In this document: one piece after another, positions 1 to 64,000 of the stretch
How positions within the stretch are numbered: the stretch's first letter is position 1
Layout of the letters: every line of letters begins with the position of its first letter
Source: Marinifilaceae bacterium
GTDB taxonomy: Bacteria > Bacteroidota > Bacteroidia > Bacteroidales > Marinifilaceae
DNA length: 64,000 nucleotides
Direction of reading: 5' to 3'
Assembly: GCA_041725895.1 (NCBI GenBank)
Contig: JBGRQA010000005.1
Location: forward strand, 141,134 to 205,133
Program-made: the position numbers and the translations under genes
The notes under the pieces: generated by a model
The model's database searches: none
The model's input: the letters and a program-made list of their open reading frames with translations, nothing else
What the model was told of the DNA's origin: nothing

Positions 1-1
1 T

Positions 2-637
2 AGTGACGAATTGGACGAAATCTACGGAGATATCTATTCCACTTCCTTCTCTGCTGATATCAACAAACAAAACTATTGGGATTTTACTGTAGGTGCTTTG
101 GTCCAATTCCCCACCATTCGACGCCATCGAAAGATTATTATCCATACAATGGGCTTCGCTCTGCATCATTTTACACGGCCAAAAGATTCTTTTCTGGATA
201 AGGATGGCCGTCTGCCTTTGAAATTGACTCTGCACAGCCAATCCTCTATTACCACCCGGACCTATAGCTTCAACAAAGAAGATCGTCTCCGCATTATTCC
301 TTCCCTGGTTTACCAAATACAGGGGGAAAAACTGTTTAATTCGGCGAGCTACAACAACCTCCTTTATGGAGTGGATATTCAATCCGATCCTGTTTTCGGA
401 GGAATCTGGTACAGTTCACAGGTTTTAAATAATTCCAAAAAAAATTTTAAAGCGGTCATTTTCCAGTTTGGGGTCAAACTACTATCCGACAACAAAAAAT
501 ATGTGTATCGTTTAAGCTACAGTTACGACATGTCCATCTCCAAACTTTCCAGTGTCACTCAAGGGGCTCATGAGATCAGTCTCAGTGTTGATCTTCATTT
601 TCCGGCCCGATACAAGTACAACATCTTCTCCTTTTAA
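2..637 (+). CDS. PorP/SprF-family type IX secretion membrane protein, C-terminal part (5' end lies outside the window)
   Basis: The reading frame is open to the window edge. The C-terminal signature ...SVTQGAHEISLSVDLHF resembles the conserved PorP/SprF C-terminus, and the sequence has beta-barrel-like alternating hydrophobicity. Confidence 0.6.
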   Translation, partial: SDELDEIYGDIYSTSFSADINKQNYWDFTVGALVQFPTIRRHRKIIIHTMGFALHHFTRPKDSFLDKDGRLPLKLTLHSQSSITTRTYSFNKEDRLRIIPSLVYQIQGEKLFNSASYNNLLYGVDIQSDPVFGGIWYSSQVLNNSKKNFKAVIFQFGVKLLSDNKKYVYRLSYSYDMSISKLSSVTQGAHEISLSVDLHFPARYKYNIFSF

Positions 638-730
638 TCTCTTTCCAATAATTATTCTCCTTCTCATCTCCCCAAGGAATCCAAAATTCAATTATCTTTG
701 TATGAAATGTAAAAAAGAGGACTTTAAAGC

Positions 731-1735
731 ATGGTCAGTGGATTTTCTTCCGTTACACTCCGCAACATAGATACTACTATTTTTCAGGTAGCTCCGGCCC
801 GAATTAATTTCAAAATGGTACTATCCCCTAAGGGAAGTATCGATGTTCTGTTTCGGGACCAACTCAGACCTGTGAATCTGGTGAAACAATTGCCTGTTGC
901 TTTGAAAAATTATAAAGAAGCCACCCGACCAACTCAAACACAGAAATCTAGTACTTTGGTTAGCACAGAACAAACTATCGATACACTAACAGGGAAAGAC
1001 ACTCTAGTTGAAGCCCCAATTGCAAATGAATTTACAGAATCAACATCCACGCCCCAGGAATTCGGTCTGGAAGGCACAATGGTAAAAGCCCCCAAAAGTG
1101 ATTGGATTGTTGGTATTTTGCTTTTTTCCATATTGTTAATGGCGGTAATCAAATTCTCTTATGGAAAATTTCTATCCAAAGTTATTGATTCCATCTTTAA
1201 CCACCAGGTTGCTTCCAATCTATTCAACGAAAAGAATATAAAGAATCTCCGGGGAGCAATTATCATGAACCTGATATTCTTTATTAATGCCGCCATTTTT
1301 ATAGTAGAATCCCTTAACTACTATAGCATTGCCCCAATACAAGGTCAGGGCATTCATTTGTTTCTTCTTTGTTTTCTGGGTATAGTGGGGCTTTTCCTAA
1401 TAAAATTGGTAGGTTTTGGAATCATCGGGCAAGTATCAAAATGTACCCGCGAAAGCAAAGAATATATTCACAATGTTTTCCTGTACAACAAGAACCTGGG
1501 AGTTTTTCTATTTCCTGTAATTGTTGGGATTCCTTTTATTGCGCCCTACGCTGTTCCTGTACTTATTAAAGCAGGAATATCAATAGCCGCTTTCTTTTAC
1601 ATGTTACGGCTTTTTAGGGGCTTGAAAATATTATTTAAAAAACATGTTTCAATATTTTATATGATTTTGTACCTTTGTGCACTGGAAATTTTACCCTTGC
1701 TAATGGTATACAAGCTCTTCGTTACTTTGAGCTAG
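731..1735 (+). CDS. DUF4271-like multi-pass membrane protein
   Basis: The C-terminal two thirds is a series of hydrophobic helices. It sits directly upstream of a hemD-like gene, as is typical in Bacteroidota. The exact start codon is uncertain. Confidence 0.55.
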   Translation: MVSGFSSVTLRNIDTTIFQVAPARINFKMVLSPKGSIDVLFRDQLRPVNLVKQLPVALKNYKEATRPTQTQKSSTLVSTEQTIDTLTGKDTLVEAPIANEFTESTSTPQEFGLEGTMVKAPKSDWIVGILLFSILLMAVIKFSYGKFLSKVIDSIFNHQVASNLFNEKNIKNLRGAIIMNLIFFINAAIFIVESLNYYSIAPIQGQGIHLFLLCFLGIVGLFLIKLVGFGIIGQVSKCTRESKEYIHNVFLYNKNLGVFLFPVIVGIPFIAPYAVPVLIKAGISIAAFFYMLRLFRGLKILFKKHVSIFYMILYLCALEILPLLMVYKLFVTLS

Positions 1736-1773
1736 GGATTTCATATTAATTCGTCAAACTAAATCTTACTACC

Positions 1774-2532
1774 TTGAGAATCAAGACTGTATTAGTATCA
1801 CAACCTAAACCTCAAACCGAAAAGTCCCCCTACTTTGATCTGGCTGAAAAATACAATCTCAAGATTGATTTCAGACCTTTTATCCATGTTGAGGGAGTTC
1901 CGGTAAAAGAATTTAGGCAAGAGCGTATTAATATTCTGGACCATACTGCAGTGATCTTTACGAGTAGAACAGCTGTAGATCATTTCTTCAGAATCTGCCA
2001 GGAGATGCGCGTTGATGTCCCCGATGATATGAAGTATTTCTGTATTTCAGAATCGACCGCGTTCTACTTGCAGAAATACATTGTGTATCGGAAACGAAAA
2101 ATTTTCTTCGGAGAAAAGAAATTCGAAGACTTGATGGAAATTATCTTAAAGCACAAAAACGAAAAATTTCTTGTGCCTCTTTCGGATATTCACAAGCAAT
2201 CGATTCCAAACCTTTTGGACAAGAATAAGATTAAATATACCAAAGCAATTCTGTATCGTACAGTGAGTAGCGACCTTTCAGATTTGAAAGATGTGAATTA
2301 CGATGTTTTGGTTTTCTATAGTCCTTCCGGAATTAAATCTTTGCTTCAGAATTTCCCGGATTTTGTACAAAATGAGACCAAGATTGCCTCGTTTGGCCCT
2401 TCTACTGCAAAAGCGGTAAAAGATGCCGATTTACGTTTGGACATCCAGGCTCCTATGCCACAAGCTCCTTCAATGACGATGGCTTTGGATCAATTTGTTA
2501 AGAAATTCAACAAATCCAACAAGGATAAATAA
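1774..2532 (+). CDS. hemD: uroporphyrinogen-III synthase family protein
   Basis: 252 aa with a TTG start. The N-terminus VLVSQPKP...DFRPFIHVEGV and the two-lobe HemD-like layout match the Bacteroidota HemD family. Followed by an intrinsic terminator. Confidence 0.7.
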   Translation: MRIKTVLVSQPKPQTEKSPYFDLAEKYNLKIDFRPFIHVEGVPVKEFRQERINILDHTAVIFTSRTAVDHFFRICQEMRVDVPDDMKYFCISESTAFYLQKYIVYRKRKIFFGEKKFEDLMEIILKHKNEKFLVPLSDIHKQSIPNLLDKNKIKYTKAILYRTVSSDLSDLKDVNYDVLVFYSPSGIKSLLQNFPDFVQNETKIASFGPSTAKAVKDADLRLDIQAPMPQAPSMTMALDQFVKKFNKSNKDK

Positions 2533-2557
2533 GCTATTCATCATATCTTACAGAAAA

Positions 2558-2583
2558 AAGGGGAATAATCTTCCCCTTTTTTT
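2558..2583 (+). terminator. rho-independent terminator after hemD
   Basis: Hairpin AAGGGGAA-taatc-TTCCCCTT followed by a T-run. Confidence 0.7.
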
Positions 2584-2607
2584 AATCTTTCAGCCCAACG
2601 AAATACC

Positions 2608-3030
2608 ATGGAAAATACGCGGTTCACTTTTTCTAAAGCCGAACGCTTAACCAACAAAACCCTAATCGAAGAATTGTTCTCCGATAGCAACAGTTTTGTT
2701 ACCTACCCCTTTCGTATCGTTTGGAAAGAAGCAGAACTTCCTTCAAACTTTCCTGCCCAGGTAGCCGTAAGCGTATCCAAAAGATGCTTCAAACGGGCTG
2801 TGAAACGAAATTTGATAAAGAGAAGAATACGGGAAATCTATCGCCTAAACAAACACCCTTTCTACCAGGAATTGGTCAAACGGAATATCCAAATCTCCTT
2901 TATGATCGTATACCTACCCAGAACAATTCTACCATCCGCTGAAATGGAGCCACGGTTAAAGGCTGCCCTTCAGAAAATTATCAGAGAGTATGAGAAACGT
3001 CATCCTATTTCTACTGATTCTGCCGATTAA
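2608..3030 (+). CDS. rnpA: ribonuclease P protein component
   Basis: A 140-aa basic protein with the [15 protein letters not shown] motif (RNR-like box). It lies immediately upstream of yidD, the conserved arrangement. Confidence 0.85.
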
Positions 3031-3211
3031 ATTCTATCAGTACTTTATTTCTCCCCTGACCCCCTCCGCCTGCAGGTACACCCCCACCTGTTCCAGTTAT
3101 GCCATTCAGGCCCTCAAAAAGCATGGTCCTATCAAGGGAAGCTATTTAGCCATAAAACGAATCCTATCCTGTCATCCATGGGGAGGACACGGGCATGATC
3201 CAGTCCCTTAG
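2990..3211 (+). CDS. yidD: membrane protein insertion efficiency factor YidD
   Basis: Contains the YidD hallmark YQ.FISP....[11 protein letters not shown]...HG...G......RI..CHP. Confidence 0.9.
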
Positions 3212-3495
3212 CCTCTGTTGCATTCCTTCAAAATCCGGTTCCTCATTATTTCCAATTGGCTCACATCTAATAGTTTTCACTTCCAAGCGGTTAATAAATG
3301 TTAAAGAGGATAACATTTACTGCCTTAATCATTATATTTGTTTGGGTTGTTTTATATGACTTACAGCTATTTCACGGAATCAAATTTGACAAAATTTGAA
3401 ACCTTAGCTTTCATATTTACATATATGTCATAAGGTCGGGAGTATTTCAATTTCCTTCCATCTTCCCATCATTTCAATTAATAAAATCGAATCAA

Positions 3496-5187
3496 ATGAA
3501 ATACATGAATCGCCTTAAAAAGAGTGGAGTTTTCTGGCTCATCATACTGTTGATTGGAAGTAGCGTAGCTTTCTGGGGTTTCAACAGGGATGAACGAAAT
3601 TTTGAAATCAGCAAAAACCTAAACATTTACTATACTCTCTTCAGAGAGTTGAATCTGTTTTATGTAGATGAAATAGAACCGGGAGATCTGGTAAAAAAGA
3701 GTATGGATGCCATGCTTTCCTCACTGGATCCCTACACAACCTATATTCCCGAATCGGAAATAGAAGATTTTAAGCTCATGACAACAGGAGAGTACGCTGG
3801 TATCGGAGCTCTTATCAGTAAACACAAGGAAGATGTAATTATCGCAGAACCCTATGAGGGATTCCCTGCAGATAAGGCCGGATTGAAAGCCGGAGATGTC
3901 CTTTTGGAGATCAACGGAACTAAGATACAGGGAAAATCCACTTCGGATGTGAGCAACCTGCTGAAGGGACAACCCAATATGCCCCTGACGATCAAAATTA
4001 AAAGGTTCGGAGAAAAGAAACCCTTAGAGAAAAAACTAATCCGTGAACATATTCAACTGGAATGTGTTCCCTACTTCGGAATGGTTTCCGATTCAATAGG
4101 TTACATCCATTTGAATCAATTCACCAATAAGGCAACCCGGGAAGTAAAAGAAGCCCTCCAGGAACTAAAAAAGCAGAATGCCAAAAGTATTGTGCTTGAT
4201 TTAAGAGGAAATCCGGGAGGACTGCTTGACCAAGCCATTGAAATTGTGAATTTGTTTGTTGACAAAGGCAATGAGATTGTAAGTACAAAGGGAAAAGTAT
4301 CCAAATGGGATAAATCCTATGTTGCCACCCGTACTCCTGTAGATTCGGAAATTCCAGTGGCCGTTTTGGTAAGCCGTGGTTCGGCTTCCGCATCTGAAAT
4401 TGTTTCAGGAGCCCTTCAGGACCTAGACAGAGGTGTTGTCATTGGACAACGTACATTTGGAAAAGGATTGGTTCAAACGACCCGTAACCTCTCCTACAAC
4501 GCCAAATTAAAGGTTACCACAGCCAAATACTACATCCCAAGCGGAAGATGTATTCAGGCGCTGGATTACAGCCATAGAAACGAAGATGGTAGCGTCGGAA
4601 AAGTTCCCGATTCATTGATTACCGAATACAATACTAAGAATGGACGAAAAGTGTATGACGGAGGTGGTATCCTTCCTGATATTCAAATTACTCCTGAAAA
4701 ATACAGCAATCTGGCCATTCACCTGATTCGGAAATTTATGATTTTTGATTTCGCCACGCGGTACACCAACAATCACGAGAACATCGCTCCGGCAAAGGAC
4801 TTCCTTATTTCAGACGCGGACTACGAATCGTTCCGAAACTATCTAAAGGAACAGAAATTCAGCTATGAATCGGAAAGCGAAGAGCTACTGAAACAATTGC
4901 AAAAAGTTGCAAAAGAGGAGAAATATCACGGCAATGCAGCTAAAGAATTTGAATCCCTGGGATTAAAACTTGCTCATAACCTGGACCGTGATCTTGATGC
5001 TTTTAAAAATGAAATTAAAGACTTGATTTCCCAGGAGATTGTTAAGCGTTACTACTACCAGAAAGGTGGAATTGTATATGCCCTAAGCAACGATAAAACT
5101 CTGGAAAGAGCTATTGAGGTATTACAAACCCCTAAGGAGTACAATGGCATTCTGGATGGATCCATTACCACAGAAAAAAAGAAATAG
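3496..5187 (+). CDS. ctp: S41 family C-terminal processing peptidase with PDZ domain
   Basis: N-terminal TM segment, PDZ segment GFPADKAGLKAGDVLLEING, and S41 catalytic region SRGSASASEIVSGALQD...GQRTFGKG. Confidence 0.85.
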   Translation: MKYMNRLKKSGVFWLIILLIGSSVAFWGFNRDERNFEISKNLNIYYTLFRELNLFYVDEIEPGDLVKKSMDAMLSSLDPYTTYIPESEIEDFKLMTTGEYAGIGALISKHKEDVIIAEPYEGFPADKAGLKAGDVLLEINGTKIQGKSTSDVSNLLKGQPNMPLTIKIKRFGEKKPLEKKLIREHIQLECVPYFGMVSDSIGYIHLNQFTNKATREVKEALQELKKQNAKSIVLDLRGNPGGLLDQAIEIVNLFVDKGNEIVSTKGKVSKWDKSYVATRTPVDSEIPVAVLVSRGSASASEIVSGALQDLDRGVVIGQRTFGKGLVQTTRNLSYNAKLKVTTAKYYIPSGRCIQALDYSHRNEDGSVGKVPDSLITEYNTKNGRKVYDGGGILPDIQITPEKYSNLAIHLIRKFMIFDFATRYTNNHENIAPAKDFLISDADYESFRNYLKEQKFSYESESEELLKQLQKVAKEEKYHGNAAKEFESLGLKLAHNLDRDLDAFKNEIKDLISQEIVKRYYYQKGGIVYALSNDKTLERAIEVLQTPKEYNGILDGSITTEKKK

Positions 5188-5202
5188 AACTTCATTAAAT
5201 AA

Positions 5203-5243
5203 AAAGAAAGCCCCTTACGAATAATCGTAAGGGGCTTTCTTTT
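5203..5243. terminator. bidirectional terminator between convergent ctp and polA
   Basis: 16-bp perfect stem AGAAAGCCCCTTACGA-ataa-TCGTAAGGGGCTTTCT, flanked by an A-run and a T-run. Confidence 0.8.
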
Positions 5244-5259
5244 GTACTTCTCTCCTATA

Positions 5260-8064
5260 TTAATGAGCCTCCAGCCAGTTTTCACCAACTCCCATATCAA
5301 TGGTCAATGGCACACTTAACTTGACTGCATTCTCCATTTCTTCCTTCAAAATGATCTTCATTTGGTCCAGTTCAGACTTCAGGCAATCAAAGTTCAATTC
5401 ATCGTGCACCTGAATAATCATACGGGATTTTAGCCCCTCCTTCTGCATTCTTCGATACACTTTGATCATTGCCATTTTTATCACATCGGCCGCCGATCCC
5501 TGGATAGGAGCATTAATGGCATTCCGTTCGGCCACTCCCCTCACAATCGCATTACTGGAGTTAATGTCCTTCAGGTAGCGACGTCGCCCCATAAAGGTCT
5601 CCACAAACTCATTTTTACGCGCTATCTCCACACTTTCATCCATAAAGGCCTTGACCCTTGGATAGGTTTCAAAATAGCCTGTAATCAGCTCTTTTCCCTC
5701 CTTACGGGAAATGTCCAATCGCTCCGCCAAGCCCCAGGCTGAAATACCGTATATGATACCAAAGTTTGCTGTCTTGGCTCGGTTACGCATCTCTCTTGTC
5801 ACATCGGCATCATCCAGCTTATATATTTTCGCAGCCGTTGCAGTATGGATGTCTGCATTCTGGTTAAAAGCTTCCACCATTTGCTCATCCTGACTCATAT
5901 GGGCCATCAGACGCAATTCCACCTGGGAGTAGTCAGCCGACAGAAATGTATGCTCCTCGTCGGAGGGAACAAATGCCTTTCGAATGTATCTCCCCTGCTC
6001 TGTCCGGATTGGAATATTCTGCAGGTTGGGATTGGTGGAACTCAAACGACCGGTTGCAGCTTCTGCCTGGTTAAATGATGTATGAATCTTTCCTGATTTG
6101 GAATTGATATAGGTTGGCAAAGCTTCAACGTAAGTTGATATCAATTTCTTTAAAGAACGGAAATCCAATATTTTTTCAATGATTTCATGCTTGCCTTTCA
6201 GTTTCATCAATACCGGTTCGGAAGTAGAATACTGCCCCGATTTGGTCTTTTTCGCCTTACTATCCAACTGAAGCTTATCAAAAAGAATTTCGCCCAACTG
6301 TTTCGGTGAAGCCACATTAAAATCCTGACCTGCCAGATCGATAATCTCTTTCTCCAATGTTGCCACCTTTGCATTCAATTCACCGGCATAATCCTTCAGG
6401 GTATCCACATCGATACGAACCCCGTAGAATTCCATATCCGCTAGAATTTCAACAAGAGGCATCTCCACTTCTTCATAAAGTTCATCCAGCTTGTTCTCCT
6501 TCATTCGTGCCTCCAGCACCTCCTTCAATTGAATAATCACATCCACCTCTTCACACATTCTGTCGCGAAGCTGTGAATCATCCTCCATCATTAGACTCAA
6601 CTGGGCTTTTCCTCTCCCTTTCTTCTCCTCCTCGATCAATTTATAGTTCAAATCATATTGACTGATATAGGAAAGCTCGTGTTTCAATTCGGGTTGAATT
6701 AAATAATGAGCAAGCATGGTATCGAAAAACGGCCCTCGCAACTCCATTCCAAACCATTTAAAGATAAGCAAGTCTTTTTTGATGTCGTGAGCAATTTTCA
6801 AAATCTTTTCATCCTGAAAAATATGCCGGAACTCCTCCACCACTTTTTTGGCCTTCTCAAAATTTTGCGGAATGGGCACATAGTATGCCTCATTTTTTTT
6901 AAAACAGAAAGCAAAACCGAGCAGTTGGGCAGTGTTCGGATCAGAATCACTCAAAATTGATTTAAAAGCAAATTCTTTCTGCACACATAAATCAGCTTTC
7001 AAGTCTCTTCTTACCTCCTCATTATCAACCACAAAATAATTGCATTCTGTTTGACTTAAATCTCTGAGAATCTCTTCCTTTTTTTCCTCCGTATCAATGG
7101 CTTTGGATAGAGAGCTCTCAGAGCCGGTTAATGAGGCCTGCCCTGGGCTTTCAACATTTTCCCCTTTTCCGTATTTGGCAAACACTCTTTCAGCAAGTGT
7201 AAAAAACTCTAATTCCTTAAAAAGTGGTGTCAGCACTTCTTTGTTAATATCTATGATTTTATATTCATCTTCATTAAAATCTATGGGAGCATTCAGTGCA
7301 ATTCGTGCAAGCACTTTTGAAAACTTCACCTGCTCTTCATTGGCTTCCACTTTTTCTTTCTGCTTCCCTTTTAATTTTTCAGTATTCTCATACAGGCCTT
7401 CGATGCTTCCGTAGGTTCCGATTAATTTTTGAGCAGTTTTAGGTCCAATTCCCGGACACCCCGGAATGTTATCTGCTGTATCGCCCATCAAACCCAATAT
7501 GTCGATCACCTGTTCGGGGGTATCTACACCAAAAACTTCCTTTACTTCAGGGATTCCTAGTACTTCTACTTCTTTTCCCGATCGCTTGGGCTTGTACATG
7601 AAGATATTCTCAGATACCAGCTGGGCATAATCCTTATCGGGGGTCATCATGTAAACCGTGTATCCTTCCTTTTCGGCTTTCTTGGCCAAAGTCCCGATCA
7701 CATCATCCGCCTCAAAACCGGAAACACTTACTTCCGGAATGTTAAAACCTTTGATTATTTGCTTGATGTAAGGAATTGATGCTCTTAAGTCCTCTGGCAT
7801 GGGAGGACGCTGAGCCTTGTACTCCTTGAACATTTCATGTCGAAAAGTTGGTCCCTCCGGATCGAACACCACAGCAATATGCGAGGGTTGTTCCTTCTCC
7901 AGCACCTCCATCAGGGTATTGGTGAACCCCAACATAGCGGATGTATTTAAACCTTTGGACGAATATCTGGGGTTTTTGATGAAAGCATAGTAAGATCTGT
8001 AGATCAAGGCAAAAGCGTCCAAGAGAAACAACTTCTTACCTGGATTTGAACTGGATGAATGCAT
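5260..8064 (-). CDS. polA: DNA polymerase I
   Basis: 934 aa. It has an N-terminal 5'-3' exonuclease region and polymerase motifs A (DYSQVELRLMAH), B (RNRAKTANFGIIYG) and C (QVHDEL). Confidence 0.97.
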   Translation of the reverse strand: MHSSSSNPGKKLFLLDAFALIYRSYYAFIKNPRYSSKGLNTSAMLGFTNTLMEVLEKEQPSHIAVVFDPEGPTFRHEMFKEYKAQRPPMPEDLRASIPYIKQIIKGFNIPEVSVSGFEADDVIGTLAKKAEKEGYTVYMMTPDKDYAQLVSENIFMYKPKRSGKEVEVLGIPEVKEVFGVDTPEQVIDILGLMGDTADNIPGCPGIGPKTAQKLIGTYGSIEGLYENTEKLKGKQKEKVEANEEQVKFSKVLARIALNAPIDFNEDEYKIIDINKEVLTPLFKELEFFTLAERVFAKYGKGENVESPGQASLTGSESSLSKAIDTEEKKEEILRDLSQTECNYFVVDNEEVRRDLKADLCVQKEFAFKSILSDSDPNTAQLLGFAFCFKKNEAYYVPIPQNFEKAKKVVEEFRHIFQDEKILKIAHDIKKDLLIFKWFGMELRGPFFDTMLAHYLIQPELKHELSYISQYDLNYKLIEEEKKGRGKAQLSLMMEDDSQLRDRMCEEVDVIIQLKEVLEARMKENKLDELYEEVEMPLVEILADMEFYGVRIDVDTLKDYAGELNAKVATLEKEIIDLAGQDFNVASPKQLGEILFDKLQLDSKAKKTKSGQYSTSEPVLMKLKGKHEIIEKILDFRSLKKLISTYVEALPTYINSKSGKIHTSFNQAEAATGRLSSTNPNLQNIPIRTEQGRYIRKAFVPSDEEHTFLSADYSQVELRLMAHMSQDEQMVEAFNQNADIHTATAAKIYKLDDADVTREMRNRAKTANFGIIYGISAWGLAERLDISRKEGKELITGYFETYPRVKAFMDESVEIARKNEFVETFMGRRRYLKDINSSNAIVRGVAERNAINAPIQGSAADVIKMAMIKVYRRMQKEGLKSRMIIQVHDELNFDCLKSELDQMKIILKEEMENAVKLSVPLTIDMGVGENWLEAH

Positions 8065-8113
8065 AATAGAATTTTAAATAATCAATTGTTAACTAACACA
8101 AAATTACAATATA

Positions 8114-8146
8114 AACAAAAAAAACCCGAAATCACTTTCGGGTTTT
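8114..8146 (-). terminator. rho-independent terminator after queD
   Basis: Stem AAAACCCGAAA-tcac-TTTCGGGTTTT, with a T-run on the minus strand. Confidence 0.7.
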
Positions 8147-8182
8147 CTATCAAAATATTGTTTGATCGCTATCCTGATGGAT

Positions 8183-8632
8183 TTATTCGTTATCCGCGGC
8201 ATACCACTCAGCAAAGGAACTTGCTGTCTCGTGTAATTTAAGGGAATGCAATTGTATGCGTTCCGGAAGCTGTTTTTTTATTCTTTCGGCAAAATCAACA
8301 ATCATGTTTTCACAGGTTGGTTGATAGTCCACATAGAAATGACGGTCGAACATTTGCGGAATGTTTAACTGCTCCAGGTTAGGGGTACTCTTATTCAAAA
8401 CAATAGCATGGTCCAAAACATCCACAATTTCACCACACACAATTTGTTTCAAATCACCAAAATCCATAACCATACCCAATTTGGGATCGGCGATATCTGA
8501 AATAGGCTCCCCAATAACAGTAACGTACAGTATGTAGGAATGTCCATGAATGTTACGACACAATCCGTCGTAATTCCAAAGTGCATGTGCCATTTCGAAC
8601 CGAAACTCTTTGGTCAATCTAATTTTCGCCAT
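8183..8632 (-). CDS. queD: 6-carboxytetrahydropterin synthase (6-pyruvoyl-tetrahydropterin synthase family)
   Basis: FRFEMAHAL...CRNIHGHSY zinc-ligand pattern, and a size of 149 aa. Confidence 0.85.
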   Translation of the reverse strand: MAKIRLTKEFRFEMAHALWNYDGLCRNIHGHSYILYVTVIGEPISDIADPKLGMVMDFGDLKQIVCGEIVDVLDHAIVLNKSTPNLEQLNIPQMFDRHFYVDYQPTCENMIVDFAERIKKQLPERIQLHSLKLHETASSFAEWYAADNE

Positions 8633-8703
8633 CTATCTCCTCTTCTAAAATCATCAATAATAAAGAAAGACCAGTTTCTCAACTGGTCCATCAAATGTTT
8701 TTC

Positions 8704-9003
8704 TTATCCCATTGTGCATTTGGTAACACAATCGACAATGTTGCTAAGGCTGCAGTGTCTCAGGAAGTAGTAGGTGTTCTTTCCTTCACGTTTTGAAGAC
8801 AAAACCCCTTTGTCTTTCAAAATTCCCAAATGGTGAGAAGTTGTAGACTGCTCTATATTTAACAATTCATGGATTTCAGTTACCGTCAATTTTTTCCCAT
8901 CTTCCAAATAGCCCAAGATAGCAATACGCATTGGGTGCGCAATAGCTTTGAGCATATTGGCAGCTCGCTCCAATTTCTCGGGATTCAATTCATTCACTTT
9001 CAT
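8704..9003 (-). CDS. ArsR/SmtB family transcriptional regulator
   Basis: Winged-HTH signature HPMRIAILGYL...LTVTEIHELLNIEQSTTSHHLGILKDKGVL. Confidence 0.85.
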   Translation of the reverse strand: MKVNELNPEKLERAANMLKAIAHPMRIAILGYLEDGKKLTVTEIHELLNIEQSTTSHHLGILKDKGVLSSKREGKNTYYFLRHCSLSNIVDCVTKCTMG

Positions 9004-9170
9004 TATATACTCAGATTAAACACGTTAAATTATCAAATGCAAATATATAAATATATTCGACAATGTTCTAAGCAATCATATCGAAATATTTAAATTTCTC
9101 ATTTCTTAGATAATTTATTTAAAGTCTTAATAAAAACAGTGTATTTGTGGTCTAAATTTAATTATTACCT

Positions 9171-10166
9171 TTGAAAACTATGACACTGAAAAAGCCAACT
9201 ACCAAGCTTATACAAGCTCCCATTAAGGAAGAGATGAAAGAATTCGAAGGATTTTTTCGTGCCTCCATGAAGAGTCGCATCCGCTTGCTGGATATTATCA
9301 ATAACTATATTATTAAGCGAAAAGGGAAAGAAATGCGCCCTATGCTCGTATTTCTTACGGCCCAATTGACTGGAAAGGTTCAAAAATCTACTTATACCGC
9401 TGCTGCACTTACTCAACTCCTTCATACGGCGACCCTAATTCACGATGATGTTGTAGACGAAGCTTACGAGCGCAGAGGTTTCTTCTCTATCAATGCTTTG
9501 TGGAAGTCCAAGGTAGCAGTTCTGGTTGGTGACTTCCTACTCTCCAAAGGGTTGCTACTAGCGTTGGAAAACAATGAATTTGAGCTTTTAAAAGTGGTTT
9601 CGGAAGCAGTTCGTGAAATGAGTGAAGGAGAACTGTTGCAGATTGAAAAATCTCGCAAATTGGACATTACCGAAGAGGTTTACTTTGAAATCATCCATAA
9701 AAAAACGGCAAGCTTAATTGCCTCGTGCACCTGGCAGGGTGCCCTTTCGGCCGGAGCCGACGAAGCAACCTGTTTGAAGATGAAACGTTTCGGTGAATAC
9801 CTTGGCATTGCGTTTCAGATTAAGGATGATCTTTTTGATTATGAGAAACAGGGGGATATTGGCAAGCCCACAGGAAACGATATTAAGGAGAAGAAAATGA
9901 CACTTCCCCTAATTGCCGTTCTAAAAAATGTTACTCCATCAGATCGTCGCTGGATGCTTCGAATTGTAAAAAAACACAATAAGAATTCAGAGAAAGTTAA
10001 CGAATTGATTCAATTTGTTAAGGACAAGGGGGGACTGGAATATACACGTCAAAAAATGATCGAGTATAAAGAAAAGGCGATGGCAATACTGCAGGATTTT
10101 CCTGATTCGGAAACCAAACTTGCATTGGAAACGATGGTAGAATATACTATATCAAGAAGTAAATAG
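9171..10166 (+). CDS. ispB: polyprenyl diphosphate synthase (octaprenyl/heptaprenyl type)
   Basis: Two aspartate-rich motifs, LIHDDVVDE and FQIKDDLFD. Chain-length specificity cannot be determined from sequence. Confidence 0.85.
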   Translation: MKTMTLKKPTTKLIQAPIKEEMKEFEGFFRASMKSRIRLLDIINNYIIKRKGKEMRPMLVFLTAQLTGKVQKSTYTAAALTQLLHTATLIHDDVVDEAYERRGFFSINALWKSKVAVLVGDFLLSKGLLLALENNEFELLKVVSEAVREMSEGELLQIEKSRKLDITEEVYFEIIHKKTASLIASCTWQGALSAGADEATCLKMKRFGEYLGIAFQIKDDLFDYEKQGDIGKPTGNDIKEKKMTLPLIAVLKNVTPSDRRWMLRIVKKHNKNSEKVNELIQFVKDKGGLEYTRQKMIEYKEKAMAILQDFPDSETKLALETMVEYTISRSK

Positions 10167-10204
10167 CATAATTGTTATAGGCATAATGAAAGTAATGGCC
10201 CATA

Positions 10205-12535
10205 CTAACGGGCCACAGGGAGAGTAAAAATGAAACTACTCCCCTTACCTACTTCACTTTCAACCACGATGTCTCCCTTATTTCTGCTTATGAACTCCTT
10301 GCAAAGAATCAATCCCAGTCCAGTGCCCATTTCCTCATTGGTTCCCATGCGCGTATATGCTGCATCCAGCCGGAATAACTTCTCCATATTTTCTTCGGAA
10401 ATGCCCATTCCAGTATCTCTTACTTCAACTTTTATTTGCTCCCCTACTTCATCCATATAGATATCCACATTACCTTCCGGATAAGTAAATTTTAAAGCAT
10501 TGGAAAGCAAATTTCGGACAACTGTATCCACCATATACTCATCCGCGTATGCATAGTTTCTTACTTTGGAATGCAGTTTTATTTCTATTTTTTTCTCAAT
10601 TGCCTTTGCCTCATGCAAAGCCATGTTCGTTTTTAGCAGATTCTCCAGATTAATCTGTTCCGGATTTCGCTGAATTTTTCCCATCTGAGAGCGAGACCAT
10701 TCCAACAAGTTTTCGAGCAGGTTGTAGCCTTGATGAGCTGACGAATGAATCAGGTCGATACATTCCTGAAATTGATCAGGAGCCATACTTTCGCCATTAT
10801 CCTTTAGCAATGCAGAGAAACCCAGTAAAGCATTAAACGGGTTCTTTAAATCGTGTGCGATTATGGAGAAAAATTTATCTTTTGTTATTACAGCCTCATG
10901 AAGCTTGCTTTGAATTGATTTAAGATCGGTAATGTTAACGCAGGTTCCCAGAGCCCTGACTGCCCGTCCCTGCTCATTTCTTTCCACAACCTTACCCCTC
11001 TCCAGAACCCATAAATAAGTTCCATCAGCTGCACGAAGCCGGTGTTCCACCTCGAAAATTTCGCTTTTCCCCTTAAAATGATCCTGGTATGCCTTTTTCA
11101 CTCTCTCCTGATCATCGGGATGAATGATATCGCGGGTAAAACTTCCCAAATTTAAAATATCCTCTCTCCGGTATCCTAGCATCGTAAACCATTGATCATT
11201 ACAATCAATACGCTGTTCCAGGATATACCAGTCCCACAAAGATTCAGATGCTCCATCCATGGCCAGTTTCAAACGTGTTTCACTCTCCTCCAAATCCCTC
11301 TGGGCCAATCTTCTTTGGGTTATATCTCTTGCAACAGCTAGTAATGTTTCCACTTTCCCCTCCGTAGTAAATTCCGGAATCAGTCGCCATTCAAAATACA
11401 GCTTTTCTCCATTCATTTGAAGGGTGAATTCAACAGTCTTTGACTTCCTCTCATCAAACACCTGCTGCATCCATTCCTCCCACTGTTTGCTATTTTCTTC
11501 AGGAAATCCCATCTCATCATGGGTTAATCCAATAAAATCTTCTGGAGCAATACCTAAAAGCCTTTTACTAGTTGAATTAACAAACAGATGTCTAAATTCC
11601 CGATCAAACTGCATTATCAAATCGGGAGAATTCTCTACCAGACTTCTAAATCTGCCTTCGCTTTCACGAAGTCTCCTTTCAGCTTTCTTACGCAAACCAA
11701 TATCACGAATGGCAGCAAAACAAGCTTTCCCTGCTTTGTAATCCATCAAGCTGGCACTTACCTCCACCGGGATTCTACTTCCATGCTTCGTAATCAAAGG
11801 TGTTTCAAAAACAGCAGTCCCATCTAATTTCAATTCTTCAAAACGCTCATGAAAGGGTTTGGAATAATTGGAGTCATCTATATCCTTAATACTTAATTTC
11901 TCCAGCTCTTCATTTGAATAGCCAAGTAAAGCCGAAAGTTTGGAACTAAATTCAATTATCCGACCATTGCAGTCATGAATGATAAAAGCATCGCCTGCTG
12001 ATTCAAATACCTGACGATACAATTTCTCTTTCTCCTCCTTGGTATTTAAAAGCGTTTGATAAGAGGTTACATCCCGATTCTCCACAACCACCATTCCAAC
12101 ATCACCTTCTTCATTAAAAACAGGATTGGCTACCATTTCGGAATATACTATTTCCTTTCCGGCACCAAGCTTCTTAATAAACTTTTGGGGTTTCCCATAC
12201 GTAAAAACATCCTTAACCTTGCAATCATTACAGGGTTCCTTTCGAGAATGAAATACCTGGAAACACTTTTTCCCAATAGCTTCCTCTCGGGAGGTTGAAA
12301 TCCCTTCGAAACGGCAATTATTGGCGGCTAGTAAATTTAAATAAACATCTACTATAGAAATAGCCTCTTCGATACCGTTAAAGACGGAAAGAAATTGATT
12401 GCAATTGATAATATTCGAATTCTCTATCAATTCTTCCCCCCGCTTTCGCTCCAGTTTGGCGCGTAGGTTCTTATTCTCAACCTCTAATTGCTGAAGCCGA
12501 GTCATAAGTTGTTCGGGAGCAAGTTCGCTTAACAT
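10205..12535 (-). CDS. multi-PAS sensor histidine kinase (cytoplasmic, N-terminal coiled coil)
   Basis: Repeated PAS-like segments, H-box FFSIIAHDLKNPFN, N-box NLLSNALKFT, and G-boxes DTGMGI and GTGLGL. Confidence 0.85.
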   Translation of the reverse strand: MLSELAPEQLMTRLQQLEVENKNLRAKLERKRGEELIENSNIINCNQFLSVFNGIEEAISIVDVYLNLLAANNCRFEGISTSREEAIGKKCFQVFHSRKEPCNDCKVKDVFTYGKPQKFIKKLGAGKEIVYSEMVANPVFNEEGDVGMVVVENRDVTSYQTLLNTKEEKEKLYRQVFESAGDAFIIHDCNGRIIEFSSKLSALLGYSNEELEKLSIKDIDDSNYSKPFHERFEELKLDGTAVFETPLITKHGSRIPVEVSASLMDYKAGKACFAAIRDIGLRKKAERRLRESEGRFRSLVENSPDLIMQFDREFRHLFVNSTSKRLLGIAPEDFIGLTHDEMGFPEENSKQWEEWMQQVFDERKSKTVEFTLQMNGEKLYFEWRLIPEFTTEGKVETLLAVARDITQRRLAQRDLEESETRLKLAMDGASESLWDWYILEQRIDCNDQWFTMLGYRREDILNLGSFTRDIIHPDDQERVKKAYQDHFKGKSEIFEVEHRLRAADGTYLWVLERGKVVERNEQGRAVRALGTCVNITDLKSIQSKLHEAVITKDKFFSIIAHDLKNPFNALLGFSALLKDNGESMAPDQFQECIDLIHSSAHQGYNLLENLLEWSRSQMGKIQRNPEQINLENLLKTNMALHEAKAIEKKIEIKLHSKVRNYAYADEYMVDTVVRNLLSNALKFTYPEGNVDIYMDEVGEQIKVEVRDTGMGISEENMEKLFRLDAAYTRMGTNEEMGTGLGLILCKEFISRNKGDIVVESEVGKGSSFIFTLPVAR

Positions 12536-12614
12536 AACCTAAGGTGTTTGACTTGTTTATTTTTTTGCTTAGGCATAAATGTACGAAAAAATACTTAACA
12601 TACAATTATAGAAA

Positions 12615-12649
12615 ATAAAAAACCCCGAAAAGTTTTCTTTTCGGGGTTT
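12615..12649 (-). terminator. rho-independent terminator after deoC
   Basis: Stem AAACCCCGAAAAG-tttt-CTTTTCGGGGTTT, with a T-run on the minus strand. Confidence 0.75.
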
Positions 12650-12666
12650 ACTATCAATATTTTAAT

Positions 12667-13566
12667 TTAAAAATACTTAACAGGCTCCTCACTACCAGTT
12701 TCCAATTTACGGATATCAGTAAGCAAGTTATTTGCCAGACTGGAAGCACCATAGCGAAGGTATTCATTGTTCAGCCACTCTTCTCCCAAATTGTTACGAA
12801 CTACTGACAAATATTCAATGGCATCCTTTCCTGTTGAGATACCACCTGCTGGTTTAAAACCAATTTTTTTACCGGTTTTCTCAAAAAATTCCTGAATTGC
12901 CTGAGTCATTACGTAAGCAGACTCAAGGGTAGCATTCACAGGTACTTTCCCTGTTGAAGTCTTAATAAAATCAGCACCAGCTTCCATTGCAATCAATGAA
13001 GCTACACGAATTTGCTGAGCTGTTTTCAGTTCTCCGGTTTCAAGAATTACTTTCAGGTGAGCTTTTCCACAGGCCTCTTTTTGAGCTACAATTTCATCGT
13101 ACACCGTTTGGTAATCACCTTCGAGGAAAGAACCTACAGAAATCACAATATCGATCTCATCTGCTCCTTTTTCCACCGCCATCTTACACTCCAATGCTTT
13201 AACTTCGATGTATGATTGTGAGGATGGGAAAACACCGGCCACGGAAGCGATATTCACGCCTTCCGCTTTTAAGTTTTCATTTAATGTAGCTACCTGTGAA
13301 GGATACACGCAGATAGCAGCCACATTTGGCATGTCAAAATCATTCTGGAAGTTATTTACATTTTCTGCGAAGCTTTTAGCTCTTGCATGTGTATCTGTCG
13401 AATTCAAGGTCGTCAGATCAATCAACGAAAAGCACTTCTTTAAATTCTCCAGGGTATACAAAGAATCGTAATCAGCCTTGATGATCGCCTGAACTTCCTT
13501 GCCTACAAACTCATCATTCAGATCCAGTTTGTACCCTTTCAAGATCTCTAAAATGTCTTTTTTCAT
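12667..13566 (-). CDS. deoC: deoxyribose-phosphate aldolase (long form)
   Basis: Schiff-base lysine context GADFIKTSTGK and a TIM-barrel DeoC-like layout. Confidence 0.85.
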   Translation of the reverse strand: MKKDILEILKGYKLDLNDEFVGKEVQAIIKADYDSLYTLENLKKCFSLIDLTTLNSTDTHARAKSFAENVNNFQNDFDMPNVAAICVYPSQVATLNENLKAEGVNIASVAGVFPSSQSYIEVKALECKMAVEKGADEIDIVISVGSFLEGDYQTVYDEIVAQKEACGKAHLKVILETGELKTAQQIRVASLIAMEAGADFIKTSTGKVPVNATLESAYVMTQAIQEFFEKTGKKIGFKPAGGISTGKDAIEYLSVVRNNLGEEWLNNEYLRYGASSLANNLLTDIRKLETGSEEPVKYF

Positions 13567-13717
13567 AATGTAAATAAATAAAATTTAACCAGATACGAGA
13601 CGTTTCCCGTATGATTTTAAACAAGAAAGAGGCCATAAACGACCTCCTCCAAACAATTCGAAGACCACAAAATTACAATAAATATTCCTTATTTTTTAAT
13701 TTCTAGGAAGTTAATCC

Positions 13718-14059
13718 CTATTTGAGTCTGTCGTTATTTTTGTGACGTGTAGCATCCCTGGTACTCTTCTTCTCGATATTTTTGCGAAATGCCTCAGTCA
13801 AATCCACTCCGGTCTGGTTGGCCAGGCAAATTAACACCCAAAGTACATCTGCCATCTCGTCTCCCAAATCTTTATTCCGATCCTTTTCACGGAAAGACTG
13901 CTCTCCATATTTTCGCGAAATCAAACGGGCCACCTCTCCCACCTCTTCGGTAAGAATTGCCATATTGGTTAACTCATTAAAATAACGTACCCCATATTCC
14001 TTAATCCAGGCATCCACCATAGTTTGAGCTTCAGCAATCGATATCTCTTTTCTCTCCAT
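13718..14059 (-). CDS. MazG-like nucleotide pyrophosphohydrolase
   Basis: EEVGEVARLI ... LGDEMADVLWVLICLAN (the EExxE...ExxD MazG motifs), 113 aa. Confidence 0.8.
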   Translation of the reverse strand: MERKEISIAEAQTMVDAWIKEYGVRYFNELTNMAILTEEVGEVARLISRKYGEQSFREKDRNKDLGDEMADVLWVLICLANQTGVDLTEAFRKNIEKKSTRDATRHKNNDRLK

Positions 14060-14070
14060 AGAATATCAAT

Positions 14071-14523
14071 TTATTCCTTGTTTTTAGTATCAATGATAAT
14101 GGTTACCGGTCCGTCATTGACCAGGGCCACCTGCATTTCAGCCCCAAATTCTCCGGTTCCAACCTCTTGCCCCAACTCCTGCTCCAGTTGTCCTACAAAT
14201 TGATTGTAAAGGGGAATTGAAACATCGGGCTTTGCGGCATTGATGTAGGAAGGACGATTGCCTTTCTTGGTCCTGGCATGAAGTGTAAACTGGCTTATGG
14301 CCAGTATCTCTCCCCGCACATCTACAACAGAACGATTCATAACCCCCTCTTCATCATCGAAAATTCGAAGGTTACATATCTTTTTGCAAAGCCAGTTAAT
14401 ATCCTCGGTGCTGTCTTCGTTTTCAATTCCTACAAGGATCATGAGCCCCTTGCCTATTCTGCTTTTACAGGTCCCGTTGATGCTTACCGAGGCCTCATTA
14501 ACTCGTTGTATTACTACTCTCAT
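14071..14523 (-). CDS. dtd: D-aminoacyl-tRNA deacylase
   Basis: MRVVIQRV N-terminus plus the SQFTL and NDGPVT motifs. Confidence 0.93.
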   Translation of the reverse strand: MRVVIQRVNEASVSINGTCKSRIGKGLMILVGIENEDSTEDINWLCKKICNLRIFDDEEGVMNRSVVDVRGEILAISQFTLHARTKKGNRPSYINAAKPDVSIPLYNQFVGQLEQELGQEVGTGEFGAEMQVALVNDGPVTIIIDTKNKE

Positions 14524-14670
14524 TCTACTCTTTTATCGGATTTTTGATGACAAAACAATTTCCCCAAAGATAATTACTTTCCAATAATCACTTCCTGTCT
14601 CCATTTCCCTTATAATAGTTACTTCAGGTTCAAATCCCGATAAAGGGAAATTCAGAAATTATAAACATCT

Positions 14671-15684
14671 TTGTATATCGGAAACAAAAAAGAAATTACC
14701 ATGCTGTGCTACATAAGTGAAAGTAATGATACTTCTTATAACATCGCTATGGAGGAGTATTTCCTAAAAAATTTTGATGATGATTTCTTCCTTCTCTATC
14801 AAAATGAACCTTCTATTGTTGTAGGCAAACACCAAAACACCCTTGCCGAAATCAACCTCACCGAAGTAAAAAATCAGAGGGTAAAAGTAGTCCGTCGCCT
14901 TTCGGGAGGTGGAACAGTATTTCACGATATGGGAAACCTCAATTACTGTTTTATTCTGAAAGGCAACAAGGGGGAATTGGTCAATTTCAGGAAACATACT
15001 CAACCCATTTTAGAGGTATTAAATCAACTGGGAGTAAAAGCAAAGTTTGAAGGAAGAAACGACCTGACCATAGACGGAAAAAAATTCTCGGGTAATGCCT
15101 GTCACGTATACAAGAATAAGGTCATGCAACACGGAACAATGCTTTTTTCAAGCGATTTAAACCGCTTAAACAAACTCCTCAAGGTAAACCCTCTTAAGTT
15201 TAAGGATAAGGCCATACGCTCCATCAGAAGTCGTGTAACCAATATTTGTGAACATCTTTCTGTCCCTGTGGAATTAAAACAACTGGCTGAACAAATCCTG
15301 AACCACATTCTTACAACCACGACCAATTCCAAATTGTATCATCTAAGTCCAGAAGACCAGATAAACATCCAGAAACTTGTGGAATCCAAATACGATACCT
15401 GGGAGTGGAATTTTGGATACTCCCCAAAGTACAATTTCGAAAAACTTATTCAAACTCCTGCCGGAAAAATTCTGGAAGTACAACTTTGGGTTGAGAAAGG
15501 AATCATTCAAAAAATGGAACTATTGGGCAATTGCATTCTCCCTGAAAAAATTGAAGAATTTAAAAACCAATTTGAGAATACTCCTCACGATTTACAGAAA
15601 ATTGAGGAACGAATTGCTTCAATAAATTTAAAGGAATACTTTAACGATATCTCTCCAGATCAGCTTCTGAAAGGACTTTCATAG
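14671..15684 (+). CDS. lplA: lipoate--protein ligase
   Basis: RRLSGGGTVFHDMGNLNY motif, followed by the K-F-SGNA lipoyl-AMP lysine region. Confidence 0.88.
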   Translation: MYIGNKKEITMLCYISESNDTSYNIAMEEYFLKNFDDDFFLLYQNEPSIVVGKHQNTLAEINLTEVKNQRVKVVRRLSGGGTVFHDMGNLNYCFILKGNKGELVNFRKHTQPILEVLNQLGVKAKFEGRNDLTIDGKKFSGNACHVYKNKVMQHGTMLFSSDLNRLNKLLKVNPLKFKDKAIRSIRSRVTNICEHLSVPVELKQLAEQILNHILTTTTNSKLYHLSPEDQINIQKLVESKYDTWEWNFGYSPKYNFEKLIQTPAGKILEVQLWVEKGIIQKMELLGNCILPEKIEEFKNQFENTPHDLQKIEERIASINLKEYFNDISPDQLLKGLS

Positions 15685-15726
15685 GTTCCTATTCAATTAG
15701 AAGTATTATCAAACAAAATATTTATA

Positions 15727-15765
15727 AGAAATAAGAGGGAATTGATCGTCCCCCTCTTATTTCTT
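15727..15765. terminator. bidirectional terminator between convergent lplA and uvrC
   Basis: Stem AAGAAATAAGAGGG-loop-CCCTCTTATTTCTT. Confidence 0.7.
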
Positions 15766-15771
15766 ATTCTT

Positions 15772-17595
15772 TTATTTATCTGAAAGATGTGATTTCACAT
15801 ATTCATAGACAATTAAGCCCTTTGATTTTCCAAGAAGATCTGTCAACTCTTCCAGAGAGGATTTTTTCACATTCTTTACCGATTTAAACTTCTCCAGTAA
15901 CTTTTGAACGGTCTTGGGTCCAATCCCGGAAATCTGATCCAATTCTGATTTAATGAAAGCCTTGGATCTTTTCTGCCGGTGAAATGTAATCCCAAAACGG
16001 TGAGCCTCGTTCCGCAAATGCTGTATTACTTTTAGAGATTCGGAATTCTTATCCAAACAAAGAGGATAGGGATCTCCAGGGAAATAAATTTCCTCTAACT
16101 TTTTGGCGATACCAACTACAGAAATCTTTCCTCTCAAATCCAGTTTCCCCAAACTGTTCAACGCAGCTCCCAATTGACCTTTCCCCCCATCAATAACAAT
16201 CAACTGAGGCAAGGAATGACCATCCTCCACCAGACGCTTGTACCGACGATAAATAATCTCCTCCATAGAGGCAAAATCATTGGCCCCAACTACAGTTTTG
16301 ATATTAAAATGACGATAGTCTTTCTTGTAAGGTTTGGTATCACGAAAAACCACGCAGGAGGCAACAGGATGCTCTCCCTGTATATTGGAGTTATCAAAAC
16401 ATTCGATATGCACAGGAAGCTCTGTCAATCGTAAATCCTTTTTGAGACCTAAAAGGACCCTTTCGGTATGACGCCCTGGCTGCAATTTCTCCATCTGCTT
16501 CAATTTTTCCTGACGGAAATACATTACATTTCGAGTAGACAAATCCAGCAAACGCTTCTTATCCCCTCTTTGGGGAACGGTAAAACCAACCCCTTCAATT
16601 GACAAATCCATAGGAAAAGGAATCAGTATTTCCTTAGCCGTACTAAAAAATTTCTGCCGTATTTCCGCAATTGCCAACTGCAGCAACTCCTCGGTGCTCT
16701 CGTCCAATTTCTTCTTCAACTCCATTGTGTGCGCCTGAATAATGGAGCCATTAACAACTTTAAGGAAGTTGACATAGCCACATTTATCATCCGTGATAAT
16801 GGAAAAAACATCCACATTATTAATGGAGGCATTCACAATGGTAGACTTACTTTGGTACTTTTCCAACAAGGCAAGCTTCTCCTTTATCTCCTGTGCTTCT
16901 TCAAACTTATATTCTTCTGCAAACACCATCATCTGATCTTTTAGATATTGCGTTACAGTCCGAATATTTCCCTTTAAAATATTACGTATATCAGAAATCG
17001 TTTGATTGTATTCCTCCTCCATCTCCGCCCCAACGCAAGGAGCTTTACAGTTTCCAATATGATATTCCAAACAAACTTTGAATTTCTTTTGCTGAATGTT
17101 TTTGGTAGACAATTGGAGGTTACAGGTTCGGATTTTATAGATGGTCCGAAGCATATCCATAATCGTGCGCACCATTCTTACATTGGTATAGGGACCAAAA
17201 TATTCGGAGCCATCCTTTATCAAATTCCTCGTGAAAAACACCTTGGGAAAAGGTTCCTTCTTGATACAAATCCAGGGATAGGTTTTATCGTCCTTTAGCA
17301 GTACATTGTATCGTGGTTGATGCTTTTTGATCAGGTTGTTCTCCAGAAGCAAAGCATCCTCCTCGCTATCTACCACCAAATGCTTAATATCCGCAATGCG
17401 CCGTACCATGATATTGGTTTTGGCACTATCATGAACCTTGTTAAAATAGGAAGCGACTCGTCTCTTTAACCGTTTGGCTTTTCCGACATATATAATCTTT
17501 TCCTGCTCGTCAAAGAACTGATAAACCCCGGGCTCCTCGGGAAGAGATGCAACCAGGGTTTTCAAATATTCAATATGCTTGTTTCCGTTTTTCAA
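15772..17595 (-). CDS. uvrC: excinuclease ABC subunit C
   Basis: GIY-YIG N-terminus GVYQFFDEQEKIIYVGKAKRLKRRVASYF, a UVR domain, and a C-terminal endonuclease plus HhH region. Confidence 0.96.
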   Translation of the reverse strand: MKNGNKHIEYLKTLVASLPEEPGVYQFFDEQEKIIYVGKAKRLKRRVASYFNKVHDSAKTNIMVRRIADIKHLVVDSEEDALLLENNLIKKHQPRYNVLLKDDKTYPWICIKKEPFPKVFFTRNLIKDGSEYFGPYTNVRMVRTIMDMLRTIYKIRTCNLQLSTKNIQQKKFKVCLEYHIGNCKAPCVGAEMEEEYNQTISDIRNILKGNIRTVTQYLKDQMMVFAEEYKFEEAQEIKEKLALLEKYQSKSTIVNASINNVDVFSIITDDKCGYVNFLKVVNGSIIQAHTMELKKKLDESTEELLQLAIAEIRQKFFSTAKEILIPFPMDLSIEGVGFTVPQRGDKKRLLDLSTRNVMYFRQEKLKQMEKLQPGRHTERVLLGLKKDLRLTELPVHIECFDNSNIQGEHPVASCVVFRDTKPYKKDYRHFNIKTVVGANDFASMEEIIYRRYKRLVEDGHSLPQLIVIDGGKGQLGAALNSLGKLDLRGKISVVGIAKKLEEIYFPGDPYPLCLDKNSESLKVIQHLRNEAHRFGITFHRQKRSKAFIKSELDQISGIGPKTVQKLLEKFKSVKNVKKSSLEELTDLLGKSKGLIVYEYVKSHLSDK

Positions 17596-17649
17596 TCTAA
17601 AAATATTTAACCTTATCCGGAATTAAAAGTAATGATTTTTTATGGTATT

Positions 17650-19290
17650 TTAGCTTTTAAACAAGCTCACCACTTGGAATTCATCAACGTCAAATATTCC
17701 TTTATCCGATAGTTTCAATTTAGGGATCACCAGTAGCGACATAAAAGCAAGAGTCATAAACGGAGCATGAAATGAGGACCCCAATTGCTCAACAAAACAT
17801 TTCAATTCCTGAAATTCCTGCACTACCTGAGATGCTGGCAAACTAGACATCAACCCGGCAACATCCAGCTTCAAGGATTGAGTCTCCTTCCCTTTTACCG
17901 CAACAATCCCCCCTTTCAAATCAATTAAAGTGTTCAAAGCATTCTTCAACTCCTCGTCCGAGGCACCAACTGCAATAATATTGTGACTATCGTGAGCAAT
18001 ACTTTCGGCAATAGCTCCTTCAGAGAAACCAAACCCCTTTACAAATCCAACAACAGGTTCTCCATTGTCGTAACGACTCATGACTACAATCTTCAACAAA
18101 TCCCGTTCGGGATCCGGAACAACTATTCCCTCCTCGATCTTCGGTTCCATTAAAACCTCTCCGGTAATCAAATCACCATCACTTACAAGAATGGTGCGAA
18201 CTTTACCTGGCTCGGCCTTCACCTGAATATCTTCCAAAGCAATCGGCTTACGACTAAAATTATTCAGAATAATATCATTTTGGCTCCCGAACAAGACCTC
18301 CCCTTTAGAAAACAAACACCTTCCCTTTCGGTAGGCTTCCTGCACATTAAAATCTTCCGGGGAATCAACCACAATAAAATCTGCTGAATCCCCAACCTGG
18401 AGCATTCCCAAATCCAATCCGTAATGCTGTACAGAATTGTAGCTGGCGGCACGAAGTAAATTAAACAAATCCAAGCCCTTTTTCAGCCCTTTTCGAATCA
18501 GTTTATTGATATGACCCTGCTTCAGCAACTCATCCGGATGGGCATCATCCGTACAGAGCATTACCCTGTCAGGATGAGAATCGATTAAAGTGTGCAAGGC
18601 ATCAAAATCTTTTGCTGCACTCCCCTCTCGAATCTGAATCATCATCCCCAATGCAATCTTCTCTAAAGCCTCCTCCAAGGTAGAGCACTCATGGTCGGCA
18701 GAAACTCCTGCTGCGGCATATTTCCGAAGTTCTTCTCCTTTCAAGCCAGGAGCATGACCATCCACCTTTTTCCCTAATTTTTTACAGGCAACAATCTTCT
18801 TGCAAACCTCCAGGTCATCATTCACCACTCCCATAAAATCCATCACCTCTGCCAAACAAACTACTTCCTCCCTTTTTAGCAAACTCTCCACGACATTACT
18901 ATCAAGAACAAAGCCTGAGGTTTCATGTTTGGTTGCAGGCACACAAGAGGGAACCCCGAAACGAATCTCCAAGGGTGTATTTTTGGCATCATTAATCATG
19001 AAATCGACCCCAATTTCACCCAGCACATTGGCAATTTCATGAGGGTCGGTAACTACCGAAAGCGTTCCTTGCCGAACAACAAGAGGGGCAAACTGACTTG
19101 GAATAAGCAGAGAACTTTCGATATGGACATGTGAATCCACAAGTCCTGGCATAAGAAATCTGTCAGGAACAACTTCCTTCTCGCAAATCGATAGAATCCT
19201 TCCCTCCTCTACGGTAATTTCCCCTTTAAAAATCCTCCGGGCCACTACATCTACAATGTGGCCATCAATGGTATATTTGTTTTGCTGCAT
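17650..19290 (-). CDS. ade: adenine deaminase
   Basis: Amidohydrolase metal motif GLVDSHVHIESS. I place the start at the internal ATG at 19290 (MQQNKYTIDGHIVDV...). The 44-codon upstream extension in the ORF track looks non-native. Confidence 0.85.
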   Translation of the reverse strand: MQQNKYTIDGHIVDVVARRIFKGEITVEEGRILSICEKEVVPDRFLMPGLVDSHVHIESSLLIPSQFAPLVVRQGTLSVVTDPHEIANVLGEIGVDFMINDAKNTPLEIRFGVPSCVPATKHETSGFVLDSNVVESLLKREEVVCLAEVMDFMGVVNDDLEVCKKIVACKKLGKKVDGHAPGLKGEELRKYAAAGVSADHECSTLEEALEKIALGMMIQIREGSAAKDFDALHTLIDSHPDRVMLCTDDAHPDELLKQGHINKLIRKGLKKGLDLFNLLRAASYNSVQHYGLDLGMLQVGDSADFIVVDSPEDFNVQEAYRKGRCLFSKGEVLFGSQNDIILNNFSRKPIALEDIQVKAEPGKVRTILVSDGDLITGEVLMEPKIEEGIVVPDPERDLLKIVVMSRYDNGEPVVGFVKGFGFSEGAIAESIAHDSHNIIAVGASDEELKNALNTLIDLKGGIVAVKGKETQSLKLDVAGLMSSLPASQVVQEFQELKCFVEQLGSSFHAPFMTLAFMSLLVIPKLKLSDKGIFDVDEFQVVSLFKS

Positions 19291-19428
19291 AACCAAATAT
19301 TTTAAGAAACAAGTTACAAAAAATTGACGGCTCCATTTACAAAAATGGCTCGAAATTGATTCTTTCCCTGGTGGAAAAGAATCAATTTTCGAGCCTTCTA
19401 AAGCCTTTTTAAGGGGCAACAACCCCTT

Positions 19429-19444
19429 TGTTCCACGTGGAACA
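19429..19444. promoter_or_regulatory. perfect 16-bp palindrome TGTTCCACGTGGAACA (candidate operator or hairpin)
   Basis: It abuts the mnmG stop codon and lies upstream of ade. A near copy is at 32943-32964. Confidence 0.3.
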
Positions 19445-21322
19445 TTATCGCCCCATCAACACTAAAAGAACGTTAATATCGGAAGGATTGACCCCCGATA
19501 TTCGAGAAGCCTGCCCTATCGTTTGGGGCTGTATCTTCTCCAGTTTTTGACGAGCCTCAGTTGACAAGGATTTGATAGTTGGGTAATCAAAACGCCCATT
19601 AATATTTATATTTTCCAAACGGGTCAACTTATCCGCGATTAATCTTTCCCGATCGATGTATCCGCTATATTTAATTAAAACCTCAGCGGCCTCAATAATC
19701 TCTTCCTTACGATTGGATATTTTATCCACCTCCTCTTTCAACGGACGGATGTCTTCCAACAGATCAGAGATATGTACCTGGGGACGTAAAATCACATCCA
19801 CCAATTTTACCCCCTGCTTCAAAGGTGAAGTACCCAAACGATCAAGAACCGGATTGATAAATTGAGGTTTAATACTAAATTCCCGACAGAATTTCACAAG
19901 ATCATCCCGGTATTGAATCTTCTCCTTCAACAAATCGAGACGCTCCTGTGTTGCCAACCCAAGGTGGTAGGCCTTCTCGGTCAAACGAACATCGGCATCA
20001 TCTTGCCGCAATAAAATACGGTATTCTGCACGAGAAGTAAACATTCGGTATGGTTCATCCACTCCTTTGGTCACCAAATCATCTATAAGTACGCCAATGT
20101 ATGCTTCGTCCCTTTTCAGTACGAACTTGGGCATATCATTGAGGGCTTGATGTGCATTGATACCGGCAATCATCCCTTGTGCTCCAGCTTCCTCGTACCC
20201 GGTGGTTCCGTTAATCTGCCCTGCAAAATAAAGATTGGGAACCAACTTTGTTTCCAGAGTGTGATACAACTGAGTAGGTGCAAAGTAATCGTACTCGATG
20301 GCATAACCCGGCCGATACATTTTAACATTCTCCAAGCCGGGTACTTTCCTTAAAGCTTTCAATTGAACATCCCATGGAAGTGACGACGAAAATCCATTAA
20401 TATAATACTCATTTGTATCCTCTCCTTCCGGTTCCAAAAACAACAAATGCTCCTTCTTTTCAGCAAAAGTAGTTAATTTGGATTCGATACTAGGGCAATA
20501 TCTTGGTCCGGTACTTTGAATCGTCCCATTGTACATGGGTGAATCTTCAAAACCTTCCTCCAGCTGGGCATGAACCTCCGGGTTAGTATAAACAATATAA
20601 CAGGGACGTTGTTTCAGTTTTCGTTCCACATGATTATTCAAATAGGAAAACTGATAGAAGCATTCCTCCCCATCCTGTTCTCGCATAACCGAAAAATCAA
20701 TACTGCGAGCATCCAAACGCGCAGGAGTTCCCGTCTTCATTCGTCCCACTTCAAACCCGATGGAGCTCAACTGTTCACTTATACCCAGTGATGCTGGTTC
20801 GGCAGAACGCCCCCCTTCTTGTTGTTTGCGTCCAATATGCATCAATCCATTCAAAAAAGTTCCATTGGTAAGAATCACCTTTTTTGAACGAATTTCGATT
20901 CCCAAACTGGTTTTCACACCACAGGCTCTCCCCTCCTCAATCAAAACTTCGGTTACAGAATCCTGCCACAAATCAAGATTATCGGTATTCTCCACAACTT
21001 TGCGCCATTCAGCAGAAAAAACCATACGGTCACACTGAGCACGGGGACTCCACATAGCTGGTCCTTTAGAGCGATTCAGCATTCTGAACTGAATGGAGGA
21101 ACGATCGGTTACAATCCCGGTATAGCCTCCCAAAGCATCCAATTCCCGAACAATTTGGCCCTTAGCGATCCCTCCCATGGCAGGATTACAGGACATTTGA
21201 GCAATTTTGTTCATATCCATTGTAATCAAAAGCGTAGAGGATCCCAGGTTGGCTGCAGCAGTTGCCGCTTCACAACCGGCATGACCGGCTCCCACAACAA
21301 TTACATCGTATTCTGGCAACAT
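19445..21322 (-). CDS. mnmG: tRNA uridine-5-carboxymethylaminomethyl(34) synthesis enzyme MnmG
   Basis: FAD motif [16 protein letters not shown], 625 aa, collinear with the GidA family. Confidence 0.97.
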
Positions 21323-21471
21323 ATATTATAAGATTTTCAAATTCTAAATTCCTTTCCTGCAAATATAATGCAAAAAATCAGATAACAAACTGTAAATCAA
21401 CAATATAAAAACCCGGAAAAGTTTCTTATATTACTGATAACCAATCCAATAACTTAAAAAATTTCACAAAT

Positions 21472-21897
21472 TTAATCAATCTCGGAAAGTAATGCTAATG
21501 ATTCGTTCTCCTTTTGGGTCATTATTTCCTGATCTTCATCGGTTTTATCATCAATCCCTAAAAGGTGCAAAACTCCATGGATAATTACACGATGCAATTC
21601 TTCATCGAAGGATACCTTGTAGTAATCCGCATTGTCTCGAATCGTATCCAGGCTAATAAACAAATCCCCTGAAATCACCTGATCCTGAACGTAATCAAAA
21701 GTAATAATGTCTGTGTAGTAATCGTGATTCAAATATTCCCGATTGATTTTTAACAAGTAATCATCGGAACAAAAGATGTAGTTGATCTCTCCAGTTTCAC
21801 AACCATTTAGAACAACAACGCGATTGATCCATCTGCGAATTCGCTCCTGATCAACCGCGGGCATTTCTATCTCCTCGGCATTAAAAAGTATTTCCAA
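21472..21897 (-). CDS. ybeY: rRNA maturation RNase YbeY
   Basis: Zinc motif HRVIIHGVLHLLGIDD (HxxxHxxxxxH). Confidence 0.92.
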   Translation of the reverse strand: MEILFNAEEIEMPAVDQERIRRWINRVVVLNGCETGEINYIFCSDDYLLKINREYLNHDYYTDIITFDYVQDQVISGDLFISLDTIRDNADYYKVSFDEELHRVIIHGVLHLLGIDDKTDEDQEIMTQKENESLALLSEID

Positions 21898-21898
21898 T

Positions 21899-22306
21899 CT
21901 ATTCCAATTTAAATTTCATTTCCACTAAAGCACCATTCTCATTAAACTCAATCCCATCAGCAAGGTGATTCATTAAAAAAATCCCTCGCCCGTGAGTTTT
22001 CTCAATATTCTCAGGCAAAGTAGGATCCGGTATGTTCTGGAAATCGAATCCGATTCCTTCATCCTCTACAGCGAAATTGATATAATCCTCCTCTATATTG
22101 TATTCTATTCTGACCTTTTTTGAAGTATCCAATTTATTACCATGTAAAATGGCGTTATTCACTGCTTCAATTATGGCAACAGAAATTTTCCCATAAATTT
22201 CAGAACTCAGATTATGGGTTACGGAGATTTCATCTATTAGCTTTTCTACTCGGCTAATATTTTCTAACTCGGATGGAAATTCTAACAATTTTTCACAATT
22301 AGTCAT
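21899..22306 (-). CDS. RsbW-like HATPase_c-only ATP-binding protein (anti-sigma-factor-kinase fold)
   Basis: N-box EAVNNAILHGN and G-box DEGIGF. It is 135 aa with no HisKA domain. Its start overlaps the upstream gene by 8 nt. Confidence 0.7.
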   Translation of the reverse strand: MTNCEKLLEFPSELENISRVEKLIDEISVTHNLSSEIYGKISVAIIEAVNNAILHGNKLDTSKKVRIEYNIEEDYINFAVEDEGIGFDFQNIPDPTLPENIEKTHGRGIFLMNHLADGIEFNENGALVEMKFKLE

Positions 22307-25300
22307 TATTCAACTTAATCATATAATCTAAATATAACTTATTGTAATAATCCAATAACTTAACATTAGATTGATAAAAATTATCGTTATAATTAATTCG
22401 TACTCTTTTATACTCAAATAACTCCTTAGGGTTACTTAATTTATAATTATTTCCTTCCCGACTCTCCCTTTTCTGCTCCATTCCTTTTTGTTTTTCAGCA
22501 TTTTCAGCTTCCAATAATCGAGTAAGAATTCGGTTCTGTCTGAAAAGTGTATTCGAATTTATAGAAAAATTTGCAATTTCTCTTTCTGTCTGGTCAATCA
22601 TTTTCATAACATCTTTTAAAATCATTTCGGTGCCATTAGAAACGCCCCCTTTTTGAAGCAATTCCTTCATCGACTTCCGAAACATTTCCTGATGTTTTAA
22701 CATTTTGGACAATCTTTGGTTTCGTCCGCTTTTTCCTCCCCCTTTCTTCATCTCCTGAATCATTTTCTGTAATTGATCTTTAAGAGATTGCTGTTGCTGC
22801 TTCATACCACTCAGAGAAGGCATTGGAGGGCCTTTCCGGTCTCCCATTTGGTCCCCTGGCATAGCATTGGCCATTTGATTCAGAAGATTCCTTAAAACTT
22901 CGGAAAGCAATACCGCCAGATCGTTGGTTTGGGTTAAAACCTCCTGTTGCTTCACCAGAGCACGATGCTTTTGCCTCTCCTGAAAAAAATCAAGAATTTC
23001 CTTCAAGTCAGATTCTATATCAAAAATATGGGGACCTAATGCCACTGCAATTTGAGGCGTTCGTGCAGAAAGCTGCAGCAGAGAATCCTGAAGTAATTTA
23101 TATTTCTCCTGCTGAAAAGATTGTTGCTGGTTGATTTCCTGGTACCGGGGATCACGATAGTCAACAACTTTCAACGCAGCTATCAAATCTTCCTGATCAA
23201 AGGAAAAATTTATCAGATTGGTCAACAAACGCATTAATGCATCAATATCCACTGATACTTGAGCGCTTACAGCTTTTTCCAGGGAAGAATTCAAACGAGA
23301 GGCAAGCTTTTTGATGTTTTGAGCCGTCTTTTTCATATTCCGTGAAGCTTTCTTCTCCTCCCTACTTTGCAACAATTCACGGGACTGATCCATCATTTTT
23401 TTGATCTCTCCGAAGTCCGGATTAAGATCATCCATTGAAAATGGTTGTTTCAGATCTTCGTTCCTCTCTATTAGCTTCTGGTAATCCTCCTGACTCTCTT
23501 TCAGTTGTTTTAGCTCCTCCTCCAAATTCTTTTTCTCATCACGATTTTTATCCATCACCGAATCGGACAACTCCTTATGCCTTTCGGACAATTGTTCAAG
23601 TCGATTGGCTAATTTTTTAAACTGCCCCTCCATCTCATGACGTTTAAGCAGTTCCAGATTCCTGTCCATTTGCCGGTTCAAATCACTAAAAGACAACTTT
23701 AGTTGCTCACTTAACTTATTCAGTTTTTCGGAATCAAAATCTTGTTGCAGCTGATTAAACTCCTCCATCAATTGCTGCATTTCTTCGTCCATTACTTTCG
23801 AAAGCAAATCCTCAATCTGCTTTTGCTTGTCCAGGAGAAGAGAATCCCTACTTCCAAAGGAATTTTCCAATTGATTTCGCTCCTGATTTTCCTTTCGAAT
23901 TTCATTCAGTAAATCTTCCAGTTGATTACGCTTTTCCTGAATCTCTTGGAACATTTGTTGTCGTTGCCATTCATCTCCCGGATTTTGTATTTGATTCTCT
24001 TGAAGTCTCAAAATATCTTTCTGTATAGATCGGCTCAACTCAACACTCTTCTCCATTTTTACATTTAAACTATCTTGAATGGTCTCCTCCAGATCGTAAA
24101 GTTGTTTGGCCGAAAAGCGAAGAAAATTGAGGCTTTGAGTTTTAGAACTTTTAGGACCATGGATACCATCATTATCCTTCACCTCAAAATAGTAGTGAAC
24201 TGTTGTGCCCTCCTTTATATCCAAACTGGCAAAGTCAAAAGCAAAATAGAATTCCTGTCCCTGCATATTTTTCCTGAATGGTATGGGTATGCTCTGCTCC
24301 TTACCGTGGTCTATGGAATACTTAAACCTCAAATCGCTGAAACCATAATCATCAGTAATTATACCTTTGTAATAGAAAGCAGTTGGTCGCAAACTATCAG
24401 GCATTGTAACAATTTTTATCTCCGGATATTGATCGCGAATTACATTCAGGTGATACTTTACCAATTTATATCTATTGAAACGGGAATTACTGATCAAAAT
24501 CTGATAGTTCGAAGAATTCTGCACCACATAGCGTACATCAAAAACACCCAATTTGTTGTCAGCCTGGATTAATGTATCCGGTTGCTCAAAGCAGATGGCC
24601 AAACTATCTAATTCCTGAGCCTTAAAATACCATGTTAAATCAGATCCCAGAGGAATGGATAAATCACCCAAATTTCTTTCCAAAAGTGGTTTCTGTCCAG
24701 TATATGCCGGGGGCTTAATCTTTACGGTGAACTCGTTAATAGAGGGTAAATTGATAACGGTTATTGTCTGTGTTTTAGATCGGAACTTTCCGGTTTGAAA
24801 ATAGAAGTCAACAGAATTATTCAAACTCCGAAAGGTATAGGTAAAGTGATTGCCCTGGGAGCTATTCATCAGGAAGCGGGTATCCCCATAGCAACAATAA
24901 ACTTCATCGGGGATATAATCTCCCATTAGTTCCATATTTAAAACGAAATCACCTCCTTTTTCCACCTCCAGCGAATCGTTTTGCAATTGAAAAACAAAGG
25001 GGACTGGTACATCAAACTTCTTTCTGTAATGAATCAATCTTTCTCCACTGCTGGTAAAAATACCAGGTTTAAGAAAGAAAATCAGAACCAATAGCAAGAG
25101 AGGAGGAATTAGGTATTTCAAATATTTTCGATTATCTCGAAAATTTATTGCATTCTGAAACGGCAAAAGCTGAATCTTATCAACACGTTGATTAATACTG
25201 GCTATTATAAGATCTGCTGTTTCATTGGAAAGCCGGGCTTTTTCCCCTAGCTCCAATGTATTAAGTAGTTGATCATTTAAATGAGGAAAATGATTCGAAA

Positions 25301-25592
25301 TAATTTCTGCAGCCTGTTTATGAGAGATAGTAGAAGTAAGCCGAAACAGTTTCAACAAAGGGATCAACATCAAGAAAATAATCACACCTAAGAATAAACC
25401 TGCGCCCAGAAAAAACAGTACAGTACGTATCGAAACGGAGAAGTAGATTTTATACTCAGTAAAGGTAACCAGCAAAAAATAGGAGATAAGAATAGCAGCA
25501 CCCAATAAAAATCCTTTGATTATTTGATTTTTATAGTACCTCCGGATAAAACGATCCAGTTTTTGTAAGAGTATATCGTAACGACTTTCCAT
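22299..25592 (-). CDS. large membrane-anchored coiled-coil protein (DUF4175-like)
   Basis: Three or four N-terminal TM helices, a beta-rich middle region, and a very long E/K/Q-rich coiled-coil C-terminal half. The family name is from memory. Confidence 0.55.
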   Translation of the reverse strand: MESRYDILLQKLDRFIRRYYKNQIIKGFLLGAAILISYFLLVTFTEYKIYFSVSIRTVLFFLGAGLFLGVIIFLMLIPLLKLFRLTSTISHKQAAEIISNHFPHLNDQLLNTLELGEKARLSNETADLIIASINQRVDKIQLLPFQNAINFRDNRKYLKYLIPPLLLLVLIFFLKPGIFTSSGERLIHYRKKFDVPVPFVFQLQNDSLEVEKGGDFVLNMELMGDYIPDEVYCCYGDTRFLMNSSQGNHFTYTFRSLNNSVDFYFQTGKFRSKTQTITVINLPSINEFTVKIKPPAYTGQKPLLERNLGDLSIPLGSDLTWYFKAQELDSLAICFEQPDTLIQADNKLGVFDVRYVVQNSSNYQILISNSRFNRYKLVKYHLNVIRDQYPEIKIVTMPDSLRPTAFYYKGIITDDYGFSDLRFKYSIDHGKEQSIPIPFRKNMQGQEFYFAFDFASLDIKEGTTVHYYFEVKDNDGIHGPKSSKTQSLNFLRFSAKQLYDLEETIQDSLNVKMEKSVELSRSIQKDILRLQENQIQNPGDEWQRQQMFQEIQEKRNQLEDLLNEIRKENQERNQLENSFGSRDSLLLDKQKQIEDLLSKVMDEEMQQLMEEFNQLQQDFDSEKLNKLSEQLKLSFSDLNRQMDRNLELLKRHEMEGQFKKLANRLEQLSERHKELSDSVMDKNRDEKKNLEEELKQLKESQEDYQKLIERNEDLKQPFSMDDLNPDFGEIKKMMDQSRELLQSREEKKASRNMKKTAQNIKKLASRLNSSLEKAVSAQVSVDIDALMRLLTNLINFSFDQEDLIAALKVVDYRDPRYQEINQQQSFQQEKYKLLQDSLLQLSARTPQIAVALGPHIFDIESDLKEILDFFQERQKHRALVKQQEVLTQTNDLAVLLSEVLRNLLNQMANAMPGDQMGDRKGPPMPSLSGMKQQQQSLKDQLQKMIQEMKKGGGKSGRNQRLSKMLKHQEMFRKSMKELLQKGGVSNGTEMILKDVMKMIDQTEREIANFSINSNTLFRQNRILTRLLEAENAEKQKGMEQKRESREGNNYKLSNPKELFEYKRVRINYNDNFYQSNVKLLDYYNKLYLDYMIKLNND

Positions 25593-25614
25593 ACCAAAAG
25601 GATACGTACTACCA

Positions 25615-26841
25615 TTAATTATGAGTTAACCATTTTGCCGGATTCAGTTTCGTACTCCCCTTCCACAATTGGAATTTTAATACAGTTTCTCCTTTACTAT
25701 TGTTGGTATAAACAGTTCCAATTTTTTGCTTTGCAGCAACCTGCTCTCCCTTTTTTATTGTAACTGCTGTAAGATTAGAATATACTGAAAAAAACTCACC
25801 ATGCCGAATAATAACTACCGTATTTAAACCGGGCATAGGAAGGATATGAGTTACAGTTCCCTGAAAAACAGAAAGACAAGCCGAATGTGGTTCCGTTGTA
25901 ATATTTATTCCATCATTTCGAACCTTAACATGCTTCAATATAGGATGGGGATGCTCTCCAAAATATTCTGAAATAAAACCCGTTCGTGTGGGCCAGGGCA
26001 AGGTCCCCTTGTTTTTTCCAAAACTGTCAGAAACTAATTTCTCCTCCGGAGTAAGCGAAAATTTGCCGGAGCCAGCCTTCTTTTTGGCCGCCAATTCGGC
26101 TTCACGTTTAATAATTTTCTGGATAGATTTTTGAAGCCGTTTCGCCACTTTTTGCTGGTTAGCCAACTCTTTGCGTAACTTTCGCTCTTTTTTCTGCAAT
26201 TGAGTAATAACCTTTGTATGTTGGTTCTTCTCCTGGCTCAGCTGAAGAGTTTCCTCTGTTTTTTGAGACAGCAGGTCTTTCTTCTCCTGCCTGCTATTAT
26301 TAAGAAGTTTCAACTTACCATTCAGGGAATCCCTGGTCGCTATAATCTCCTTACCTTGAAGGGTGGTAAAATTAGAGTACTGCTGAAGATATTTTAGTCT
26401 GCGGTAAGCTTGGTTAAAATCTTTTGAGGAGAAAATAAACATTAATTTCTCGTACGAATTGCGATGCTTGTTCGCATAGTATATGCATTTGGCATAGTGC
26501 TTTTTTAATTTGGCCAAATAAGCTTCATGACTCGAAATCTCCTTTCTTGTATTTAAAATTCGGGAGTCAACTGCTGCAATTTCACGTTCGATTGAATTAA
26601 TAAGACCTTCCCGTGATTTTATTTTTTGCTTCAGAAGAATTAAGCGACTAAGATTAAATTCGTGGTTTTTAAGAGTGTTTTTAAGAAGACTGTTGGTGTA
26701 AGCAATATCTTTTTCATTTTGTGCTTTTTGTTTCCGTAAAGCAGATAAATTGGTTTGAGCACTCCCAATGAAACCACTAATAAAGAGCAAATAAAAGGCA
26801 AACGAAAACGCTATCAAAAATCTTCTTCCAAATCCTGGCAT
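25615..26841 (-). CDS. EnvC-like murein hydrolase activator (coiled coil plus degenerate LytM/M23 domain)
   Basis: Signal peptide, long coiled coil and a C-terminal LytM fold. The metal ligands appear substituted: NDGINI for HxGxD, YSNL for YxHL, VLKFQ for HLHFE. Confidence 0.75.
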   Translation of the reverse strand: MPGFGRRFLIAFSFAFYLLFISGFIGSAQTNLSALRKQKAQNEKDIAYTNSLLKNTLKNHEFNLSRLILLKQKIKSREGLINSIEREIAAVDSRILNTRKEISSHEAYLAKLKKHYAKCIYYANKHRNSYEKLMFIFSSKDFNQAYRRLKYLQQYSNFTTLQGKEIIATRDSLNGKLKLLNNSRQEKKDLLSQKTEETLQLSQEKNQHTKVITQLQKKERKLRKELANQQKVAKRLQKSIQKIIKREAELAAKKKAGSGKFSLTPEEKLVSDSFGKNKGTLPWPTRTGFISEYFGEHPHPILKHVKVRNDGINITTEPHSACLSVFQGTVTHILPMPGLNTVVIIRHGEFFSVYSNLTAVTIKKGEQVAAKQKIGTVYTNNSKGETVLKFQLWKGSTKLNPAKWLTHN

Positions 26842-26847
26842 ATTACA

Positions 26848-27705
26848 CTAATCAATCTTTTTAAACTTACTAGATATTCTAAAAGAGTATTTTAACTTTT
26901 GATCGTAAATGATCTTGTTAAATTTAATTTTACAAGATAGTAAATGTTTCGCATCCCGAACATCAAATTGAAGTTGTTGAGGGAATTTCTGCTCATCAAA
27001 ATCTTTAAAATCAGAATATTTAATGAGAAGACTTCTCGGCTCATCAAATTGTCGAACGAATACATCGGTTATTCTGTATATCGAAGGATCAATTTCGAAG
27101 CGTTGATAGTTAATATGATTGAGTTTCTTCGTTTTATCCTTTTTAATTTTCCGGTTTATTTTGGAAGCACGTGAAGAGATAAAAACATATTTATTATCCA
27201 CAACCTTTCCCTTGAAATTCCTGATAAAGGAACGATTATCCTCTTTACAATATTCAAATACAGAGTTCGTTAAAACACTTTGAATGGTCTCAAAATCAAG
27301 ATCAATTTTTAAGGCTTCATTAAGATACTCAAAATCCCCTACAAAATACTCCTTCTTCAACCGATTGATAAATTTTACCGAATCAGGCGTGATCAGTACT
27401 CTGGCAACCTCACCAACGATAGGAGCACTCATCTGTATCCAGATGATACTGTCCTTTTGGATTTTCATGGATCCTTTAAAACTCTTCTTCAGGCCATCAA
27501 TGGAATAGTTTGCACTAAATCTCTTTACATAGAGCGTGTTGTAATCCAAACTATTGTCCACCAAACGATGGTACAATTTATTATCACTAATAGGTTTAGC
27601 AAGGGTAGTTCCTAATTCATAACCGGGCTTACAAGAGAATTGAAGAAGGGCGATAAAAATAATCGCCCCACTTATCATTATTTTTCGAAAGTGTTTACTT
27701 ATCAT
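26848..27705 (-). CDS. DUF4292-like lipoprotein
   Basis: Lipobox LLQFSC. It occupies the conserved position between the TPR protein and the M23 protein seen in Bacteroidota. Confidence 0.6.
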   Translation of the reverse strand: MISKHFRKIMISGAIIFIALLQFSCKPGYELGTTLAKPISDNKLYHRLVDNSLDYNTLYVKRFSANYSIDGLKKSFKGSMKIQKDSIIWIQMSAPIVGEVARVLITPDSVKFINRLKKEYFVGDFEYLNEALKIDLDFETIQSVLTNSVFEYCKEDNRSFIRNFKGKVVDNKYVFISSRASKINRKIKKDKTKKLNHINYQRFEIDPSIYRITDVFVRQFDEPRSLLIKYSDFKDFDEQKFPQQLQFDVRDAKHLLSCKIKFNKIIYDQKLKYSFRISSKFKKID

Positions 27706-29482
27706 TTTTCTTATCTACTTCAGGAATAGTCCCGGTTTTTACTTTTTCAGCTAAGGATTGTGAATCGCTTCCCATTCCTTCCGCTTTTTTCCATTCTTCC
27801 AAAGCTTTGTCCTTTTCACCTAACTGGAACAGAATATCTCCATAATGCTCAACAATAACAGCAGACTCCCGTCCTCCATTGCTGAGAGCTCTTTCCATTA
27901 TTCTTTTTGCTTCAGAAAAACGTCCGCGTTGATACAAAACCCAGGCATGAGTATCCAGGTAAGTAGAATTGGTTCCTTCCATCTCAACGCAACGAGAACT
28001 CATTTCTTCTGCTTTCTTTAAATTCTCTCCGTGCAAGGAAAGATAGTAACTGTAATTGTTCAGTACCATTACATTGTCGGGATCAAAAAGCAAAACCTCC
28101 TCAAAGGCTTCGTAGGCTTTTTCTGAATCACCCATTTGAAAATAGGCTTCCCCTAAATAGGACAGGAATTGAACTCTCATTGGAATATTGTCTCCAATGT
28201 AATCAATGCCAGCCTTTAGACTATGTGCTGCTTCTTTGTATTTTTTCAACTGTAGGGCAGCTACACCATTAAACATGTACAAAAGAGGCTGTCCGGGAAA
28301 ATATTTCAAGGCTTCGTTGCTTTCGGTATACATTTTTTCAAAATCAAGCAACTCATTCTCTATAAGTAATAGTTCCTCCCAAACCACATAGTTCCCCTTT
28401 TCCTGCTCAAGTACTTTCCACAAATGCTTTCGTGCTCCTTCATTATCCTTCGATTTTCGCAGAAAATCAGCATACAAAGCATGTACTCGAGCATTCTGAT
28501 CATGCATTTCAACCAAAATATCCAATAAACTTTTTATCTGGTCATCGGTTAGTGTAGCTTTGCCAGATTGCATAAGCGAAGAAATCAGGTATTGAATTTT
28601 TTGATCAACCTCTACACCTGAATTTTTAAAAGCTATTTGAATCTCTTCGTAAAAAAGATCCATGTCCCCTTTTTTGTAGTAGTATTGAGACAAATAAAAA
28701 TGAACCAAGCCGTTTTGAGGATCCAATTTTAAAATCTTCTCATACAATTTAAAGGCTTTATCGTCCTGGCCATCCTCAAGATACAAATCCGCCAACAAAC
28801 CATATAATTCGGCCTTACGGGGAAACTCCCGAATTAGTTTTTGCAGTTCATTGTAGGCTAACTTCCGTTTGCCCATGGCGATGTACAGTCCCTCCTTTTC
28901 GAGAGAAACAGCTTCAGTAATACCGATTTTCTTTTCTAAACGGTTGTATACTTCAATTGCTTCCTCTCTTTTCTCGATGGAAGCATAGAGTGCAGCCTGG
29001 AAATAATAAAAATCGTTACGATCAGGGAAGTATTCAATCAATTGGTCGTACACATCACAAGCATGATCAATCATCCCCTTCTTCTGATAGATTTTGGCGA
29101 GTTGTATTTGGTACCATAGATTTTTGGGCTGAAGAGCTACAGCATTTCTGGCAAGCTCCAAAGCGCTGTTGAAATTCTCCTGGGCCATATAGATATTGGC
29201 CAGCTCATATCGAACAACAGCACTGTTAGGATCTATTTTCAAGCAAGTTGCATACCAGGAAATTGCCTTCTTAATATCTCCCAATATCCTTGTTTTCTCA
29301 GCCTCTGCAAAAGCATAATCAAATTCGAGCTGTTGCTGCTCGGTAAGCTTAATTTGCTTACGATCTTTCTGCTCCTTCTTCTGAGGTGCTATTCCCAATT
29401 CTGCCTTACAGTCAGGCTGACCAATCAACAAACCGGCCCCGAGTAATGCAACCCAACAAATATTATTTCCAAGCTTCATCAA
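27695..29482 (-). CDS. tetratricopeptide repeat protein (secreted)
   Basis: Signal peptide, then repeated 34-aa TPR-like units (A..Y......P.N... pattern) throughout. Confidence 0.8.
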   Translation of the reverse strand: MMKLGNNICWVALLGAGLLIGQPDCKAELGIAPQKKEQKDRKQIKLTEQQQLEFDYAFAEAEKTRILGDIKKAISWYATCLKIDPNSAVVRYELANIYMAQENFNSALELARNAVALQPKNLWYQIQLAKIYQKKGMIDHACDVYDQLIEYFPDRNDFYYFQAALYASIEKREEAIEVYNRLEKKIGITEAVSLEKEGLYIAMGKRKLAYNELQKLIREFPRKAELYGLLADLYLEDGQDDKAFKLYEKILKLDPQNGLVHFYLSQYYYKKGDMDLFYEEIQIAFKNSGVEVDQKIQYLISSLMQSGKATLTDDQIKSLLDILVEMHDQNARVHALYADFLRKSKDNEGARKHLWKVLEQEKGNYVVWEELLLIENELLDFEKMYTESNEALKYFPGQPLLYMFNGVAALQLKKYKEAAHSLKAGIDYIGDNIPMRVQFLSYLGEAYFQMGDSEKAYEAFEEVLLFDPDNVMVLNNYSYYLSLHGENLKKAEEMSSRCVEMEGTNSTYLDTHAWVLYQRGRFSEAKRIMERALSNGGRESAVIVEHYGDILFQLGEKDKALEEWKKAEGMGSDSQSLAEKVKTGTIPEVDKKNDK

Positions 29483-29485
29483 CTA

Positions 29486-30490
29486 TTATTTTGAAAGCGT
29501 CGCAAAATCCCCAACACTCAATTCCGTAACGTCCCCAACAATGTCAACATGATTTCCAATCATTGAATTCTCCACATTTAGGTTCTCGATTTTAGAATTG
29601 CGTTGAATAATTGTATTGCGAACTAATGAATTATTCACTACCGTATTGGCCCCAACAGATACATGCGGTCCAATAACAGAATTCTCAATTCTTACATTTT
29701 TTCCAATGTAACAGGGGGGAATAATAACAGAGTTTATATTTTGAGAACTGGGGCAAACTAGCTCATCGTCTTTATGATATTCGAGGATACGTTGATTCGT
29801 GTGAACAGTTGCATCTTTGTTCCCGCAATCCATCCATTCCTTCACCTGTCCTGGCTTGAATTTCAACCCCTTGTTTTTCATGTTTTCAAGGGCATCAGTC
29901 AGCTGATACTCTCCATTTACAACCACTTTGTTATCGAGAAGATATTTTAATTCGGACTTAAGGTTAGAGCCATTTTTAAAATAGTAAATCCCAATAATGG
30001 CAAGGTCAGATACAAAATCCTTTGGCTTTTCAACAAAATCGGTAATCTCTCCCTCTCCATTAAGCTTAACAACACCAAAAGCAGATGGATCATCAACTTG
30101 TTGAACCCAGATAACACTATCCGACTCATCATCCAATTTGAAATCAGCTTTAAAAAGAGTATCTGCGAAAGCAACAACTACTTTACCATCCAGGGATGGT
30201 TCCGCACAATAAATTGCATGACCAGTTCCCAATGCTTCATGCTGGTAATAGATGCTAGCTTTTGCTCCCAAATTTGCTGCAATCTCTTTCAAATTATTTT
30301 CAACGGCTTCACCAAAATCACCAATAATAAAAGCAATTTCCTCTACTGCTTCTTTCGATACCTTGGCAATTTCTTCAACTAATCGCTGAACAATTGGTTT
30401 TCCCGCAATTGGTATTAATGGTTTTGGCACTGTTAGGGTATGAGGACGCATTCTTTTTCCCATACCTGCCATTGGTACTATAATTTTCAT
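29486..30490 (-). CDS. sugar-phosphate nucleotidyltransferase with C-terminal hexapeptide-repeat domain
   Basis: N-terminal VPMAGMGKRMRP...KPLIPIAGKP motif (GxGxR) and C-terminal left-handed beta-helix repeats (IGxxVxI). Confidence 0.8.
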   Translation of the reverse strand: MKIIVPMAGMGKRMRPHTLTVPKPLIPIAGKPIVQRLVEEIAKVSKEAVEEIAFIIGDFGEAVENNLKEIAANLGAKASIYYQHEALGTGHAIYCAEPSLDGKVVVAFADTLFKADFKLDDESDSVIWVQQVDDPSAFGVVKLNGEGEITDFVEKPKDFVSDLAIIGIYYFKNGSNLKSELKYLLDNKVVVNGEYQLTDALENMKNKGLKFKPGQVKEWMDCGNKDATVHTNQRILEYHKDDELVCPSSQNINSVIIPPCYIGKNVRIENSVIGPHVSVGANTVVNNSLVRNTIIQRNSKIENLNVENSMIGNHVDIVGDVTELSVGDFATLSK

Positions 30491-30682
30491 TTGTTTTCAG
30501 ATTTTTGCAGTTGATATAATACTTTTCCCTAAATTTTCAGTAGTATCGCAAAATTACCTGCCAGGAAAGCGATCTTATATCCTCTGTTTTATTGTAGTAG
30601 TAATAATCTATAGTTCCTGTAATAACAATCAAAAGTAAGTAAAAGCACTTACAATTGATTGAAATTAATATTTTTTAACGCA

Positions 30683-31117
30683 TCAGCCTTTCCCTGTGTG
30701 GCCGAAACCGCCTGCTCCCCTATCTGAAGTAGCTAATTCTTCTACAGGTTCCCATTGAACCGTTTCGTGAGCAGCAACAACCATCTGACAAATACGATCT
30801 CCATCCTTTATCTCAACAATATTATTGGAAAGATTGGCAAGAATCACACCAATTTCGCCACGGTAATCCGCATCGATTGTTCCGGGAGAATTCAATACAG
30901 ACAAACCTTCTTTCAAGGCCAATCCACTTCTTGGACGAATCTGTGCTTCATAGCCCTGAGGCAATTCTATAAACAACCCTGTAGGTATTAATTTTCGCTC
31001 AAGAGGTTGTAGAAAAACGGGTTCCTTTATATTGGCACGGATATCCATTCCAGCCGACAAAGCTGTACTGTACTCTGGTAAGTCGTGTTTCGACTTGTTC
31101 ACAATTTTAACCTTCAT
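30683..31117 (-). CDS. dut: dUTP diphosphatase
   Basis: Motifs [20 protein letters not shown] and a C-terminal GGFGHTG. Confidence 0.95.
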
Positions 31118-31346
31118 TTCTAAAGTTATTTTAAATCAGACTTGCTAAGATACACTTTTACAAACACAATAAAAAAACAGGTGTACACAGTAAAAGCTCA
31201 TCAACAAGTCTTTGTATTTCACATCAAAACAATTATTTAATTCTTTATCTTTTAATTTTTACAGAGAATTAGCTCTGAAACAATTCAATTCCGTCCCCTT
31301 ATTCAACTCGAAACAAACGGATAACTTACATCTCATAAACTGGATA

Positions 31347-32825
31347 TCACCTTCCGATGAACCTCTTTAGTGAGGGCCAAAGCTTCTCCTGAACAATAAC
31401 AAATCCTACAAATAAAACCAGCAGAGGAGTGCGCAACAACATATCAATCCATTGATTATCTGTCTGAATCAGTTTCCCAAAGAAAAAGAGCAACAATCCA
31501 AAACCAAAATAGACAAGAATAGATTTTAAATCGTAAGGAATTGGATACTTTTTCTGACCGAGAACATAAGACACTACCGTCATCAGAAAGAAACAAGCAA
31601 AAGCGGCAATTGCGGCACCCATGTACCCAATAAATGGAACCAGCAAAACATTTAGAACAAGAGTCAAAGCAGAACCTCCTATCGCAATGTAAGCTCCGTA
31701 TTTTGTATTGTCACTCAATTTGTACCAAAGTGACAAAGAAAAAAAGATTCCTAAAAACAAGTTGGCCATCAACACAAAAGGAACAACAACCAAGCCCTCA
31801 TGGTAACTTTTATCAATCAATAACTTCACCAAATCGAGGTAGAACATTACACCAAGAAAAATTAGCATTCCAAACACCACAAAATACTTCAGTACATCAG
31901 CATAAACCCTGTGTGAATTCTCGTTCTTAGCCTGAGAAAAGAAAAACGGCTCAAAGGCAAAACGAAATGCCTGGATAAACAGAGTCATTATCACCCCCAA
32001 TTTATAATTTGCCCCGTAAATCCCGGTCTGAAACATAGGATTCTGATCGGCAGGAATCAATTTGGGCATAAGCATCTTATCTGCATTAATGTTTATCATT
32101 CCCGCAATACTAACCATTAATATGGGAAAAGAGTAGGATAACATCCTCTTTAGCAAAGAAAAGTCGATAGTACGCTCAAACTTAAAAATTTCGGGGACTA
32201 ACAATAGAACATTGGTCAAGCTGGCAATGAAATAGGCAATAAATATATAGCCTATCCCAATTTCAGGATTGTAAATGTAATGAAGGGGAAAACTGCTGAA
32301 ATTCTTGACAATCCAGGGACAGAGCAACAGGAAAAAAAGATTTAGACCTATATTCACACCAATATTGGCCAATTTGATGAAAGCAAATCGGGCGGGTCGC
32401 TTTTGCTGACGTAATTTGGCAAATGGCAAGGCGGTTAGGGCATCCATACCAACAGTCAGTGCTAGCAAATAAATATATTCTGGGTGATCGGGAATCTCCA
32501 AAAAAGTAGAAATATTACCGGAAAAGCCGAACAAAACGAACCAAAACAATGCTGTAGTAAGAGTTAAAGCAAACATACCCGTAGGATAAACTCTTTCTCC
32601 GTACTTCTCATCCGAAGCAAACCTAAAAAAACCGGTTTCCATACCATAGGTGAGAACGACCAAAAGGAAGGCTACATAGGACATCAAATTGGTTACAACA
32701 CCATATTCTCCTGCAAGGAAAATTCGGGTGTAAAGAGGAACCAGTAACCAATTTAGCAATCTCCCTAAAATAGTACTAACTCCATAAATGGCGGTTTCCC
32801 CTGCCAATTTTTTCAATGGATTCAA
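31347..32825 (-). CDS. MOP-superfamily polysaccharide/oligosaccharide flippase
   Basis: 492 aa with roughly 12-14 TM helices. The N-terminus LAGETAIYGVSTILGRLLNWLLVPLYT is typical of Wzx-like proteins. Confidence 0.75.
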   Translation of the reverse strand: MNPLKKLAGETAIYGVSTILGRLLNWLLVPLYTRIFLAGEYGVVTNLMSYVAFLLVVLTYGMETGFFRFASDEKYGERVYPTGMFALTLTTALFWFVLFGFSGNISTFLEIPDHPEYIYLLALTVGMDALTALPFAKLRQQKRPARFAFIKLANIGVNIGLNLFFLLLCPWIVKNFSSFPLHYIYNPEIGIGYIFIAYFIASLTNVLLLVPEIFKFERTIDFSLLKRMLSYSFPILMVSIAGMININADKMLMPKLIPADQNPMFQTGIYGANYKLGVIMTLFIQAFRFAFEPFFFSQAKNENSHRVYADVLKYFVVFGMLIFLGVMFYLDLVKLLIDKSYHEGLVVVPFVLMANLFLGIFFSLSLWYKLSDNTKYGAYIAIGGSALTLVLNVLLVPFIGYMGAAIAAFACFFLMTVVSYVLGQKKYPIPYDLKSILVYFGFGLLLFFFGKLIQTDNQWIDMLLRTPLLVLFVGFVIVQEKLWPSLKRFIGR

Positions 32826-32942
32826 TTGTTCTGGAATTTAAATATTTAACATTAAAACTGACTACAAAGATAGAAATCCTAAAGGATATTATTGCCATAA
32901 AAAGAATAACCGCACATTTGCATAAAAGAACTGAGAACAGGG

Positions 32943-32964
32943 GAATGTTCCACGTGAAGCATTC
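32943..32964. promoter_or_regulatory. imperfect palindrome GAATGTTCCACGTGAAGCATTC (second copy of the TGTTCCACGTG box)
   Basis: Located in the divergent intergenic region between the flippase and ABC ATPase genes. It matches the 19429 palindrome at 16 of 18 positions. Confidence 0.3.
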
Positions 32965-33041
32965 AAGTGGAAATAGAATTCTTGTTTGAAAGTAGCGAAT
33001 CGTTTACTAACTTGGTTCAATAAAAATTAATCAAAGCCCAA

Positions 33042-33722
33042 ATGATTCAAATTAACCAGCTTTCAAAAATATTCAGAACAGAAGAAATCGAAACAACCGC
33101 ATTGAACCAGGTGAATCTTAAAATCCAAAAAGGAGAATTTGTGGCAATTATGGGACCATCAGGTTGTGGAAAATCCACCCTTCTAAATATTCTTGGCTTA
33201 TTAGATAATCCGAGTTCGGGAGAAATCTATCTGGATGGGCAGGAGGTCTCAAAATATTCGGAAAGACAGCGTACTATTCTTCGTAAAGGCAATATCGGTT
33301 TTGTATTTCAGAGTTTTAATCTAATCGATGAATTAACTGTAGCGGAAAACATTGAACTTCCTTTACTCTACCAAAAAACCTCAACCAAAGAACGTAAACA
33401 GAAGGTTAGGGAGATTATGGAACAAATGAACATCGCTCATAGAAGGAAACATTTTCCCCAACAACTTTCGGGAGGGCAACAGCAAAGGGTTGCTATAGCC
33501 AGAGCCGTTGTCTGCAATCCAAAACTCATTTTAGCGGATGAGCCTACGGGAAATTTGGATTCTACAAATGGGAATGAGGTTATGGAACTACTCTCGCAAT
33601 TGAACGAAACCGGAACCACAATTGTAATGGTAACCCATTCCCCGGAGGATGCTCAAAGAGCCCATCGAATTATCAATCTATTCGATGGCAAAATCGTAAC
33701 AGAAAATCCTATTCTGCACTAA
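33042..33722 (+). CDS. ABC transporter ATP-binding protein (MacB/LolD-like)
   Basis: Walker A GPSGCGKST, signature LSGGQQQR, Walker B LILADEPT. No adjacent permease gene. Confidence 0.92.
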   Translation: MIQINQLSKIFRTEEIETTALNQVNLKIQKGEFVAIMGPSGCGKSTLLNILGLLDNPSSGEIYLDGQEVSKYSERQRTILRKGNIGFVFQSFNLIDELTVAENIELPLLYQKTSTKERKQKVREIMEQMNIAHRRKHFPQQLSGGQQQRVAIARAVVCNPKLILADEPTGNLDSTNGNEVMELLSQLNETGTTIVMVTHSPEDAQRAHRIINLFDGKIVTENPILH

Positions 33723-33938
33723 ATGGATCAAATTGGCCCTTTCAATCGCAAAGAAAATCAGAAAAGTTTCTGTTCTATGAAGATTCATTACTAATTAAAA
33801 CGATTTCGATAAAATTCATTGATACTTTTTGTGTTAGATGCGGTCTAATACTTTTTTTAACGACTTTTTTTTGCGAGATTTGCACCCAACGCTTTTTAGG
33901 AACGTTTATGTTAGTGTTTGTTGTTTAAGTATTTTGTG

Positions 33939-33979
33939 AAACATCCCAACCCCCAAGTTGGGATGTTTCTTTTTTATTT
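33939..33979 (+). terminator. strong intrinsic terminator 217 nt downstream of the ABC ATPase gene
   Basis: Stem AAACATCCCAAC-ccccaa-GTTGGGATGTTT followed by CTTTTTTATTT. Confidence 0.7.
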
Positions 33980-34072
33980 ACACTAGACAAAATGCTTTTA
34001 CGGAAAGGAATCTCACCCCAATTTTCAACAGCAAGCAATATCAATTTCTCTCCCCTTTTTTATTAATTCAAC

Positions 34073-34441
34073 TTATCGAATTTCTTTCCCAAAAGGAGTA
34101 AGAGCATATCCGGCTAATTTTATATGCTGTTTTGCAAATGGAAGCCCGATAATAGTAATGGCAAATAGCACAGCCCAAAAAAGATGGGTAATAGCAATCC
34201 AGAATCCTCCAATAAAAATCCAGATAATATTGAGCAATATGGCTAAACACCCGGAAGCACTTTCGGTTTGCACAATCTCCTGACCAAAGGGTGCCAAAGC
34301 AAGTACGGATAACTTGATAATTTTAATTCCAAAAGGAATCCCTACAATAGTGCAGCACATCAGCAAACCAGCTATCAAATACTCAAGAAAAACAAAGAGT
34401 CCACCAAAAATGATCCAAATAATATTTCCTAAGATACTCAT
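34073..34441 (-). CDS. yccF: YccF domain-containing inner membrane protein
   Basis: Internally duplicated motif N.IW.I.GG......H......L....IG.PF..... and a size of 122 aa. Confidence 0.8.
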   Translation of the reverse strand: MSILGNIIWIIFGGLFVFLEYLIAGLLMCCTIVGIPFGIKIIKLSVLALAPFGQEIVQTESASGCLAILLNIIWIFIGGFWIAITHLFWAVLFAITIIGLPFAKQHIKLAGYALTPFGKEIR

Positions 34442-34695
34442 AATACAATTGAATTTTAAATTGACTACTAAATTAACATAATTTTACCAAATCCAAAACA
34501 GCTTACTGGACTACTCCAGATCGTACAAAAGACGAACTCCAAAAATAAGAATGAATTCCCTCTACTGATGGATAGAAAATAAATCAGCCCAAAAACAGCA
34601 CATCAAAAAAAAGGTTTGGATACTAACTTGAAGGTAGCTAAGGAAACTCCAATATTCAAGCAATAGAATTCTAGGTCAGATGAACGAACAATGTT

Positions 34696-35691
34696 TTATA
34701 GCCTCCTGGTAAAAGAAAGTTGAATGACAATATCCGGAGCGGTATTGGCAACTAAGTCCTCAACAATCCCCAACTCAAATCCGGTTTTGGGATTCAAAAC
34801 AAATTCGGCCCCAAAGCCTACTTGAACAGAGGCCTTTCCCAATTGTTTGGTGGAGGATTCCCGATAGAACGGACCGTTCCAATCCAACTGAAGTTTGGGA
34901 ACAAGTCGATGCTGAATTCCAAAGGCCCATCCCAAGGATCCAAAACCAACCCTGGAACGCTGAATCTCCTCTAGCAAGCCTCCTTGTCCGGGAAACAGGA
35001 TTCCCCCTGAATAGTAAAACAAAGTCCCTCTATATCCATTGACCGACCCTATGGTACCATTCAACTGAACCGAAAAATCAGTGGATCCGCTACCGATAAG
35101 CTGCCTTTTATTTCCTGTAGGGAGTTTTAAAGCGGTTCGAAGGCAAAGAGTATGCCCTTTCCGATTAAGGAGCTTAAAAGCCCCTAGTAGGCTTACATCG
35201 CCTAGTCCCGAAGAAGGTTGTTCCAAACTTACAATTTTGTTACCATTGAAGGAATAAAAATAGCCCATTTCGTTATACGGCATTTGACTACGAGCCTTCC
35301 CAGGTAGATTAAAGGCCTCGTGCCAGGAGGAAATAAGATGATCCAAACCGCCGGTAGTATGACGAACTAGCGGCAAATCAATTCCTAATTCCAACCAATC
35401 CAGAAAACCATAACGAACAGAGAAATCCATTCGATACATCTCTCCATCGAGGTACACCCTTTCATTATAAAATCTTTTGGCACTGGCATTACTTACCAGA
35501 TTGATGTGATTGTGAAATATGAATTCACCAGTCTCCAACAGTGCCCCACCCTCATTTCCTTGGAGTCCAAAAAAATGAATTAACGGACTTTGATTGTGGG
35601 TGTAAAAAGGAGCAACCTTATATTGCGAAAAGGCTGATCCTGATAGTAAAATCAGAATCAGCCCCAATATATGTTTTTTGATTTTCAGCAC
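34696..35691 (-). CDS. outer-membrane beta-barrel-like protein (DUF3187-like)
   Basis: Signal peptide ending SAFSQ, alternating beta-strand pattern and a C-terminal aromatic residue. The family name is from memory. Confidence 0.5.
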   Translation of the reverse strand: MLKIKKHILGLILILLSGSAFSQYKVAPFYTHNQSPLIHFFGLQGNEGGALLETGEFIFHNHINLVSNASAKRFYNERVYLDGEMYRMDFSVRYGFLDWLELGIDLPLVRHTTGGLDHLISSWHEAFNLPGKARSQMPYNEMGYFYSFNGNKIVSLEQPSSGLGDVSLLGAFKLLNRKGHTLCLRTALKLPTGNKRQLIGSGSTDFSVQLNGTIGSVNGYRGTLFYYSGGILFPGQGGLLEEIQRSRVGFGSLGWAFGIQHRLVPKLQLDWNGPFYRESSTKQLGKASVQVGFGAEFVLNPKTGFELGIVEDLVANTAPDIVIQLSFTRRL

Positions 35692-35725
35692 ATCTCCAAA
35701 AAATAGTGAGCTGTAAATCTAATAA

Positions 35726-37102
35726 TTATTTCCAGGTTTTTCGAATAGGATGAGCCTCGCTGTTAAAAATCACCTCCCTGAAATTCAATGTCTCCTTGGG
35801 AGCAAAAAGCAAATACAAATATTTCATTGTCTCAGCGAAAAAGAAACTCTGAAGAATATCATTCTTCTCTTTAGATACAATATCACTAAGCTCGCTGTAT
35901 CCTACTTCAGTTCTACAGTTTTGAATCAGACTTTCAAAATACTCCTGTCCTACTTTCAGATACTTTTCATCCCTGGTATACTGATACAGGTAATAGGCCG
36001 ATTCAAGGTTACCTGGCCGAAGGAAATAGTGCCCCCAAACAACTTCTTTGGATCTATAATCTATTTGCTCAGGCTCAACTCCATACAGCTTCCAAATACG
36101 GCGGCAGGATTCCTCAAGCTTTTGAGCCTGCCTCAAATCGCCACCCAGAGCTAAAACCGAGGGAAATGAGGCTTCCAACGCACCAAAATGGGAGTGTGTT
36201 CTGGCCCCGGTGTGCATGTCCACATGTCCATACCAAAGATCTCCATCATATTCCTGGGCCAAATGCTTGTTGATACCCTTAATGGACATCTCCCACATTT
36301 CTTTGCACTCCGCATCACCAAAAAGCAACCAGGCCTTCAAAAGGTATTCATAGTAAGAATCGATACACCCGGAAAGGTGAGCATCCTGATTCAACCATTC
36401 TCCGGTATGAATATTCAAGGTGGTTCCCACCAATCCAAGCTTTGATCGCCTCTGATAAACAGCTACAAGAGCTTTCTTTGCCTTGCTGTAATAAATCGGG
36501 TTCCCTGTCAATTTCGAAAGGCTTCCAAACTCAAGCAGTAGAGTACCAATTTCAGCAGGATTACTGGTTTCCCCTTTCACTTCGCCTGTTTTTAGATTCA
36601 CCCTGGCCCAGGGCATTCCTGTTTCCGTATTAAAAACGGGCAGCAAACGGTTGGCCAGATCAATAGCCAAATCCAAAAACCGGGGATCACCATCCAGCTG
36701 ATAAGCTGAAAGTAAGCTTCCCAAAAAGCGAAGGTTGGTTTCAAATGTCGAAACAAAAATATCACGATCGAAATCGAGCTTCGAAAGAAGCAATTCCTTT
36801 ACTTCTTTGGCCTCTTCGATTAACCCCATCAAAACCATCGTATCAAAAGCATCCATGGGGGTTATCAACATGGATTTATCGTACCAGTTTTTATATGATT
36901 TAGACAACGGCTTTAACTCATCCATTCCCCATGCATATTCCTTGTAACCGTTCCATGCATGTAGAAATTCTGATTTTACCTGATCTGCCATTTCCTCCTT
37001 GTCGAAGGAAGAATTCGTTTTTCGACCATTGGAATTGCATCCTGAACAAAGTCCAATGCCTAGAATCAAAACGAAAATGATACTTTTTTTATCTTTTATC
37101 AT
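35726..37102 (-). CDS. glycoside hydrolase family 47 alpha-1,2-mannosidase (lipoprotein)
   Basis: Lipobox LCSGC plus GH47-like blocks AWNGYKEYAWG.DEL.P, MDAFDTMVLMG and GTLLLEFGSLSKLTG. Confidence 0.8.
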   Translation of the reverse strand: MIKDKKSIIFVLILGIGLCSGCNSNGRKTNSSFDKEEMADQVKSEFLHAWNGYKEYAWGMDELKPLSKSYKNWYDKSMLITPMDAFDTMVLMGLIEEAKEVKELLLSKLDFDRDIFVSTFETNLRFLGSLLSAYQLDGDPRFLDLAIDLANRLLPVFNTETGMPWARVNLKTGEVKGETSNPAEIGTLLLEFGSLSKLTGNPIYYSKAKKALVAVYQRRSKLGLVGTTLNIHTGEWLNQDAHLSGCIDSYYEYLLKAWLLFGDAECKEMWEMSIKGINKHLAQEYDGDLWYGHVDMHTGARTHSHFGALEASFPSVLALGGDLRQAQKLEESCRRIWKLYGVEPEQIDYRSKEVVWGHYFLRPGNLESAYYLYQYTRDEKYLKVGQEYFESLIQNCRTEVGYSELSDIVSKEKNDILQSFFFAETMKYLYLLFAPKETLNFREVIFNSEAHPIRKTWK

Positions 37103-37176
37103 AACAACCGAGATTTAGCCTTACTCATACAGAAATGCCTATTCATGGGTTCCTGGAATACTTCAATATCGAAAAT

Positions 37177-39453
37177 TTATCTTTTTTTTGTCATTGATGG
37201 CGGAAAATCAGCAGAATTGGTAGCCCATTGAGTATTGGGCTGAGCTCCCATTTCAAATTTCAATTCTCCTCCATCAATTACTTCCTTGTGATAAATAAAG
37301 GATCGATTCAATTCTTTTCCGTTCAAAAACACTTTCTGAATATAAATGTTTTCATCAGAAACATTGGGGGCAACAACTCTAAAGTCCTTTCCTTTAGACA
37401 AACTTAGAACCGTTTCCTTAAATAAAGGAGTCCCAAAAACATAGATTCCTTCAACAGGGTTTACCGGGTAGAAACCAACCGAAGAGAATACATACCAGGC
37501 TGACATTTGCCCACAATCGTCGTTTCCACAAATTCCATTCGCTTCTGCAGTAAACATCTCTTTACGAATCCTGTGAACCAGTTCCTGGGTCTTCCACCCC
37601 TGTCCTACGTAATTGTACATATAGGCAACATGATGGCTGGGTTCATTGCCCTGGGCATACTGCCCGATCAATCCGGAAATATCCACGGAAGCATTTTCCC
37701 CTTTCACTTCCTGTTCCAGTGTAAATAAGCTATCCAATTTGGAAACGAAAGCGTCCTTTCCTCCGTGCAATTGAACAAGGCCCTCAATATCATGAGGCAC
37801 AAACCAGGAATATTGCCATGCATTTCCTTCGGTATATTCATCATCACGATGGTTGGAGTATAGAGGGTCAAATTTTTGCTTCCATTGCCCCTTTGCATTT
37901 TTGCCACGCATAAAACCTGTAGAAGCATCAAAAAGGTTTCGGAAACTGTTGGCCCGATTCATAAAATAATGGTAGTCCTCGCTCTTACCCAAAGCCTTTG
38001 CAACCTGGGCTATACACCAGTCATCGTAGGCATACTCCAATGTTTTGGAAACCGATTCATTCTCCATCTCCCATGGAATATAGTTGTATTTCTTCAAAGC
38101 CGATAAGCCCCAATGATCCTTCATGGCTGTTGCTTTCATAGCTTCATAGGCCAGCTCAGCATCGAAATCGCCAATCCCTTTAAAATAGGCTTCGGCAATT
38201 ACTGGAACCGAATGGTAACCAATCATACAAAAAGTTTCATTTCCACATAGATCCCAAATGGGCAGCTGTCCGAAAGCTTTGTAATAATCCAGCATGGATT
38301 TTACCATATCCCCCGCCTTTTCGGTCTGGGTTAAGGTAAACAATGGATGAGCAGCACGAAAAGTATCCCAAAGCGAAAAAACAGTGTACTGAACATGGCC
38401 ATTGGCCTTGTGAATCTTATCATCAGGACCTTTGTATTCTCCGTTAGCATCGGAATGGGTATAGGGTGCCAAATAGGAATGATAAGCTGCAGTGTAAAAA
38501 ATCGTTTTCTGTTTTTTATCATCCGATTGAACACGAATCTTAGCCAGTTCCTTTTCCCAAATAGCATCAGCCTTTGAAACCACCGAATCGAAATCCCAAT
38601 CAGTTAACTCGGTCTCTATGTTTTTCAACGCGCCTTGAATACTTGCAGACGAGATTCCAACTTTAACCATTACCTGATCGGTTGAATCACCAAAATCCAA
38701 ATAGGCAGTGAGTCCTTTTCCTTTAAAGTCCTGTTCTTTTGCAGCTATTTGAAACTCCTTCTCTCCAATAAAGGCCTGAAAGGCCTTGGAAAAACGTGCC
38801 ACAAAATAAACTCGTTGATCTTTCGCCCATCCCTTTGAAAGACGATACCCAACCAGAGTATGATCGTCCAAAACCTTAAAATGAGATTGTACCGGATCGT
38901 CCCAATTCACTTTATACTTTAAATCCACAATCAGGGCCTTTTTCCCATTGGCTGGAAAACTGTATCGGTGAAAACCACAACGTTGAGAAACGGTTAGTTC
39001 CGATTTAATCCCATTGTCCAGTGTTAAGGCATAGTACCCAGGTTTGGCAATTTCATTTTTATGATTGTACAAAGCCCAGGAAGACTGGTAAAAATCATCC
39101 ACTCCCTGATCCTTTTTGATTTTATTCTGAACAGGAAGAAACTTAACATCCTGTAAATCTCCAATTCCAGTACCACTCAGGTGGGTGTGAGAGAATCCAG
39201 CAAGAACACTATCAGCATAATTGTACCCCGAACACCAGTCCCATCCCTGGGTTGGATTGTCGGGACTCAATTGTACTCCTCCAAAAGGCAAAACAGCCCC
39301 GGGAAAAGTGTGTCCATGATCGGCCGTTCCAATCAATGGATCCACAAAATCGGTTAGTTTTTCCCCTTTTTGCTCAGTTGTTGAAGCACAAGAAACCAAA
39401 AGACCGGCAGCAACAACGGAACAAAAAATTCGATTAAGTTGTTTTTTAAGCAT
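37177..39453 (-). CDS. glycoside hydrolase family 92 alpha-mannosidase (lipoprotein)
   Basis: Lipobox LLVSC. GH92 N-terminal block VDPLIGTADHGHTFPGA, 758 aa. Confidence 0.9.
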   Translation of the reverse strand: MLKKQLNRIFCSVVAAGLLVSCASTTEQKGEKLTDFVDPLIGTADHGHTFPGAVLPFGGVQLSPDNPTQGWDWCSGYNYADSVLAGFSHTHLSGTGIGDLQDVKFLPVQNKIKKDQGVDDFYQSSWALYNHKNEIAKPGYYALTLDNGIKSELTVSQRCGFHRYSFPANGKKALIVDLKYKVNWDDPVQSHFKVLDDHTLVGYRLSKGWAKDQRVYFVARFSKAFQAFIGEKEFQIAAKEQDFKGKGLTAYLDFGDSTDQVMVKVGISSASIQGALKNIETELTDWDFDSVVSKADAIWEKELAKIRVQSDDKKQKTIFYTAAYHSYLAPYTHSDANGEYKGPDDKIHKANGHVQYTVFSLWDTFRAAHPLFTLTQTEKAGDMVKSMLDYYKAFGQLPIWDLCGNETFCMIGYHSVPVIAEAYFKGIGDFDAELAYEAMKATAMKDHWGLSALKKYNYIPWEMENESVSKTLEYAYDDWCIAQVAKALGKSEDYHYFMNRANSFRNLFDASTGFMRGKNAKGQWKQKFDPLYSNHRDDEYTEGNAWQYSWFVPHDIEGLVQLHGGKDAFVSKLDSLFTLEQEVKGENASVDISGLIGQYAQGNEPSHHVAYMYNYVGQGWKTQELVHRIRKEMFTAEANGICGNDDCGQMSAWYVFSSVGFYPVNPVEGIYVFGTPLFKETVLSLSKGKDFRVVAPNVSDENIYIQKVFLNGKELNRSFIYHKEVIDGGELKFEMGAQPNTQWATNSADFPPSMTKKR

Positions 39454-40438
39454 GATTAATAGTTTTGTTTAGGAATTTTTCATCATTCTCCAACTCTTTC
39501 CATACCAAAGCACTCGCTCCCAAAATGGCGGCATTGCTCTTCAAGCCGGAAGGCAATAACTTCACCTTGTTCTTGAAAATATTCAGCATGTTCTCCTCCA
39601 TGTGATGCTGAGTTGGTTTAAATATCAAATCCCCTGCCTTTGCGAGTCCACCAAAAAGAAAAATAGCCTCCGGATTGGTCACAGCAACCGCATTGGCCAG
39701 AGCCAGCCCCAACATCTGCCCGGTATATTCAAACGTTTCAATTGCTATTTTATCGCCACCGGTAGCTGCATCGTTCACCAATTTGGCATTGAGCTGATTA
39801 AAGGGAACGTCGCGAAGAACACTCTCCTCTCGGTATTTGGCCATCAGTTTCTGGGCAGTACGTTTCACCCCTGTGGCAGAAACATAGGTTTCCAAACAAC
39901 CCCTGCGACCACATCCGCAATGACGTCCTCCGGGCCGAACCAACATGTGCCCCACTTCTCCGGCAAAACCATCGTGTCCATACAGTAATTCCCCGTTCAC
40001 AACTATCCCACTGCCCAAACCGGTTCCCAGAGTAATCACCATAAAATTTTTCATTCCTTTGGCTCCCCCGTAGATCATTTCCCCAATAGCTGCAGCATTG
40101 GCATCATTGGTAAGAAAAGTTGGGACCTTAAAATGATCCTCAACCATTTGAGCCAAGGGAATCACGCCATCCCATCGCAGATTTCCTGCATGCTCAATGG
40201 TTCCGTTGTAAAAATTTCCGTTAGGTGCACCAATACCAATGCCTACAATCTCCAAATCGGGGCCGAAACAGGCAATGTGTTTATCTATTTCAGAAAAAAG
40301 CTCCTCCAGATACTTCTCTATCTCTCCGTGTTTTTGAGTGGGGATCGAATCCTCAACAAGGCATTTGCCCTCCCGATTGATAAATCCAAAAACCGTATTG
40401 GTTCCCCCTATATCTATGCCTATTGCAACTTGATTCAT
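39446..40438 (-). CDS. ROK family sugar kinase
   Basis: ATP motif GIDIGGTN and ROK zinc motif GHM...CGCGRRGCLE. Its 3' end overlaps the start of the downstream GH92 gene by 8 nt. Confidence 0.88.
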   Translation of the reverse strand: MNQVAIGIDIGGTNTVFGFINREGKCLVEDSIPTQKHGEIEKYLEELFSEIDKHIACFGPDLEIVGIGIGAPNGNFYNGTIEHAGNLRWDGVIPLAQMVEDHFKVPTFLTNDANAAAIGEMIYGGAKGMKNFMVITLGTGLGSGIVVNGELLYGHDGFAGEVGHMLVRPGGRHCGCGRRGCLETYVSATGVKRTAQKLMAKYREESVLRDVPFNQLNAKLVNDAATGGDKIAIETFEYTGQMLGLALANAVAVTNPEAIFLFGGLAKAGDLIFKPTQHHMEENMLNIFKNKVKLLPSGLKSNAAILGASALVWKELENDEKFLNKTINHA

Positions 40439-40468
40439 TTATATACTTTTTTGTTGTAAATGCTTAAA

Positions 40469-41863
40469 TTATTTGTGCAAGTGACCTCTTACAGCATAGT
40501 AAAAGATGTAGGCATAACATGCGAGTGTAATGATAAAGGCATGATGATATCCCATGATATCAGAAACATACCCCATCAGCAAAGGAATGATTGCTCCCCC
40601 AACAATAGCCATACACAAAATTCCGGATCCCTGAGAGGTGTGCTCCTCCAATCCATCGATAGCAAGAGTAAAAATAGTTGGGAACATAATGGAGTTAAAC
40701 AATCCTACCGAAACGATGGTCCACATAGCAAAATGACCGCTAAAAAAAACAGTTGTTGAAACCAGGCCAACAACAATTGCGGCAAAAATAGCCAGGGTAC
40801 GAGCAGGTTTGTTCTTTCCAATCATAAAAGCAAGAATATTCAACCCTGTAAATGCCAGGAAGATCAGTGCCATTTCAATATCCTTATTGATAGACCATCC
40901 CAAAATAGTTGCACCTACTGCAATGGCCAGAATCAAACCGTAGTATTTCAAGTCTTTTACAGTATCCGAAAGCATAACGGCTCCAAGAAAACGACCAATC
41001 ATAGCTCCCCCCCAATAAAGCGCAACATATTTGGCTCCAGCCTGATGGGAAAGACCAGCAATTTCTGGCTCAGCAAAAAAGAGAATCAAAAAGCTACCAA
41101 TAGCAACTTCTGCTCCAACATACAAAAAGATGGAAATGGCCCCTTTTACCAGGTGAGGAAAATTCCAGGCTGATTTCTTACTGGATGCACTAACGTCTTT
41201 TGTTTCGTTTTGACTCTCAATTTTGGGTAGTTTGGCAAAAGCAAATACCAATGCAATTAGAAAAAGAGTCACAGCAATGCCAATATAAGGCATTTGTACA
41301 GATTCCGCCTTTTCTATGGCAGGAGCACTTTCATCCACAAAAATAAAAACCGCCCCCAACAAAGGAGCAATTGTAGTCCCGAAAGAATTCAATGCCTGTG
41401 TCATATTGAGACGACTGGAGGCATTCTCAGGCTTTCCAAGGATAGCCACATAAGGATTCGCTGCCACCTGAAGAATCGTAATCCCGGAAGCCAGAACAAA
41501 GAATGCAAAAAGGAAAAATGCATAATTAATAATAATGGAAGCGGGATAAAAAAGTAAAGCTCCAATTCCGGTGGTCACCAATCCCAGTACAATACCCCTT
41601 TGGTACCCAACTTTACCTACAATAAAACCAGCAGGAAGCGACATCAGGAAGTACGCTCCAAAAAAAGTAAACTGGATCAGCATGGTTTCCAGATTGGTCA
41701 TCACGAATAATCCCTTTAAATGCGGAATCATAATATCGTTCAAACAAGTGATAAATCCCCACATAAAAAACAGGGAAGTTAACATTGCTAAAGCCGGTCC
41801 GTAATTTTTCCCGGCGCCTGCAACCGCCTTTACATCAGCGGCTGCCATAGATTGACTTGCCAT
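40469..41863 (-). CDS. sugar MFS transporter (FucP / glucose-galactose-mannose type)
   Basis: 12-TM MFS layout. The N-terminal block LFFMWGFITCLNDIMIPHLK is typical of the FucP/GluP family. Confidence 0.85.
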   Translation of the reverse strand: MASQSMAAADVKAVAGAGKNYGPALAMLTSLFFMWGFITCLNDIMIPHLKGLFVMTNLETMLIQFTFFGAYFLMSLPAGFIVGKVGYQRGIVLGLVTTGIGALLFYPASIIINYAFFLFAFFVLASGITILQVAANPYVAILGKPENASSRLNMTQALNSFGTTIAPLLGAVFIFVDESAPAIEKAESVQMPYIGIAVTLFLIALVFAFAKLPKIESQNETKDVSASSKKSAWNFPHLVKGAISIFLYVGAEVAIGSFLILFFAEPEIAGLSHQAGAKYVALYWGGAMIGRFLGAVMLSDTVKDLKYYGLILAIAVGATILGWSINKDIEMALIFLAFTGLNILAFMIGKNKPARTLAIFAAIVVGLVSTTVFFSGHFAMWTIVSVGLFNSIMFPTIFTLAIDGLEEHTSQGSGILCMAIVGGAIIPLLMGYVSDIMGYHHAFIITLACYAYIFYYAVRGHLHK

Positions 41864-41921
41864 TCTCTAAACAATTAATATTTCACAATTATTTTTATCT
41901 CAACTTCTCTTAATTCATGAA

Positions 41922-43352
41922 TCAACTCAACAGTTCGGGATGGTATTGATGTATTTTCAATACGAACTCACCGAAAAGGGTATTGGCCCAGGCAAACCAT
42001 TTACGGGTATACTTTTTGGGATTATCCATATGAAAAGTCTCATGCATAAATCCGGTTCCGCCATGGGTCTTAACAAGAGTATCCAGACACCATTTCATCT
42101 CCTTTTTGTCAGTAGATGTCAACCCCTGCATAATCAGACTCATAGGCCAAATCATTTCCAATCCCACATGAGGTCCACCTATCCCTTCAGCCACCTTCCC
42201 CTTAAAGAAATAGGGATTGTTTTCACTCAACACAAATCTTCGTGTGTTCTGATACACATCATTATCTACATCCATACACCCCAGGTATGGCATTGACAGC
42301 AAGCTGGGAATATTGGCATCGTCCATAAAGAGCTTGTTTCCGAACCCATCCACCTCGTAAGGCATTATCTTTCCATAATCAAGATGGTCCGTTACAGCAT
42401 ATTCCTTTAAAGCCTCCTCGACTTCATCTGCCAAACGTCTGCATTTCATAGCAAAATCGTGCCTACCATGAATCTCTTGATGCATTTGAGCCATCTGACG
42501 CAGGGAAACAACAGCAAAATGATTAGCGGGAACCAAGAAAGGATAGATACTTGCATCATCGGATGGGCGGAAAATAGAACAAATCAGCCCAACAGGTTTC
42601 ACGGGATTACCATATCCTCCACCAGCAACTGTATCGGTTTGCCAACCAGTTACTCGCATAAATTTATAAGGGCCTTTATCACTTTTTCTCTGCTGCTCTA
42701 TAAAAGTCTGAAGAATTAATTCACTGGTCCTAATCCAATTTCTATTGAAACAAGCAGTTTCTCCGGTGGCTTTCCAAAATCCATAGGAAAGACGTATGGT
42801 ATAGCAAAGAGAATCAATCTCCCATTTGCGTTCGTGAAGCTCCGGTTTCATATCGGTTAAATCCTTCTCCCAGTGACTTCCGGTTGGTCCAAAGTTAAAT
42901 GCATTGGCATAGGGATCAATCAGAACACATTTGGTTTGACGATTCACTACTCCCTCCAACAACAATTTCAATTCCTTATCCTCTTTGGCAAAAGGAAGAT
43001 AAGGCCAAACCTGTGCAGTGGAGTCACGCAACCACATGGCATGAATATCACCCGTAATAACAAAAGTATCAGGCTTTCCATTAACAATTTGATGCTCCAC
43101 TGTTGTGTCCAATGTATTGGGCAGGCAATTTTCAAACATCCAGGCCAATTCAGAATTCGAAATAGAAGCTTTGACTTCTCTAATTTTAGCTTCTACAGCT
43201 TTGGATACAAATTTTCTTTCCTTTCGCGATGGGCGACACGATAAATAAACAGCATCGGAATCCTTTGCGTAGGTAGGTAAAACATTCAGCCCAAGACCGG
43301 CGGTGATCAATCCGGTAGTTTTCAGAAAATTTCTTCTAGTAACCATATACAC
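41922..43352 (-). CDS. glycoside hydrolase family 125 exo-alpha-1,6-mannosidase (Tat-signal)
   Basis: Twin-arginine signal TRRNFLKTTGL. GH125/DUF1237 block GDIHAMWLRDS. Confidence 0.85.
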   Translation of the reverse strand: MYMVTRRNFLKTTGLITAGLGLNVLPTYAKDSDAVYLSCRPSRKERKFVSKAVEAKIREVKASISNSELAWMFENCLPNTLDTTVEHQIVNGKPDTFVITGDIHAMWLRDSTAQVWPYLPFAKEDKELKLLLEGVVNRQTKCVLIDPYANAFNFGPTGSHWEKDLTDMKPELHERKWEIDSLCYTIRLSYGFWKATGETACFNRNWIRTSELILQTFIEQQRKSDKGPYKFMRVTGWQTDTVAGGGYGNPVKPVGLICSIFRPSDDASIYPFLVPANHFAVVSLRQMAQMHQEIHGRHDFAMKCRRLADEVEEALKEYAVTDHLDYGKIMPYEVDGFGNKLFMDDANIPSLLSMPYLGCMDVDNDVYQNTRRFVLSENNPYFFKGKVAEGIGGPHVGLEMIWPMSLIMQGLTSTDKKEMKWCLDTLVKTHGGTGFMHETFHMDNPKKYTRKWFAWANTLFGEFVLKIHQYHPELLS

Positions 43353-43618
43353 TCCTCCTGATTTACAAATTCTATAGCGTTTCTAATCCTACGTTACTAA
43401 TTCGTTGATTATGCGGCTAAAATTAATTAAAAATTTCAAGTAAACCAGTTAAGTAAAAAATTAATTCCAGGAAAGGCAAGTCTCAAATACACTACTCATT
43501 GATTTAATTTACTTTACACAACAGTTCTGACATCAGACATAGGTTTAACCTATTTAAGTCCTATCAATTTACATCCAAACAGCTCCAAAATAGGTAAACC
43601 GGTTAATAAAATCAGCAC

Positions 43619-43648
43619 AAAAAAAGAGAATTCAAAAATGAATTCCCT
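43619..43648 (-). terminator. rho-independent terminator ending the peptide-export operon
   Basis: On the minus strand, GGGAATTCA-tttt-TGAATTCTC is followed by TTTTTTT. Confidence 0.6.
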
Positions 43649-43678
43649 TTTTTGTACGTTATCAGTTTGATTCCAAAC

Positions 43679-44980
43679 TTAAACATGCTCCGAAAAGAGA
43701 GCCCGTATCGGATTAAAAATACGTTGCAAGAGACGAATATCCTCCGTAATAATATCGGAAGCTCCCTCCATCTGTTGAGAGAAATCCAACTTCTTCCCAT
43801 AATTGGTTTCCAAACCATTAGTTAACCGGACTTCACAGCTATACTTTTGATCATCCGGAACCAAAGAGATGGATTGAATTTGTCCCTCCAGCATTCCATA
43901 TTCCATAAAGGGATAGTTATCCAGCTTAATATTAACCTTTTGGCCAACCTTTACCTTTCCGGCCCCCTGCAAGCCCAATTCAATTCGGGCAAAAATTTTG
44001 GTCGAATCTTCCGGTATAACCGTAAGAACACGTTCTCCCGCTTTCACCTGTTGGTTCAAACTCCAAAACTTGTTAAAACTTACGAATCCCTTAATCGGTG
44101 ACCGCAAAAGATACCGCTGTTCCCAAATATCAATTTGAGCCTTTAGATTATCGTAGGCTTGTACAAGAGAATTTTGCTTGGTTCTTAGAATATCTACATG
44201 AGACAATTCCAGGTCCATTATTTCTTGCTGAAGAGCTGAAATACTAATTTGTGTATTGGCAAGAGAGGTGCGGGCCCCATGAAAGGAGTAACTTTGATCC
44301 AAATAGGCTTTTTGCGATATTTGGTAATCAGCCAGTGCCAAAACGCCTTTACGATACAATACAGAATCCCTATGGAATTGCTGTTCCGCAATTTCGAGTT
44401 CCTTTTCGAGTATGTCTCTCTGTTGAAACAAGCGATTGTAATAAAGGTTGTATTTTGCAACCTGATCCTTTTTAGATTCAATTTTACGGGCATGATATTC
44501 CAAATCAATAAAGTCTTGATAATCCGAAAATTGCTTCAAAAATGAGGCATAGTAGCTTTGAATTTCTCCCAACTGATAGTTTTGAGTAAAATCGGTATCA
44601 ATCAACCCGTTAAAATCGGTAAAATAGCTTTGAAGCTGATCCAATTGCTTCCGTAATGAATTTACATCTTGTAATTTGCCGGAGTTTTCGATCAATGCAA
44701 GAATTTGACCAGGTTCCACCATCTGGTTCTCCTGCACAAGCAATTGATCGATAGTGCCGTTTACCTTAGCAACCATTTTAGCGGGAGGATTTTCAGTCGT
44801 CAAAATCACTTTGGCAGGAATAATATCAGGATACCTGAAAAAATAGCTTCCAACAATAATTATAAAAATAACAGTAAATATGAGGCTAATCCCCCTTCGG
44901 ATGATCCAGTGAGGAATATGGCCTAAAATTTCCTGTACCTCCTCACTACGAAGTTCTATATTATTCGGGTTTTGTGGCAT
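43679..44980 (-). CDS. HlyD-family secretion adaptor protein (bacteriocin/peptide export accessory)
   Basis: Single N-terminal TM, a long coiled-coil middle and a C-terminal beta-barrel/lipoyl-like region. It lies directly downstream of the C39-ABC exporter. Confidence 0.85.
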   Translation of the reverse strand: MPQNPNNIELRSEEVQEILGHIPHWIIRRGISLIFTVIFIIIVGSYFFRYPDIIPAKVILTTENPPAKMVAKVNGTIDQLLVQENQMVEPGQILALIENSGKLQDVNSLRKQLDQLQSYFTDFNGLIDTDFTQNYQLGEIQSYYASFLKQFSDYQDFIDLEYHARKIESKKDQVAKYNLYYNRLFQQRDILEKELEIAEQQFHRDSVLYRKGVLALADYQISQKAYLDQSYSFHGARTSLANTQISISALQQEIMDLELSHVDILRTKQNSLVQAYDNLKAQIDIWEQRYLLRSPIKGFVSFNKFWSLNQQVKAGERVLTVIPEDSTKIFARIELGLQGAGKVKVGQKVNIKLDNYPFMEYGMLEGQIQSISLVPDDQKYSCEVRLTNGLETNYGKKLDFSQQMEGASDIITEDIRLLQRIFNPIRALFSEHV

Positions 44981-45084
44981 CTAATACGGGTTTTATGTAT
45001 TTTTCGGGTAATATTGGCTTTGTTATACTTGATTTAGAATAGATTATTTGTTCTTTCTAAATTTTTGTTTAGAAAATCTACGTC

Positions 45085-47292
45085 CTAACCACCTAATTCC
45101 AATTGATTTTTTACAAGTCGGTAGTAGGCTCCCTCCATTAATGCCAACTCATCATGACTTCCTCTTTCCACAATCTGTCCTTTCTCAATGACTATGATTT
45201 GATCGGCATTTTTAACGGTACTTAATCGGTGAGCAACAACAACCACGGTTCTACCCTTGTTGAATTTTTCCAAATTCTCCATAATGGCTCTTTCATTGTT
45301 GGCATCCAAAGCGTTGGTTGCTTCATCAAAAAACAGATATTCGGGGTTTTTATATACTGCCCGGGCGATTAAAATCCGTTGCTTTTGTCCCTGACTTAAA
45401 CCATGACCATCAGATCCAATTTTAGTATTGAATCGCAAAGGTAATTTTTCGATAAAATCATGAATACAGGCAACCTGTACAGCGTGAAGCAATCGCTTCT
45501 TATCCACAATTTCATCACCAACAGCAATATTCCGGGCTATGGTATCTGAAAAAATGAACCCCTCCTGCATTACCACACCACAATTCTGTCGCCACATTGG
45601 GGAACTGTAGTTTTGAAGATCTACTCCCCCCACAGTAACCTGTCCCTTTGTAGGTGGATAAAAACCAAGCATGAGCTTAATCAGAGTGGTTTTTCCACTT
45701 CCGGAGGTTCCCACAATTGCTGTCGTCTTCCCTTTGGGAATATCCAATTGAATATTATCCAGAACCATTTCGGAATGAGGGCCCTCATACTGAAAACTCA
45801 CCTTGTCAATGATAATACTTCTATCCTCTGGCAACTCACGCAATTTCTCCTCCTCAAAATTCTCTTCATCCTCTTTTTCATGAATTTCGCCCAATCGTTC
45901 CATAGATATTTTAGCGTCTTGCCAGGAGTGAATAAACTGAATCATACTATCGATAGGAGAATTCAACTGCCCTATAATGTACTGGACTGCCAACATCATA
46001 CCTAAAGTCATTTGTCCGTCCAATACCGATTTGGCCGCCAAAAAAGTGATCAGAATGTTCTTGGTTTCGTTAAAAAACACCGAACCCGAAGTCTGGTACT
46101 GATTCAAAGACAGCCCCTGAATGCGAACACGAAACAACTGTGCCTGAATCTGTTCCCACTCCCAACGTTTCTGCTTCTCACAATTGTTCAGTTTAATTTC
46201 CTGCATTCCGGTAATCAACTGAACAATGTTGCTCTGGTTACTGGAGAGCTGGGCGAAGCGTTTGCCATCCAATTCCCTTCTTTTTCTTAGGAACAGGTTG
46301 ATCCAGGTAATATACAATGCACTACCCAAAACAAAAATCAGGAAGATTTGCAGGTTGTAAATGGCAAGAACCACTCCAAAAATAATCAGGTTGACAAAGG
46401 AAAAAAGTATATTAAGGGTAGAAGAAGTCAAAAAGCTTTCAATTCGGGTATGATCCTGGATTCGTTGCATCAAATCACCAATCATTTTGATATCGAAAAA
46501 GCCAATGGGAAGTTTCATCAACTTGATCAAAAAGTCGGAGATTAAGGAAATATTGATCCGAGTTGAAATGTGCAGGAGAATCCAGCTACGTATAAAATCA
46601 ACCGACATTCTACTGATAAACAGAAACAATTGGGCAACAAGAATCAAGTGAATGAAATTCAGATTCCGCGTATTGATCCCCACATCAACAATCGACTGCG
46701 TCAAAAAGGGAAAAATCAATTGCAACATACTCCCGAAAAGCATGCCCAAAAAGAGCTGAAACAGAAACTTTTTATAGGGTCTCAAATACTGAAGCAAAAA
46801 TCCGACCTTCTTCCTCTTGGAGCCTTTCTCATCTTCATTGGAAAAGAATTCAGGAGTTGTTTCCAAAAGCAAGCAGAGCCCCTTTTCCTCTCCCTGACTT
46901 TTGGTTGTAGCCCAGGATTTGGAGAACTCCTTTTCACTGTACTTCAACAAACCAGCCCCAGGGTCGGCTACATGAATCTCATAGCCCTTTTTCTTCTTCT
47001 CCACTTTGTGTACCACCACAAAATGGTTCTGCCCCCAATGAGCTACACAGGGTAATGGAGCCTCTTCAGCCAATTGCTTAAAACTTATACGTACTCCCAT
47101 GCTTTTCATGCCAATACTTTCAGCAGCATCGGCAATTCCAAGCATCGAAACTCCTTCGCGGGTAATATGGCTTCGATCACGGAGAGTTTGCAAGGTGTAA
47201 TTCTTACCATAATATTTAGCAATCATACGCAGGCAAGTGGGCCCGCAATCCATTGCATCTAGCTGAGTAAAATGGGGAAATCGTTTCTTCAA
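45085..47292 (-). CDS. peptidase C39 domain-containing ABC transporter (double-glycine leader cleavage and export)
   Basis: N-terminal C39 motif QLDAMDCGPTCLRMIAKYYG with a downstream NHFVVVH. Six TM helices. Walker A GTSGSGKTT, signature LSQGQKQR, Walker B YLFFDEAT. Confidence 0.93.
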   Translation of the reverse strand: MKKRFPHFTQLDAMDCGPTCLRMIAKYYGKNYTLQTLRDRSHITREGVSMLGIADAAESIGMKSMGVRISFKQLAEEAPLPCVAHWGQNHFVVVHKVEKKKKGYEIHVADPGAGLLKYSEKEFSKSWATTKSQGEEKGLCLLLETTPEFFSNEDEKGSKRKKVGFLLQYLRPYKKFLFQLFLGMLFGSMLQLIFPFLTQSIVDVGINTRNLNFIHLILVAQLFLFISRMSVDFIRSWILLHISTRINISLISDFLIKLMKLPIGFFDIKMIGDLMQRIQDHTRIESFLTSSTLNILFSFVNLIIFGVVLAIYNLQIFLIFVLGSALYITWINLFLRKRRELDGKRFAQLSSNQSNIVQLITGMQEIKLNNCEKQKRWEWEQIQAQLFRVRIQGLSLNQYQTSGSVFFNETKNILITFLAAKSVLDGQMTLGMMLAVQYIIGQLNSPIDSMIQFIHSWQDAKISMERLGEIHEKEDEENFEEEKLRELPEDRSIIIDKVSFQYEGPHSEMVLDNIQLDIPKGKTTAIVGTSGSGKTTLIKLMLGFYPPTKGQVTVGGVDLQNYSSPMWRQNCGVVMQEGFIFSDTIARNIAVGDEIVDKKRLLHAVQVACIHDFIEKLPLRFNTKIGSDGHGLSQGQKQRILIARAVYKNPEYLFFDEATNALDANNERAIMENLEKFNKGRTVVVVAHRLSTVKNADQIIVIEKGQIVERGSHDELALMEGAYYRLVKNQLELGG

Positions 47293-47647
47293 AATTATTT
47301 CGTAGTTAACAATTTGTAATAATTAAGCTTAAAAATAAGGAAAATAAACTCTGAATTACTATTATTTTAGTGTTTTGCTGGATTATTACTTTTTTTTATT
47401 AAAATTAATTATCCATAACTTTAATAAATGTGTGTTTTCGTTCTGAAATTCAACAAGATCCTTCAAAAAAACACATAACAATAATCTAATTAATAAAAAT
47501 ATTTATTTCTTCAAAAACAGTCAATAGCTTTAATTATTATATTAACCATAATAAAAAACTATACTTTTACGAAAAAAAATGAACCAGAACAATCAATCTG
47601 GTCCAAAGTCCTTGCAAATTTATAGTTGCATATTATTTTTAAGTTAA

Positions 47648-48982
47648 TTATTTAAGTGTGGATTCATAGTATGCTTCAAGATTTTTATTCAGCATTCCAG
47701 GGGCTTTCTCCATACACTGACATAAATTATACTCTCCAGCATGATAGAGATTTCGCATATTGTACCAAGTACATTTTCCATTACATATTGGCAAAAAGAA
47801 GCATTTCCTACATGTCGGATCATTATACCAACTACCACCTTCCATGTATTTATAAAACAAAGATGGGTTTGTCATTTTTTCTTGGTTTATATATCCCACA
47901 ATCCGACTTTTATCTGAGACATCATTCCAACATCTGTATATTTCGCCGACTGGACCGATAATATAGGAATTCAATTTAGTAGCGCAACATGTTTTACCAA
48001 GCACAAGTGAAGGATAAGTCGGAATATCAATCATTCCCTTTTGTCCCAATTCGTAGTGAAGTTCAGCAACCTCCTCACGAGGAATGGTCGGTGATTTCAC
48101 ATTTGTGTTGGTTGAATTTTCAAGTCTTATAATCCCAGGATAAATAATCAGATTCTTACTTGATGTGAAAGCTTTTATTTCAGAATATACTTGATAGTAA
48201 TCACCAATATTGGTTTTATCAATATTTACACGAACATGAAGTTCGGTTTCGGGTAACCTCTTGAGGATATTTTTAATATTATGAATAATCCTATTATAGG
48301 ATGAACCCTTTACATCACTTTTATCCGCCCGTAAAAGATTATGCCTTTTCTCGTTTCCATCTAAAGTTATCTGGATATTATCTAAAGGATATCGCTTAAA
48401 GAAATCAATGACTTCATCATTAAATAAATATCCATTGGTTATTATAGTGTGCTTTTTTAAGGGGATATCAACTTCTGAAGATAGTTTATTAAGAATATTT
48501 TGGATCTGTTCAAAAGCAAGAAGAGGTTCTCCTCCGTACCACGTGATATCCATCTCCTCCGCACTTTTATGTCTCTTAATAAAATTAAAAAGATCTCCAA
48601 TTACTTGATCCGTAATAATACCTGATCGTTTACCTCTTTCGAAACAATAGGGACAATCAAAGTTACAGTCTATTGTAGGTACAATTACAAGTCCCAACTT
48701 ATCCTTATTGTGTTTTCTACTCTGAGTATAGAATTGATGCTTCAAAACAAATATATCATCTGCTCCGTCGGAAACTATTATCCCATTCTCTTCTAACAAT
48801 TTAAAGGCATCTTCTGGCAATTCTCCTAATAGGGTAGGATCTGACTTACATTTTTCTATATAATTATAAAGCTCCTTTGAGAGCTCTAAAAAGGAATTAA
48901 AACAAGAGGAATAAACCAAATATTTTCCTTTTGAGGATACAAACAAATAAACATATCTTGAAATTATCTTCTTCGTATTCAT
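47648..48982 (-). CDS. radical SAM/SPASM-domain peptide maturase
   Basis: CNFDCPYC (CxxxCxxC) cluster after a roughly 100-aa N-terminal, possibly RRE-like, region. The Cys-rich C-terminus CCATK...GEIYRCWND...CRKCFFLPICNGKC fits a SPASM twitch/auxiliary cluster domain. Confidence 0.9.
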   Translation of the reverse strand: MNTKKIISRYVYLFVSSKGKYLVYSSCFNSFLELSKELYNYIEKCKSDPTLLGELPEDAFKLLEENGIIVSDGADDIFVLKHQFYTQSRKHNKDKLGLVIVPTIDCNFDCPYCFERGKRSGIITDQVIGDLFNFIKRHKSAEEMDITWYGGEPLLAFEQIQNILNKLSSEVDIPLKKHTIITNGYLFNDEVIDFFKRYPLDNIQITLDGNEKRHNLLRADKSDVKGSSYNRIIHNIKNILKRLPETELHVRVNIDKTNIGDYYQVYSEIKAFTSSKNLIIYPGIIRLENSTNTNVKSPTIPREEVAELHYELGQKGMIDIPTYPSLVLGKTCCATKLNSYIIGPVGEIYRCWNDVSDKSRIVGYINQEKMTNPSLFYKYMEGGSWYNDPTCRKCFFLPICNGKCTWYNMRNLYHAGEYNLCQCMEKAPGMLNKNLEAYYESTLK

Positions 48983-49018
48983 TATATTTAAAATTATACT
49001 TACTATTGGCCGTTAGCT

Positions 49019-49050
49019 AAAAACTGCTCCACTTAATATCAGTAGAGCAG
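49019..49050 (-). terminator. intrinsic terminator or attenuator between the precursor genes and the maturase gene
   Basis: On the minus strand, CTGCTCTAC-tgatattaa-GTGGAGCAG (one mismatch) is followed by TTTTT. Confidence 0.5.
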
Positions 49051-49084
49051 TCTGAATTTTTAGATTTACAAATTAGTATCCGTC

Positions 49085-49279
49085 TTATTTTGTAGTTGGA
49101 TCCGTTGGTTTGGTTGGTTTGGTTTCATTTTTATTCCCAATCCAACAGTCACAAGAACAATCTTGTTCATCAGCAACTGAGGTAACACCACCAAAAACAT
49201 TAACTAATTCATCTTGATTAAGTACGTCAGAGTTTTTAATAACTCTTACCGAAAAATCATTTTTCCCTTTTTTAGTCAT
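49085..49279 (-). CDS. RiPP precursor peptide B (GG leader; CSCDCWIGN core; Pro/Thr tail)
   Basis: 64 aa: MTKKGKNDFSVRVIKNSDVLNQDELVNVFGG|VTSVADEQDCSCDCWIGNKNETKPTKPTDPTTK. Paralogue of peptide A. I place the start at the internal ATG at 49279. Confidence 0.85.
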   Translation of the reverse strand: MTKKGKNDFSVRVIKNSDVLNQDELVNVFGGVTSVADEQDCSCDCWIGNKNETKPTKPTDPTTK

Positions 49280-49322
49280 AATATTATAATTAAAACTATT
49301 TGTACACTTGATTATCTGCAAC

Positions 49323-49514
49323 TTACTTTGTAGTAGGATCCGTTGGTTTAGTTGGTGTGCTATTACTATTACCAATCCAACAATCACATGTACATTCTGG
49401 TTCAGCTGCATCTGAATTTAAACCACCAAAAACATTAACTAATTCGTCTTGGTTAAGCACGTCTGAGTTATTGATAACTTTTACCGAAAACTCTTTTTGA
49501 TCTTTTTTAGTCAT
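49323..49514 (-). CDS. RiPP precursor peptide A (GG leader; CTCDCWIGN core; Pro/Thr tail)
   Basis: 63 aa: MTKKDQKEFSVKVINNSDVLNQDELVNVFGG|LNSDAAEPECTCDCWIGNSNSTPTKPTDPTTK. Confidence 0.88.
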   Translation of the reverse strand: MTKKDQKEFSVKVINNSDVLNQDELVNVFGGLNSDAAEPECTCDCWIGNSNSTPTKPTDPTTK

Positions 49515-49663
49515 AACATTAAATTTTAAAGATTAATTAATTGATTTTCAATGCGCATTTTTACTGAGCTCATAGTAAACTTAAGTTACTTCACTGTCAA
49601 TATTGGCAGTCAACCAAGAAGACGATATCTAAATACTATGTAACCAATTAATCTCTCCTTTAC

Positions 49664-49867
49664 TTAATGTTCTGTAAGAATATAAGTTCGGAGACTACGA
49701 GAATAAAAAATATCATTTCCATAATCTCTTAAATAATCAATCATACGATACAAAGTACGCTCAGAGACTCCTATTTTAAATGCCAATTCCTTAGGAGTTC
49801 CGGTAGCTTTAAGAGAAGCCAATTTTTTTATTCTTTCCAATTTCTCGAAATCTTCAAAAATATTCAT
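49664..49867 (-). CDS. small helix-turn-helix protein (67 aa), first gene of the precursor operon
   Basis: GTPKELAFKIGVSERTLYRMIDYL is an HTH_11/DeoR-N-like motif. Promoter motif copy A lies 38 nt upstream. Confidence 0.7.
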   Translation of the reverse strand: MNIFEDFEKLERIKKLASLKATGTPKELAFKIGVSERTLYRMIDYLRDYGNDIFYSRSLRTYILTEH

Positions 49868-49905
49868 AGTAAAAAAATAATTTTGGCAATGAATTATTGT
49901 TTCTT

Positions 49906-49936
49906 CTTTATTCCGAATTATTTAAAAAGGTAACCC
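49906..49936 (-). promoter_or_regulatory. alternative-sigma-type promoter motif, copy A
   Basis: Minus strand: GGGTTACCTTTT-TAAATAATTC-GGAATAAAG, 38 nt upstream of the HTH gene ATG. Confidence 0.65.
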
Positions 49937-50474
49937 AAATCATTTAATCTTTTTAATGATATATACATCATTAACATATTACAATGTTGCAATAATTGCT
50001 CCCACAAAATAATGGCAATTTTTTCACCCATTTATGTTAATGAAAAAAGTTCAGAACATAAGAAGCAACACTCGATATTACAATCAAGAAGTCTTAGGTG
50101 GATAAGTTTAGAAATCTCCTTTATTCGTATAACGCAACCTACTTTTCAACCGTATGGGTAAGGGAATGGTTTGTACCTACTTTCTATTAACTCCGTATCA
50201 AGTCCGTATAAATACGGAGTTAATACTACCTTGAGTAAAACAAAATATACAGCAGGTACAGACAAGATGCAGAGAAATACTAACGCACGTACAAAAACGA
50301 TGCGCCTCGCCTGAATGAGGCAATAGCACAACAGGAAAGGGAAAAAGATCAGACTAAAAAAAACTGTCAATCCGGGATTGGATTCAGCCCTCCCGCTCTA
50401 TCGAAACGGGATTAAAACCATACTTTATATTTTGAATAAGTATAGTTTTATTAGCGGAATTAGATGTTGACATG

Positions 50475-50522
50475 CAAAAAAAGACAAAGCTTTATTTATG
50501 GTACAATAAAGCTTTGTCTTTT
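50475..50522 (-). terminator. rho-independent terminator after the beta-propeller lipoprotein gene
   Basis: 17-bp perfect stem AAAGACAAAGCTTTATT / AATAAAGCTTTGTCTTT, with a T-run on the minus strand. Confidence 0.75.
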
Positions 50523-50573
50523 AATTAGAATGTAAAAAAGCGTTGAGGAAACACCCAAAGGTTACTATCCCCT

Positions 50574-51788
50574 TTAGGATTCTGATTTCAGAGTCGCCAC
50601 AACAACAATTGGATTATCTTCACTCTTCACATGGGAAACCAATTCCTTTAACTCGTCCTGCTTCTGTTGGGAAACAGCATTTCCCCATTGAAAATCCTCC
50701 TTCTGAAAGCTTTCCTTGAAAGCGGAAGCATTCCGCCAATTGCACAAATATTTGTCCTGATATATCCGCTTGGGCCAAAAGGTTTGGCCTCCATCCAAAT
50801 CATTCAAAAGGCCATAGGATCCGCTTGCTGTTTGCACAGAATAGAATTCCTTATTCACTTTATCATACAATCCGGTTATTATCTTTCCCTTGTAATCAAA
50901 ACTCATACAGGAGACAAACAACCATTTTTCACTCTCGTACACAATAGGATTCAAATATTTCCCTGCATAGTTTTGGTAACGCTTCATATCCTCTACGTAT
51001 TCTATTCGTTTCTCGACGGGGATAAATTTTTCGCCTAGCTCCAATTTATAAATCGGTTTCATTTCAGTTGGGCTGGCACAGGTAAAAATGGTATCACCAT
51101 ATAGTTTCCGGAAATGAAGCTTATTTTGATAATGATAGAAATACCGATCCGGAATCATCCAGAAAACACCGTTCCCATGAACAGTAAAACGTTCATGATT
51201 TGTAAATCCTTTGATACTATCCAATTCAACACCAAAAGAGATAGCCTTTATTTCTTTCTCTCCCTGCGGATTTCGCACATGAAGCAGAAAGGAAGTGGAA
51301 TCGATCCAATCAAAAGCCATTCCCGGCTGATCAGGAACAGGAAATTCCTCTATATAATTTCCTAAAAAATCGTACACAACCAGTTTTTGACGTCCTCCTG
51401 CACTAACGTATACCCGTTGAAGTTCCTGATTTACGGAAAGATGGTAAACTCTGGCATATTCACCAGGCCCCTTACCTATTGCTCCCACTTTACGAATAAA
51501 TTTTCCTGCCCGGTTGAATTGCATGACTGCATCGGAAGAATGGGTAAAAATAAATTGATCGGTAACAATCACATCTCGTATTCTCCCTAAATAGGAATCG
51601 TCATTCGTTTCCAGTGGAATGTATTGAATATCTTCAGCAAGAGCCGATAAATTTACACTTCGGCAATTGTCAAGATTCGCATTCAGTTCAACGTGGATGA
51701 TACCATCAACTTCCTTTTTGGAAGAGGTAGATCCACAGCTCCAAAGAAGGGTGGAAAGAAGAAAAAGAAAAACAGTTCGTAGAAGCAT
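50574..51788 (-). CDS. lipoprotein, probable 6-bladed beta-propeller family (BF3164/DUF5128-like)
   Basis: Lipobox LLWSCGS, and a beta-rich 404-aa body with repeated aromatic/Gly blades. The family assignment is from memory and weak. Confidence 0.45.
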   Translation of the reverse strand: MLLRTVFLFLLSTLLWSCGSTSSKKEVDGIIHVELNANLDNCRSVNLSALAEDIQYIPLETNDDSYLGRIRDVIVTDQFIFTHSSDAVMQFNRAGKFIRKVGAIGKGPGEYARVYHLSVNQELQRVYVSAGGRQKLVVYDFLGNYIEEFPVPDQPGMAFDWIDSTSFLLHVRNPQGEKEIKAISFGVELDSIKGFTNHERFTVHGNGVFWMIPDRYFYHYQNKLHFRKLYGDTIFTCASPTEMKPIYKLELGEKFIPVEKRIEYVEDMKRYQNYAGKYLNPIVYESEKWLFVSCMSFDYKGKIITGLYDKVNKEFYSVQTASGSYGLLNDLDGGQTFWPKRIYQDKYLCNWRNASAFKESFQKEDFQWGNAVSQQKQDELKELVSHVKSEDNPIVVVATLKSES

Positions 51789-51835
51789 GGTTAGTTAGAT
51801 TTAAAAACATAAAATATTATTCCAGAAATATAAAA

Positions 51836-51872
51836 CGAAAAAAGCAGGATCTTTCAAAGGAAAGTCCTGCTT
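51836..51872 (-). terminator. rho-independent terminator after the LytTR gene
   Basis: On the minus strand, AGCAGGA-loop-TCCTGCT is followed by TTTTTT. Confidence 0.6.
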
Positions 51873-51905
51873 TACAACAATTCATTTAATTTCACTTTTA
51901 ACAAT

Positions 51906-52268
51906 CTAATGGTGAACTCTTAGATCCAAACTCAATTTTTCCAACAATTCCTGCTTTCGCCGCCTTGCTACCGGTATGGAAGCCCCATCCTGAAGTATCA
52001 ATTGATCGGAACCAAAATTGTACTCCCGAACCTGTGAAAGGTTCACAAGAAAAGAGCGATGAATTCGGAAAAAGCCCAGAGAGTTAATCCGTTCCTCCAC
52101 CTTGGCGATGGATTGAGAAATGGTTAAACTCTCTCCATTTTTGAGGAAAATAACACTATAATTCTCCGCTGCCCGACAATATAAAATTTCATAAAGCCAA
52201 AGTAAATGCAGCCTTCGCTCCCCAGAAAAAGTGACCTTTTTGTGATAGTCAATAGTTAATTCGAGCAT
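51906..52268 (-). CDS. stand-alone LytTR DNA-binding domain protein (no receiver domain)
   Basis: 120 aa. ...ILYCRAAENYSVIFLKNGESLTISQSIAKVEERI...FFRIHRSFLVNLSQV is the LytTR signature. Confidence 0.85.
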   Translation of the reverse strand: MLELTIDYHKKVTFSGERRLHLLWLYEILYCRAAENYSVIFLKNGESLTISQSIAKVEERINSLGFFRIHRSFLVNLSQVREYNFGSDQLILQDGASIPVARRRKQELLEKLSLDLRVHH

Positions 52269-52300
52269 AAATTTCAGGTTTTATAATTTTAGTTGTACCC

Positions 52301-52331
52301 CTTTATTCCCAAAATTGAGAAAAGGTAACCC
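52301..52331 (-). promoter_or_regulatory. alternative-sigma-type promoter motif, copy B
   Basis: Minus strand: GGGTTACCTTTT-CTCAATTTTG-GGAATAAAG, 32 nt upstream of the LytTR gene ATG. Confidence 0.65.
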
Positions 52332-52671
52332 TAAATTCCATTATGTTTGACAAAAATCGAAAAAATAATGAGGAAACAGCTGGCTTTCACCTCAAAAATA
52401 TTTACACTAGAAGAATAGGCATAAGAAAAATCTCATTCTATAGGAAAGTTCTTGTGCAAAATTAGGGGAGCAAAGGAGGAACTTCAAAAATAACTTTTTC
52501 GAAATCTGAATTTAGCAACTTTGAAAAAACATTATAGCCAAACAAAAAGAAAGAAAACAAGGTAGGAACAAAGATCAACTATAGTTACTCTGAACTCATA
52601 TATAAATCAACCCAACAAAGTATCTGAATTTCTTCCTGTAAATGTAACCCACTAAAAAGAATTCAATCGGT

Positions 52672-53376
52672 TTAAAAAATACTCCCTACCTTTTTAAGAG
52701 CCTTTACATCTAAAATTCGAATCTTCCGTCCACTTAGTTCTATCATTTTATCGGATTTAAACTCGGATAGAAGACGGATCACAGATTCGGTAGCGGTCCC
52801 TACCATATTGGCCATTTCTTCGCGTGTAAGCGAAATTAAGAGGGTTTTATCATCAGACAGGCCAAATGTATCCATGAGTAGGATAAGAACTTCAGCCAAT
52901 CGCTCACGAACCGATTTCTGAGCGATATCGGTTATGTAATTGTTGGATTCGCCCAACTCCCTACAGGTAATCTGCATAAGTTCCAGAGAGAAGTTAGGAT
53001 TGGATTGAATCAAATGGGAGAGAACATTACCGGGGATAAAACAAAGAACTGCATCTTCAATAACTTTGGACGATGTACAAGCTCTTTCCTGACTTAAAAC
53101 AGATCGAAATCCAATCAAATCACCGCCCTTGGCAAAACGAATAATTTGTTCCTTTCCCTCGATTCCCGTTTTGTAAATCTTTAAAATACCCGAATAGATA
53201 AAGAAACAGCCATTTGCACGACTGCCTTCAGTATATACAACACTGCCTCTTTTAAAAAACTCACAATTGTCATCCAGAAATAGATAATTCAATTCATCAA
53301 CAGATAGATTGCGAAAAGTTTTTGAGAACTTCTCTGCACATTGATCACAATTGGGAAGACTTGCTGCCTGCTTCAT
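52672..53376 (-). CDS. Crp/Fnr family transcriptional regulator
   Basis: cNMP-binding beta-roll (FKRGSVVYTEG...FFIYSGILKIYK) plus a C-terminal HTH (TREEMANMVGTATESVIRLLSEF). Confidence 0.88.
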   Translation of the reverse strand: MKQAASLPNCDQCAEKFSKTFRNLSVDELNYLFLDDNCEFFKRGSVVYTEGSRANGCFFIYSGILKIYKTGIEGKEQIIRFAKGGDLIGFRSVLSQERACTSSKVIEDAVLCFIPGNVLSHLIQSNPNFSLELMQITCRELGESNNYITDIAQKSVRERLAEVLILLMDTFGLSDDKTLLISLTREEMANMVGTATESVIRLLSEFKSDKMIELSGRKIRILDVKALKKVGSIF

Positions 53377-53599
53377 TCGAAACTTCCAAATATTAAGGCT
53401 GTCACTCCACGAGCAACACCCTGCCAGTTAAACGTAAAATTAGACAATAAATTCACCGGCTAACCCACTAATCAATTCAAGGGAATTGATTATTTTTCTA
53501 CTTTCATAAAGGTCACCACACCTTTGTCGGTTTTAGCTCTAAATATACAAATTAAACTTAGATATTTGCAACTAGAAAACACTCTAAACATAAGAAAAA

Positions 53600-54016
53600 A
53601 TGAAGCATACTGTAAACATGACCTGGCTTGGAAATATGGCATTCGAAACGGAAATGGATGGACATAAGGTAATAACTGATGGCAGCATTGAAAATGGAGG
53701 AGATAACAAAGGTCCTCGACCTAAGGCGTTAATGTTAACAGCACTGGCGGGTTGCACGGGAATTGACATGGCTCTTATTCTAAAAAAAATGAGAGTAGAG
53801 GTACAAGATATGAACGTAAGTGTAGAAGGAGAATTAAGCGAAGAACAACCTCAATACTACACAAAAATGCATGTTATCTATGAATTTTGGGGGCAGGATT
53901 TACCAAAACATAAAATCGAAAGAGCCGTTAAGCTATCGGAAGAAGAATATTGTGGAGTAAGTGCCCTTTATAAAAAGGCCATTGAAGTAACTTCGGAAAT
54001 AGTATACCATGAATAA
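53600..54016 (+). CDS. OsmC family protein
   Basis: 138 aa. GPRPKALMLTALAGCTGID ... EEYCGVS gives the two conserved Cys regions of OsmC/Ohr. Confidence 0.85.
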   Translation: MKHTVNMTWLGNMAFETEMDGHKVITDGSIENGGDNKGPRPKALMLTALAGCTGIDMALILKKMRVEVQDMNVSVEGELSEEQPQYYTKMHVIYEFWGQDLPKHKIERAVKLSEEEYCGVSALYKKAIEVTSEIVYHE

Positions 54017-54022
54017 CAAAAA

Positions 54023-54047
54023 TGCCCCTGAATCGGCTTCAGGGGCA
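54023..54047. terminator. bidirectional terminator between the OsmC gene and pheS
   Basis: Stem TGCCCCTGAA-tcggc-TTCAGGGGCA, flanked by A-runs and T-runs. Confidence 0.7.
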
Positions 54048-54070
54048 CTTTAAATATTTTGTATAGTAAT

Positions 54071-55093
54071 TTAAAATCCTGCGGCAGTAAATTGCTCCAG
54101 GAAGCGGATATCATTCTCAAAGAATAAGCGTAGATCTTTGATTCCATACTTCAACATGGTAATCCGCTCAACACCCATCCCCAGTGCAAAACCAGTGTAT
54201 TTCTTGCTGTCGATACCGTTCAGTTCCATAACATTTGGATCAACCATACCACAACCCAGAATTTCCAACCATCCGGTTCCCTTACAAACATTACATCCTT
54301 TTCCTCCACACAACGAACAGGTTACATCCACCTCTGCCGATGGCTCAGTAAATGGGAAATAGGAAGGACGCAAGCGAATTTCGGTTTTCTCACCAAAGAA
54401 CTCCTTAGCAAAATAGGTAAGTGTTTGCTTTAAGTCCGCAAAAGAAACATTCTCATCAATATACAGACACTCAATTTGATGGAAAATACAGTGCGCACGG
54501 GCTGAAATGGCTTCGTTACGAAATACTCGACCAGGAGTCAGGCAACGAATAGGTAGCTCCATTTCCTCCATATCATGAGCCTGCACCGAAGAAGTATGGG
54601 TACGAAGCAGAATATCTGGATTTTTCTCGATAAAAAAAGTATCCTGCATATCACGAGCCGGATGCTCTTCGGGGAAGTTCAACGCAGAGAAATTGTGCCA
54701 ATCATCTTCAATTTCTGGTCCTTCGGAGATCGTAAAGCCTAAACGAGTAAAAATATCGATGATTTCATTCTTTACTAGAGAAAGAGGATGACGAGAACCC
54801 AATTTTACAGGATCACCAGGCAGGGTAAGATCCATTCCGGATTTGCCAACCTCACCGGTGCAAAAACTCTCTTTCAACTCATTCACCTTATCCATAGCTG
54901 CAGTTTTAAGCACATTCAATGCTTGTCCTACGGCTTTTTTCTGTTCGTTGGGTACAGTTTTAAAATCAGTGAACAATGCTGCAATGGTTCCCTTTTTACT
55001 AAGGTGCTTTATTCTGAATTGTTCTACCTCTTCAAGTGTGGTAGCTGAAAATCCGTTCAGCTCCTCCTGTAATTCTTTTATCTTATCTAACAT
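54071..55093 (-). CDS. pheS: phenylalanine--tRNA ligase alpha subunit
   Basis: 340 aa with class II aaRS motifs (HPARDMQDTF, FRNE, GFALGMGVERI). Confidence 0.96.
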   Translation of the reverse strand: MLDKIKELQEELNGFSATTLEEVEQFRIKHLSKKGTIAALFTDFKTVPNEQKKAVGQALNVLKTAAMDKVNELKESFCTGEVGKSGMDLTLPGDPVKLGSRHPLSLVKNEIIDIFTRLGFTISEGPEIEDDWHNFSALNFPEEHPARDMQDTFFIEKNPDILLRTHTSSVQAHDMEEMELPIRCLTPGRVFRNEAISARAHCIFHQIECLYIDENVSFADLKQTLTYFAKEFFGEKTEIRLRPSYFPFTEPSAEVDVTCSLCGGKGCNVCKGTGWLEILGCGMVDPNVMELNGIDSKKYTGFALGMGVERITMLKYGIKDLRLFFENDIRFLEQFTAAGF

Positions 55094-55204
55094 TTTTTAC
55101 ACGTTTAGTAATCTCGTTTGGCTTGCAAAGTTACGAAAAAGTTTTTTTTGAGATTATCTGTTTCACTTTTAATCCTTTCAAACCATTAAGGGGTGAAAGC
55201 GATA

Positions 55205-56035
55205 TCAGTACTTTAAAATCTTAACCTTAATGGTCACATCCTTATAGGGGCGATCGTTTGGGTCTGTTTTCAAGGCTGCAATACGGTCAATTACATCAAA
55301 TCCTTTCACCACCTCCCCAAAAACAGTATAATTCCCATCCAAATGGGGCACTCCACCTACAGTAGTATAGGCTTTCCTTTGTTCCGGGCTAAATATCAGT
55401 CTCCCAGGATCACTGTTGTAATCAAAATTGATGGAGGATTTTATACTATTCGCTAATTTTCTGAATTCTTCAACACTCTTCTCCTTTTTCAGAGAATCGA
55501 GAATTGCTCTTTTCCGGGGAGTTAAATAGCGCTTCACAATCTTTTTTCGTAGAGGCACATTCACCTCTTTTTCCATAAGATTTAATTCCTTTTCGGAATA
55601 TACTCTACCATGAGCGATATAGAATTGGGAAACATCCGATTCCTTGAAAATATTCACTTTATCGGGTTGGCGGGGGGCTGCCAAGGCCCCTTTCTTATGG
55701 AAATATTGTGGCTTGAATTCCGATTCAATGGTCCGGTTTGCTGCTCCATAGCCAATCAGAGCCCCCGGGGCGGCATTCCTTGAATCCTGTGATCCTCCCT
55801 GGAGCACAAAACCTTTTATTACCCTGTAAAAAAGGGTCCCGTCAAAATGCTTGTTCTCTATTAACTGCAAGAAATTCTTACGGTGTTTCGGGGTATCTTT
55901 GTAAAGCACCAATTCAATATTCCCAAAATTACTTTGAATTTGAACAAGAGTTCTATCATCTTTCTGAGCCGAACAAACTGCAAGCATGCAAAATAGGAAG
56001 ACGAATAAAAAACTAACTGCTTTTCTCTTCACCAT
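55205..56035 (-). CDS. cyclophilin-type peptidyl-prolyl cis-trans isomerase (secreted)
   Basis: FYRVIKGFVLQGG and YTVFGEVV motifs. I place the start at ATG 56035 (MVKRKAVSFLFVFLFCMLAVCSAQ), which gives a normal signal peptide. Confidence 0.85.
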   Translation of the reverse strand: MVKRKAVSFLFVFLFCMLAVCSAQKDDRTLVQIQSNFGNIELVLYKDTPKHRKNFLQLIENKHFDGTLFYRVIKGFVLQGGSQDSRNAAPGALIGYGAANRTIESEFKPQYFHKKGALAAPRQPDKVNIFKESDVSQFYIAHGRVYSEKELNLMEKEVNVPLRKKIVKRYLTPRKRAILDSLKKEKSVEEFRKLANSIKSSINFDYNSDPGRLIFSPEQRKAYTTVGGVPHLDGNYTVFGEVVKGFDVIDRIAALKTDPNDRPYKDVTIKVKILKY

Positions 56036-56204
56036 GACTGTAATTAATTTAGATAAAAGAGATTGAACCAATGTGTACAATCTCAAATTTCACCCGAATA
56101 TAAAAATGCACAATGGGCTTTCCAAATAATCCTCTCTTCCTTCCCTAAAAGAATGGCTCCGAGAGAGATTTTCCCGAAGCCAAACTTGAATGAATTCAAC
56201 TATC

Positions 56205-57032
56205 TTATTGCAAAACTTTAATTGTCATTTCGATATCCTTTAAAGGTCTGTCAAAAGGATCTTTCTCTACGGCAGCAATTTTATCGATTATTTCGAGTCC
56301 TTCTATAACTTCTCCGAAAACAGTGTAATTTCCATCCAAATGGGGAATCCCACCTATTGTGGTATAAGCTTTTCGTTGCGCTTCGGTCAATATTAGTTTT
56401 TCATCATTCATCAGAGAATCCACCATCTGTGGCATTTTCCCCTGGAAATCAGCAATTTTCAACATCTCTCCCTCCTCTTGCCATTTCATCAACTGGGTGC
56501 TGTATTTATTTCGCAAACGGTCAAAAATGGCAGCTCTTCTTCGGTTGTTGATTTTTACGACCAATGAATCCAATTCTCCGGAACGATACACTTTCCCTTG
56601 GGCAATATAGAATTGGGAACCGGCTGATTTCTTTTGGGGATTCACATTATCCCCTTCCCGGGCCGCAGCAATAACTCCTCTTTTATGAAATAGTTCCTTT
56701 TTGAATTCAGCAGGCAATTGATAACCTGGGCCGCCTTCCCCTAAACGGGCACCCGGTTCTGCTGTTTTCGAATCCGGATCTCCCCCCTGAATCATAAATC
56801 CATTGATTACCCGGTGAAACAGAGTTCCATTAAAAAACTCAGCCTTAGTGAGTTTCACAAAATTATCACGATGAACAGGTGTTTCGTCGTAAAGTCGAAT
56901 TTTCATATCTCCAAATTCAGTGGATACCTGAATTATCCTGTTGGTTTGATCAGTCTTAGACGCAGGTTTGTTGTTGGATTTACAAGATGTAATTAACAAC
57001 ACAAAAAGCAGTAAGTAAATGTAGTTTTTCAT
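56205..57032 (-). CDS. cyclophilin-type peptidyl-prolyl cis-trans isomerase (lipoprotein)
   Basis: Lipobox LLITSC. FHRVINGFMIQGGDP and YTVFGEVIEG motifs. Paralogue of the neighbouring PPIase. Confidence 0.88.
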   Translation of the reverse strand: MKNYIYLLLFVLLITSCKSNNKPASKTDQTNRIIQVSTEFGDMKIRLYDETPVHRDNFVKLTKAEFFNGTLFHRVINGFMIQGGDPDSKTAEPGARLGEGGPGYQLPAEFKKELFHKRGVIAAAREGDNVNPQKKSAGSQFYIAQGKVYRSGELDSLVVKINNRRRAAIFDRLRNKYSTQLMKWQEEGEMLKIADFQGKMPQMVDSLMNDEKLILTEAQRKAYTTIGGIPHLDGNYTVFGEVIEGLEIIDKIAAVEKDPFDRPLKDIEMTIKVLQ

Positions 57033-57051
57033 AGTATTATTTTATTTATTC

Positions 57052-57405
57052 TTAATCTTCAACCAGATATCCATTCTCCTTAAAATACTCAACAATGGAT
57101 GATTTTAACAACTGTTGCGCTTTATCTTTAGAAAATGAGGGCAAAAGTTTATTTCTCTCAAAAACCGGCCAATTATCTTCATCGACTCCAGTTTGGGTAT
57201 AGTAATTCCACCGCATAAACAATTTACAGGTGGCCAAATCAATTAAATCTGTTTTCTCTTGCTTGGTATATGATTTTTCAAATCCTTTTCCTCGCTCCTG
57301 AATACCGATGAGTAGCAACATTCCATTCAAATCGGCATCCACATCAAACTCTACAGATACTTTATAGAGCAATTTATTCCAATCTCTCTCCAAATTACTT
57401 TCCAT
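57052..57405 (-). CDS. hypothetical cytoplasmic protein (117 aa)
   Basis: Clean ORF with normal codon usage, in an operon-like position upstream of the PPIase genes. I recognise no motif. Confidence 0.5.
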   Translation of the reverse strand: MESNLERDWNKLLYKVSVEFDVDADLNGMLLLIGIQERGKGFEKSYTKQEKTDLIDLATCKLFMRWNYYTQTGVDEDNWPVFERNKLLPSFSKDKAQQLLKSSIVEYFKENGYLVED

Positions 57406-57495
57406 AGCTAATTTTTTTTTGAACCTTAAAATTACAGATTATTCGATATTTAGGGTGCTTCAGCGATTTTTTTTTTCAGTTTTTTAATTTTTTAA

Positions 57496-57527
57496 TTTGC
57501 GTATAAAGAAATTCCCACTTATATTTG
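57496..57527 (+). promoter_or_regulatory. Bacteroidota housekeeping-type promoter (TTTG-N20-TATATTTG) for the tRNA pair
   Basis: Matches the published Bacteroides consensus of -33 TTTG and -7 TAnnTTTG. It ends 20 nt before the first tRNA. Confidence 0.55.
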
Positions 57528-57546
57528 CATCGCTTTTAAGAGGAAA

Positions 57547-57624
57547 GGGCGGTTAGCTCAGTTGGTTCAGAGCACTTGGTTTACACCCAAGGGGTCATAG
57601 GTTCGAATCCTATACCGCCCACCA
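57547..57624 (+). tRNA. tRNA-Val (anticodon TAC), CCA encoded
   Basis: Acceptor stem GGGCGGT/ACCGCCC, anticodon stem CTTGG/CCAAG with loop TT-TAC-AC, T-arm GGTTCGAATCC, then A-CCA. Confidence 0.9.
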
Positions 57625-57649
57625 GATTGAAATAAAATCCTCCCATTTC

Positions 57650-57724
57650 GGGCGATTAGCTCAGTTGGTTCAGAGCACTTGGTTTACACCCAAGGGGTCA
57701 TAGGTTCGAATCCTATATCGCCCA
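57650..57724 (+). tRNA. tRNA-Val (anticodon TAC), second tandem copy, no encoded CCA
   Basis: The body is identical to copy 1 except for a compensated acceptor-stem pair (GGGCGAT/ATCGCCC). It is followed by CAC rather than CCA. Confidence 0.9.
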
Positions 57725-57727
57725 CAC

Positions 57728-57761
57728 AAGCATGATACTAAAAGTATCATGCTTTTTTTTT
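57728..57761 (+). terminator. rho-independent terminator after the tRNA pair
   Basis: Stem AAGCATGATACT-aaa-AGTATCATGCTT followed by T9. Confidence 0.85.
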
Positions 57762-58039
57762 ATCATTCAATTCGGGAATAACCACCTCCGCCCGAAATTC
57801 TAAACTATAAACCAATCTTCTTATTTTTGATTCTATTTTTAGACTGTCTTTGACAAGATAATATTGAATCGAACAAATCTCAAAGATTAATACTATATTG
57901 TGACTGTTTATGTTAATGAAAGCAAACTACTCATGTATAAAAGCATATTATTGATAAAAAATAAGCTTTTAATAATCATCATTAAATAAGATGGTTATCA
58001 TTCCACAATCGCGTTTTTTTATATTTTTTTTCAAGTTAA

Positions 58040-58070
58040 GGGTTACCTTTTAGTCAAAAGGAGAATAAAG
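58040..58070 (+). promoter_or_regulatory. alternative-sigma-type promoter motif, copy C (in front of the sigma gene itself)
   Basis: GGGTTACCTTTT-AGTCAAAAGG-AGAATAAAG, ending only 10 nt before the sigma gene ATG. Confidence 0.65.
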
Positions 58071-58080
58071 GGGTAGAAAT

Positions 58081-58641
58081 ATGGATTACACTACCGAAGC
58101 AATACTCGAGGGTATCAGTAGAAGCAATAACGATGTATTAAAATACGTATACAGCAAGTTTTACCCAAGTATTAGAAACTTTATAGAAAATAATAATGGA
58201 AATGAAGAGGACGCACGTGATCTTTTTCAAGAGGCCATTATTGTAATCTATCGTAAAATGAAAAAAGAACCTCTGGTTCTCAATTGTAACTTTAAAACCT
58301 ATATCTATTCGGTTTGTAAGTTACTATGGCTAAAACAACTGGAGAAACGAAGACAAAACAATGAGGTCTCCGACGATTCCCTATTGGATAACCGTTTGGA
58401 CGAAGTAACCCAAAACTGGGAGGAAACGGAACGATACAGGTTGTATCAGAAACACTTCCTTCGACTGGGAGACGATTGCCAAAAAGTTCTTCGACTCTCC
58501 CTAGAGAAAGTCTCCCTGAAGAAAATAGCCGAAATTATGGGCTACAAAGGGGAAAAATATGCGAAAAAAAGAAAATTTCAGTGTAAACAACAACTTGTGG
58601 AAAGTATAAAAAATGATAACCAATATAATGAAGTACAATGA
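58081..58641 (+). CDS. sigma-70 family (ECF-like) RNA polymerase sigma factor
   Basis: 186 aa. Region-2-like DARDLFQEAIIVIYRKM...YIYSVCKLLWL, and region-4 HTH CQKVLRLSLEKVSLKKIAEIMGY. Confidence 0.8.
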   Translation: MDYTTEAILEGISRSNNDVLKYVYSKFYPSIRNFIENNNGNEEDARDLFQEAIIVIYRKMKKEPLVLNCNFKTYIYSVCKLLWLKQLEKRRQNNEVSDDSLLDNRLDEVTQNWEETERYRLYQKHFLRLGDDCQKVLRLSLEKVSLKKIAEIMGYKGEKYAKKRKFQCKQQLVESIKNDNQYNEVQ

Positions 58642-59390
58642 TGAATGAAAAGTTAAATTTTGAACGAATCGAGGAATTTCTGGATGGGGACTTAACCGGA
58701 GATGAATTGATGGAATTCGAACAGGATCTACTCGACGATTCCGACCTACAAATGGAGTTAGACCTTCATGAAGAAATCAATATGGCAATCATGGAGGATG
58801 ACGTTATGGACCTACGGGCGAAACTGGAAGCCATAGAACCTCCTGCAAGTGATAAGAAGAGACGATTATCACTATTCCTAGGAAAATGGCAATTGGCTGC
58901 AGCATCGTTAATCCTAATGATTGGTATTAGTAGCTTGTTCTACCTGTTGGGAGACCGCACCTATACCAATGAGGAAATCTACAGCAGTTACTACAAACCG
59001 TACAATGTTGTTATCAACACCCGTTCTGCTGAAGGAAGTACCAATGACATACTGGTAAATGCCTTGCAAAGTTACGAAGCAAAAGACTACCGGACTGCAT
59101 TGAGCTTATTCAAAGATGTTCTTGACAAAGACAGCTTGAATGTTACCGGAAACTTCTATTCAGGAGTTTCAAACATCGAAATTAAAGAGTATGATGCCGC
59201 GAATGTAAACTTTACTCGTGTAATCAAACATAAAAACAATTTATTCCTGGAGCAATCAGAATGGAATTTAGCCTTCTGTTACCTCATGACAGAAGAAAAA
59301 GAAAAAGCAATTAAGCAATTTCAATACATAGCAGCAAGCAACAGCTACTACAAGTCCAAAGCCCAGGAGATTTTAAATAAGCTGGAATAG
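58638..59390 (+). CDS. anti-sigma-factor-like single-pass membrane protein with extracytoplasmic TPR-like domain
   Basis: ATGA overlap with the sigma stop codon. It has an acidic N-terminal helix region (IEEFLDGDLTGDELMEFEQDL), a TM segment (WQLAAASLILMIGISSLFYLL) and a C-terminal TPR-like domain. Confidence 0.6.
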   Translation: MMNEKLNFERIEEFLDGDLTGDELMEFEQDLLDDSDLQMELDLHEEINMAIMEDDVMDLRAKLEAIEPPASDKKRRLSLFLGKWQLAAASLILMIGISSLFYLLGDRTYTNEEIYSSYYKPYNVVINTRSAEGSTNDILVNALQSYEAKDYRTALSLFKDVLDKDSLNVTGNFYSGVSNIEIKEYDAANVNFTRVIKHKNNLFLEQSEWNLAFCYLMTEEKEKAIKQFQYIAASNSYYKSKAQEILNKLE

Positions 59391-59418
59391 ATTACTTTTC
59401 ATTCATCGTCAAATATAG

Positions 59419-59454
59419 AAAGCCGTTTGATCACAATCGAACGGCTTTTTCTTT
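59419..59454 (+). terminator. rho-independent terminator after the sigma/anti-sigma pair
   Basis: Stem AAAGCCGTT-loop-AACGGCTTT followed by a T-run. Confidence 0.65.
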
Positions 59455-59852
59455 GCTTACACCTTACATAAAATTAAACCACATGCCACACGAAACTGTA
59501 GTGCTATTCATCCCTTAATAAATCGAATTATAGATACTTGTATTATTAAACAATCAGTTCATCAACTGACAGTCTCGAAATGTCCGAACACAAAATAGAA
59601 GAATGTCTTCCGGCAATTTGTCAACCTCCCCGTCTAGCAAAATAGAACCGTAATCCTTTATATCATTGTGATTCAAATACTATTTTGTGAAGTCGAAAGA
59701 TATGGATTATTGCTCTGCAAAAATGGAAAGTGATTCGATCCTAAACCAAACATGAAATGGCATACTTACCATATCCTTTTGTTAATGTATTTTTTATTCA
59801 GTTAAATATTCTATAGCTTTCATATTGAACTGGCATTTACAAGTATTGCAAT

Positions 59853-62717
59853 CTATCTATTCAATTTCCTTCTCCGGAAGAGGTAGTAAATTGGAAAGCA
59901 AAAAAGTAGTAGTAAAGCCAAATATTTCCCTTTGGAAACTACTCCTCCATCATACATAACCGAAGTATCGCCCAAAGTAACATAGCCCGACCAAAAATAG
60001 GGATGAGCTTTTAAAGGATCCGCATTTTTAAGGTATTCCATTTTTGCTGCCCTCAAAGCGGCGTCTTTGGACATACCTTCCCCCAGAAATTGATAGAAAT
60101 AGGTCATTAAACTGGATCCGGATTTATCCTCTACAGTCCACAATGTCATCACAATACTGGGACAACCTGCATAGAAAAAACCACGTGCCAAACTCATCAC
60201 CCCTTCCCCTTTCAACAATTTTCCATCGCCGGTATTGCATGCACTCAAAACAACCATTCGCGCATTAAAATTCATATTATAAATCTCATGCGTATTCAAC
60301 AAGCCATCCTCGCCAGCAGACTTATTTTGTGTAAACACCAACTTCGAGAACATGGGATTCTCATCATCGATAATGGTATGCATGGCCAAATGCAAAACGT
60401 CGTAGTTGATTGCATTCTTCTTAAAATTTTCCTCTGTAGCCAATTCATCCACATACAAATCGCCTTCAATTACTTTCGAAATATTCTTAACCTCCTCTTT
60501 TACACCAGGCAAAGGAAATAGCTTATCCCGATAAGCAGCTCTCTCCACATACAGTATAGAGTCACTCACATCGTTATAACTGGGAGCGAAAGCCAACAAT
60601 ACTTTTGAGGATTCGTGCTCTTTCTGGGTATTTTTAAAACCAAGAGTTGCCGAATTTTGATAAGTAATGGTATGATCCTTCAGTAAGTAATCAAGATTCC
60701 TGTAATTGATCTTACTTGAATCCCCATTCTGTTTTAACAGTACACCAAAGGGCAAATAGGCCAACTTATCATCGGGAACTATGACCAATTTTTTCTGATG
60801 AATCATAGAATCAAAAGAAAATAGTAATTGTTGGTAGAGCTGATGTGCCGAATGGATATAGGTTTTATAGTATTCAAAACTATTTTGTGAAAAATCGTTG
60901 GTTTTTAGACACTTCCGAACAGATTCAATGTTCTTATCCAACTCAGATTTATTAATGGATTGGCGCTGAATCTGAAAATCATTGGAAGAAATGATGAAAG
61001 AGAAGAGCGCCGAATCGGAAATGGAATACTCCACAAATACCTCTCCCTCCCCCAAATGTTCCTGAAGTTCCTTAACATCAATGGTTCGGGCATCATATTT
61101 CAAAGCAAAGTAATCAGGATACTCCAGCTCGAAGGTTTTCACCATCTCCTCGTACTGAACATTCAGGTTGAAGAGCTCATTCTGCCATTCAGCTATTTTT
61201 TTCCGGCTGGGCTTCAGCTTCTTTCTTTCCTCATAAACAGCAGCCCTGTATTTGGCAATCCCCTTCCTTACCTCCTGTTCCTGTTTCTGCAGTTCGGCAG
61301 GAATTCCCCCAAATTCTTTGGCGTTTACATCTCGCAGAGAGGCCATTAAACTGGCTGACTTGGAGCGCTCAGCATAGTAGAAGGCTTTCTCCTTATAGAT
61401 ATACTCCCCGGTCTCCTTGTATAGCTGAAGCGCTAATTCAATCGATTTGGTATAGGTTTCCTTCTCGTTTTCAGAAAGTATTAACCGGCTCTCCTCGTCC
61501 TGGTAGGCGATTCGAATTCGGTCAATAGTAACCAGGCACAGATCAAAAGTTTCCAATGCTATCTTCAGATCCTTAATCTCCCTGGTATCCTTAGCATACA
61601 ATTCATAGAAGGCGTAGGCTTTCCCCTTTAAACAGGAAAGAATCGAAATCTGAGGATCAATCTGTTCCTGAATTGGATTGTGATAAATATTATTATCGGA
61701 ATAATTCTCCAACTCCGAATTCAGGGATTTTTGGAAATAATCAAGCGCCTTTCTTCTTTTTCCCATCTTTAAGTAAAAGGTCCCGTAATTGTTTAAGCAT
61801 TGGGCAATATAGGGATTTGATCCTCCCATATTTTTTGAATAAACCTGGTAAGCTTTTCCAAGATTAAGGAGAGCCTCCTCATTTCTCTCATGAGCAAAGA
61901 GGAATACAGCGAAATTCATGTACAAATTCCCTAGGAGATAAGAATCTATAGAGTTATTCCGAATAGTCTCTTCAATACTCAGTTTGTGATAATAGATAGC
62001 TTTCTCAAAATCTTTCAGATGGTTGTAGCAATTGGCCATATTGGTATAGTTACTACTCAAATCCTTTACCCTGAATTTTTTCTTCAGATCCAAACTTTCG
62101 GAATAGTAACTCAAGGCTTTACCCCATTGCTTCTTGTTCTTACAAATAATCCCCAAATTATTATACAATAAGGCCAACCAGCGTAAATTCTTCTTAGAAT
62201 CCTTTTTTAAATTAAACAAAGCCTCGTTGTAGAACTTCTCCGCTTTCAAAATATCTCCCCTGAAAGTATAGATATTCCCCTGATTCAAGTTTATCAACCC
62301 CAATTTGTTAAAATCATTTTTGAAATGAAGCTGTACCAAATTCTCCGTCCTCTGATAGAATTGAAGCGCCTCCTCCATTTTCCCTAATTTTTTTTTGAGT
62401 ACTCCAAAATTCATATAAATCCGGTAGGCCAAGTTGGGATCAAAGTCAGAGCTTTGTTCTAACAACTCAACTGTTTTCTGAAAGGATTCCTCTGCATTTA
62501 TAAAATCACCATTTCTCAAAGCTCCAACGGATTGATCATATAAAGCTTTCAATGAAGTATCCTGCTGAAGAATCGATTTCTCATGAGTAGGAAAATGGGG
62601 GGCTGACCCCACTGCATAGCCATCCCTGCCCATCAAAAAACAGAAGAGGAGCAGTAGAAATAAAAAAATCGTACTTTTTTTTCTTACAAGGGTGTCAAAA
62701 GCTAAGAACCTGAACAC
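59853..62717 (-). CDS. TPR-repeat CHAT-domain protein (caspase-like protease fold) with signal peptide and C-terminal TM anchor
   Basis: About 450 aa of TPR units, then a CHAT domain with a His/Cys dyad context (VLHLAMHT ... VVLSACNTGDG), then a terminal TM (YLALLLLFCFPIYYLF). It apparently uses a GTG start, so the start is uncertain. Confidence 0.8.
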   Translation of the reverse strand: MFRFLAFDTLVRKKSTIFLFLLLLFCFLMGRDGYAVGSAPHFPTHEKSILQQDTSLKALYDQSVGALRNGDFINAEESFQKTVELLEQSSDFDPNLAYRIYMNFGVLKKKLGKMEEALQFYQRTENLVQLHFKNDFNKLGLINLNQGNIYTFRGDILKAEKFYNEALFNLKKDSKKNLRWLALLYNNLGIICKNKKQWGKALSYYSESLDLKKKFRVKDLSSNYTNMANCYNHLKDFEKAIYYHKLSIEETIRNNSIDSYLLGNLYMNFAVFLFAHERNEEALLNLGKAYQVYSKNMGGSNPYIAQCLNNYGTFYLKMGKRRKALDYFQKSLNSELENYSDNNIYHNPIQEQIDPQISILSCLKGKAYAFYELYAKDTREIKDLKIALETFDLCLVTIDRIRIAYQDEESRLILSENEKETYTKSIELALQLYKETGEYIYKEKAFYYAERSKSASLMASLRDVNAKEFGGIPAELQKQEQEVRKGIAKYRAAVYEERKKLKPSRKKIAEWQNELFNLNVQYEEMVKTFELEYPDYFALKYDARTIDVKELQEHLGEGEVFVEYSISDSALFSFIISSNDFQIQRQSINKSELDKNIESVRKCLKTNDFSQNSFEYYKTYIHSAHQLYQQLLFSFDSMIHQKKLVIVPDDKLAYLPFGVLLKQNGDSSKINYRNLDYLLKDHTITYQNSATLGFKNTQKEHESSKVLLAFAPSYNDVSDSILYVERAAYRDKLFPLPGVKEEVKNISKVIEGDLYVDELATEENFKKNAINYDVLHLAMHTIIDDENPMFSKLVFTQNKSAGEDGLLNTHEIYNMNFNARMVVLSACNTGDGKLLKGEGVMSLARGFFYAGCPSIVMTLWTVEDKSGSSLMTYFYQFLGEGMSKDAALRAAKMEYLKNADPLKAHPYFWSGYVTLGDTSVMYDGGVVSKGKYLALLLLFCFPIYYLFRRRKLNR

Positions 62718-62802
62718 AAGATTTTTGCTGGGTTTTGTTAGTATTAGGAAATCTAAATATAGAGGAAAAATTTTACTTTTTTGAAAAAAACTTAGTTTTC
62801 GA

Positions 62803-62833
62803 GGGTTACCTTTTCGTGATTTTCGGAATAAAG
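62803..62833 (+). promoter_or_regulatory. alternative-sigma-type promoter motif, copy D
   Basis: GGGTTACCTTTT-CGTGATTTTC-GGAATAAAG, 42 nt upstream of small peptide gene 1. Confidence 0.65.
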
Positions 62834-62875
62834 GGATGTATTTAATTTTTAATAAACATCATTAATCCCTATACC

Positions 62876-62983
62876 ATGAAAAATTTCGAAACCCTAAACC
62901 AAGAAGAGCTGCAGGAAGTTAAAGGCGGATACAATCCTTACGAAATGAGAGAAATCGATGTCACCGATGACGCTATTGTTTAA
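62876..62983 (+). CDS. 35-aa double-glycine-leader peptide 1 (acidic 17-aa core)
   Basis: MKNFETLNQEELQEVKGG|YNPYEMREIDVTDDAIV. It is absent from the ORF track because it is under 60 aa. Support comes from the paralogue comparison. Confidence 0.75.
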   Translation: MKNFETLNQEELQEVKGGYNPYEMREIDVTDDAIV

Positions 62984-63017
62984 TCACTATATTAATTGAT
63001 CAAAATTTCCCTATACC

Positions 63018-63125
63018 ATGAAAAATTTTGAAACCCTAAACCAAGAAGAGCTACTGGAAGTAAAAGGTGGATACAATCCTTATGAAATGAGAGAAATCGA
63101 TGTTACTGATGATGCTATCGTATAA
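63018..63125 (+). CDS. 35-aa double-glycine-leader peptide 2 (identical core)
   Basis: MKNFETLNQEELLEVKGG|YNPYEMREIDVTDDAIV. Against copy 1 it has 10 synonymous and 1 non-synonymous difference (leader Q13L). Confidence 0.75.
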   Translation: MKNFETLNQEELLEVKGGYNPYEMREIDVTDDAIV

Positions 63126-63167
63126 AAAACTCTCAGAACTAATTTAATTAAAAAATATTTGTTTTCA

Positions 63168-63198
63168 GGGTTACCTTTTGATGGAAAACGGAATTAAG
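63168..63198 (+). promoter_or_regulatory. alternative-sigma-type promoter motif, copy E
   Basis: GGGTTACCTTTT-GATGGAAAAC-GGAATTAAG, 31 nt upstream of the histidine kinase ATG. Confidence 0.6.
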
Positions 63199-63229
63199 AA
63201 GTAAAGCCGGACCCTTAAAACACAAAAAT

Positions 63230-64000
63230 ATGGAGAAACGTCCAACATATAAGGAATTGGAAAGGCAACTGAAAGATGCTTTGCACAGGGCCCAGGAAGC
63301 CGAAGAGCTGAAAAATGCTTTTTTGGCCAACATGTCCCACGAGATACGCACGCCAATGAATGCGATTATCGGAGCGTCGGAATTGTTGCGAGACCAAAAC
63401 CTTACGGTGGCCGAACGAAATGAGTTTGCCAATATTCTCTCTACGAGCAGCCGTGAATTGTTGGAATTGTTTAACCGAATTATAGAATTGTCTGAGATGG
63501 AATCCGGACAATGCAAATTGAACGAAGCCGAATTGGATCTACAGATTCTTTTTCTGAAACTGTATTCTAAATACGAGGTCAGGATTAAGGAGGAGAAAAA
63601 GAACATAACATTATCCTACACACAGCAAATACCGGATATCTCCTTTTTCACCGATTCGGATAAACTGAACAAGGTATTAAGCCACCTTTTAGATAATGCC
63701 GTCAAGTATACAACCAATGGCAATATCGAATTTGGATGCAACCTACAGGATCATAATAATCTTTTATTCTACGTAAAAGACACAGGTCCGGGAATTAGCA
63801 TCAAAGAACAAGAAAATATTTTCCAGAAATTCCGGCAAATTGATAATTCCTATACCAGGGAATATTCCGGGGCTGGTTTGGGCTTAAGTTTAAGTAAAGA
63901 AACCGTAAAAATATTAGGCGGACGATTATATATTGACTCAATACCCGGCGAGGGTTCCATTTTTTACTTTACCCTGCCGTTGAAATATTCGGAAACGAAC
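63230..64000 (+). CDS. histidine kinase with no N-terminal sensor or TM domain (3' end outside the window)
   Basis: My own translation from ATG 63230 is open to the window end. It shows a coiled-coil N-terminus, H-box FLANMSHEIRTPMN, N-box LLDNAVKYT, G1 DTGPGI and G2 GAGLGLS. The ORF track lists only antisense ORFs here. Confidence 0.85.
   Translation, partial: MEKRPTYKELERQLKDALHRAQEAEELKNAFLANMSHEIRTPMNAIIGASELLRDQNLTVAERNEFANILSTSSRELLELFNRIIELSEMESGQCKLNEAELDLQILFLKLYSKYEVRIKEEKKNITLSYTQQIPDISFFTDSDKLNKVLSHLLDNAVKYTTNGNIEFGCNLQDHNNLLFYVKDTGPGISIKEQENIFQKFRQIDNSYTREYSGAGLGLSLSKETVKILGGRLYIDSIPGEGSIFYFTLPLKYSETN

Follow-up and report, generated by a model that had tools for sequence, protein, structure and literature searches.

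A radical SAM/SPASM RiPP gene cluster of a Marinifilaceae bacterium with two double-glycine precursors from an uncatalogued Bacteroidales family

Peptides with radical-made thioethers are classed here by the carbon that accepts the sulfur of Cys: the alpha carbon in sactipeptides, a beta or gamma carbon in ranthipeptides. In StsA, the core CxCxC-x4-GxGxG forms a hairpin of sactionines (C6-G11, C4-G13, and C2-G15), and BlaA, with CxC-x4-GxG, does likewise (PMC10288494). Side-chain acceptors are also documented: NxxcB forms a beta-thioether from Cys to Asn, and PapB forms one from Cys to Asp (PMC9389541). SCIFF precursors, the substrates of CteB (PDB 5WGG; TIGR03974), contain six Cys in forty-five residues, have no GG leader, and receive a Cys-to-Thr gamma link. 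Three in-silico families without known chemistry, TIGR04463 (rSAM_vs_C_rich), Clo7bot (TIGR04334), and CefB (NF038107), are assumed to have Cys-rich peptides as substrates. Among the Bacteroidales, the GG-Bacteroidales system (TIGR04148/04149/04150) is a radical SAM RiPP system with a GG-leader precursor.

The current work concerns an intact minus-strand gene cluster at positions 43679-49867 of a 64,000-nucleotide stretch of DNA (the window) from a Marinifilaceae bacterium, a marine member of the Bacteroidales. Read along the minus strand, it comprises a small HTH protein (67 aa; 49664..49867), precursor A (63 aa; 49323..49514), its tandem paralogue precursor B (64 aa; 49085..49279), a hairpin, a radical SAM/SPASM peptide maturase (444 aa; 47648..48982), a PCAT exporter composed of C39, TMD, and NBD (735 aa, with a TTG start; 45085..47292), and a HlyD-family membrane-fusion (periplasmic adaptor) protein (433 aa; 43679..44980). 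Each of the six ORFs is complete and uninterrupted, and each was found on the strand and at the place given by the first-pass annotation; precursor B starts at an ATG inside a longer, mechanically called ORF. The genes flanking the cluster on its two sides encode GH125, MFS transporter, DUF5128 propeller, LytTR, and Crp proteins.

That these genes form a single operon, as had been proposed, is doubtful, given two terminator-like hairpins and an AT-rich non-coding gap of 355 nt between enzyme and exporter (47293..47647, no strand assigned), in which there is no ORF of at least 40 aa. The first hairpin (49021..49053, minus strand) separates the precursor genes from the gene of the enzyme and has a run of U behind it; it folds with a dG of -21.8 kcal/mol (z -4.3), and none of 200 shuffled sequences folded as well. 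A strong hairpin of unrelated sequence occupies the same position in seven of the eight relatives folded (z -3.4 to -6.9). It is a putative attenuator or transcript-stabilising element, which might hold the precursor mRNA above that of the enzyme. The second, recovered by terminator scan and folding, lies directly after the enzyme gene on the same strand and ends in T8 (47580..47605; dG -17.9 kcal/mol, z -2.7). The HTH protein, a possible regulator, matches Pfam HTH_11 at 26.5 bits (cut-off 25). A homologue with 38% identity occurs solely in the B. fluxus-type loci L084 and L085, ~3 kb away from the enzyme, and the gene is not kept in other relatives; its membership in the cluster is uncertain.

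Both precursors begin with a 31-aa leader ending in VLNQDELVNVFGG, followed by the core LNSDAAEPECTCDCWIGNSNSTPTKPTDPTTK in A and VTSVADEQDCSCDCWIGNKNETKPTKPTDPTTK in B. A double-glycine leader is recognised by GG at -2/-1 and by hydrophobic or acidic residues at -4, -7, -8, and -12; on inspection, LNQDELVNVFGG has L-12, E-8, L-7, V-4, and GG. The Bacteriocin_IIc HMM gives 15.9 and 17.4 bits on the two precursors, below its cut-off of 27.1. Each core contains C-(T/S)-C-D-C-W-I-G-N and ends in KPTDPTTK. The shared leader and the CxCDCWIGN core, both reported in the first-pass annotation, were confirmed on the ORFs. The tail, also reported as conserved, is so only between the two paralogues of the window; across the family, the hydrophilic tails of relatives are unrelated in sequence.

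The precursors differ at 27 codons, 12 synonymously and 15 not, and these changes are unevenly placed. Leader residues 16-31 show five synonymous and no nonsynonymous changes, and tail residues 53-63 show four and none, whereas the linker (32-40) shows one synonymous change and seven nonsynonymous ones. Leader, Cys block, and tail are under purifying selection in both paralogues. Proteins identical to A (P0124, annotated hypothetical) and to B (P0122) are present, both as called genes, in an NCBI Marinifilaceae MAG.

The precursors belong to an unnamed family that is real, widespread in the Bacteroidales, and uncatalogued. In a set of 1.84 billion representative proteins it accounts for 88 clusters, and it also has members in human-gut Bacteroidales. 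Precursor A is the top match of the family profile, at 86 bits, and the core motif recurs beside homologous enzymes on independent metagenome contigs. The family signature consists of GG (34/34 aligned members), three Cys, and Asn49, all invariant, together with Asn51 in more than 90%. Asp or Asn between Cys2 and Cys3 is also part of the signature: of 59 members, 38 have D there, 18 have N, and two have E. The pattern CxC-x3-NxN is present in 18 of the 20 precursors adjoining enzymes at least 44% identical, and in L019, where the enzyme is 37% identical, the precursor carries the CxC-x3-NxN unit three times. No NCBIfam or Pfam model scores the precursors above its cut-off, and a literal sequence search of a library of papers returned 0 matches. 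The core lies outside any catalogued RiPP family, and no characterised one was found for it, in agreement with the first-pass annotation. That annotation had missed the spread of the family across the Bacteroidales, as well as the usual layout of relatives, in which a TonB-receptor-like outer-membrane barrel gene (~760 aa) nearly always lies between enzyme and exporter.

The enzyme matches Pfam Radical_SAM (PF04055) at 56.6 bits (cut-off 29.5), and its CxxxCxxC motif (C106/C110/C113) is invariant in 33 homologues. Eight more conserved Cys (C332, C351, C391, C394, C400, C404, C421, and C423) are present, and the C-terminal SPASM domain has a Cx2Cx5Cx3C block. With these motifs and the HMM matches, the description of the locus as a radical SAM/SPASM RiPP cluster with double-glycine precursors and a C39 exporter is supported. 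In the AF2 model (pLDDT 90.6), residues 5-65 form four strands and three helices. No PqqD/RRE HMM matches the enzyme; the full-length structural alignment to RRE-bearing CteB takes in this region, and the N-terminal domain is predicted to be RRE-like.

CteB is the best PDB match both by sequence (E 7.6e-27 with the family profile) and by structure (E 5e-18, 481 columns, full length), and shares with the window enzyme a three-part arrangement, in which an rSAM barrel and a SPASM domain follow an N-terminus predicted here to be RRE-like, as well as a Cys-rich substrate. However, the two are only ~17% identical, and TIGR03974 (cut-off 425) gives 93 bits. The sactisynthase SkfB was also matched in the sequence search; SuiB and PqqE were not. 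By structure, TigE (cyclopropanes) ranks second and anSME (formylglycine) third, with the epimerase EpeE among the neighbours. Residues F112, F152, T186, S210, H363, and Q364 in catalytic proximity in CteB align to F114, Y149, I181, T206, W352, and N353, only a partial match by hand count of the six positions.

The nearest NCBIfam models are all maturases of Cys-rich peptides (TIGR04463, Clo7bot, CefB, PapB, CcpM, and SCIFF). TIGR04463, Clo7bot, and CefB are the top matches, near full length (E 1e-51 to 1e-59), at 200.2, 193.6, and 175.3 bits against cut-offs of 525, 600, and 600; the relatives P0003, P0100, and P0056 likewise fall below these cut-offs. The name 'Clo7bot' given to P0056 is not upheld (193 bits against 600). 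No equivalog cut-off, including that of TIGR04148, is reached by the window enzyme, and because it falls under every curated family cut-off its function is not transferable by homology.

Of the models named in the first-pass annotation, SPASM TIGR04085 passes (45.5 bits, cut-off 27), and all three that define the GG-Bacteroidales system fail. TIGR04148 (cut-off 300) is not one of the 25 top-ranked families of the window enzyme, which puts it below 40 bits, and reaches 54.6 bits on the close relative P0003. Similarity to TIGR04149 is weak and limited to the leader region (16.2 and 13.3 bits, cut-off 25). A pseudo-rSAM partner (TIGR04150), already reported as missing, was not found among the scanned neighbours, and the only rSAM-like tblastn match in the window is the query itself. 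The GG-Bacteroidales assignment was rejected.

Taken together, the locus is a RiPP cluster in which, with some reserve, thioether-ringed peptides are probably made from two precursors, cleaved after GG, and exported. After translation of the paralogues, the leader would be bound by the RRE-like domain suggested by the fold. A 5'-deoxyadenosyl radical, together with auxiliary Fe-S clusters, would then join C41, C43, and C45 (precursor A numbering) to nearby carbons. Asn49 and Asn51 are the likeliest acceptors, giving Cys45 to Asn49 (+4) and Cys43 to Asn51 (+8) in a nested hairpin; Cys41 might be linked to Asp44 or to residue 53. The product would be a compact knot of two or three rings, ~11-13 residues long, bearing the hydrophilic Pro/Thr/Lys tail.

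Cys-to-Asn/Asp thioethers are proposed because the nearest structure, CteB, is thioether-forming and because CxC-x3-NxN mirrors the CxCxC-x4-GxGxG of StsA. As in StsA/StsB and BlaA/BlaB, alternating Cys, a short loop, and alternating acceptors would give nested rings (PMC10288494), but those systems use Gly acceptors and a four-residue loop where Asn-x-Asn and a three-residue loop are proposed here. They are actinobacterial and without GG leader or PCAT, and StsB is MftC-like with a separate RRE protein. NxxcB and PapB supply a parallel for radical thioethers to Asn/Asp side chains (PMC9389541), and the Cx3D spacing of PapB equals that of Cys45-x3-Asn49. In contrast, the NxxC acceptor lies upstream of Cys, and PapB has no long N-terminal domain; its model (NF047865; cut-off 340) gives 104 bits.

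The CteB-like fold is shared by SPASM enzymes that form C-C or C-O links, cyclopropanes, and formylglycine, which counts against the thioether reading, as do the partial CteB match, an unconserved third acceptor position (Asn51+2), and a cluster without an immunity gene or outer-membrane channel. Another use of the Cys, such as epimerisation, anSME-like oxidation, a thio-oxazole, or a new reaction, with Cys and Asn serving as metal ligands or disulfide partners, is unlikely but deserves some weight. The structural neighbours anSME and EpeE and the incomplete CteB correspondence are consistent with it, and the barrel of relatives would also suit uptake of a metal-binding peptide. However, no Plug domain is recorded for that barrel, which is a better fit to a channel than to a receptor, the nearest relatives by sequence and structure are thioether formers, and CxC-x3-NxN runs in a register like that of established hairpin sactipeptides (PMC10288494).

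Trp C-C or C-O crosslinking, as in streptide or darobactin, had been named among the candidate chemistries. Such a link on Trp46, also one of cyclophane type, with the Cys otherwise used, for example in disulfides, is very improbable. Trp stands directly after Cys3 in the two precursors of the window and is found there in 34 of the 59 family members, and SuiB, DynA, and the cyclophane-type maturases AmcB, YhhB, and GrrM are among the weak matches. Nevertheless, the position is otherwise taken by F, I, L, A, Y, T, R, and others, even beside 52-56% identical enzymes, unlike the Cys and Asn-x-Asn positions, which are invariant or nearly so; SuiB, absent by sequence, also aligns poorly by structure (TM 0.46-0.50, rmsd 14).

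The PCAT is predicted to remove the leader and export the peptide. It contains Peptidase_C39 (PF03412, 116 bits), ABC_membrane (84), and ABC_tran (113), and its N-terminal domain matches LahT150 (6MPZ) at E 3e-19. It has the motifs for Gln/Cys (TQLDAMDCG), His (NHFVV), and Asp (ADP), with Cys16 and His in place on alignment to LahT150 and PCAT1; the C39 domain is of the catalytically competent type and not degenerate C39-like. The window has a HlyD gene (HlyD_3 at 54 bits, cut-off 22; TIGR01843 at 105, under its cut-off of 208) instead of the barrel gene, and tblastn with the barrel protein of relatives finds no match over the whole window. That the cluster is a decaying remnant whose barrel gene was lost and whose product is no longer made, as the non-coding gap at the barrel position and the low G+C over 48-50 kb (0.31, which suggests foreign origin) might imply, is the least probable reading, given six intact ORFs, catalytic motifs in place, purifying selection on both precursors, and HlyD as another way out of the cell; in the relative L010, too, the precursors adjoin a HlyD fragment.

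As a working route for the thioether-ringed peptides, PCAT would cut after Gly31 and export the product, HlyD would bridge to an outer-membrane channel encoded elsewhere, and the peptides may act outside the cell as bacteriocins or signals. The cluster is a good lead for genome mining; it encodes a familiar kind of system, but with peptides of an uncatalogued family.

The radical SAM peptide gene set reported in the first-pass annotation was confirmed, with six intact genes identified by ORF calls and domain searches on the minus strand at 43.7-49.9 kb. They encode an HTH protein of 67 aa (49664-49867; Pfam HTH_11 at 26.5 bits, barely over the cut-off), precursor A of 63 aa (49323-49514), precursor B of 64 aa (49085-49279), a radical SAM/SPASM enzyme of 444 aa (47648-48982), a C39-peptidase ABC exporter (PCAT) of 735 aa (45085-47292), and a HlyD-family adaptor of 433 aa (43679-44980). 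Identical copies of the enzyme and both precursors are present in an NCBI metagenome-assembled genome labelled Marinifilaceae bacterium, in which the precursors are annotated as 'hypothetical protein'.

Both precursors carry a 31-aa leader ending LNQDELVNVFGG, with the classic -12/-8/-7/-4/GG pattern. The N-terminal domain of the exporter matches the double-glycine protease LahT150 (6MPZ; E 3e-19) and contains all of the Gln/Cys, His, and Asp motifs; thus, the leader is expected to be cut after Gly31 by the exporter. Judged from their sequences, precursors A and B are a tandem duplication. Mean column identity is 86% over the aligned region including flanks, and 27 codons differ, 12 of them synonymously. 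The changes are unevenly distributed: 5 synonymous and 0 replacements in leader residues 16-31, 4 synonymous and 0 replacements in the C-terminal 11 residues, and 1 synonymous and 7 replacements in the linker from the GG to the first Cys (residues 32-40). This partition is what would be expected if the peptides are translated and their leader, Cys block, and tail are under constraint, and argues that both genes are real and selected.

A scan of metagenome contigs with a profile of the enzyme detected 80 loci with relatives; an earlier single-sequence scan of genome contigs had found one irrelevant locus at 27% identity. Enzymes sharing 44% identity or more with that of the window (L002-L013) all have 1-3 GG-leader peptides encoded upstream. 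Their type-1 cores have the pattern C-x-C-[DE]-C-Φ-x-[GS]-N-x-N, where Φ is bulky and mostly aromatic or aliphatic, and a type-2 core, C-x-x-C-N-C-[WY]-x-G-N-x-N, often adjoins. The CxC-x3-NxN arrangement is present in 18 of 20 precursors near these enzymes. A word-indexed profile search returned 54 precursor clusters, 0 of them named, and an exhaustive HMM search, covering 1.84 billion representatives, returned 88 clusters at E<=1e-3 (36 at E<=1e-10). The family occurs in the cultured gut species Phocaeicola coprocola and Bacteroides fluxus, with precursor proteins each found on roughly 290 contigs; one protein of B. fluxus (P0171) has an 11-residue core, CTCDCWIGNSN, identical to that of the window. 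More distant enzymes (30-42% identity) adjoin other Cys/Asn-rich cores, such as the three CTCGSANSN-type units of the L019 precursor. Another distant member, recovered in the representative search, is a multi-core protein of 172 aa (P0229) with three leader and core units in one polypeptide, following the pattern …LTDEQLAEIKGG PG…C-x2-C…SNHNETTV…; this layout suggests iterative GG cleavage.

The family alignments show no variation at the GG, the three Cys, or the first Asn, and the second Asn is conserved in >90% of members. Between Cys2 and Cys3, D occurs in 38/59 members, N in 18/59, and E in 2/59. The initial interpretation was largely right, and two of its elements fail against these relatives. 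A crosslink at the core Trp had been proposed; the position after Cys3 is W in just 34/59 members, with F, I, L, A, Y, and others in the remainder. A conserved Pro/Thr tail had also been described; KPTDPTTK is common to the two window paralogues only, with one similar tail in P0190, and tails across the family are hydrophilic and often rich in Pro, Thr, Lys, or Ser, with no conserved sequence. The position two past the second Asn is free.

The enzyme belongs to the radical SAM/SPASM superfamily, and the system to the PCAT/GG export paradigm. A CxxxCxxC motif is located at C106/C110/C113, and the SPASM domain scores 45.5 bits against TIGR04085 (cut-off 27). All curated equivalog cut-offs are far above the enzyme: 200 vs 525 bits for TIGR04463, the best, 194 vs 600 for Clo7bot, 175 vs 600 for CefB, and 104 vs 340 for PapB. 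A relative, P0003, scores 54.6 bits against TIGR04148 (cut-off 300), and close relatives are likewise under the cut-off. The enzyme and precursors are outside the curated TIGR04148/49/50, TIGR04463, Clo7bot, CefB, PapB, and SCIFF families. Membership in Clo7bot was considered through the NCBI name of one relative and rejected. NCBI lists this protein (P0056, L086, NCBI Bacteroidia bacterium), 50% identical to the enzyme, as a 'radical SAM/SPASM domain Clo7bot peptide maturase'; the name is probably an over-annotation, since P0056 reaches 193 bits and the cut-off now stands at 600.

The family profile finds CteB first in the PDB (E 7.6e-27), followed by TigE, ChlB, and SkfB. A confident AlphaFold model of the enzyme built with 33 homologues (pLDDT 90.6, pTM 0.87) again has CteB as its best neighbour, aligned along its entire length (E 5e-18, 481 columns), then TigE, anSME, SuiB, ChlB, and SkfB. 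In this model, strands and helices make up the first 90 residues, an arrangement resembling the CteB RRE domain; RRE HMMs gave no match to this region, which is a candidate RRE. By manual count, the CteB catalytic-proximity residues F112, F152, T186, S210, H363, and Q364 correspond to F114, Y149, I181, T206, W352, and N353 here, 3 positions being similar and 3 different. The system resembles a CteB-like thioether maturase with a GG-leader substrate and PCAT export.

Besides the cleavage site, only three Cys and three Asx (Asp or Asn) are conserved across the family. The CxC-x3-NxN register places Cys45 and Asn49 (precursor A numbering) at +4 and Cys43 and Asn51 at +8, a nested-hairpin geometry. 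In StsA, the CxCxC-x4-GxGxG core is linked C6-G11, C4-G13, and C2-G15, and BlaA is similar (PMC10288494); NxxcB and PapB form radical Cys-to-Asn and Cys-to-Asp side-chain thioethers (PMC9389541). From the conserved Cys and Asx, the thioether-forming nearest enzymes, the hairpin register, and these precedents, we propose that the enzyme would close two or three rings through thioethers joining C45, C43, and C41 to N49, N51, and a third acceptor, which may be D44 or residue 53. GG cleavage and export via the PCAT/HlyD pair would follow. This chemistry and topology is plausible and unproven. The conserved identity of the Asx residues leans towards side-chain (beta) over alpha links; alpha links can also be compatible with a conserved acceptor, by analogy with the conserved Gly acceptors of StsA.

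The spacer separating precursor B from the enzyme gene contains a 13-bp stem-loop with trailing U residues (49021-49053; dG -21.8 kcal/mol, z -4.3). Strong hairpins of unrelated sequence were found at the same position in 7 of 8 relatives folded (z -3.4 to -6.9); thus, a hairpin at this site is conserved across the family. By analogy with many bacteriocin and lantibiotic operons, its most plausible role is to set a high ratio of precursor to enzyme transcripts. Another terminator-like hairpin, followed by T8, is located 3' of the enzyme gene (47580-47605), and beyond it lies an AT-rich gap of 355 nt with no ORF. The genes had been described as an operon; their clustering stands, a single operon is doubtful given this hairpin and gap, and 'gene cluster' is the safer term. 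An Rfam scan of 43.0-52.5 kb detected no known RNA element, a sigma-70 promoter scan gave 31 sites, not above the shuffled expectation of 25.4 +/- 5.1, and a search upstream of precursor A for the Bacteroidetes-type TAnnTTTG gave no convincing site.

Almost all relatives with enough flank encode precursor(s), enzyme, an outer-membrane barrel of ~760 aa, and PCAT, with no HlyD. In L082/L083 the barrel gene is at 9352-11628, and it recurs in L084-L086 and in most of L003-L068. Pfam assigns CarboxypepD_reg, TonB_dep_Rec_b-barrel, and OMP_b-brl_3 to the barrel and records no Plug domain for it; NCBIfam has no matching model. The window differs in having a non-coding gap at the barrel position and a HlyD gene past the PCAT, and a search with the relatives' barrel found no such gene or relic in the 355-nt gap or elsewhere in the window. 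It also has two type-1 precursors, whereas a type-1 and type-2 pair is common in the gut relatives. The plug-less barrel, dedicated to the family and paired with it in most members, might be a new RiPP export or uptake partner; candidate roles are export channel, immunity, and uptake. The P. coprocola-type cluster (L082/L083, 1-4326) adjoins TraM, DUF4138, TraO, primase, and TraQ genes, which place it on a conjugative transposon. The P0003 enzyme is found on 81 contigs and in 149 blocks of the collection.

In the window itself, the region of the precursor and enzyme genes (48-50 kb) has a G+C content of 0.31, against ~0.38-0.41 in the flanks and 0.37-0.44 elsewhere, which is consistent with horizontal acquisition. 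The genes in both flanks are unrelated, and the cluster looks like an inserted island. Directly downstream is a minus-strand alpha-mannoside utilisation block (35726-43352) of GH47, GH92, and GH125 mannosidases, ROK kinase, and MFS transporter; the other flank includes a DUF5128 propeller, a LytTR protein, and a Crp regulator. The three minus-strand genes immediately upstream of the HTH gene (50574-51788, 51906-52268, and 50146-50370) are those of the propeller, a six-bladed DUF5128/DUF4934 lipoprotein, and of the LytTR protein, a stand-alone DNA-binding type that lacks a receiver domain, together with a hydrophobic 74-aa TTG-start ORF with 0 family matches. LytTR regulators are frequent controllers of peptide and bacteriocin loci. 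Elsewhere, two tandem 35-aa double-glycine-leader peptides (62876-62983 and 63018-63125, plus strand) have the form MKNFETLNQEEL[Q/L]EVKGG followed by YNPYEMREIDVTDDAIV, with Cys-free cores; one passes TIGR01847 bacteriocin_sig (19.1 bits vs 15.7). They adjoin a divergently oriented 954-aa protein with TPR and CHAT domains (59853-62717, minus strand; CHAT 200 bits), with which they may form a separate peptide signalling or processing system.

No paper describing or characterising the precursor core was found in the openly accessible literature, where core-sequence strings returned 0 papers. The publications recovered there on Bacteroides radical SAM and thioether peptides were in-silico surveys; one from 2023 on Bacteroidales RiPP clusters, in silico only, states explicitly that class I (modified) bacteriocins of this order are still uncharacterised (PMC10352776). 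FlmE and OhkG were set aside, being from unrelated arginase-containing pathways. The family is uncatalogued and fairly widespread in Bacteroidales, within a familiar kind of system.

A broader reading joins three parts: three thioethers to Asp44, Asn49, and Asn51 may produce a tricyclic Cys-to-Asx knot, the family may have spread on conjugative elements among human-gut Bacteroidales, and the barrel may be a new RiPP partner. Taken together, we consider this combination unlikely. No described sactipeptide or ranthipeptide has this topology with this acceptor set. If the knot were real, this would be, to our knowledge, the first characterisation of a radical-SAM thioether peptide family in Bacteroidota. 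True novelty, whether in the chemistry or in the outer-membrane component that accompanies it, is rather doubtful.

The type of system is familiar, and no long-standing question is opened by it. The window is a compact six-gene version with two near-identical substrates, handy for heterologous reconstitution. Working out the chemistry would give an annotation to a whole clade of 'radical SAM protein' and 'hypothetical protein' pairs, would test the conserved Asn-x-Asn as a marker of side-chain (beta) thioether acceptors, and might uncover a peptide with which gut and marine Bacteroidales antagonise others or signal.

Follow-up and report, generated by a model that had tools for sequence, protein, structure and literature searches.

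A conserved bipartite motif as the probable promoter of an ECF-type sigma factor linked to GG-leader peptides and a TPR-CHAT protease in Bacteroidota

Five copies of a bipartite motif are present in the window, the whole 64-kb stretch of Marinifilaceae DNA analyzed here. There is a high probability that they are promoters for RNA polymerase bound to the ECF-type sigma factor of the gene at 58081 to 58641. A conserved module unites this sigma factor with a membrane TPR anti-sigma-like protein, a TPR-CHAT protease that is encoded separately and predicted to be periplasmic, and GG-leader peptides driven by the motif. Sequence comparison indicates that the pairing of sigma factor and motif is kept across many Bacteroidota together with the anti-sigma-like protein, the CHAT protease, and short secreted peptides. 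No description of this sigma/anti-sigma/CHAT/peptide module was found in the literature searched.

The 12-mer GGGTTACCTTTT occurs in five exact copies in the window. Every near-match has two mismatches, and the number of these is about that expected by chance. The full pattern, GGGTTACCTTTT-N10-RGAATWAAG, has only five matches even when three mismatches are allowed, against 0.02 expected from shuffled sequences. All five copies are intergenic, and each is oriented toward a gene start 10 to 42 nucleotides away. Distances are measured to the downstream ATG and agree with the ORF coordinates. The copies are listed with their scores from the weight matrix described below.

49906 to 49936, minus strand: P1 motif, 38 nucleotides 5' of the HTH gene heading the RiPP operon, 35.1 bits
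52301 to 52331, minus strand: P2 motif, 32 nucleotides 5' of the stand-alone LytTR gene, 34.5 bits
58040 to 58070, plus strand: P3 motif, 10 nucleotides 5' of the sigma start codon, 33.9 bits
62803 to 62833, plus strand: P4 motif, 42 nucleotides 5' of the tandem GG-leader peptide genes, 33.3 bits
63168 to 63198, plus strand: P5 motif, 31 nucleotides 5' of the kinase gene, 34.2 bits

A pattern search thus recovers the five 12-mers, and the positions, orientations, and distances, that had been reported from a sequence-only reading of this DNA. That reading described five identical 31-nucleotide copies; the identity holds for the 12-mer, but the copies differ across the 10-nucleotide spacer and at two sites within the 9-mer. 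Likeness among the copies stops at about 34 to 40 nucleotides and the flanks are unrelated, so the motif is not part of a longer repeat. Rfam gave no match for the motif. Housekeeping sigma-A boxes (-33 TTTG, -7 TAnnTTTG) are absent at the five motifs and present before tRNA genes, and direct reading of the sequence from each motif to its start codon found no TAnnTTTG box at any of the five sites. The tRNA-Val pair is preceded by TTTG ... TATATTTG at about 57497 to 57528, the TTTG / TAnnTTTG promoter already noted there.

The sigma gene downstream of P3 is the single ECF-like sigma gene found by a profile search of the window.

58081 to 58641, plus strand: divergent ECF-type sigma-70-family factor, 186 amino acids, sigma-2 and sigma-4 regions (Sigma70_r2, TIGR02937)

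The protein scores 25.9 bits with Sigma70_r2 and 61.3 bits with TIGR02937 (cut-off 42.9), and it falls below all NCBIfam subfamily cut-offs. Its length and its content of sigma-2 and sigma-4 regions only are those of ECF factors, which have about 170 to 220 amino acids. No solved relative was found by phmmer against the PDB. The family profile aligns over residues 5 to 156 with the structures of SigW, SigH, and SigE (E-values 1e-4 to 3e-2) and collects 776 clusters (50% identity) at E ≤ 1e-30. A search for sigma residues covarying with motif variants was uninformative. The main text of PMC7826278 describes no ECF group like this sigma factor and promoter.

Within the motif, GGGTTACCTTTT would be an extended -35 element, and (G)GAAT(A/T)AA, exactly 16 nucleotides past GGTTAC, would be the -10 element. 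The predicted transcription start is a conserved T[G/A] located 8 to 9 nucleotides past GAAT. For P3 this would place the start at about A58075/G58076 and leave a 5' UTR of about 5 to 6 nucleotides. Judged from the sequence, this sigma factor very probably recognizes the motifs, and the start sites are predicted positions. In related DNA, 75 of 114 half-site occurrences have GAAT exactly 16 nucleotides past GGTTAC, and only four have it at another spacing between 10 and 23 nucleotides (75 of 79 GAAT occurrences in that range at 16). Such rigid half-site spacing would be compatible with the geometry of an ECF promoter. An A/T-rich tract upstream and the conserved T[G/A] after the -10 element, both present in related DNA, would likewise match a promoter. 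The -35 element has TTAC where AAC is usual in ECF promoters, and the -10 element lacks the usual CGT, so the half-sites are assigned by geometry only. The 17-nucleotide spacer proposed earlier between GGTTAC and AATWAA is correct arithmetic, and for the accompanying -10 element, AAT(A/T)AA, an ECF-style (G)GAAT is an equally good reading. The nearly leaderless sigma transcript predicted at the same time fits the position of the conserved T[G/A].

Seventy-seven loci with sigma homologues (43 to 78% identity) were found by protein similarity. As is characteristic of ECF factors, the gene carries a bipartite motif on its own 5' side: this lies just 5' of the sigma start codon in 56 of the 77 loci, where its consensus is GGT[T/A]AC[C/T]TTT-N12-G[A/G/T]AT. 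The layout of motif and sigma gene is the same in Labilibaculum, in Marinifilum, and at a locus with 57% identity. The exceptions, 21 homologues with no motif 5' of the sigma gene, are one clade in which neighboring genes keep the motif. In one clade the motif drives peptide and anti-sigma cassettes, of which some are tandem duplicates. Homologues in Chitinophagaceae, about 30% identical, have a weaker form of the motif on the 5' side of the sigma gene, within the divergent intergenic region.

A weight matrix was built solely from sites 5' of sigma homologues in other organisms. Applied to the window, it returns exactly the five sites at 33 to 35 bits, with everything else below 12 bits. Of 235 non-redundant sites in related DNA, 3.4% fall within ORFs that are 120 amino acids or longer, compared with 80% of random positions. 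An ORF start is found no more than 60 nucleotides downstream of 133 of 191 sites; the figure for the opposite direction is 28 of 191. At 60 sigma genes the median distance from the end of the modeled 30-nucleotide site to the start codon is about 12 nucleotides, too short for a second core promoter to fit between motif and gene. Before GG-peptide genes (48 homologous cases) the same modeled site is 43 to 58 nucleotides from the ATG. Genomic matches to the strict pattern come from Bacteroidota in 116 of 118 cases; about 17 chance matches are expected across the whole collection by our own estimate. A weight-matrix scan had been suggested as a check on the sequence-only reading, and in the window and in related DNA the sites it finds are nearly always intergenic and oriented toward the next gene.

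Genes that recur as targets of the motif encode the sigma factor, short acidic GG-leader peptides, a sensorless kinase, regulators of the HTH and LytTR types, and secreted proteases. Through its regulon the sigma factor is also tied, in related genomes, to RiPP clusters, C25 proteases of the gingipain type, and T9SS cargo. These genomes bear motif sites on several scaffolds, so the regulon, proposed from the window to be local, is not purely so. The genes near P1, P2, P4, and P5 are as follows.

62876 to 62983, plus strand: GG-leader peptide 1, 35 amino acids, MKNFETLNQEELQEVKGG / YNPYEMREIDVTDDAIV, bacteriocin-type leader
63018 to 63125, plus strand: GG-leader peptide 2, 35 amino acids, 91% identical to peptide 1 as a repeat in the DNA
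63230 to 64000, plus strand: soluble HisKA/HATPase histidine kinase, running past the window end
51906 to 52268, minus strand: LytTR DNA-binding protein, 120 amino acids (LytTR 3.4e-21), with no receiver domain
50574 to 51788, minus strand: DUF5128 six-bladed beta-propeller lipoprotein (profile match)
49664 to 49867, minus strand: HTH_11 protein, 67 amino acids, with motif-driven homologues elsewhere
49323 to 49514, minus strand: RiPP precursor 1, 63 amino acids, GG leader and CxCxCW core, weak TIGR04149 match
49085 to 49279, minus strand: RiPP precursor 2, 64 amino acids, GG leader and CxCxCW core
47648 to 48982, minus strand: radical SAM/SPASM peptide maturase
47580 to 47605, minus strand: terminator-like hairpin in the gap between maturase and exporter
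45085 to 47292, minus strand: peptidase-C39 ABC exporter (PCAT)
43679 to 44980, minus strand: HlyD-family membrane-fusion protein

P4 would drive the two short GG-leader peptides, P5 the sensorless histidine kinase, P2 the stand-alone LytTR regulator, and P1 the HTH protein followed by the radical-SAM RiPP operon. The cores of the GG peptides are clade-specific, with a median of 13 amino acids and a net acidic character. Membrane and sensor domains are both lacking in the kinase, and its homologues (287 to 311 amino acids, HisKA and HATPase_c) adjoin the module in related loci. LytTR homologues lie under the motif in other genomes too, and the DUF5128 lipoprotein is possibly co-transcribed with the LytTR gene. 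The PCAT is the expected machine for processing and exporting the GG-leader peptides. Its gene and that of the membrane-fusion protein lie behind the hairpin at 47605 to 47580, so their co-activation is less certain. The earlier proposal that the sigma factor co-activates peptides, regulators, and export agrees with the motifs at the peptide and regulator genes and is weaker for the exporter.

The motif could instead be an alternative-sigma promoter read by another sigma factor encoded elsewhere, with the adjacent sigma gene merely a target. Bacteroidota genomes offer many candidates, with 22.5 ECF sigma factors on average (PMC7826278), and the clade of 21 homologues, in which the neighbors and not the sigma gene retain the motif, points the same way. 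This reading is unlikely: the motif and this sigma family co-occur from Marinifilaceae to Chitinophagaceae, the near-invariant -35 element mirrors a near-invariant sigma-4 helix of the family, and the profile search found no second sigma factor within the window.

LytTR regulators classically control double-glycine peptide loci, such as the GG-peptide loci of Firmicutes, and both the LytTR gene and the 67-amino-acid HTH gene have the motif upstream in an autoregulation-like arrangement. An operator through which one of these proteins would activate or repress a separate core promoter is nevertheless quite unlikely. LytTR-regulated loci typically have two direct repeats of about 9 to 10 bp some 12 bp apart; the halves of the present motif are dissimilar and unrelated. 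Among about 200 motif- or sigma-bearing loci, LytTR homologues number 6 and HTH homologues 4, against 113 for the sigma factor. The short gap at the 60 sigma starts makes a core promoter downstream impossible, and no sigma-A-type box lies beside the motifs. A dispersed repeat, mobile-element remnant (MITE), non-promoter RNA element, or chance recurrence is effectively refuted, despite some spacers that can pair (CCTTTT...AAAAGG in P3) and hint at a hairpin, by the chance rate of 0.02 copies, the limited extent of the likeness, the lack of an Rfam match, a variable spacer that is often unable to pair, and a strongly non-random position and orientation relative to start codons.

With the motifs read as promoters of the adjacent sigma factor, the genes downstream of it and on the opposite strand complete the module.

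58638 to 59390, plus strand: anti-sigma-like protein, 250 amino acids, start overlapping the sigma stop codon
59417 to 59450, plus strand: terminator-like hairpin closing the sigma/anti-sigma operon
59853 to 62717, minus strand: TPR-CHAT protein, 954-amino-acid ORF, true start codon uncertain, annotated product differs

The anti-sigma-like protein has acidic N-terminal helices, one transmembrane segment, and a C-terminal TPR, and its gene adjoins the sigma gene in most loci. Its top match is zf-HC2, below threshold (best 21.6 bits, threshold 22.2), and it has no match to a solved structure. It is termed anti-sigma-like on the grounds of gene context and these sub-threshold zf-HC2 matches. The TPR-CHAT protein has an N-terminal signal-like segment, a C-terminal membrane anchor, and a CHAT domain (PF12770, E 6.7e-59). 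The His/Cys dyad (HLAMH, VLSAC) reaches a conservation of 97% or more across 62 homologues and does not vary in the protein alignment; domain and dyad together place the protein among the CHAT (caspase-like) proteases. No sequence similarity to solved CHAT structures was detectable. The CHAT gene has no motif of its own, and none of 33 upstream regions has a motif driving CHAT. In most loci the peptide promoter sits divergently beside the CHAT gene.

The mRNA from P3 would be almost leaderless and would carry the sigma gene together with that of its membrane TPR anti-sigma-like partner. Because the anti-sigma-like gene is driven too, feedback would be both positive and negative. The positively autoregulated sigma factor suggested earlier is in keeping with the 56 loci that have the motif 5' of the sigma gene, but the one clade without it departs from this scheme, and negative feedback has to be added. 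The 250-amino-acid neighbor would hold the sigma factor inactive until a periplasmic signal frees it, and release may involve the adjacent TPR-CHAT protease with its intact catalytic dyad.

The module resembles autoregulated group IV (ECF) systems with a co-transcribed membrane anti-sigma, such as E. coli RpoE-RseA and B. subtilis SigW-RsiW. It shares with them a small sigma factor of sigma-2 and sigma-4 only, a promoter (here a probable one) 5' of the operon of sigma and anti-sigma or anti-sigma-like gene, a bipartite promoter of rigid spacing with an extended -35 element, and a compact regulon. It differs in that the sigma factor is very divergent (below the NCBIfam subfamily cut-offs, no phmmer PDB match), the elements are -35 GGTTACCTTT and -10 GAAT and not the usual AAC and CGT, the sigma mRNA would be almost leaderless, and the putative anti-sigma domain is sub-threshold.

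In Myxococcus xanthus, DdvS-DdvA combines an ECF sigma factor with a transmembrane anti-sigma that has a periplasmic TPR-CHAT domain (PMC11506125). DdvA is called the sole characterized TPR-CHAT anti-sigma, its active site is described as incomplete, and DdvA-like proteins are reported in Myxococcota and one Comamonas only (PMC11506125). Both systems encode together an ECF sigma factor, a single-pass anti-sigma or anti-sigma-like protein, and a periplasmic TPR-CHAT, and the proposed logic is alike: CHAT would first clip the periplasmic part, and intramembrane proteolysis would come next. The single polypeptide of the DdvA type (cytoplasmic zinc anti-sigma domain, transmembrane segment, periplasmic TPR-CHAT) is not found here; the TPR anti-sigma-like and TPR-CHAT proteins are separate genes on opposite strands. 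Unlike that of DdvA, the His/Cys dyad is intact and conserved, and the regulon consists of peptides, regulators, RiPPs, and proteases, not CBASS/CRISPR.

In the type III-E CRISPR craspase, the TPR-CHAT protein Csx29 is encoded with Csx30 and an RpoE-type sigma factor (PMC10028731). A TPR-CHAT protease is thus genetically linked to an ECF-type sigma factor in both cases. Csx29 reportedly cleaves Csx30, which is said to bind the sigma factor. The craspase is cytoplasmic and RNA-guided; the present module is extracytoplasmic by predicted topology and is without CRISPR genes.

The GG-pheromone circuits of Firmicutes (ComC-ComAB-ComDE-ComX, BlpC-BlpRH) lead to expression of bacteriocins or of an alternative sigma factor. 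GG-leader peptides (62876 to 63125) and a C39 exporter (45085 to 47292), the combination of Com/Blp/Agr loci, are both present in the window. Further likenesses to Com and Blp are that the short GG-leader peptides come in tandem copies, that the regulon has both a histidine kinase and a LytTR protein, and that an alternative sigma factor, RiPP/bacteriocin genes, and an autoinduction-like promoter layout are present. Com/Blp/Agr loci use REC-LytTR and a membrane kinase, whereas here the LytTR protein has no receiver and the kinase no membrane sensor. The promoter here is of the sigma type, the host is a diderm Bacteroidota, and peptide sensing is a proposal.

A tentative reading, possible rather than probable, is that the sigma factor, the TPR anti-sigma-like protein, the TPR-CHAT protease, and the GG peptides are a quorum-sensing-like autoinducing switch widespread in Bacteroidota. 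The C39-ABC exporter would cut and export the short acidic peptides, a TPR domain would sense them outside the cytoplasm, and sensing would lead to CHAT-dependent removal of the anti-sigma. The freed sigma factor would then boost peptide output and turn on RiPPs, regulators, and secreted proteases. Hints of such a switch are the acidic clade-specific cores, the peptide promoter beside CHAT, and the peptide and anti-sigma cassettes. If the link between CHAT and peptide is true, the module would be a split counterpart of DdvA and a candidate peptide signaling route in Bacteroidota, none having been found described in the literature searched for the phylum.

Silent peptide gene clusters could be activated with the sigma/promoter pair, which could also find use as an orthogonal expression part in Bacteroidota. 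The promoter and candidate regulon now provide a testable handle on a large unstudied sigma family.

The window contains five exact copies of the 12-mer GGGTTACCTTTT, and the remaining near-matches all carry two mismatches, in about the number expected by chance. The full pattern, GGGTTACCTTTT-N10-RGAATWAAG with up to three mismatches, matches only at 49906-49936(-), 52301-52331(-), 58040-58070(+), 62803-62833(+), and 63168-63198(+), with 0.02 matches expected. In coordinate order, a same-strand ATG lies 38, 32, 10, 42, and 31 nt past the ends of these copies. The sequence-only reading of this DNA had described five identical promoter-like copies with these positions and distances. The copies were re-found exactly there, and their identity holds for the 12-mer but not for the remaining motif positions. 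A weight matrix built from 52 unique sites upstream of sigma homologues (30-nt modelled site) returned exactly five sites in the window at 33-35 bits, while the rest of the 64 kb stayed below 12 bits. All five sites are high-scoring, intergenic, and correctly oriented. A scan with the E. coli-type sigma-70 consensus gave 69 matches against 58.6 expected; this consensus is uninformative here. The genes and hairpins next to the motif copies are listed below.

Features next to the motif copies
47580-47605 (-), terminator-like hairpin at the maturase/exporter boundary, where there is also a 355-nt gap
49664-49867 (-), HTH_11 protein, 67 aa, motif copy upstream
51906-52268 (-), LytTR-only protein, motif copy upstream; a DUF5128 lipoprotein gene follows
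58081-58641 (+), ECF-type sigma factor, 186 aa, Sigma70_r2
58638-59390 (+), anti-sigma-like protein, 250 aa, start overlapping the sigma stop codon
59417-59450, terminator-like hairpin 3' of the anti-sigma-like gene
59853-62717 (-), TPR-CHAT protein (CHAT E 6.7e-59)
62876-62983 and 63018-63125 (+), two GG-leader peptides, 35 aa each
63230 to window end (+), soluble HisKA/HATPase kinase

Past the HTH_11 gene, the order is two GG-leader CxCxCW precursors, a radical-SAM/SPASM maturase, the hairpin, a C39-ABC exporter, and HlyD. Because of the hairpin and the gap after the maturase, the exporter may be transcribed apart from the sigma-dependent promoter, and it would be co-induced only through read-through or from another promoter. 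The earlier proposal of co-activated export is corrected on this point. The two RiPP precursors (49085-49514(-), 63-64 aa) are tandem DNA repeats, 82% identical, each composed of a GG leader, a CxCxCW core, and a Thr/Pro/Lys-rich tail. The maturase scores under all NCBIfam equivalog cut-offs. A Marinifilaceae metagenome-assembled genome is the source of the window, which carries ordinary chromosomal genes elsewhere. A 1097-aa ORF amid housekeeping genes (22299-25592(-)) has no Pfam family at E <=1e-5.

The link between the motif and the sigma gene is family-wide. Labilibaculum antarcticum and Marinifilum caeruleilacunae, whose sigma factors are 79% and 77% identical to that of the window, both have the motif in front of tandem GG peptides and also ahead of sigma, where it ends 10-11 nt short of the ATG. 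At a 57%-identical locus, the variant GGTTACTTTTT...GGAATTAAC lies ahead of the sigma factor, a T9SS-tail protein, and a kinase. A protein-based scan of metagenome contigs yielded 80 loci with 43-78% sigma identity, 77 of them usable. GGT[T/A]AC[C/T]TTT-N12-G[A/G/T]AT is present directly 5' of the sigma start codon in 56 of the 77. The 21 loci without the motif at sigma form one clade with rearranged gene order, in which sigma adjoins CHAT and the motif drives a cassette of GG peptide and anti-sigma-like protein. Three Odoribacter/Prolixibacteraceae-type loci (L047, L058, and L175) carry tandem duplicates of motif, GG peptide, and an anti-sigma-like protein of about 500 aa, and the sigma gene of their clade has no motif of its own. 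More distant sigma homologues in Chitinophagaceae (about 30% identity) are divergent from a motif-driven lipoprotein gene and are themselves preceded by a weaker GGGTTAC-N16-GTATTAAT. When sigma residues were compared with motif variants (GGTAAC/GGTTAC; GAAT/GTAT/GGAT), the top columns merely followed clades.

The geometry of the motif is rigid and its targets recur. In loci picked by protein rather than by pattern, GAAT lies exactly 16 nt past GGTTAC at 75 of 114 -35-like half-sites, and another spacing (10-23 nt) was found in only four. The weight-matrix scan that the sequence-only reading had proposed, run on the window and on 1.56 Mb of related loci, gave 235 non-redundant sites in the latter, mostly intergenic and mostly oriented toward gene starts. 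ORFs of 120 aa or longer contain 3.4% of the 235 sites but 80% of random positions. Of 191 sites, 133 have an ORF start no more than 60 nt downstream, and 28 have one that close in the opposite direction. The genes downstream of the sites are as follows.

Genes downstream of weight-matrix sites
sigma, 60 sites, median 12 nt from modelled site to ATG
GG-leader peptides, 48 sites, 43-58 nt from modelled site to ATG
kinases and receiver proteins (one blastp cluster), 8 sites
HTH_11, 7 sites
small lipoproteins (Chitinophagaceae), 6 sites
LytTR, 5 sites
73-aa Cys-containing protein, 4 sites
C25 gingipain-like peptidases, 4 sites
T9SS-tail proteins, 3 sites
HlyD, LemA, and HU-like, single cases

The 73-aa protein (loci L008, L035, L048, and L061) has conserved cysteines, e.g., MENSYTNFYGLIFTCPLENEVQSC..., and no Pfam family. 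In related genomes, gingipain-like C25 peptidases (about 980 aa; L014, L028, L029, and L108) and Por-secretion-tail proteins (L003, L134, and L135) are also motif-driven, which links the regulon to T9SS-secreted proteins. Marinifilum breve scaffold_8 (L013) has three HTH_11 paralogues spaced about 2.3-2.5 kb apart, with a motif copy detected at two; this arrangement suggests several sigma-controlled peptide clusters in series.

Scanned with the strict pattern, 185,579 species genomes gave at least 118 matching stretches, with about 17 chance matches in all these genomes by our own estimate. Among the matches listed, 116 of 118 are from Bacteroidota (Marinifilaceae, Prolixibacteraceae, Odoribacter, Chitinophagaceae, and Mucilaginibacter), and the other two are from a MAG labelled Chlorobiota and a Lactobacillus, the latter probably a chance match. 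Several genomes have matches on different scaffolds, three in the case of Marinifilum breve. The regulon is therefore not restricted to one locus, and its earlier description as local is not borne out.

The extended logo is composed of an A/T-rich upstream tract, the 12-nt GGGTTACCTTTT, a variable spacer, and GGAAT(A/T)AA. A T[G/A] is conserved 8-9 nt past GAAT in every target class and is read as the start-site region. The sigma transcript is predicted to start at about A58075/G58076, with a 5'UTR of 5-6 nt. The -10 element would be either GAAT, in ECF style, or AATWAA, the choice of the sequence-only reading. At dozens of loci only about 10-12 nt separate the motif from the start codon of sigma, so it must contain the core promoter and would not be an upstream activator site. 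A sigma-A promoter assisted by an activator was rejected because it has no space ahead of the sigma start codon. No Bacteroidota sigma-A TTTG/TAnnTTTG boxes were found at the five motif sites. Such boxes are present, as reported earlier, ahead of the tRNA-Val pair. This sigma-A-type promoter, TTTG ... TATATTTG, is at 57497-57528, followed by two tandem tRNA-Val(TAC) genes (57547-57624 and 57650-57725, 97% identical) and a strong terminator hairpin (57728-57754). A hairpin or RNA element was rejected since the spacers have no consistent pairing and no Rfam family overlaps the motif copies. A MITE or other repeat was rejected since similarity between copies is limited to about 34-40 nt.

The sigma factor scores 61.3 bits against TIGR02937 (cut-off 42.9) and falls under all subfamily cut-offs. 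Its family profile aligns end to end with SigW, SigH, and SigE, and the family comprises 776 clusters (50% identity) at E <=1e-30. A phmmer search of PDB with the sigma factor found no relative. The family alignment has two invariant cysteines (window-protein positions 133 and 168) and two almost invariant ones (69 and 79); such conservation is unusual among ECF sigma factors and might reflect sensitivity to metals or redox state. The N-terminus of the anti-sigma-like protein is acidic and helical, and the protein also has a single transmembrane segment and TPRs at its C-terminus. Its best N-terminal Pfam match is zf-HC2, below threshold (at most 21.6 bits against 22.2), and the N-terminal profile gave only noise and no relative among solved structures.

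Across the family, sigma is accompanied by the TPR anti-sigma-like protein and TPR-CHAT. Among about 200 loci, many cut at contig ends, sigma was found in 113, the anti-sigma-like protein in 88, and CHAT in 91. The TPR-CHAT protein, which has no database record as such, begins with a signal-like N-terminus and ends in a membrane anchor. The CHAT His/Cys dyad shows at least 97% conservation across 62 homologues, and so does the anchor. Upstream of CHAT, the motif drives CHAT in 0 of 33 regions and is aimed away, toward peptides, in 19 of 33. The CHAT-domain profile had no real match among solved structures, and the full protein matched TPR proteins only. Two loci (L092 and L118) have a tandem TPR-CHAT gene pair beside one peptide promoter. 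The predicted mature part is YNPYEMREIDVTDDAIV for the window GG peptides and YNEMTDTCTLDDCIV for L. antarcticum (AP018042.1, locus L001). For motif-driven peptides, the mature part is 13 aa long and carries a net charge of -2 (medians). Being short, acidic, and clade-specific, they fit signalling peptides more closely than typical cationic bacteriocins.

The motif finding is real, and comparative evidence supports its interpretation as a sigma-dependent promoter, with corrections to locality, feedback sign, and export. RNA polymerase carrying the sigma factor very likely initiates transcription at the motif sites. Sigma and its putative antagonist would, with high confidence, be produced together from the copy at 58040-58070. 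Of the positively autoregulated sigma proposed earlier, the motif at the sigma gene stands and the sign of the feedback is corrected, as this copy would drive both sigma and the putative antagonist. The 250-aa anti-sigma-like protein may hold sigma at the membrane, and a constitutively expressed periplasmic TPR-CHAT protease might help release it. The GG peptides, once exported, could feed back on this release.

The closest mechanistic precedent is DdvS-DdvA of M. xanthus, in which the anti-sigma itself bears a periplasmic TPR-CHAT domain. DdvA is reported to be the only characterised anti-sigma of this kind and to be narrowly distributed (PMC11506125). Here, in contrast, the anti-sigma-like and TPR-CHAT functions are on separate proteins, the dyad is intact, and the regulon bears no relation to that of DdvS-DdvA. 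No sequence similarity of the TPR-CHAT protein to solved CHAT proteins was found. A cytoplasmic analogue is the craspase Csx29 system (PMC10028731). The window locus has peptide, exporter, and LytTR parts in common with the double-glycine pheromone circuits of Firmicutes but a different promoter type and sensor architecture. No account of the sigma factor, motif, or module was found in the literature searched, which did not extend to the ECF classification supplements, a possible source of a predicted promoter. Overall, the system is in kind a probable autoregulated ECF sigma/anti-sigma unit with a compact regulon. Its conserved tie to a split TPR-CHAT/anti-sigma-like pair and to pheromone-like GG peptides merits experiment.

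Follow-up and report, generated by a model that had tools for sequence, protein, structure and literature searches.

The window, a stretch of 64,000 nucleotides from a marine Bacteroidales bacterium of the family Marinifilaceae, contained a gene for an ECF sigma factor of 186 amino acids (58081–58641, + strand), the product of which matched TIGR02937 (61.3 bits, cut-off 42.9) and Pfam Sigma70_r2 (25.9 bits, cut-off 24). The stop codon of this gene (58639–58641) overlapped the ATG (58638–58640) of a second gene, the junction reading caATGAtg, in agreement with the first-pass annotation, which had placed the sigma gene and its ATGA overlap with a partner at these positions. The sigma/anti-sigma operon was closed on the same strand by a terminator-like hairpin (59417–59450) that had a run of T residues behind its 15-bp stem. 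Homologues of the sigma factor numbered 620, with 331 related loci in species-representative genomes, and the region-4 helix, of sequence (K/Q)YAKKRK(Y/F), was invariant.

The second gene (58638–59390, +) encoded a protein of 250 amino acids, designated anti-sigma-like from the ATGA overlap, its AlphaFold2 model and Foldseek comparisons. It had been described as a single-pass membrane protein with an acidic N-terminus and an outward-facing TPR-like domain, and these features were all borne out. Thus, the N-terminus was acidic, one strongly hydrophobic segment was present (approximately residues 86–104) and the model (mean pLDDT 79) comprised four N-terminal helices, a transmembrane helix at 72–105, a coil at 119–132 and 3.5 TPR repeats at 133–249. 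KKRR precedes the transmembrane helix, and the four-helix module is predicted to be cytoplasmic and the TPR domain to lie outside, in the periplasm. Pfam TPR models remained below threshold on the window copy (best 22.8 as opposed to 26.3); Foldseek matched the TPR domain to 3-TPR peptide-binding modules of the SycD/PcrH/HOP type with target-normalised TM scores of 0.7–0.83. Comparison of the N-terminal module with known anti-sigma domains gave only sub-threshold matches (for the copy in the window, zf-HC2 with E=0.041), zf-HC2 was the only recurrent Pfam match (7 of 19 members), zinc ligands were absent and the module had no PDB sequence match. The partner presumably binds the sigma factor. 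Its juxtamembrane linker, YYKPYNVVINTRS, was conserved across all variants, each of which carried the motif [FY]xx[FY]YxP[YD]x5-6[RG]S in a predicted coil; judged from this conservation and from the model, the linker is a candidate substrate site.

Convergent to this gene pair was a gene (59853–62717, −) for a caspase-like TPR-CHAT protease of 954 amino acids, predicted to be periplasmic and membrane-anchored. Pfam CHAT (6.7e-59, residues 623–917) and TPR_12 (2.2e-31) both matched this protein, and its AlphaFold2 model (pLDDT 85, pTM 0.78) showed an N-terminal hydrophobic helix, eight TPRs at 52–335, a helical scaffold to approximately residue 540 and, in the C-terminal part, the CHAT fold and then a transmembrane helix at 925–953, after which came a basic tail. 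These results upheld the earlier description of a 954-residue TPR-CHAT protein with a C-terminal anchor. The signal peptide also claimed for it hinges on the GTG start at 62717, as opposed to the start in the NCBI record, which lies 28 residues later and yields 926 amino acids; the longer form is favoured because all CHAT orthologues have an N-terminal signal-like segment. The proposed His...Cys dyad context was found at residues 776–781 (HLAMHT) and 824–830 (LSACNTG), and H776, H780 and C827 were retained without exception in the 56 full-length orthologues; the catalytic dyad, H780 and C827, is intact. The best Foldseek matches of the protein were chains of craspase Csx29 (E=2.4e-15), DdvA (8rot, E=2.4e-13) and separase.

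Two peptide genes of the double-glycine-leader type followed on the + strand, at 62876–62983 and 63018–63125. The first (MKNFETLNQEELQEVKGG followed by the core YNPYEMREIDVTDDAIV) scored 19.1 with TIGR01847 (bacteriocin_sig, cut-off 15.7), and matches to Pfam Bacteriocin_IIc and ComC covered its leader. Of the codon changes between the two copies, 10 were synonymous and 1 was non-synonymous, and the cores of 17 amino acids were identical; both open reading frames are real genes.

A bipartite ECF-like motif, GGGTTACCTTTT-N10-GGAATAAAG, with core elements GGTTAC-N16-GAATAA, was noted upstream of several of these genes. Its exact 12-mer occurred 5 times in the window as opposed to 0.56 expected, and loci totalling 1.26 Mb contained 114 copies of the motif, as opposed to 0 in shuffles. 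The copy before the sigma gene, GGGTTACCTTTT-N10-(G)GAATAAAGGGG (58040–58073, +), ends 7 nt before the ATG and is a candidate for autoregulation; a second copy (62803–62836, +) preceded the peptide genes and was divergent from the CHAT gene, and a third (63168–63201, +) preceded a histidine kinase gene, an arrangement also found in L031 and L032. The remaining copies preceded a LytTR-domain gene (52298–52331, −) and a small HTH gene with a RiPP cluster (49903–49936, −). No shared motif was seen on the CHAT gene's own strand, either in the window or in other Marinifilaceae loci.

The kinase gene (63230–64000, +) is cut by the window end; its product has a coiled coil, HisKA (2.1e-16) and HATPase_c (3.5e-26) with no sensor or transmembrane domain, and full-length orthologues had 275–318 amino acids and no hydrophobic segment. 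The LytTR-domain-only protein (51906–52268, −; 120 amino acids), a putative regulon member with the motif 33 nt upstream, matched the DNA-binding ends of BtsR and LytR weakly in NCBIfam. The RiPP/export cluster (43679–49867, −), delimited from open reading frames and NCBIfam matches, contained a 67-residue HTH gene (49664–49867), two Cys-rich precursors with double-glycine leaders (49323–49514 and 49085–49279), an rSAM/SPASM maturase (47648–48982; NCBIfam families, 5e-59), a C39-peptidase ABC exporter (45085–47292; TIGR01193 peptide cleavage/export ABC transporter, 5.6e-123) and an HlyD-like adaptor (43679–44980). The exporter is the sole candidate in the window for removal of the double-glycine leaders.

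Across related loci, the motif was kept at the equivalent position 5' of sigma orthologues (approximately 55 loci), at a distance from the sigma ATG that was fixed across lineages at 11–14 nt, and it lay upstream of the double-glycine-leader peptide genes in most loci. Genes behind the instances examined encoded the sigma factor, the peptide, the kinase, the HTH protein, an anti-sigma paralogue and a secreted protein, and the motif followed by a 65-residue HTH gene was conserved in five other loci. These findings suggest this sigma factor as the reader of the motif. The motif might instead be an operator bound by the LytTR protein, by the small HTH protein or by a response regulator that receives its input from the kinase, with sigma, anti-sigma and CHAT genes as co-regulated targets under some other master switch; LytTR and HTH genes do lie nearby, both carry the motif, and a weak inverted repeat (CCTTT / AAAGG) is contained within it. 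That explanation appears very improbable, given that the motif has −35/−10 geometry (spacer of 16 nt), keeps a short and constant distance to the start codon of the sigma gene, persists where LytTR and HTH genes are absent within 10 kb and has an invariant GGTTAC paralleled by the invariant region-4 helix. In addition, LytTR sites are normally direct repeats, which this motif is not.

Conservation of the gene neighbourhood in related genomes, on which the first-pass annotation had staked its proposal, was evident in several gene orders. Thus, a CHAT orthologue lay within 10 kb of the sigma gene at 63 of 80 species-level loci and at 37 of the 46 loci that had at least 4.5 kb on both sides (no CHAT gene was nearby in nine loci with full flanks), although these loci, like those carrying the motif, are kin by descent and the counts overstate independent support. 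The sigma and CHAT genes overlapped by 4 nt in L072, L076 and L078, peptide and CHAT genes were co-directional behind the motif in L034–L051, and the anti-sigma gene came directly after the peptide gene in L037, L042 and L053. A reverse search from CHAT homologues of 29–37% identity recovered the same partners in L081 and L083, and at least one genome carried the peptide, anti-sigma and CHAT genes apart from any sigma gene. Co-retention across dozens of species in several gene orders, together with the shared promoter, supports the view that the sigma, partner, CHAT and peptide genes form one functional unit.

Differences between near-identical species were confined to the peptide cores and to the TPR block at the N-terminus of the CHAT protein (approximately residues 51–330). 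Thus, among pairs with 98–100% identical sigma factors, the TPR block was 73–77% identical where the peptide cores differed and 94% identical in the pair with the same cores. Nucleotide identity fell from approximately 95% to 65–79% solely within the TPR-coding block, and dS was 1.0–1.7 in this block as opposed to 0.1–0.3 in its flanks and back at flank level in the identical-peptide pair, values that indicate old or recombined alleles and do not in themselves demonstrate binding of a ligand. In contrast, the anti-sigma TPR domain was 93–97% identical in those species pairs. The TPR block of the window CHAT protein had a net charge of +11, as opposed to an average of −3 for the peptide cores. 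This co-diversification of TPR block and peptide core resembles that of pherotype loci and, with the anti-sigma TPR conserved, indirectly supports the reading of the peptide by the TPR domain of the CHAT protein.

Assignment of the receptor role to the anti-sigma TPR domain, with the CHAT protein as a modulator that trims, matures or destroys the peptide, or resets the system, without cutting the anti-sigma protein, is in our view rather unlikely. This domain resembles 3-TPR binders of short or C-terminal acidic peptides (on Foldseek, HOP TPR2A with MEEVD, RPAP3, Sgt2 and SycD with peptide), the peptide cores share acidic residues and then a hydrophobic C-terminus that a conserved domain could read, the anti-sigma gene immediately follows the peptide gene in several loci, and peptides rich in Asp and Glu might be cleaved by a caspase-fold enzyme. 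Against these points, the anti-sigma TPR was nearly invariant where peptides differed and the CHAT block changed with the peptide; a CHAT protein that degrades the peptide could have a specificity block in such close step with it, but would not require one.

Bacteriocins are typically cationic or hydrophobic, as opposed to the peptide cores of these loci, which were 10–17 residues long, acidic (average charge −3) and mostly without Cys patterns. Moreover, the peptide genes always abutted the CHAT or anti-sigma gene and were amplified in tandem arrays (1–6 copies), and their cores diverged together with the TPR block. These observations make it improbable that the peptides are outputs only, i.e., small bacteriocin-like or other secreted products of a TPR-CHAT/anti-sigma system that senses something else, for example an envelope or foreign protein as proposed for DdvA, despite three points in favour of such a role: the putative regulon also drives a clear RiPP cluster, one clade (L027, L029, L031, L032, L036, L039 and L041) had sigma, anti-sigma and CHAT genes with no recognisable peptide gene, and a protein is the suspected signal of Myxococcus DdvA (PMC11506125). 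In the peptide-less clade, a protein of approximately 420 residues with a T9SS-type C-terminal domain was encoded behind the motif.

The input of the module is probably a self-made secreted peptide, and the four parts have the look of an as yet undescribed kind of cell-to-cell signalling circuit based on peptides. The circuit that we tentatively favour, at somewhat short of an even chance, is an autoinducing loop in which the CHAT TPR domain would sense the peptide and the protease would clip the anti-sigma linker to release sigma. The twin genes (62876–63125) would yield precursors from which the C39-peptidase exporter would cut the double-glycine leader and export the short acidic 17-mer. 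In the periplasm, the N-terminal TPR superhelix of the anchored TPR-CHAT protein would recognise this peptide, and binding would activate the caspase-like domain (H780/C827) for a site-1 cut in the unstructured linker between the membrane helix and small TPR domain of the partner. A site-2 protease encoded elsewhere would then liberate sigma, which would read GGTTAC-N16-GAATAA promoters, namely those of its own operon, of the peptide genes, which would provide positive feedback, and of the sensor-less kinase, the LytTR protein and the rSAM RiPP/bacteriocin-like cluster. The CHAT protein and the partner TPR domain are predicted to share the periplasm from the signal-like N-terminus, the transmembrane helices, KKRR and the basic tail. 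The sub-threshold anti-sigma similarity of the partner, the lack of the motif on the CHAT strand in Marinifilaceae loci, the loci with no CHAT gene near the sigma gene and the peptide-less clade speak against the circuit, as does the need of a peptide of 1.3–2 kDa, once past the outer membrane, for a route of re-entry to the periplasm; no such route was identified. The analogy drawn earlier with RRNPP receptors was rejected: those receptors reside in the cytoplasm, and a periplasmic location is predicted for the two TPR domains of this module.

Among known systems, the module comes closest to Myxococcus DdvA and craspase-Csx30-RpoE, and the earlier statement that no CHAT protease is characterised as the site-1 protease of a sigma/anti-sigma pair needs qualifying: DdvA, an anti-sigma factor with a fused periplasmic TPR-CHAT region, is proposed, not proven, to be its own site-1 protease (PMC11506125), and in the craspase system the TPR-CHAT protease Csx29 cleaves Csx30, a binding partner of the sigma factor RpoE (PMC9825189). 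Common to DdvA and the present module are an ECF sigma factor, an anti-sigma that crosses the membrane once and, in the periplasm, a TPR-CHAT region that conserves its His/Cys dyad and is proposed to act as site-1 protease, ahead of RseP in the case of DdvA. However, DdvA unites everything in a single polypeptide, the anti-sigma domain of which is of the zinc (CHCC) type, whereas the module is split between two proteins: a 250-residue partner that lacks zinc ligands and bears a small TPR domain of its own, and a 954-residue TPR-CHAT protein with its own membrane anchor. For DdvA, a phage-related signal is suspected and the regulon consists of CBASS/CRISPR, as opposed to a candidate ligand gene inside the module and a putative regulon of peptide, kinase and RiPP genes; DdvA-like proteins are reported only from Myxococcota and one Comamonas (PMC11506125), and the module was found in Bacteroidales families. 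Craspase likewise is an allosterically activated TPR-CHAT protease that cuts a sigma-binding protein encoded beside an RpoE-type sigma, but it belongs to a type III-E CRISPR defence system and is cytoplasmic and RNA-activated via Cas7-11, unlike the protease here, which is predicted to be periplasmic and membrane-anchored. No cas genes were identified among the open reading frames listed for 43.7–64 kb, and PADLOC gave no matches beyond generic TPR models.

Double-glycine-leader pheromones of Gram-positive bacteria act in circuits such as ComC/ComDE, BlpC/BlpHR and those of class II bacteriocin induction peptides. Shared with these circuits (reviewed in PMC7595303) are a short double-glycine-leader peptide, a C39-peptidase ABC exporter nearby, a peptide gene behind a promoter that the pathway appears to activate, apparent control of bacteriocin or RiPP genes, and parallel diversification of peptide and presumed receptor, as in pherotypes. 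In place of their membrane histidine kinase and response regulator, the module has TPR-CHAT, anti-sigma and ECF sigma proteins, the kinase lacks a sensor or membrane part, and an outer membrane surrounds the cells of the organism. Canonical regulated proteolysis of ECF anti-sigma factors involves RseA with DegS and RseP, RsiW with PrsW, or RsiV with signal peptidase. As in such systems (PMC10202637), the single-pass anti-sigma is co-transcribed, its periplasmic domain would block a site-2 protease and the sigma factor appears to be autoregulated; by contrast, the site-1 cut would fall to a cysteine protease of the caspase fold that has its own, putatively ligand-reading, TPR domain, and the trigger would be a self-produced peptide as opposed to envelope damage. 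The module offers a testable case of how caspase-like proteases switch on sigma factors.

The product of the sigma gene (58081-58641, + strand, 186 aa) is classed by family-model score as an ECF (group IV) sigma-70 factor, having scored 61.3 bits against TIGR02937 (cut-off 42.9) over residues 20-158 and 25.9 against Pfam Sigma70_r2 (cut-off 24), with no separate region-4 match in the Pfam search. An identical protein is on record in a Marinifilaceae metagenome-assembled genome. The ATGA overlap between this gene and its downstream partner, described in the first-pass annotation, was confirmed, the junction reading caATGAtg with the sigma stop overlapping the partner start. A co-transcribed regulator and an autoregulated promoter, as expected for ECF sigma genes, were indicated by this overlap and by a bipartite promoter motif that precedes the sigma ATG by 11-14 nt in about 55 loci. 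Residues C69, C79, C133 and C168 of the sigma factor were invariant or nearly so in an alignment of homologues of 51-78% identity; these cysteines are spread over both the region-2 and region-4 parts of the protein, which is unusual among ECF sigmas, and may mark a site for metal binding or redox chemistry. Two tandem tRNA-Val(TAC) genes (57547-57725) lie between the sigma promoter and a conserved 117-aa gene with no Pfam match (57052-57405). The latter gene, two cyclophilin-like genes and pheS were syntenic with the module throughout Marinifilaceae.

The promoter motif was apparent from five exact occurrences of the 12-mer GGGTTACCTTTT in the window compared with 0.56 expected by chance. The aligned sites read GGGTTACCTTTT-N10-(G)GAAT(A/T)AAG(G/A)(G/A)G, in which the GGTTAC and GAATAA elements are 16 nt apart, an ECF-like geometry. 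The sites were directly upstream of the sigma gene (58040), a pair of small peptide genes (62803), a histidine kinase gene (63168) and, on the minus strand, a LytTR-domain gene (52331) and a 67-aa HTH gene heading a RiPP cluster (49936); no site for the gene of the neighboring CHAT protein was found on its own strand in the window. In 1.26 Mb of related loci the motif occurred 114 times, as opposed to none in shuffles, with sites other than those before sigma genes located upstream of peptide genes, the kinase, a small HTH gene, anti-sigma paralogues or a secreted protein. A generic sigma-70-type promoter scan of the region gave 20 matches versus 19.8 in shuffles. From the position of the motif before sigma genes, we infer that it is read by this sigma factor; the rival explanation, in which the motif belongs to another regulator, is regarded as unlikely.

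The partner (58638-59390, +, 250 aa), which databases list as hypothetical protein, TPR protein or YbgF family protein and which is followed by a strong terminator-like hairpin (59417-59450), is probably an anti-sigma factor. In agreement with its first description as a single-pass membrane protein with an acidic N-terminal part, one hydrophobic segment was found, preceded by KKRR, with the TPR part predicted outside the membrane. The AlphaFold model (pLDDT 79) contained four N-terminal helices, a membrane helix (72-105), a short helix (111-118), a coil (119-132) and 3.5 TPR repeats (133-249). Evidence for an anti-sigma role came from translational coupling to sigma, adjacency to sigma in most loci and the single pass with the N-terminus inside. 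The only Pfam family matched repeatedly by the N-terminal module was zf-HC2 (7 of 19 members, best 2.1e-5), the window partner itself falling under the cut-off (E=0.041). No His or Cys ligands of the HxxxCxxC zinc motif (ZAS subgroup) were found in partner residues 1-84 or in the alignment, and a profile of the module matched no anti-sigma factor among PDB sequences, the best match being a Nif11 domain (E=0.01). Since zinc ligands are missing and no solved anti-sigma factor was matched by sequence, the assignment is considered probable rather than proven.

A juxtamembrane motif, [FY]xx[FY]YxP[YD]x5-6[RG]S, was kept in every variant of the partner and is predicted to form coil; it is a natural candidate for a cleavage site. 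Resemblance between this segment (YKPY...TNDILV) and the window peptide (YNPY...TDDAIV) raised the idea of the peptide as a mimic of the partner linker, which was rejected; the linker is kept across loci while the peptides change and the resemblance is therefore attributed to local chance. In long variants of the partner, the N-terminal module (about 60 aa) is present three to four times in tandem before the membrane helix, so that one anti-sigma-like molecule might hold several sigma molecules. Such anti-sigma-like proteins, 506-528 aa in length, were noted in related loci L037, L042, L053, L060, L061, L067, L071, L079 and L081, and a cassette of peptide and anti-sigma genes was duplicated identically in L037 and L042.

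Convergent to the sigma-partner pair, as first reported, is the gene of the 954-aa CHAT protein (59853-62717, -), which matched Pfam CHAT (6.7e-59) and several TPR families. The AF2 model of this protein (pLDDT 85, pTM 0.78) opened with a hydrophobic helix at the N-terminus, after which came eight TPRs (52-335), a helical scaffold reaching about residue 540 and the CHAT fold; a membrane helix with RRRK behind it lay at the C-terminus. The His/Cys dyad suggested earlier was borne out by H776, H780 and C827, which were invariant in 56 of 56 full-length orthologues. The top Foldseek matches were craspase Csx29 (2.4e-15), the DdvA anti-sigma factor (2.4e-13) and separase (5e-13), and the N-terminal TPRs matched the peptide-binding superhelix of LGN/Pins. 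With a CHAT domain containing His and Cys and a predicted TPR superhelix before it, the protein fits the TPR-CHAT protease family. The signal-like N-terminus depends on a GTG start at 62717, and orthologues support this longer form; in the public record, an identical protein of 926 aa begins 28 residues further on and thus lacks the signal-like segment.

Conservation of the arrangement was assessed with a sigma profile built from 21 homologues, which identified 331 related loci in a one-genome-per-species bacterial and archaeal set. The best 80 of these, from Marinifilaceae, Prolixibacteraceae, Lentimicrobiaceae and other Bacteroidales (sigma identity 49-81%), were kept. Loci L005, L006, L007 and L011 come from Marinifilum breve, M. 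flexuosum and Marinifilum sp. D714 and D737, and isolates of Marinifilum, Labilibaculum and Ancylomarina are culturable carriers. Co-occurrence of this sigma family with CHAT genes was evident from a CHAT orthologue within 10 kb of sigma in 63 of these best 80 of 331 loci and in 37 of the 46 among them that had at least 4.5 kb on both sides, the CHAT-domain identity of these orthologues being 48-76%. Loci without CHAT included isolated sigma genes in several genomes of Prolixibacteraceae. The gene neighborhood persisted in related genomes as a set of genes that varied in order. The order in Marinifilaceae was sigma, anti-sigma, convergent CHAT and divergent peptides, in L034-L051 and L068 it was motif, peptide and then CHAT in the same direction, in L072, L076 and L078 CHAT and sigma shared a 4-nt overlap, the peptide and anti-sigma genes being divergent, and in L037, L042, L053 and L071 sigma and convergent CHAT were followed by the motif, a peptide and an anti-sigma-like protein of about 510 aa. 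In one clade (L027, L029, L031, L032, L036, L039 and L041), the CHAT protein is longer (1068-1104 aa) and no double-glycine-leader peptide was recognizable; the motif in these loci preceded a gene immediately upstream of CHAT for a secreted protein of about 420 aa whose C-terminal domain is of the T9SS type, and it also preceded a second anti-sigma paralogue and the kinase. At a Marinifilum locus (L003, 11606-13480), a 514-aa transposase-like gene and an ABC exporter fragment replace CHAT, peptides and kinase next to a RiPP cluster, and the sensor half of the module here looks to have been lost naturally.

Reverse tests starting from CHAT homologues pointed to the same partners within limits. 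A 29%-identical homologue was convergent to a sigma/TPR-partner pair. Next to a 37%-identical homologue were the motif, a gene for a 528-aa anti-sigma-like protein and one for a peptide with a double-glycine leader and the core HGPGDFDLYWDDDLN; no sigma gene was found within 6 kb of this homologue. No such partners and no nearby sigma were found for more distant TPR-CHAT paralogues (L082 and L084, 29-33% identity), which indicates that only a subfamily of Bacteroidota TPR-CHAT proteins belongs to the module. It is considered very likely that sigma, partner, CHAT protein and peptides are functionally linked.

The two 35-aa peptide genes (62876-62983 and 63018-63125, +) are divergent from the CHAT gene and encode MKNFETLNQEEL(Q/L)EVKGG followed by the 17-aa core YNPYEMREIDVTDDAIV. 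The leader scored 19.1 against TIGR01847 (cut-off 15.7), while scores against Pfam Bacteriocin_IIc (23.6, cut-off 27.1) and ComC (20.2, cut-off 20.4) were just under the cut-offs and involved the leader only. The two copies differ by 10 synonymous codon changes and one non-synonymous change, and the twin genes are therefore translated and under purifying selection. A C39-peptidase ABC exporter (45085-47292), located 15 kb from the peptides, is a candidate for their export; it matched TIGR01193 (5.6e-123) from residue 10, so that the N-terminal peptidase domain is included, and C39 exporters were also noted near the module in several other loci. Across loci, peptide genes either lay against the CHAT gene at its 5' end or preceded the anti-sigma gene, often in tandem arrays of up to 6 copies. 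Most cores were acidic peptides of 10-17 aa (mean net charge -3), mostly with a hydrophobic last residue, and varied between genera and often between species. Many Marinifilaceae cores (L002-L026) contain one or two Cys, for example YQDKCINEDILV and INEMTDVSTCEDCIV, and a disulfide or other modification of the mature peptide is possible for these; the window core contains no Cys. The adjacent kinase is represented by orthologues of 275-318 aa with no hydrophobic segment and no sensor domain.

Variation in peptide cores was accompanied by variation in the TPR block of the CHAT protein. Mean pairwise identity in Marinifilaceae was 0.79 for sigma, 0.75 for the periplasmic part of the partner and 0.72 for the CHAT domain compared with just 0.49 for CHAT protein residues 45-340. 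In pairs of loci with 98-100% identical sigma and differing cores, the TPR blocks were 73-77% identical, as opposed to 94% in L005/L006, the sole such pair with identical cores. For the pairs L006/L011 and L015/L018, nucleotide identity fell from about 95% to 65-79% only within the TPR-coding block and recovered at the 5' end of the CHAT gene and the promoter region. Values of dS and dN for this block were 1.0-1.7 and 0.17-0.19, respectively, compared with dS of 0.1-0.3 for the flanks; for the pair with identical peptides, values for the block were like those of the flanks. By these comparisons of sequence, the TPR block is a mosaic of old or recombined alleles. Like mosaics are seen at pherotype loci such as comCD or agr. 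The mosaic is the strongest argument, albeit indirect, for reading of the peptide by the TPR block, and the net charge of this block in the window protein (+11, the rest of the protein being acidic) fits such reading weakly.

Two rival explanations bear on this point. In one, the conserved TPR domain of the partner is the receptor and the CHAT protein a modulator. Foldseek placed the partner domain with peptide-binding 3-TPR modules (SycD/PcrH, HOP TPR2A with MEEVD, RPAP3 and YbgF) at target-normalized TM values of 0.7-0.83, with weak E-values near 2e-3; Pfam TPR matches of the partner were also weak, and carboxylate-clamp residues of the HOP type, sought in this domain, were not assignable from sequence. 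In the other, the peptides are outputs only. The divergence of the CHAT TPR block between loci with differing cores speaks against both, and sensing of the peptide by this block is on balance regarded as somewhat probable.

In the mechanism proposed, the C39 ABC transporter would export the peptide and take off its leader, the TPR block of the membrane-anchored CHAT protein would recognize the peptide, and the activated CHAT protease would cut the partner linker, after which a site-2 protease would complete release. The freed sigma factor would then drive transcription of the peptide genes, the LytTR gene, the kinase that lacks a sensor and the RiPP cluster, in addition to its own operon. An exported peptide would need to recross the outer membrane. 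The chain as a whole, anti-sigma cleavage included, is put forward as plausible at a little below an even chance. The evidence partly favors a wider reading as peptide-pheromone quorum sensing of Gram-negative Bacteroidota, in which a secreted peptide is the allosteric activator of a periplasmic TPR-CHAT protein acting as site-1 protease of an ECF anti-sigma factor, with peptide/TPR pherotypes and control of RiPPs or bacteriocins; stated in full, this reading is tentative and somewhat doubtful.

As a variant, the module belongs to ECF sigma control through a TPR-CHAT protease and shares fold and logic with DdvA and craspase. In Myxococcus xanthus, DdvA, the anti-sigma factor of DdvS, has a fused periplasmic TPR-CHAT part for which self-cleavage ahead of RseP has been proposed, not shown; its signal is unknown, it was reported as the sole characterized anti-sigma factor of its type, with narrow distribution, and its authors stated that a site-1 role of CHAT cannot be validated before the signal is found (PMC11506125). 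In craspase, the TPR-CHAT protease Csx29 cleaves Csx30, a binder of the sigma factor RpoE (PMC9825189). Whereas DdvA combines anti-sigma domain, TM helix and TPR-CHAT in one polypeptide, the window has two genes on opposite strands, and the fused form was not found among the 80 loci. Unlike craspase TPR-CHAT, which is cytoplasmic, encoded with Cas7-11 (gRAMP) and bound to it, the window protein combines a signal-like N-terminus with a TM helix at the C-terminus; no cas genes were identified among ORFs listed for 43.7-64 kb, and PADLOC gave no craspase match. Membership in a defense system was also rejected, PADLOC having matched generic TPR models only. Thus, the module differs from both systems in its split halves, a predicted periplasmic protease with its own anchor, its occurrence in Bacteroidales and a candidate peptide ligand with pherotype-like variation.

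The analogy with RRNPP receptors drawn in the first-pass annotation failed on compartment, as prediction places the TPR domains of the partner and of the CHAT protein outside the cytoplasmic membrane, with no HTH on either protein, whereas RRNPP receptors are cytoplasmic TPR proteins that bind re-imported peptide and are usually fused to HTH or phosphatase function. The module works like Gram-positive circuits of pheromones with double-glycine leaders but lacks their defining receptor; sensing in those circuits falls to a histidine kinase in the membrane and its cognate response regulator. Full-text search of searchable papers found no account of this module from Bacteroidota, and CHAT is not mentioned in the main text of the ECF re-classification paper.

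Peptide-based cell-to-cell signaling is regarded as a Gram-positive trait, and to our knowledge no such system is established in Bacteroidota. If true, a conserved autoinducing peptide circuit of pherotype-like character would change this picture. The module occurs in many Bacteroidales of marine and sediment origin, with sigma relatives in at least 331 species-representative genomes, and would be a third, independent pairing of TPR-CHAT with sigma control after craspase and DdvA, pointing to a general design principle. Because the module encodes its own candidate ligand, the question of CHAT as site-1 protease, unsettled for DdvA, becomes directly testable.

The motif may also be used to find RiPP clusters under this control. 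The cluster behind the motif in the window (43679-49936, -) encodes the 67-aa HTH protein, two precursors, an rSAM/SPASM maturase, the C39 exporter and an HlyD-like protein. The precursors are Cys-rich, 63-64 aa in length, with a double-glycine leader ending in NVFGG and a C-x-C-x-C-W core, and the maturase fell far short of the threshold of each named maturase family (200 bits versus 525 at best). At 50574-52331 (-), the motif is followed by a 120-aa protein consisting of a LytTR DNA-binding domain alone, with no receiver domain, and then by a 404-aa lipoprotein-like protein of weak NHL/beta-propeller similarity. The lowest GC content in the window (0.31) was noted at 48-50 kb.
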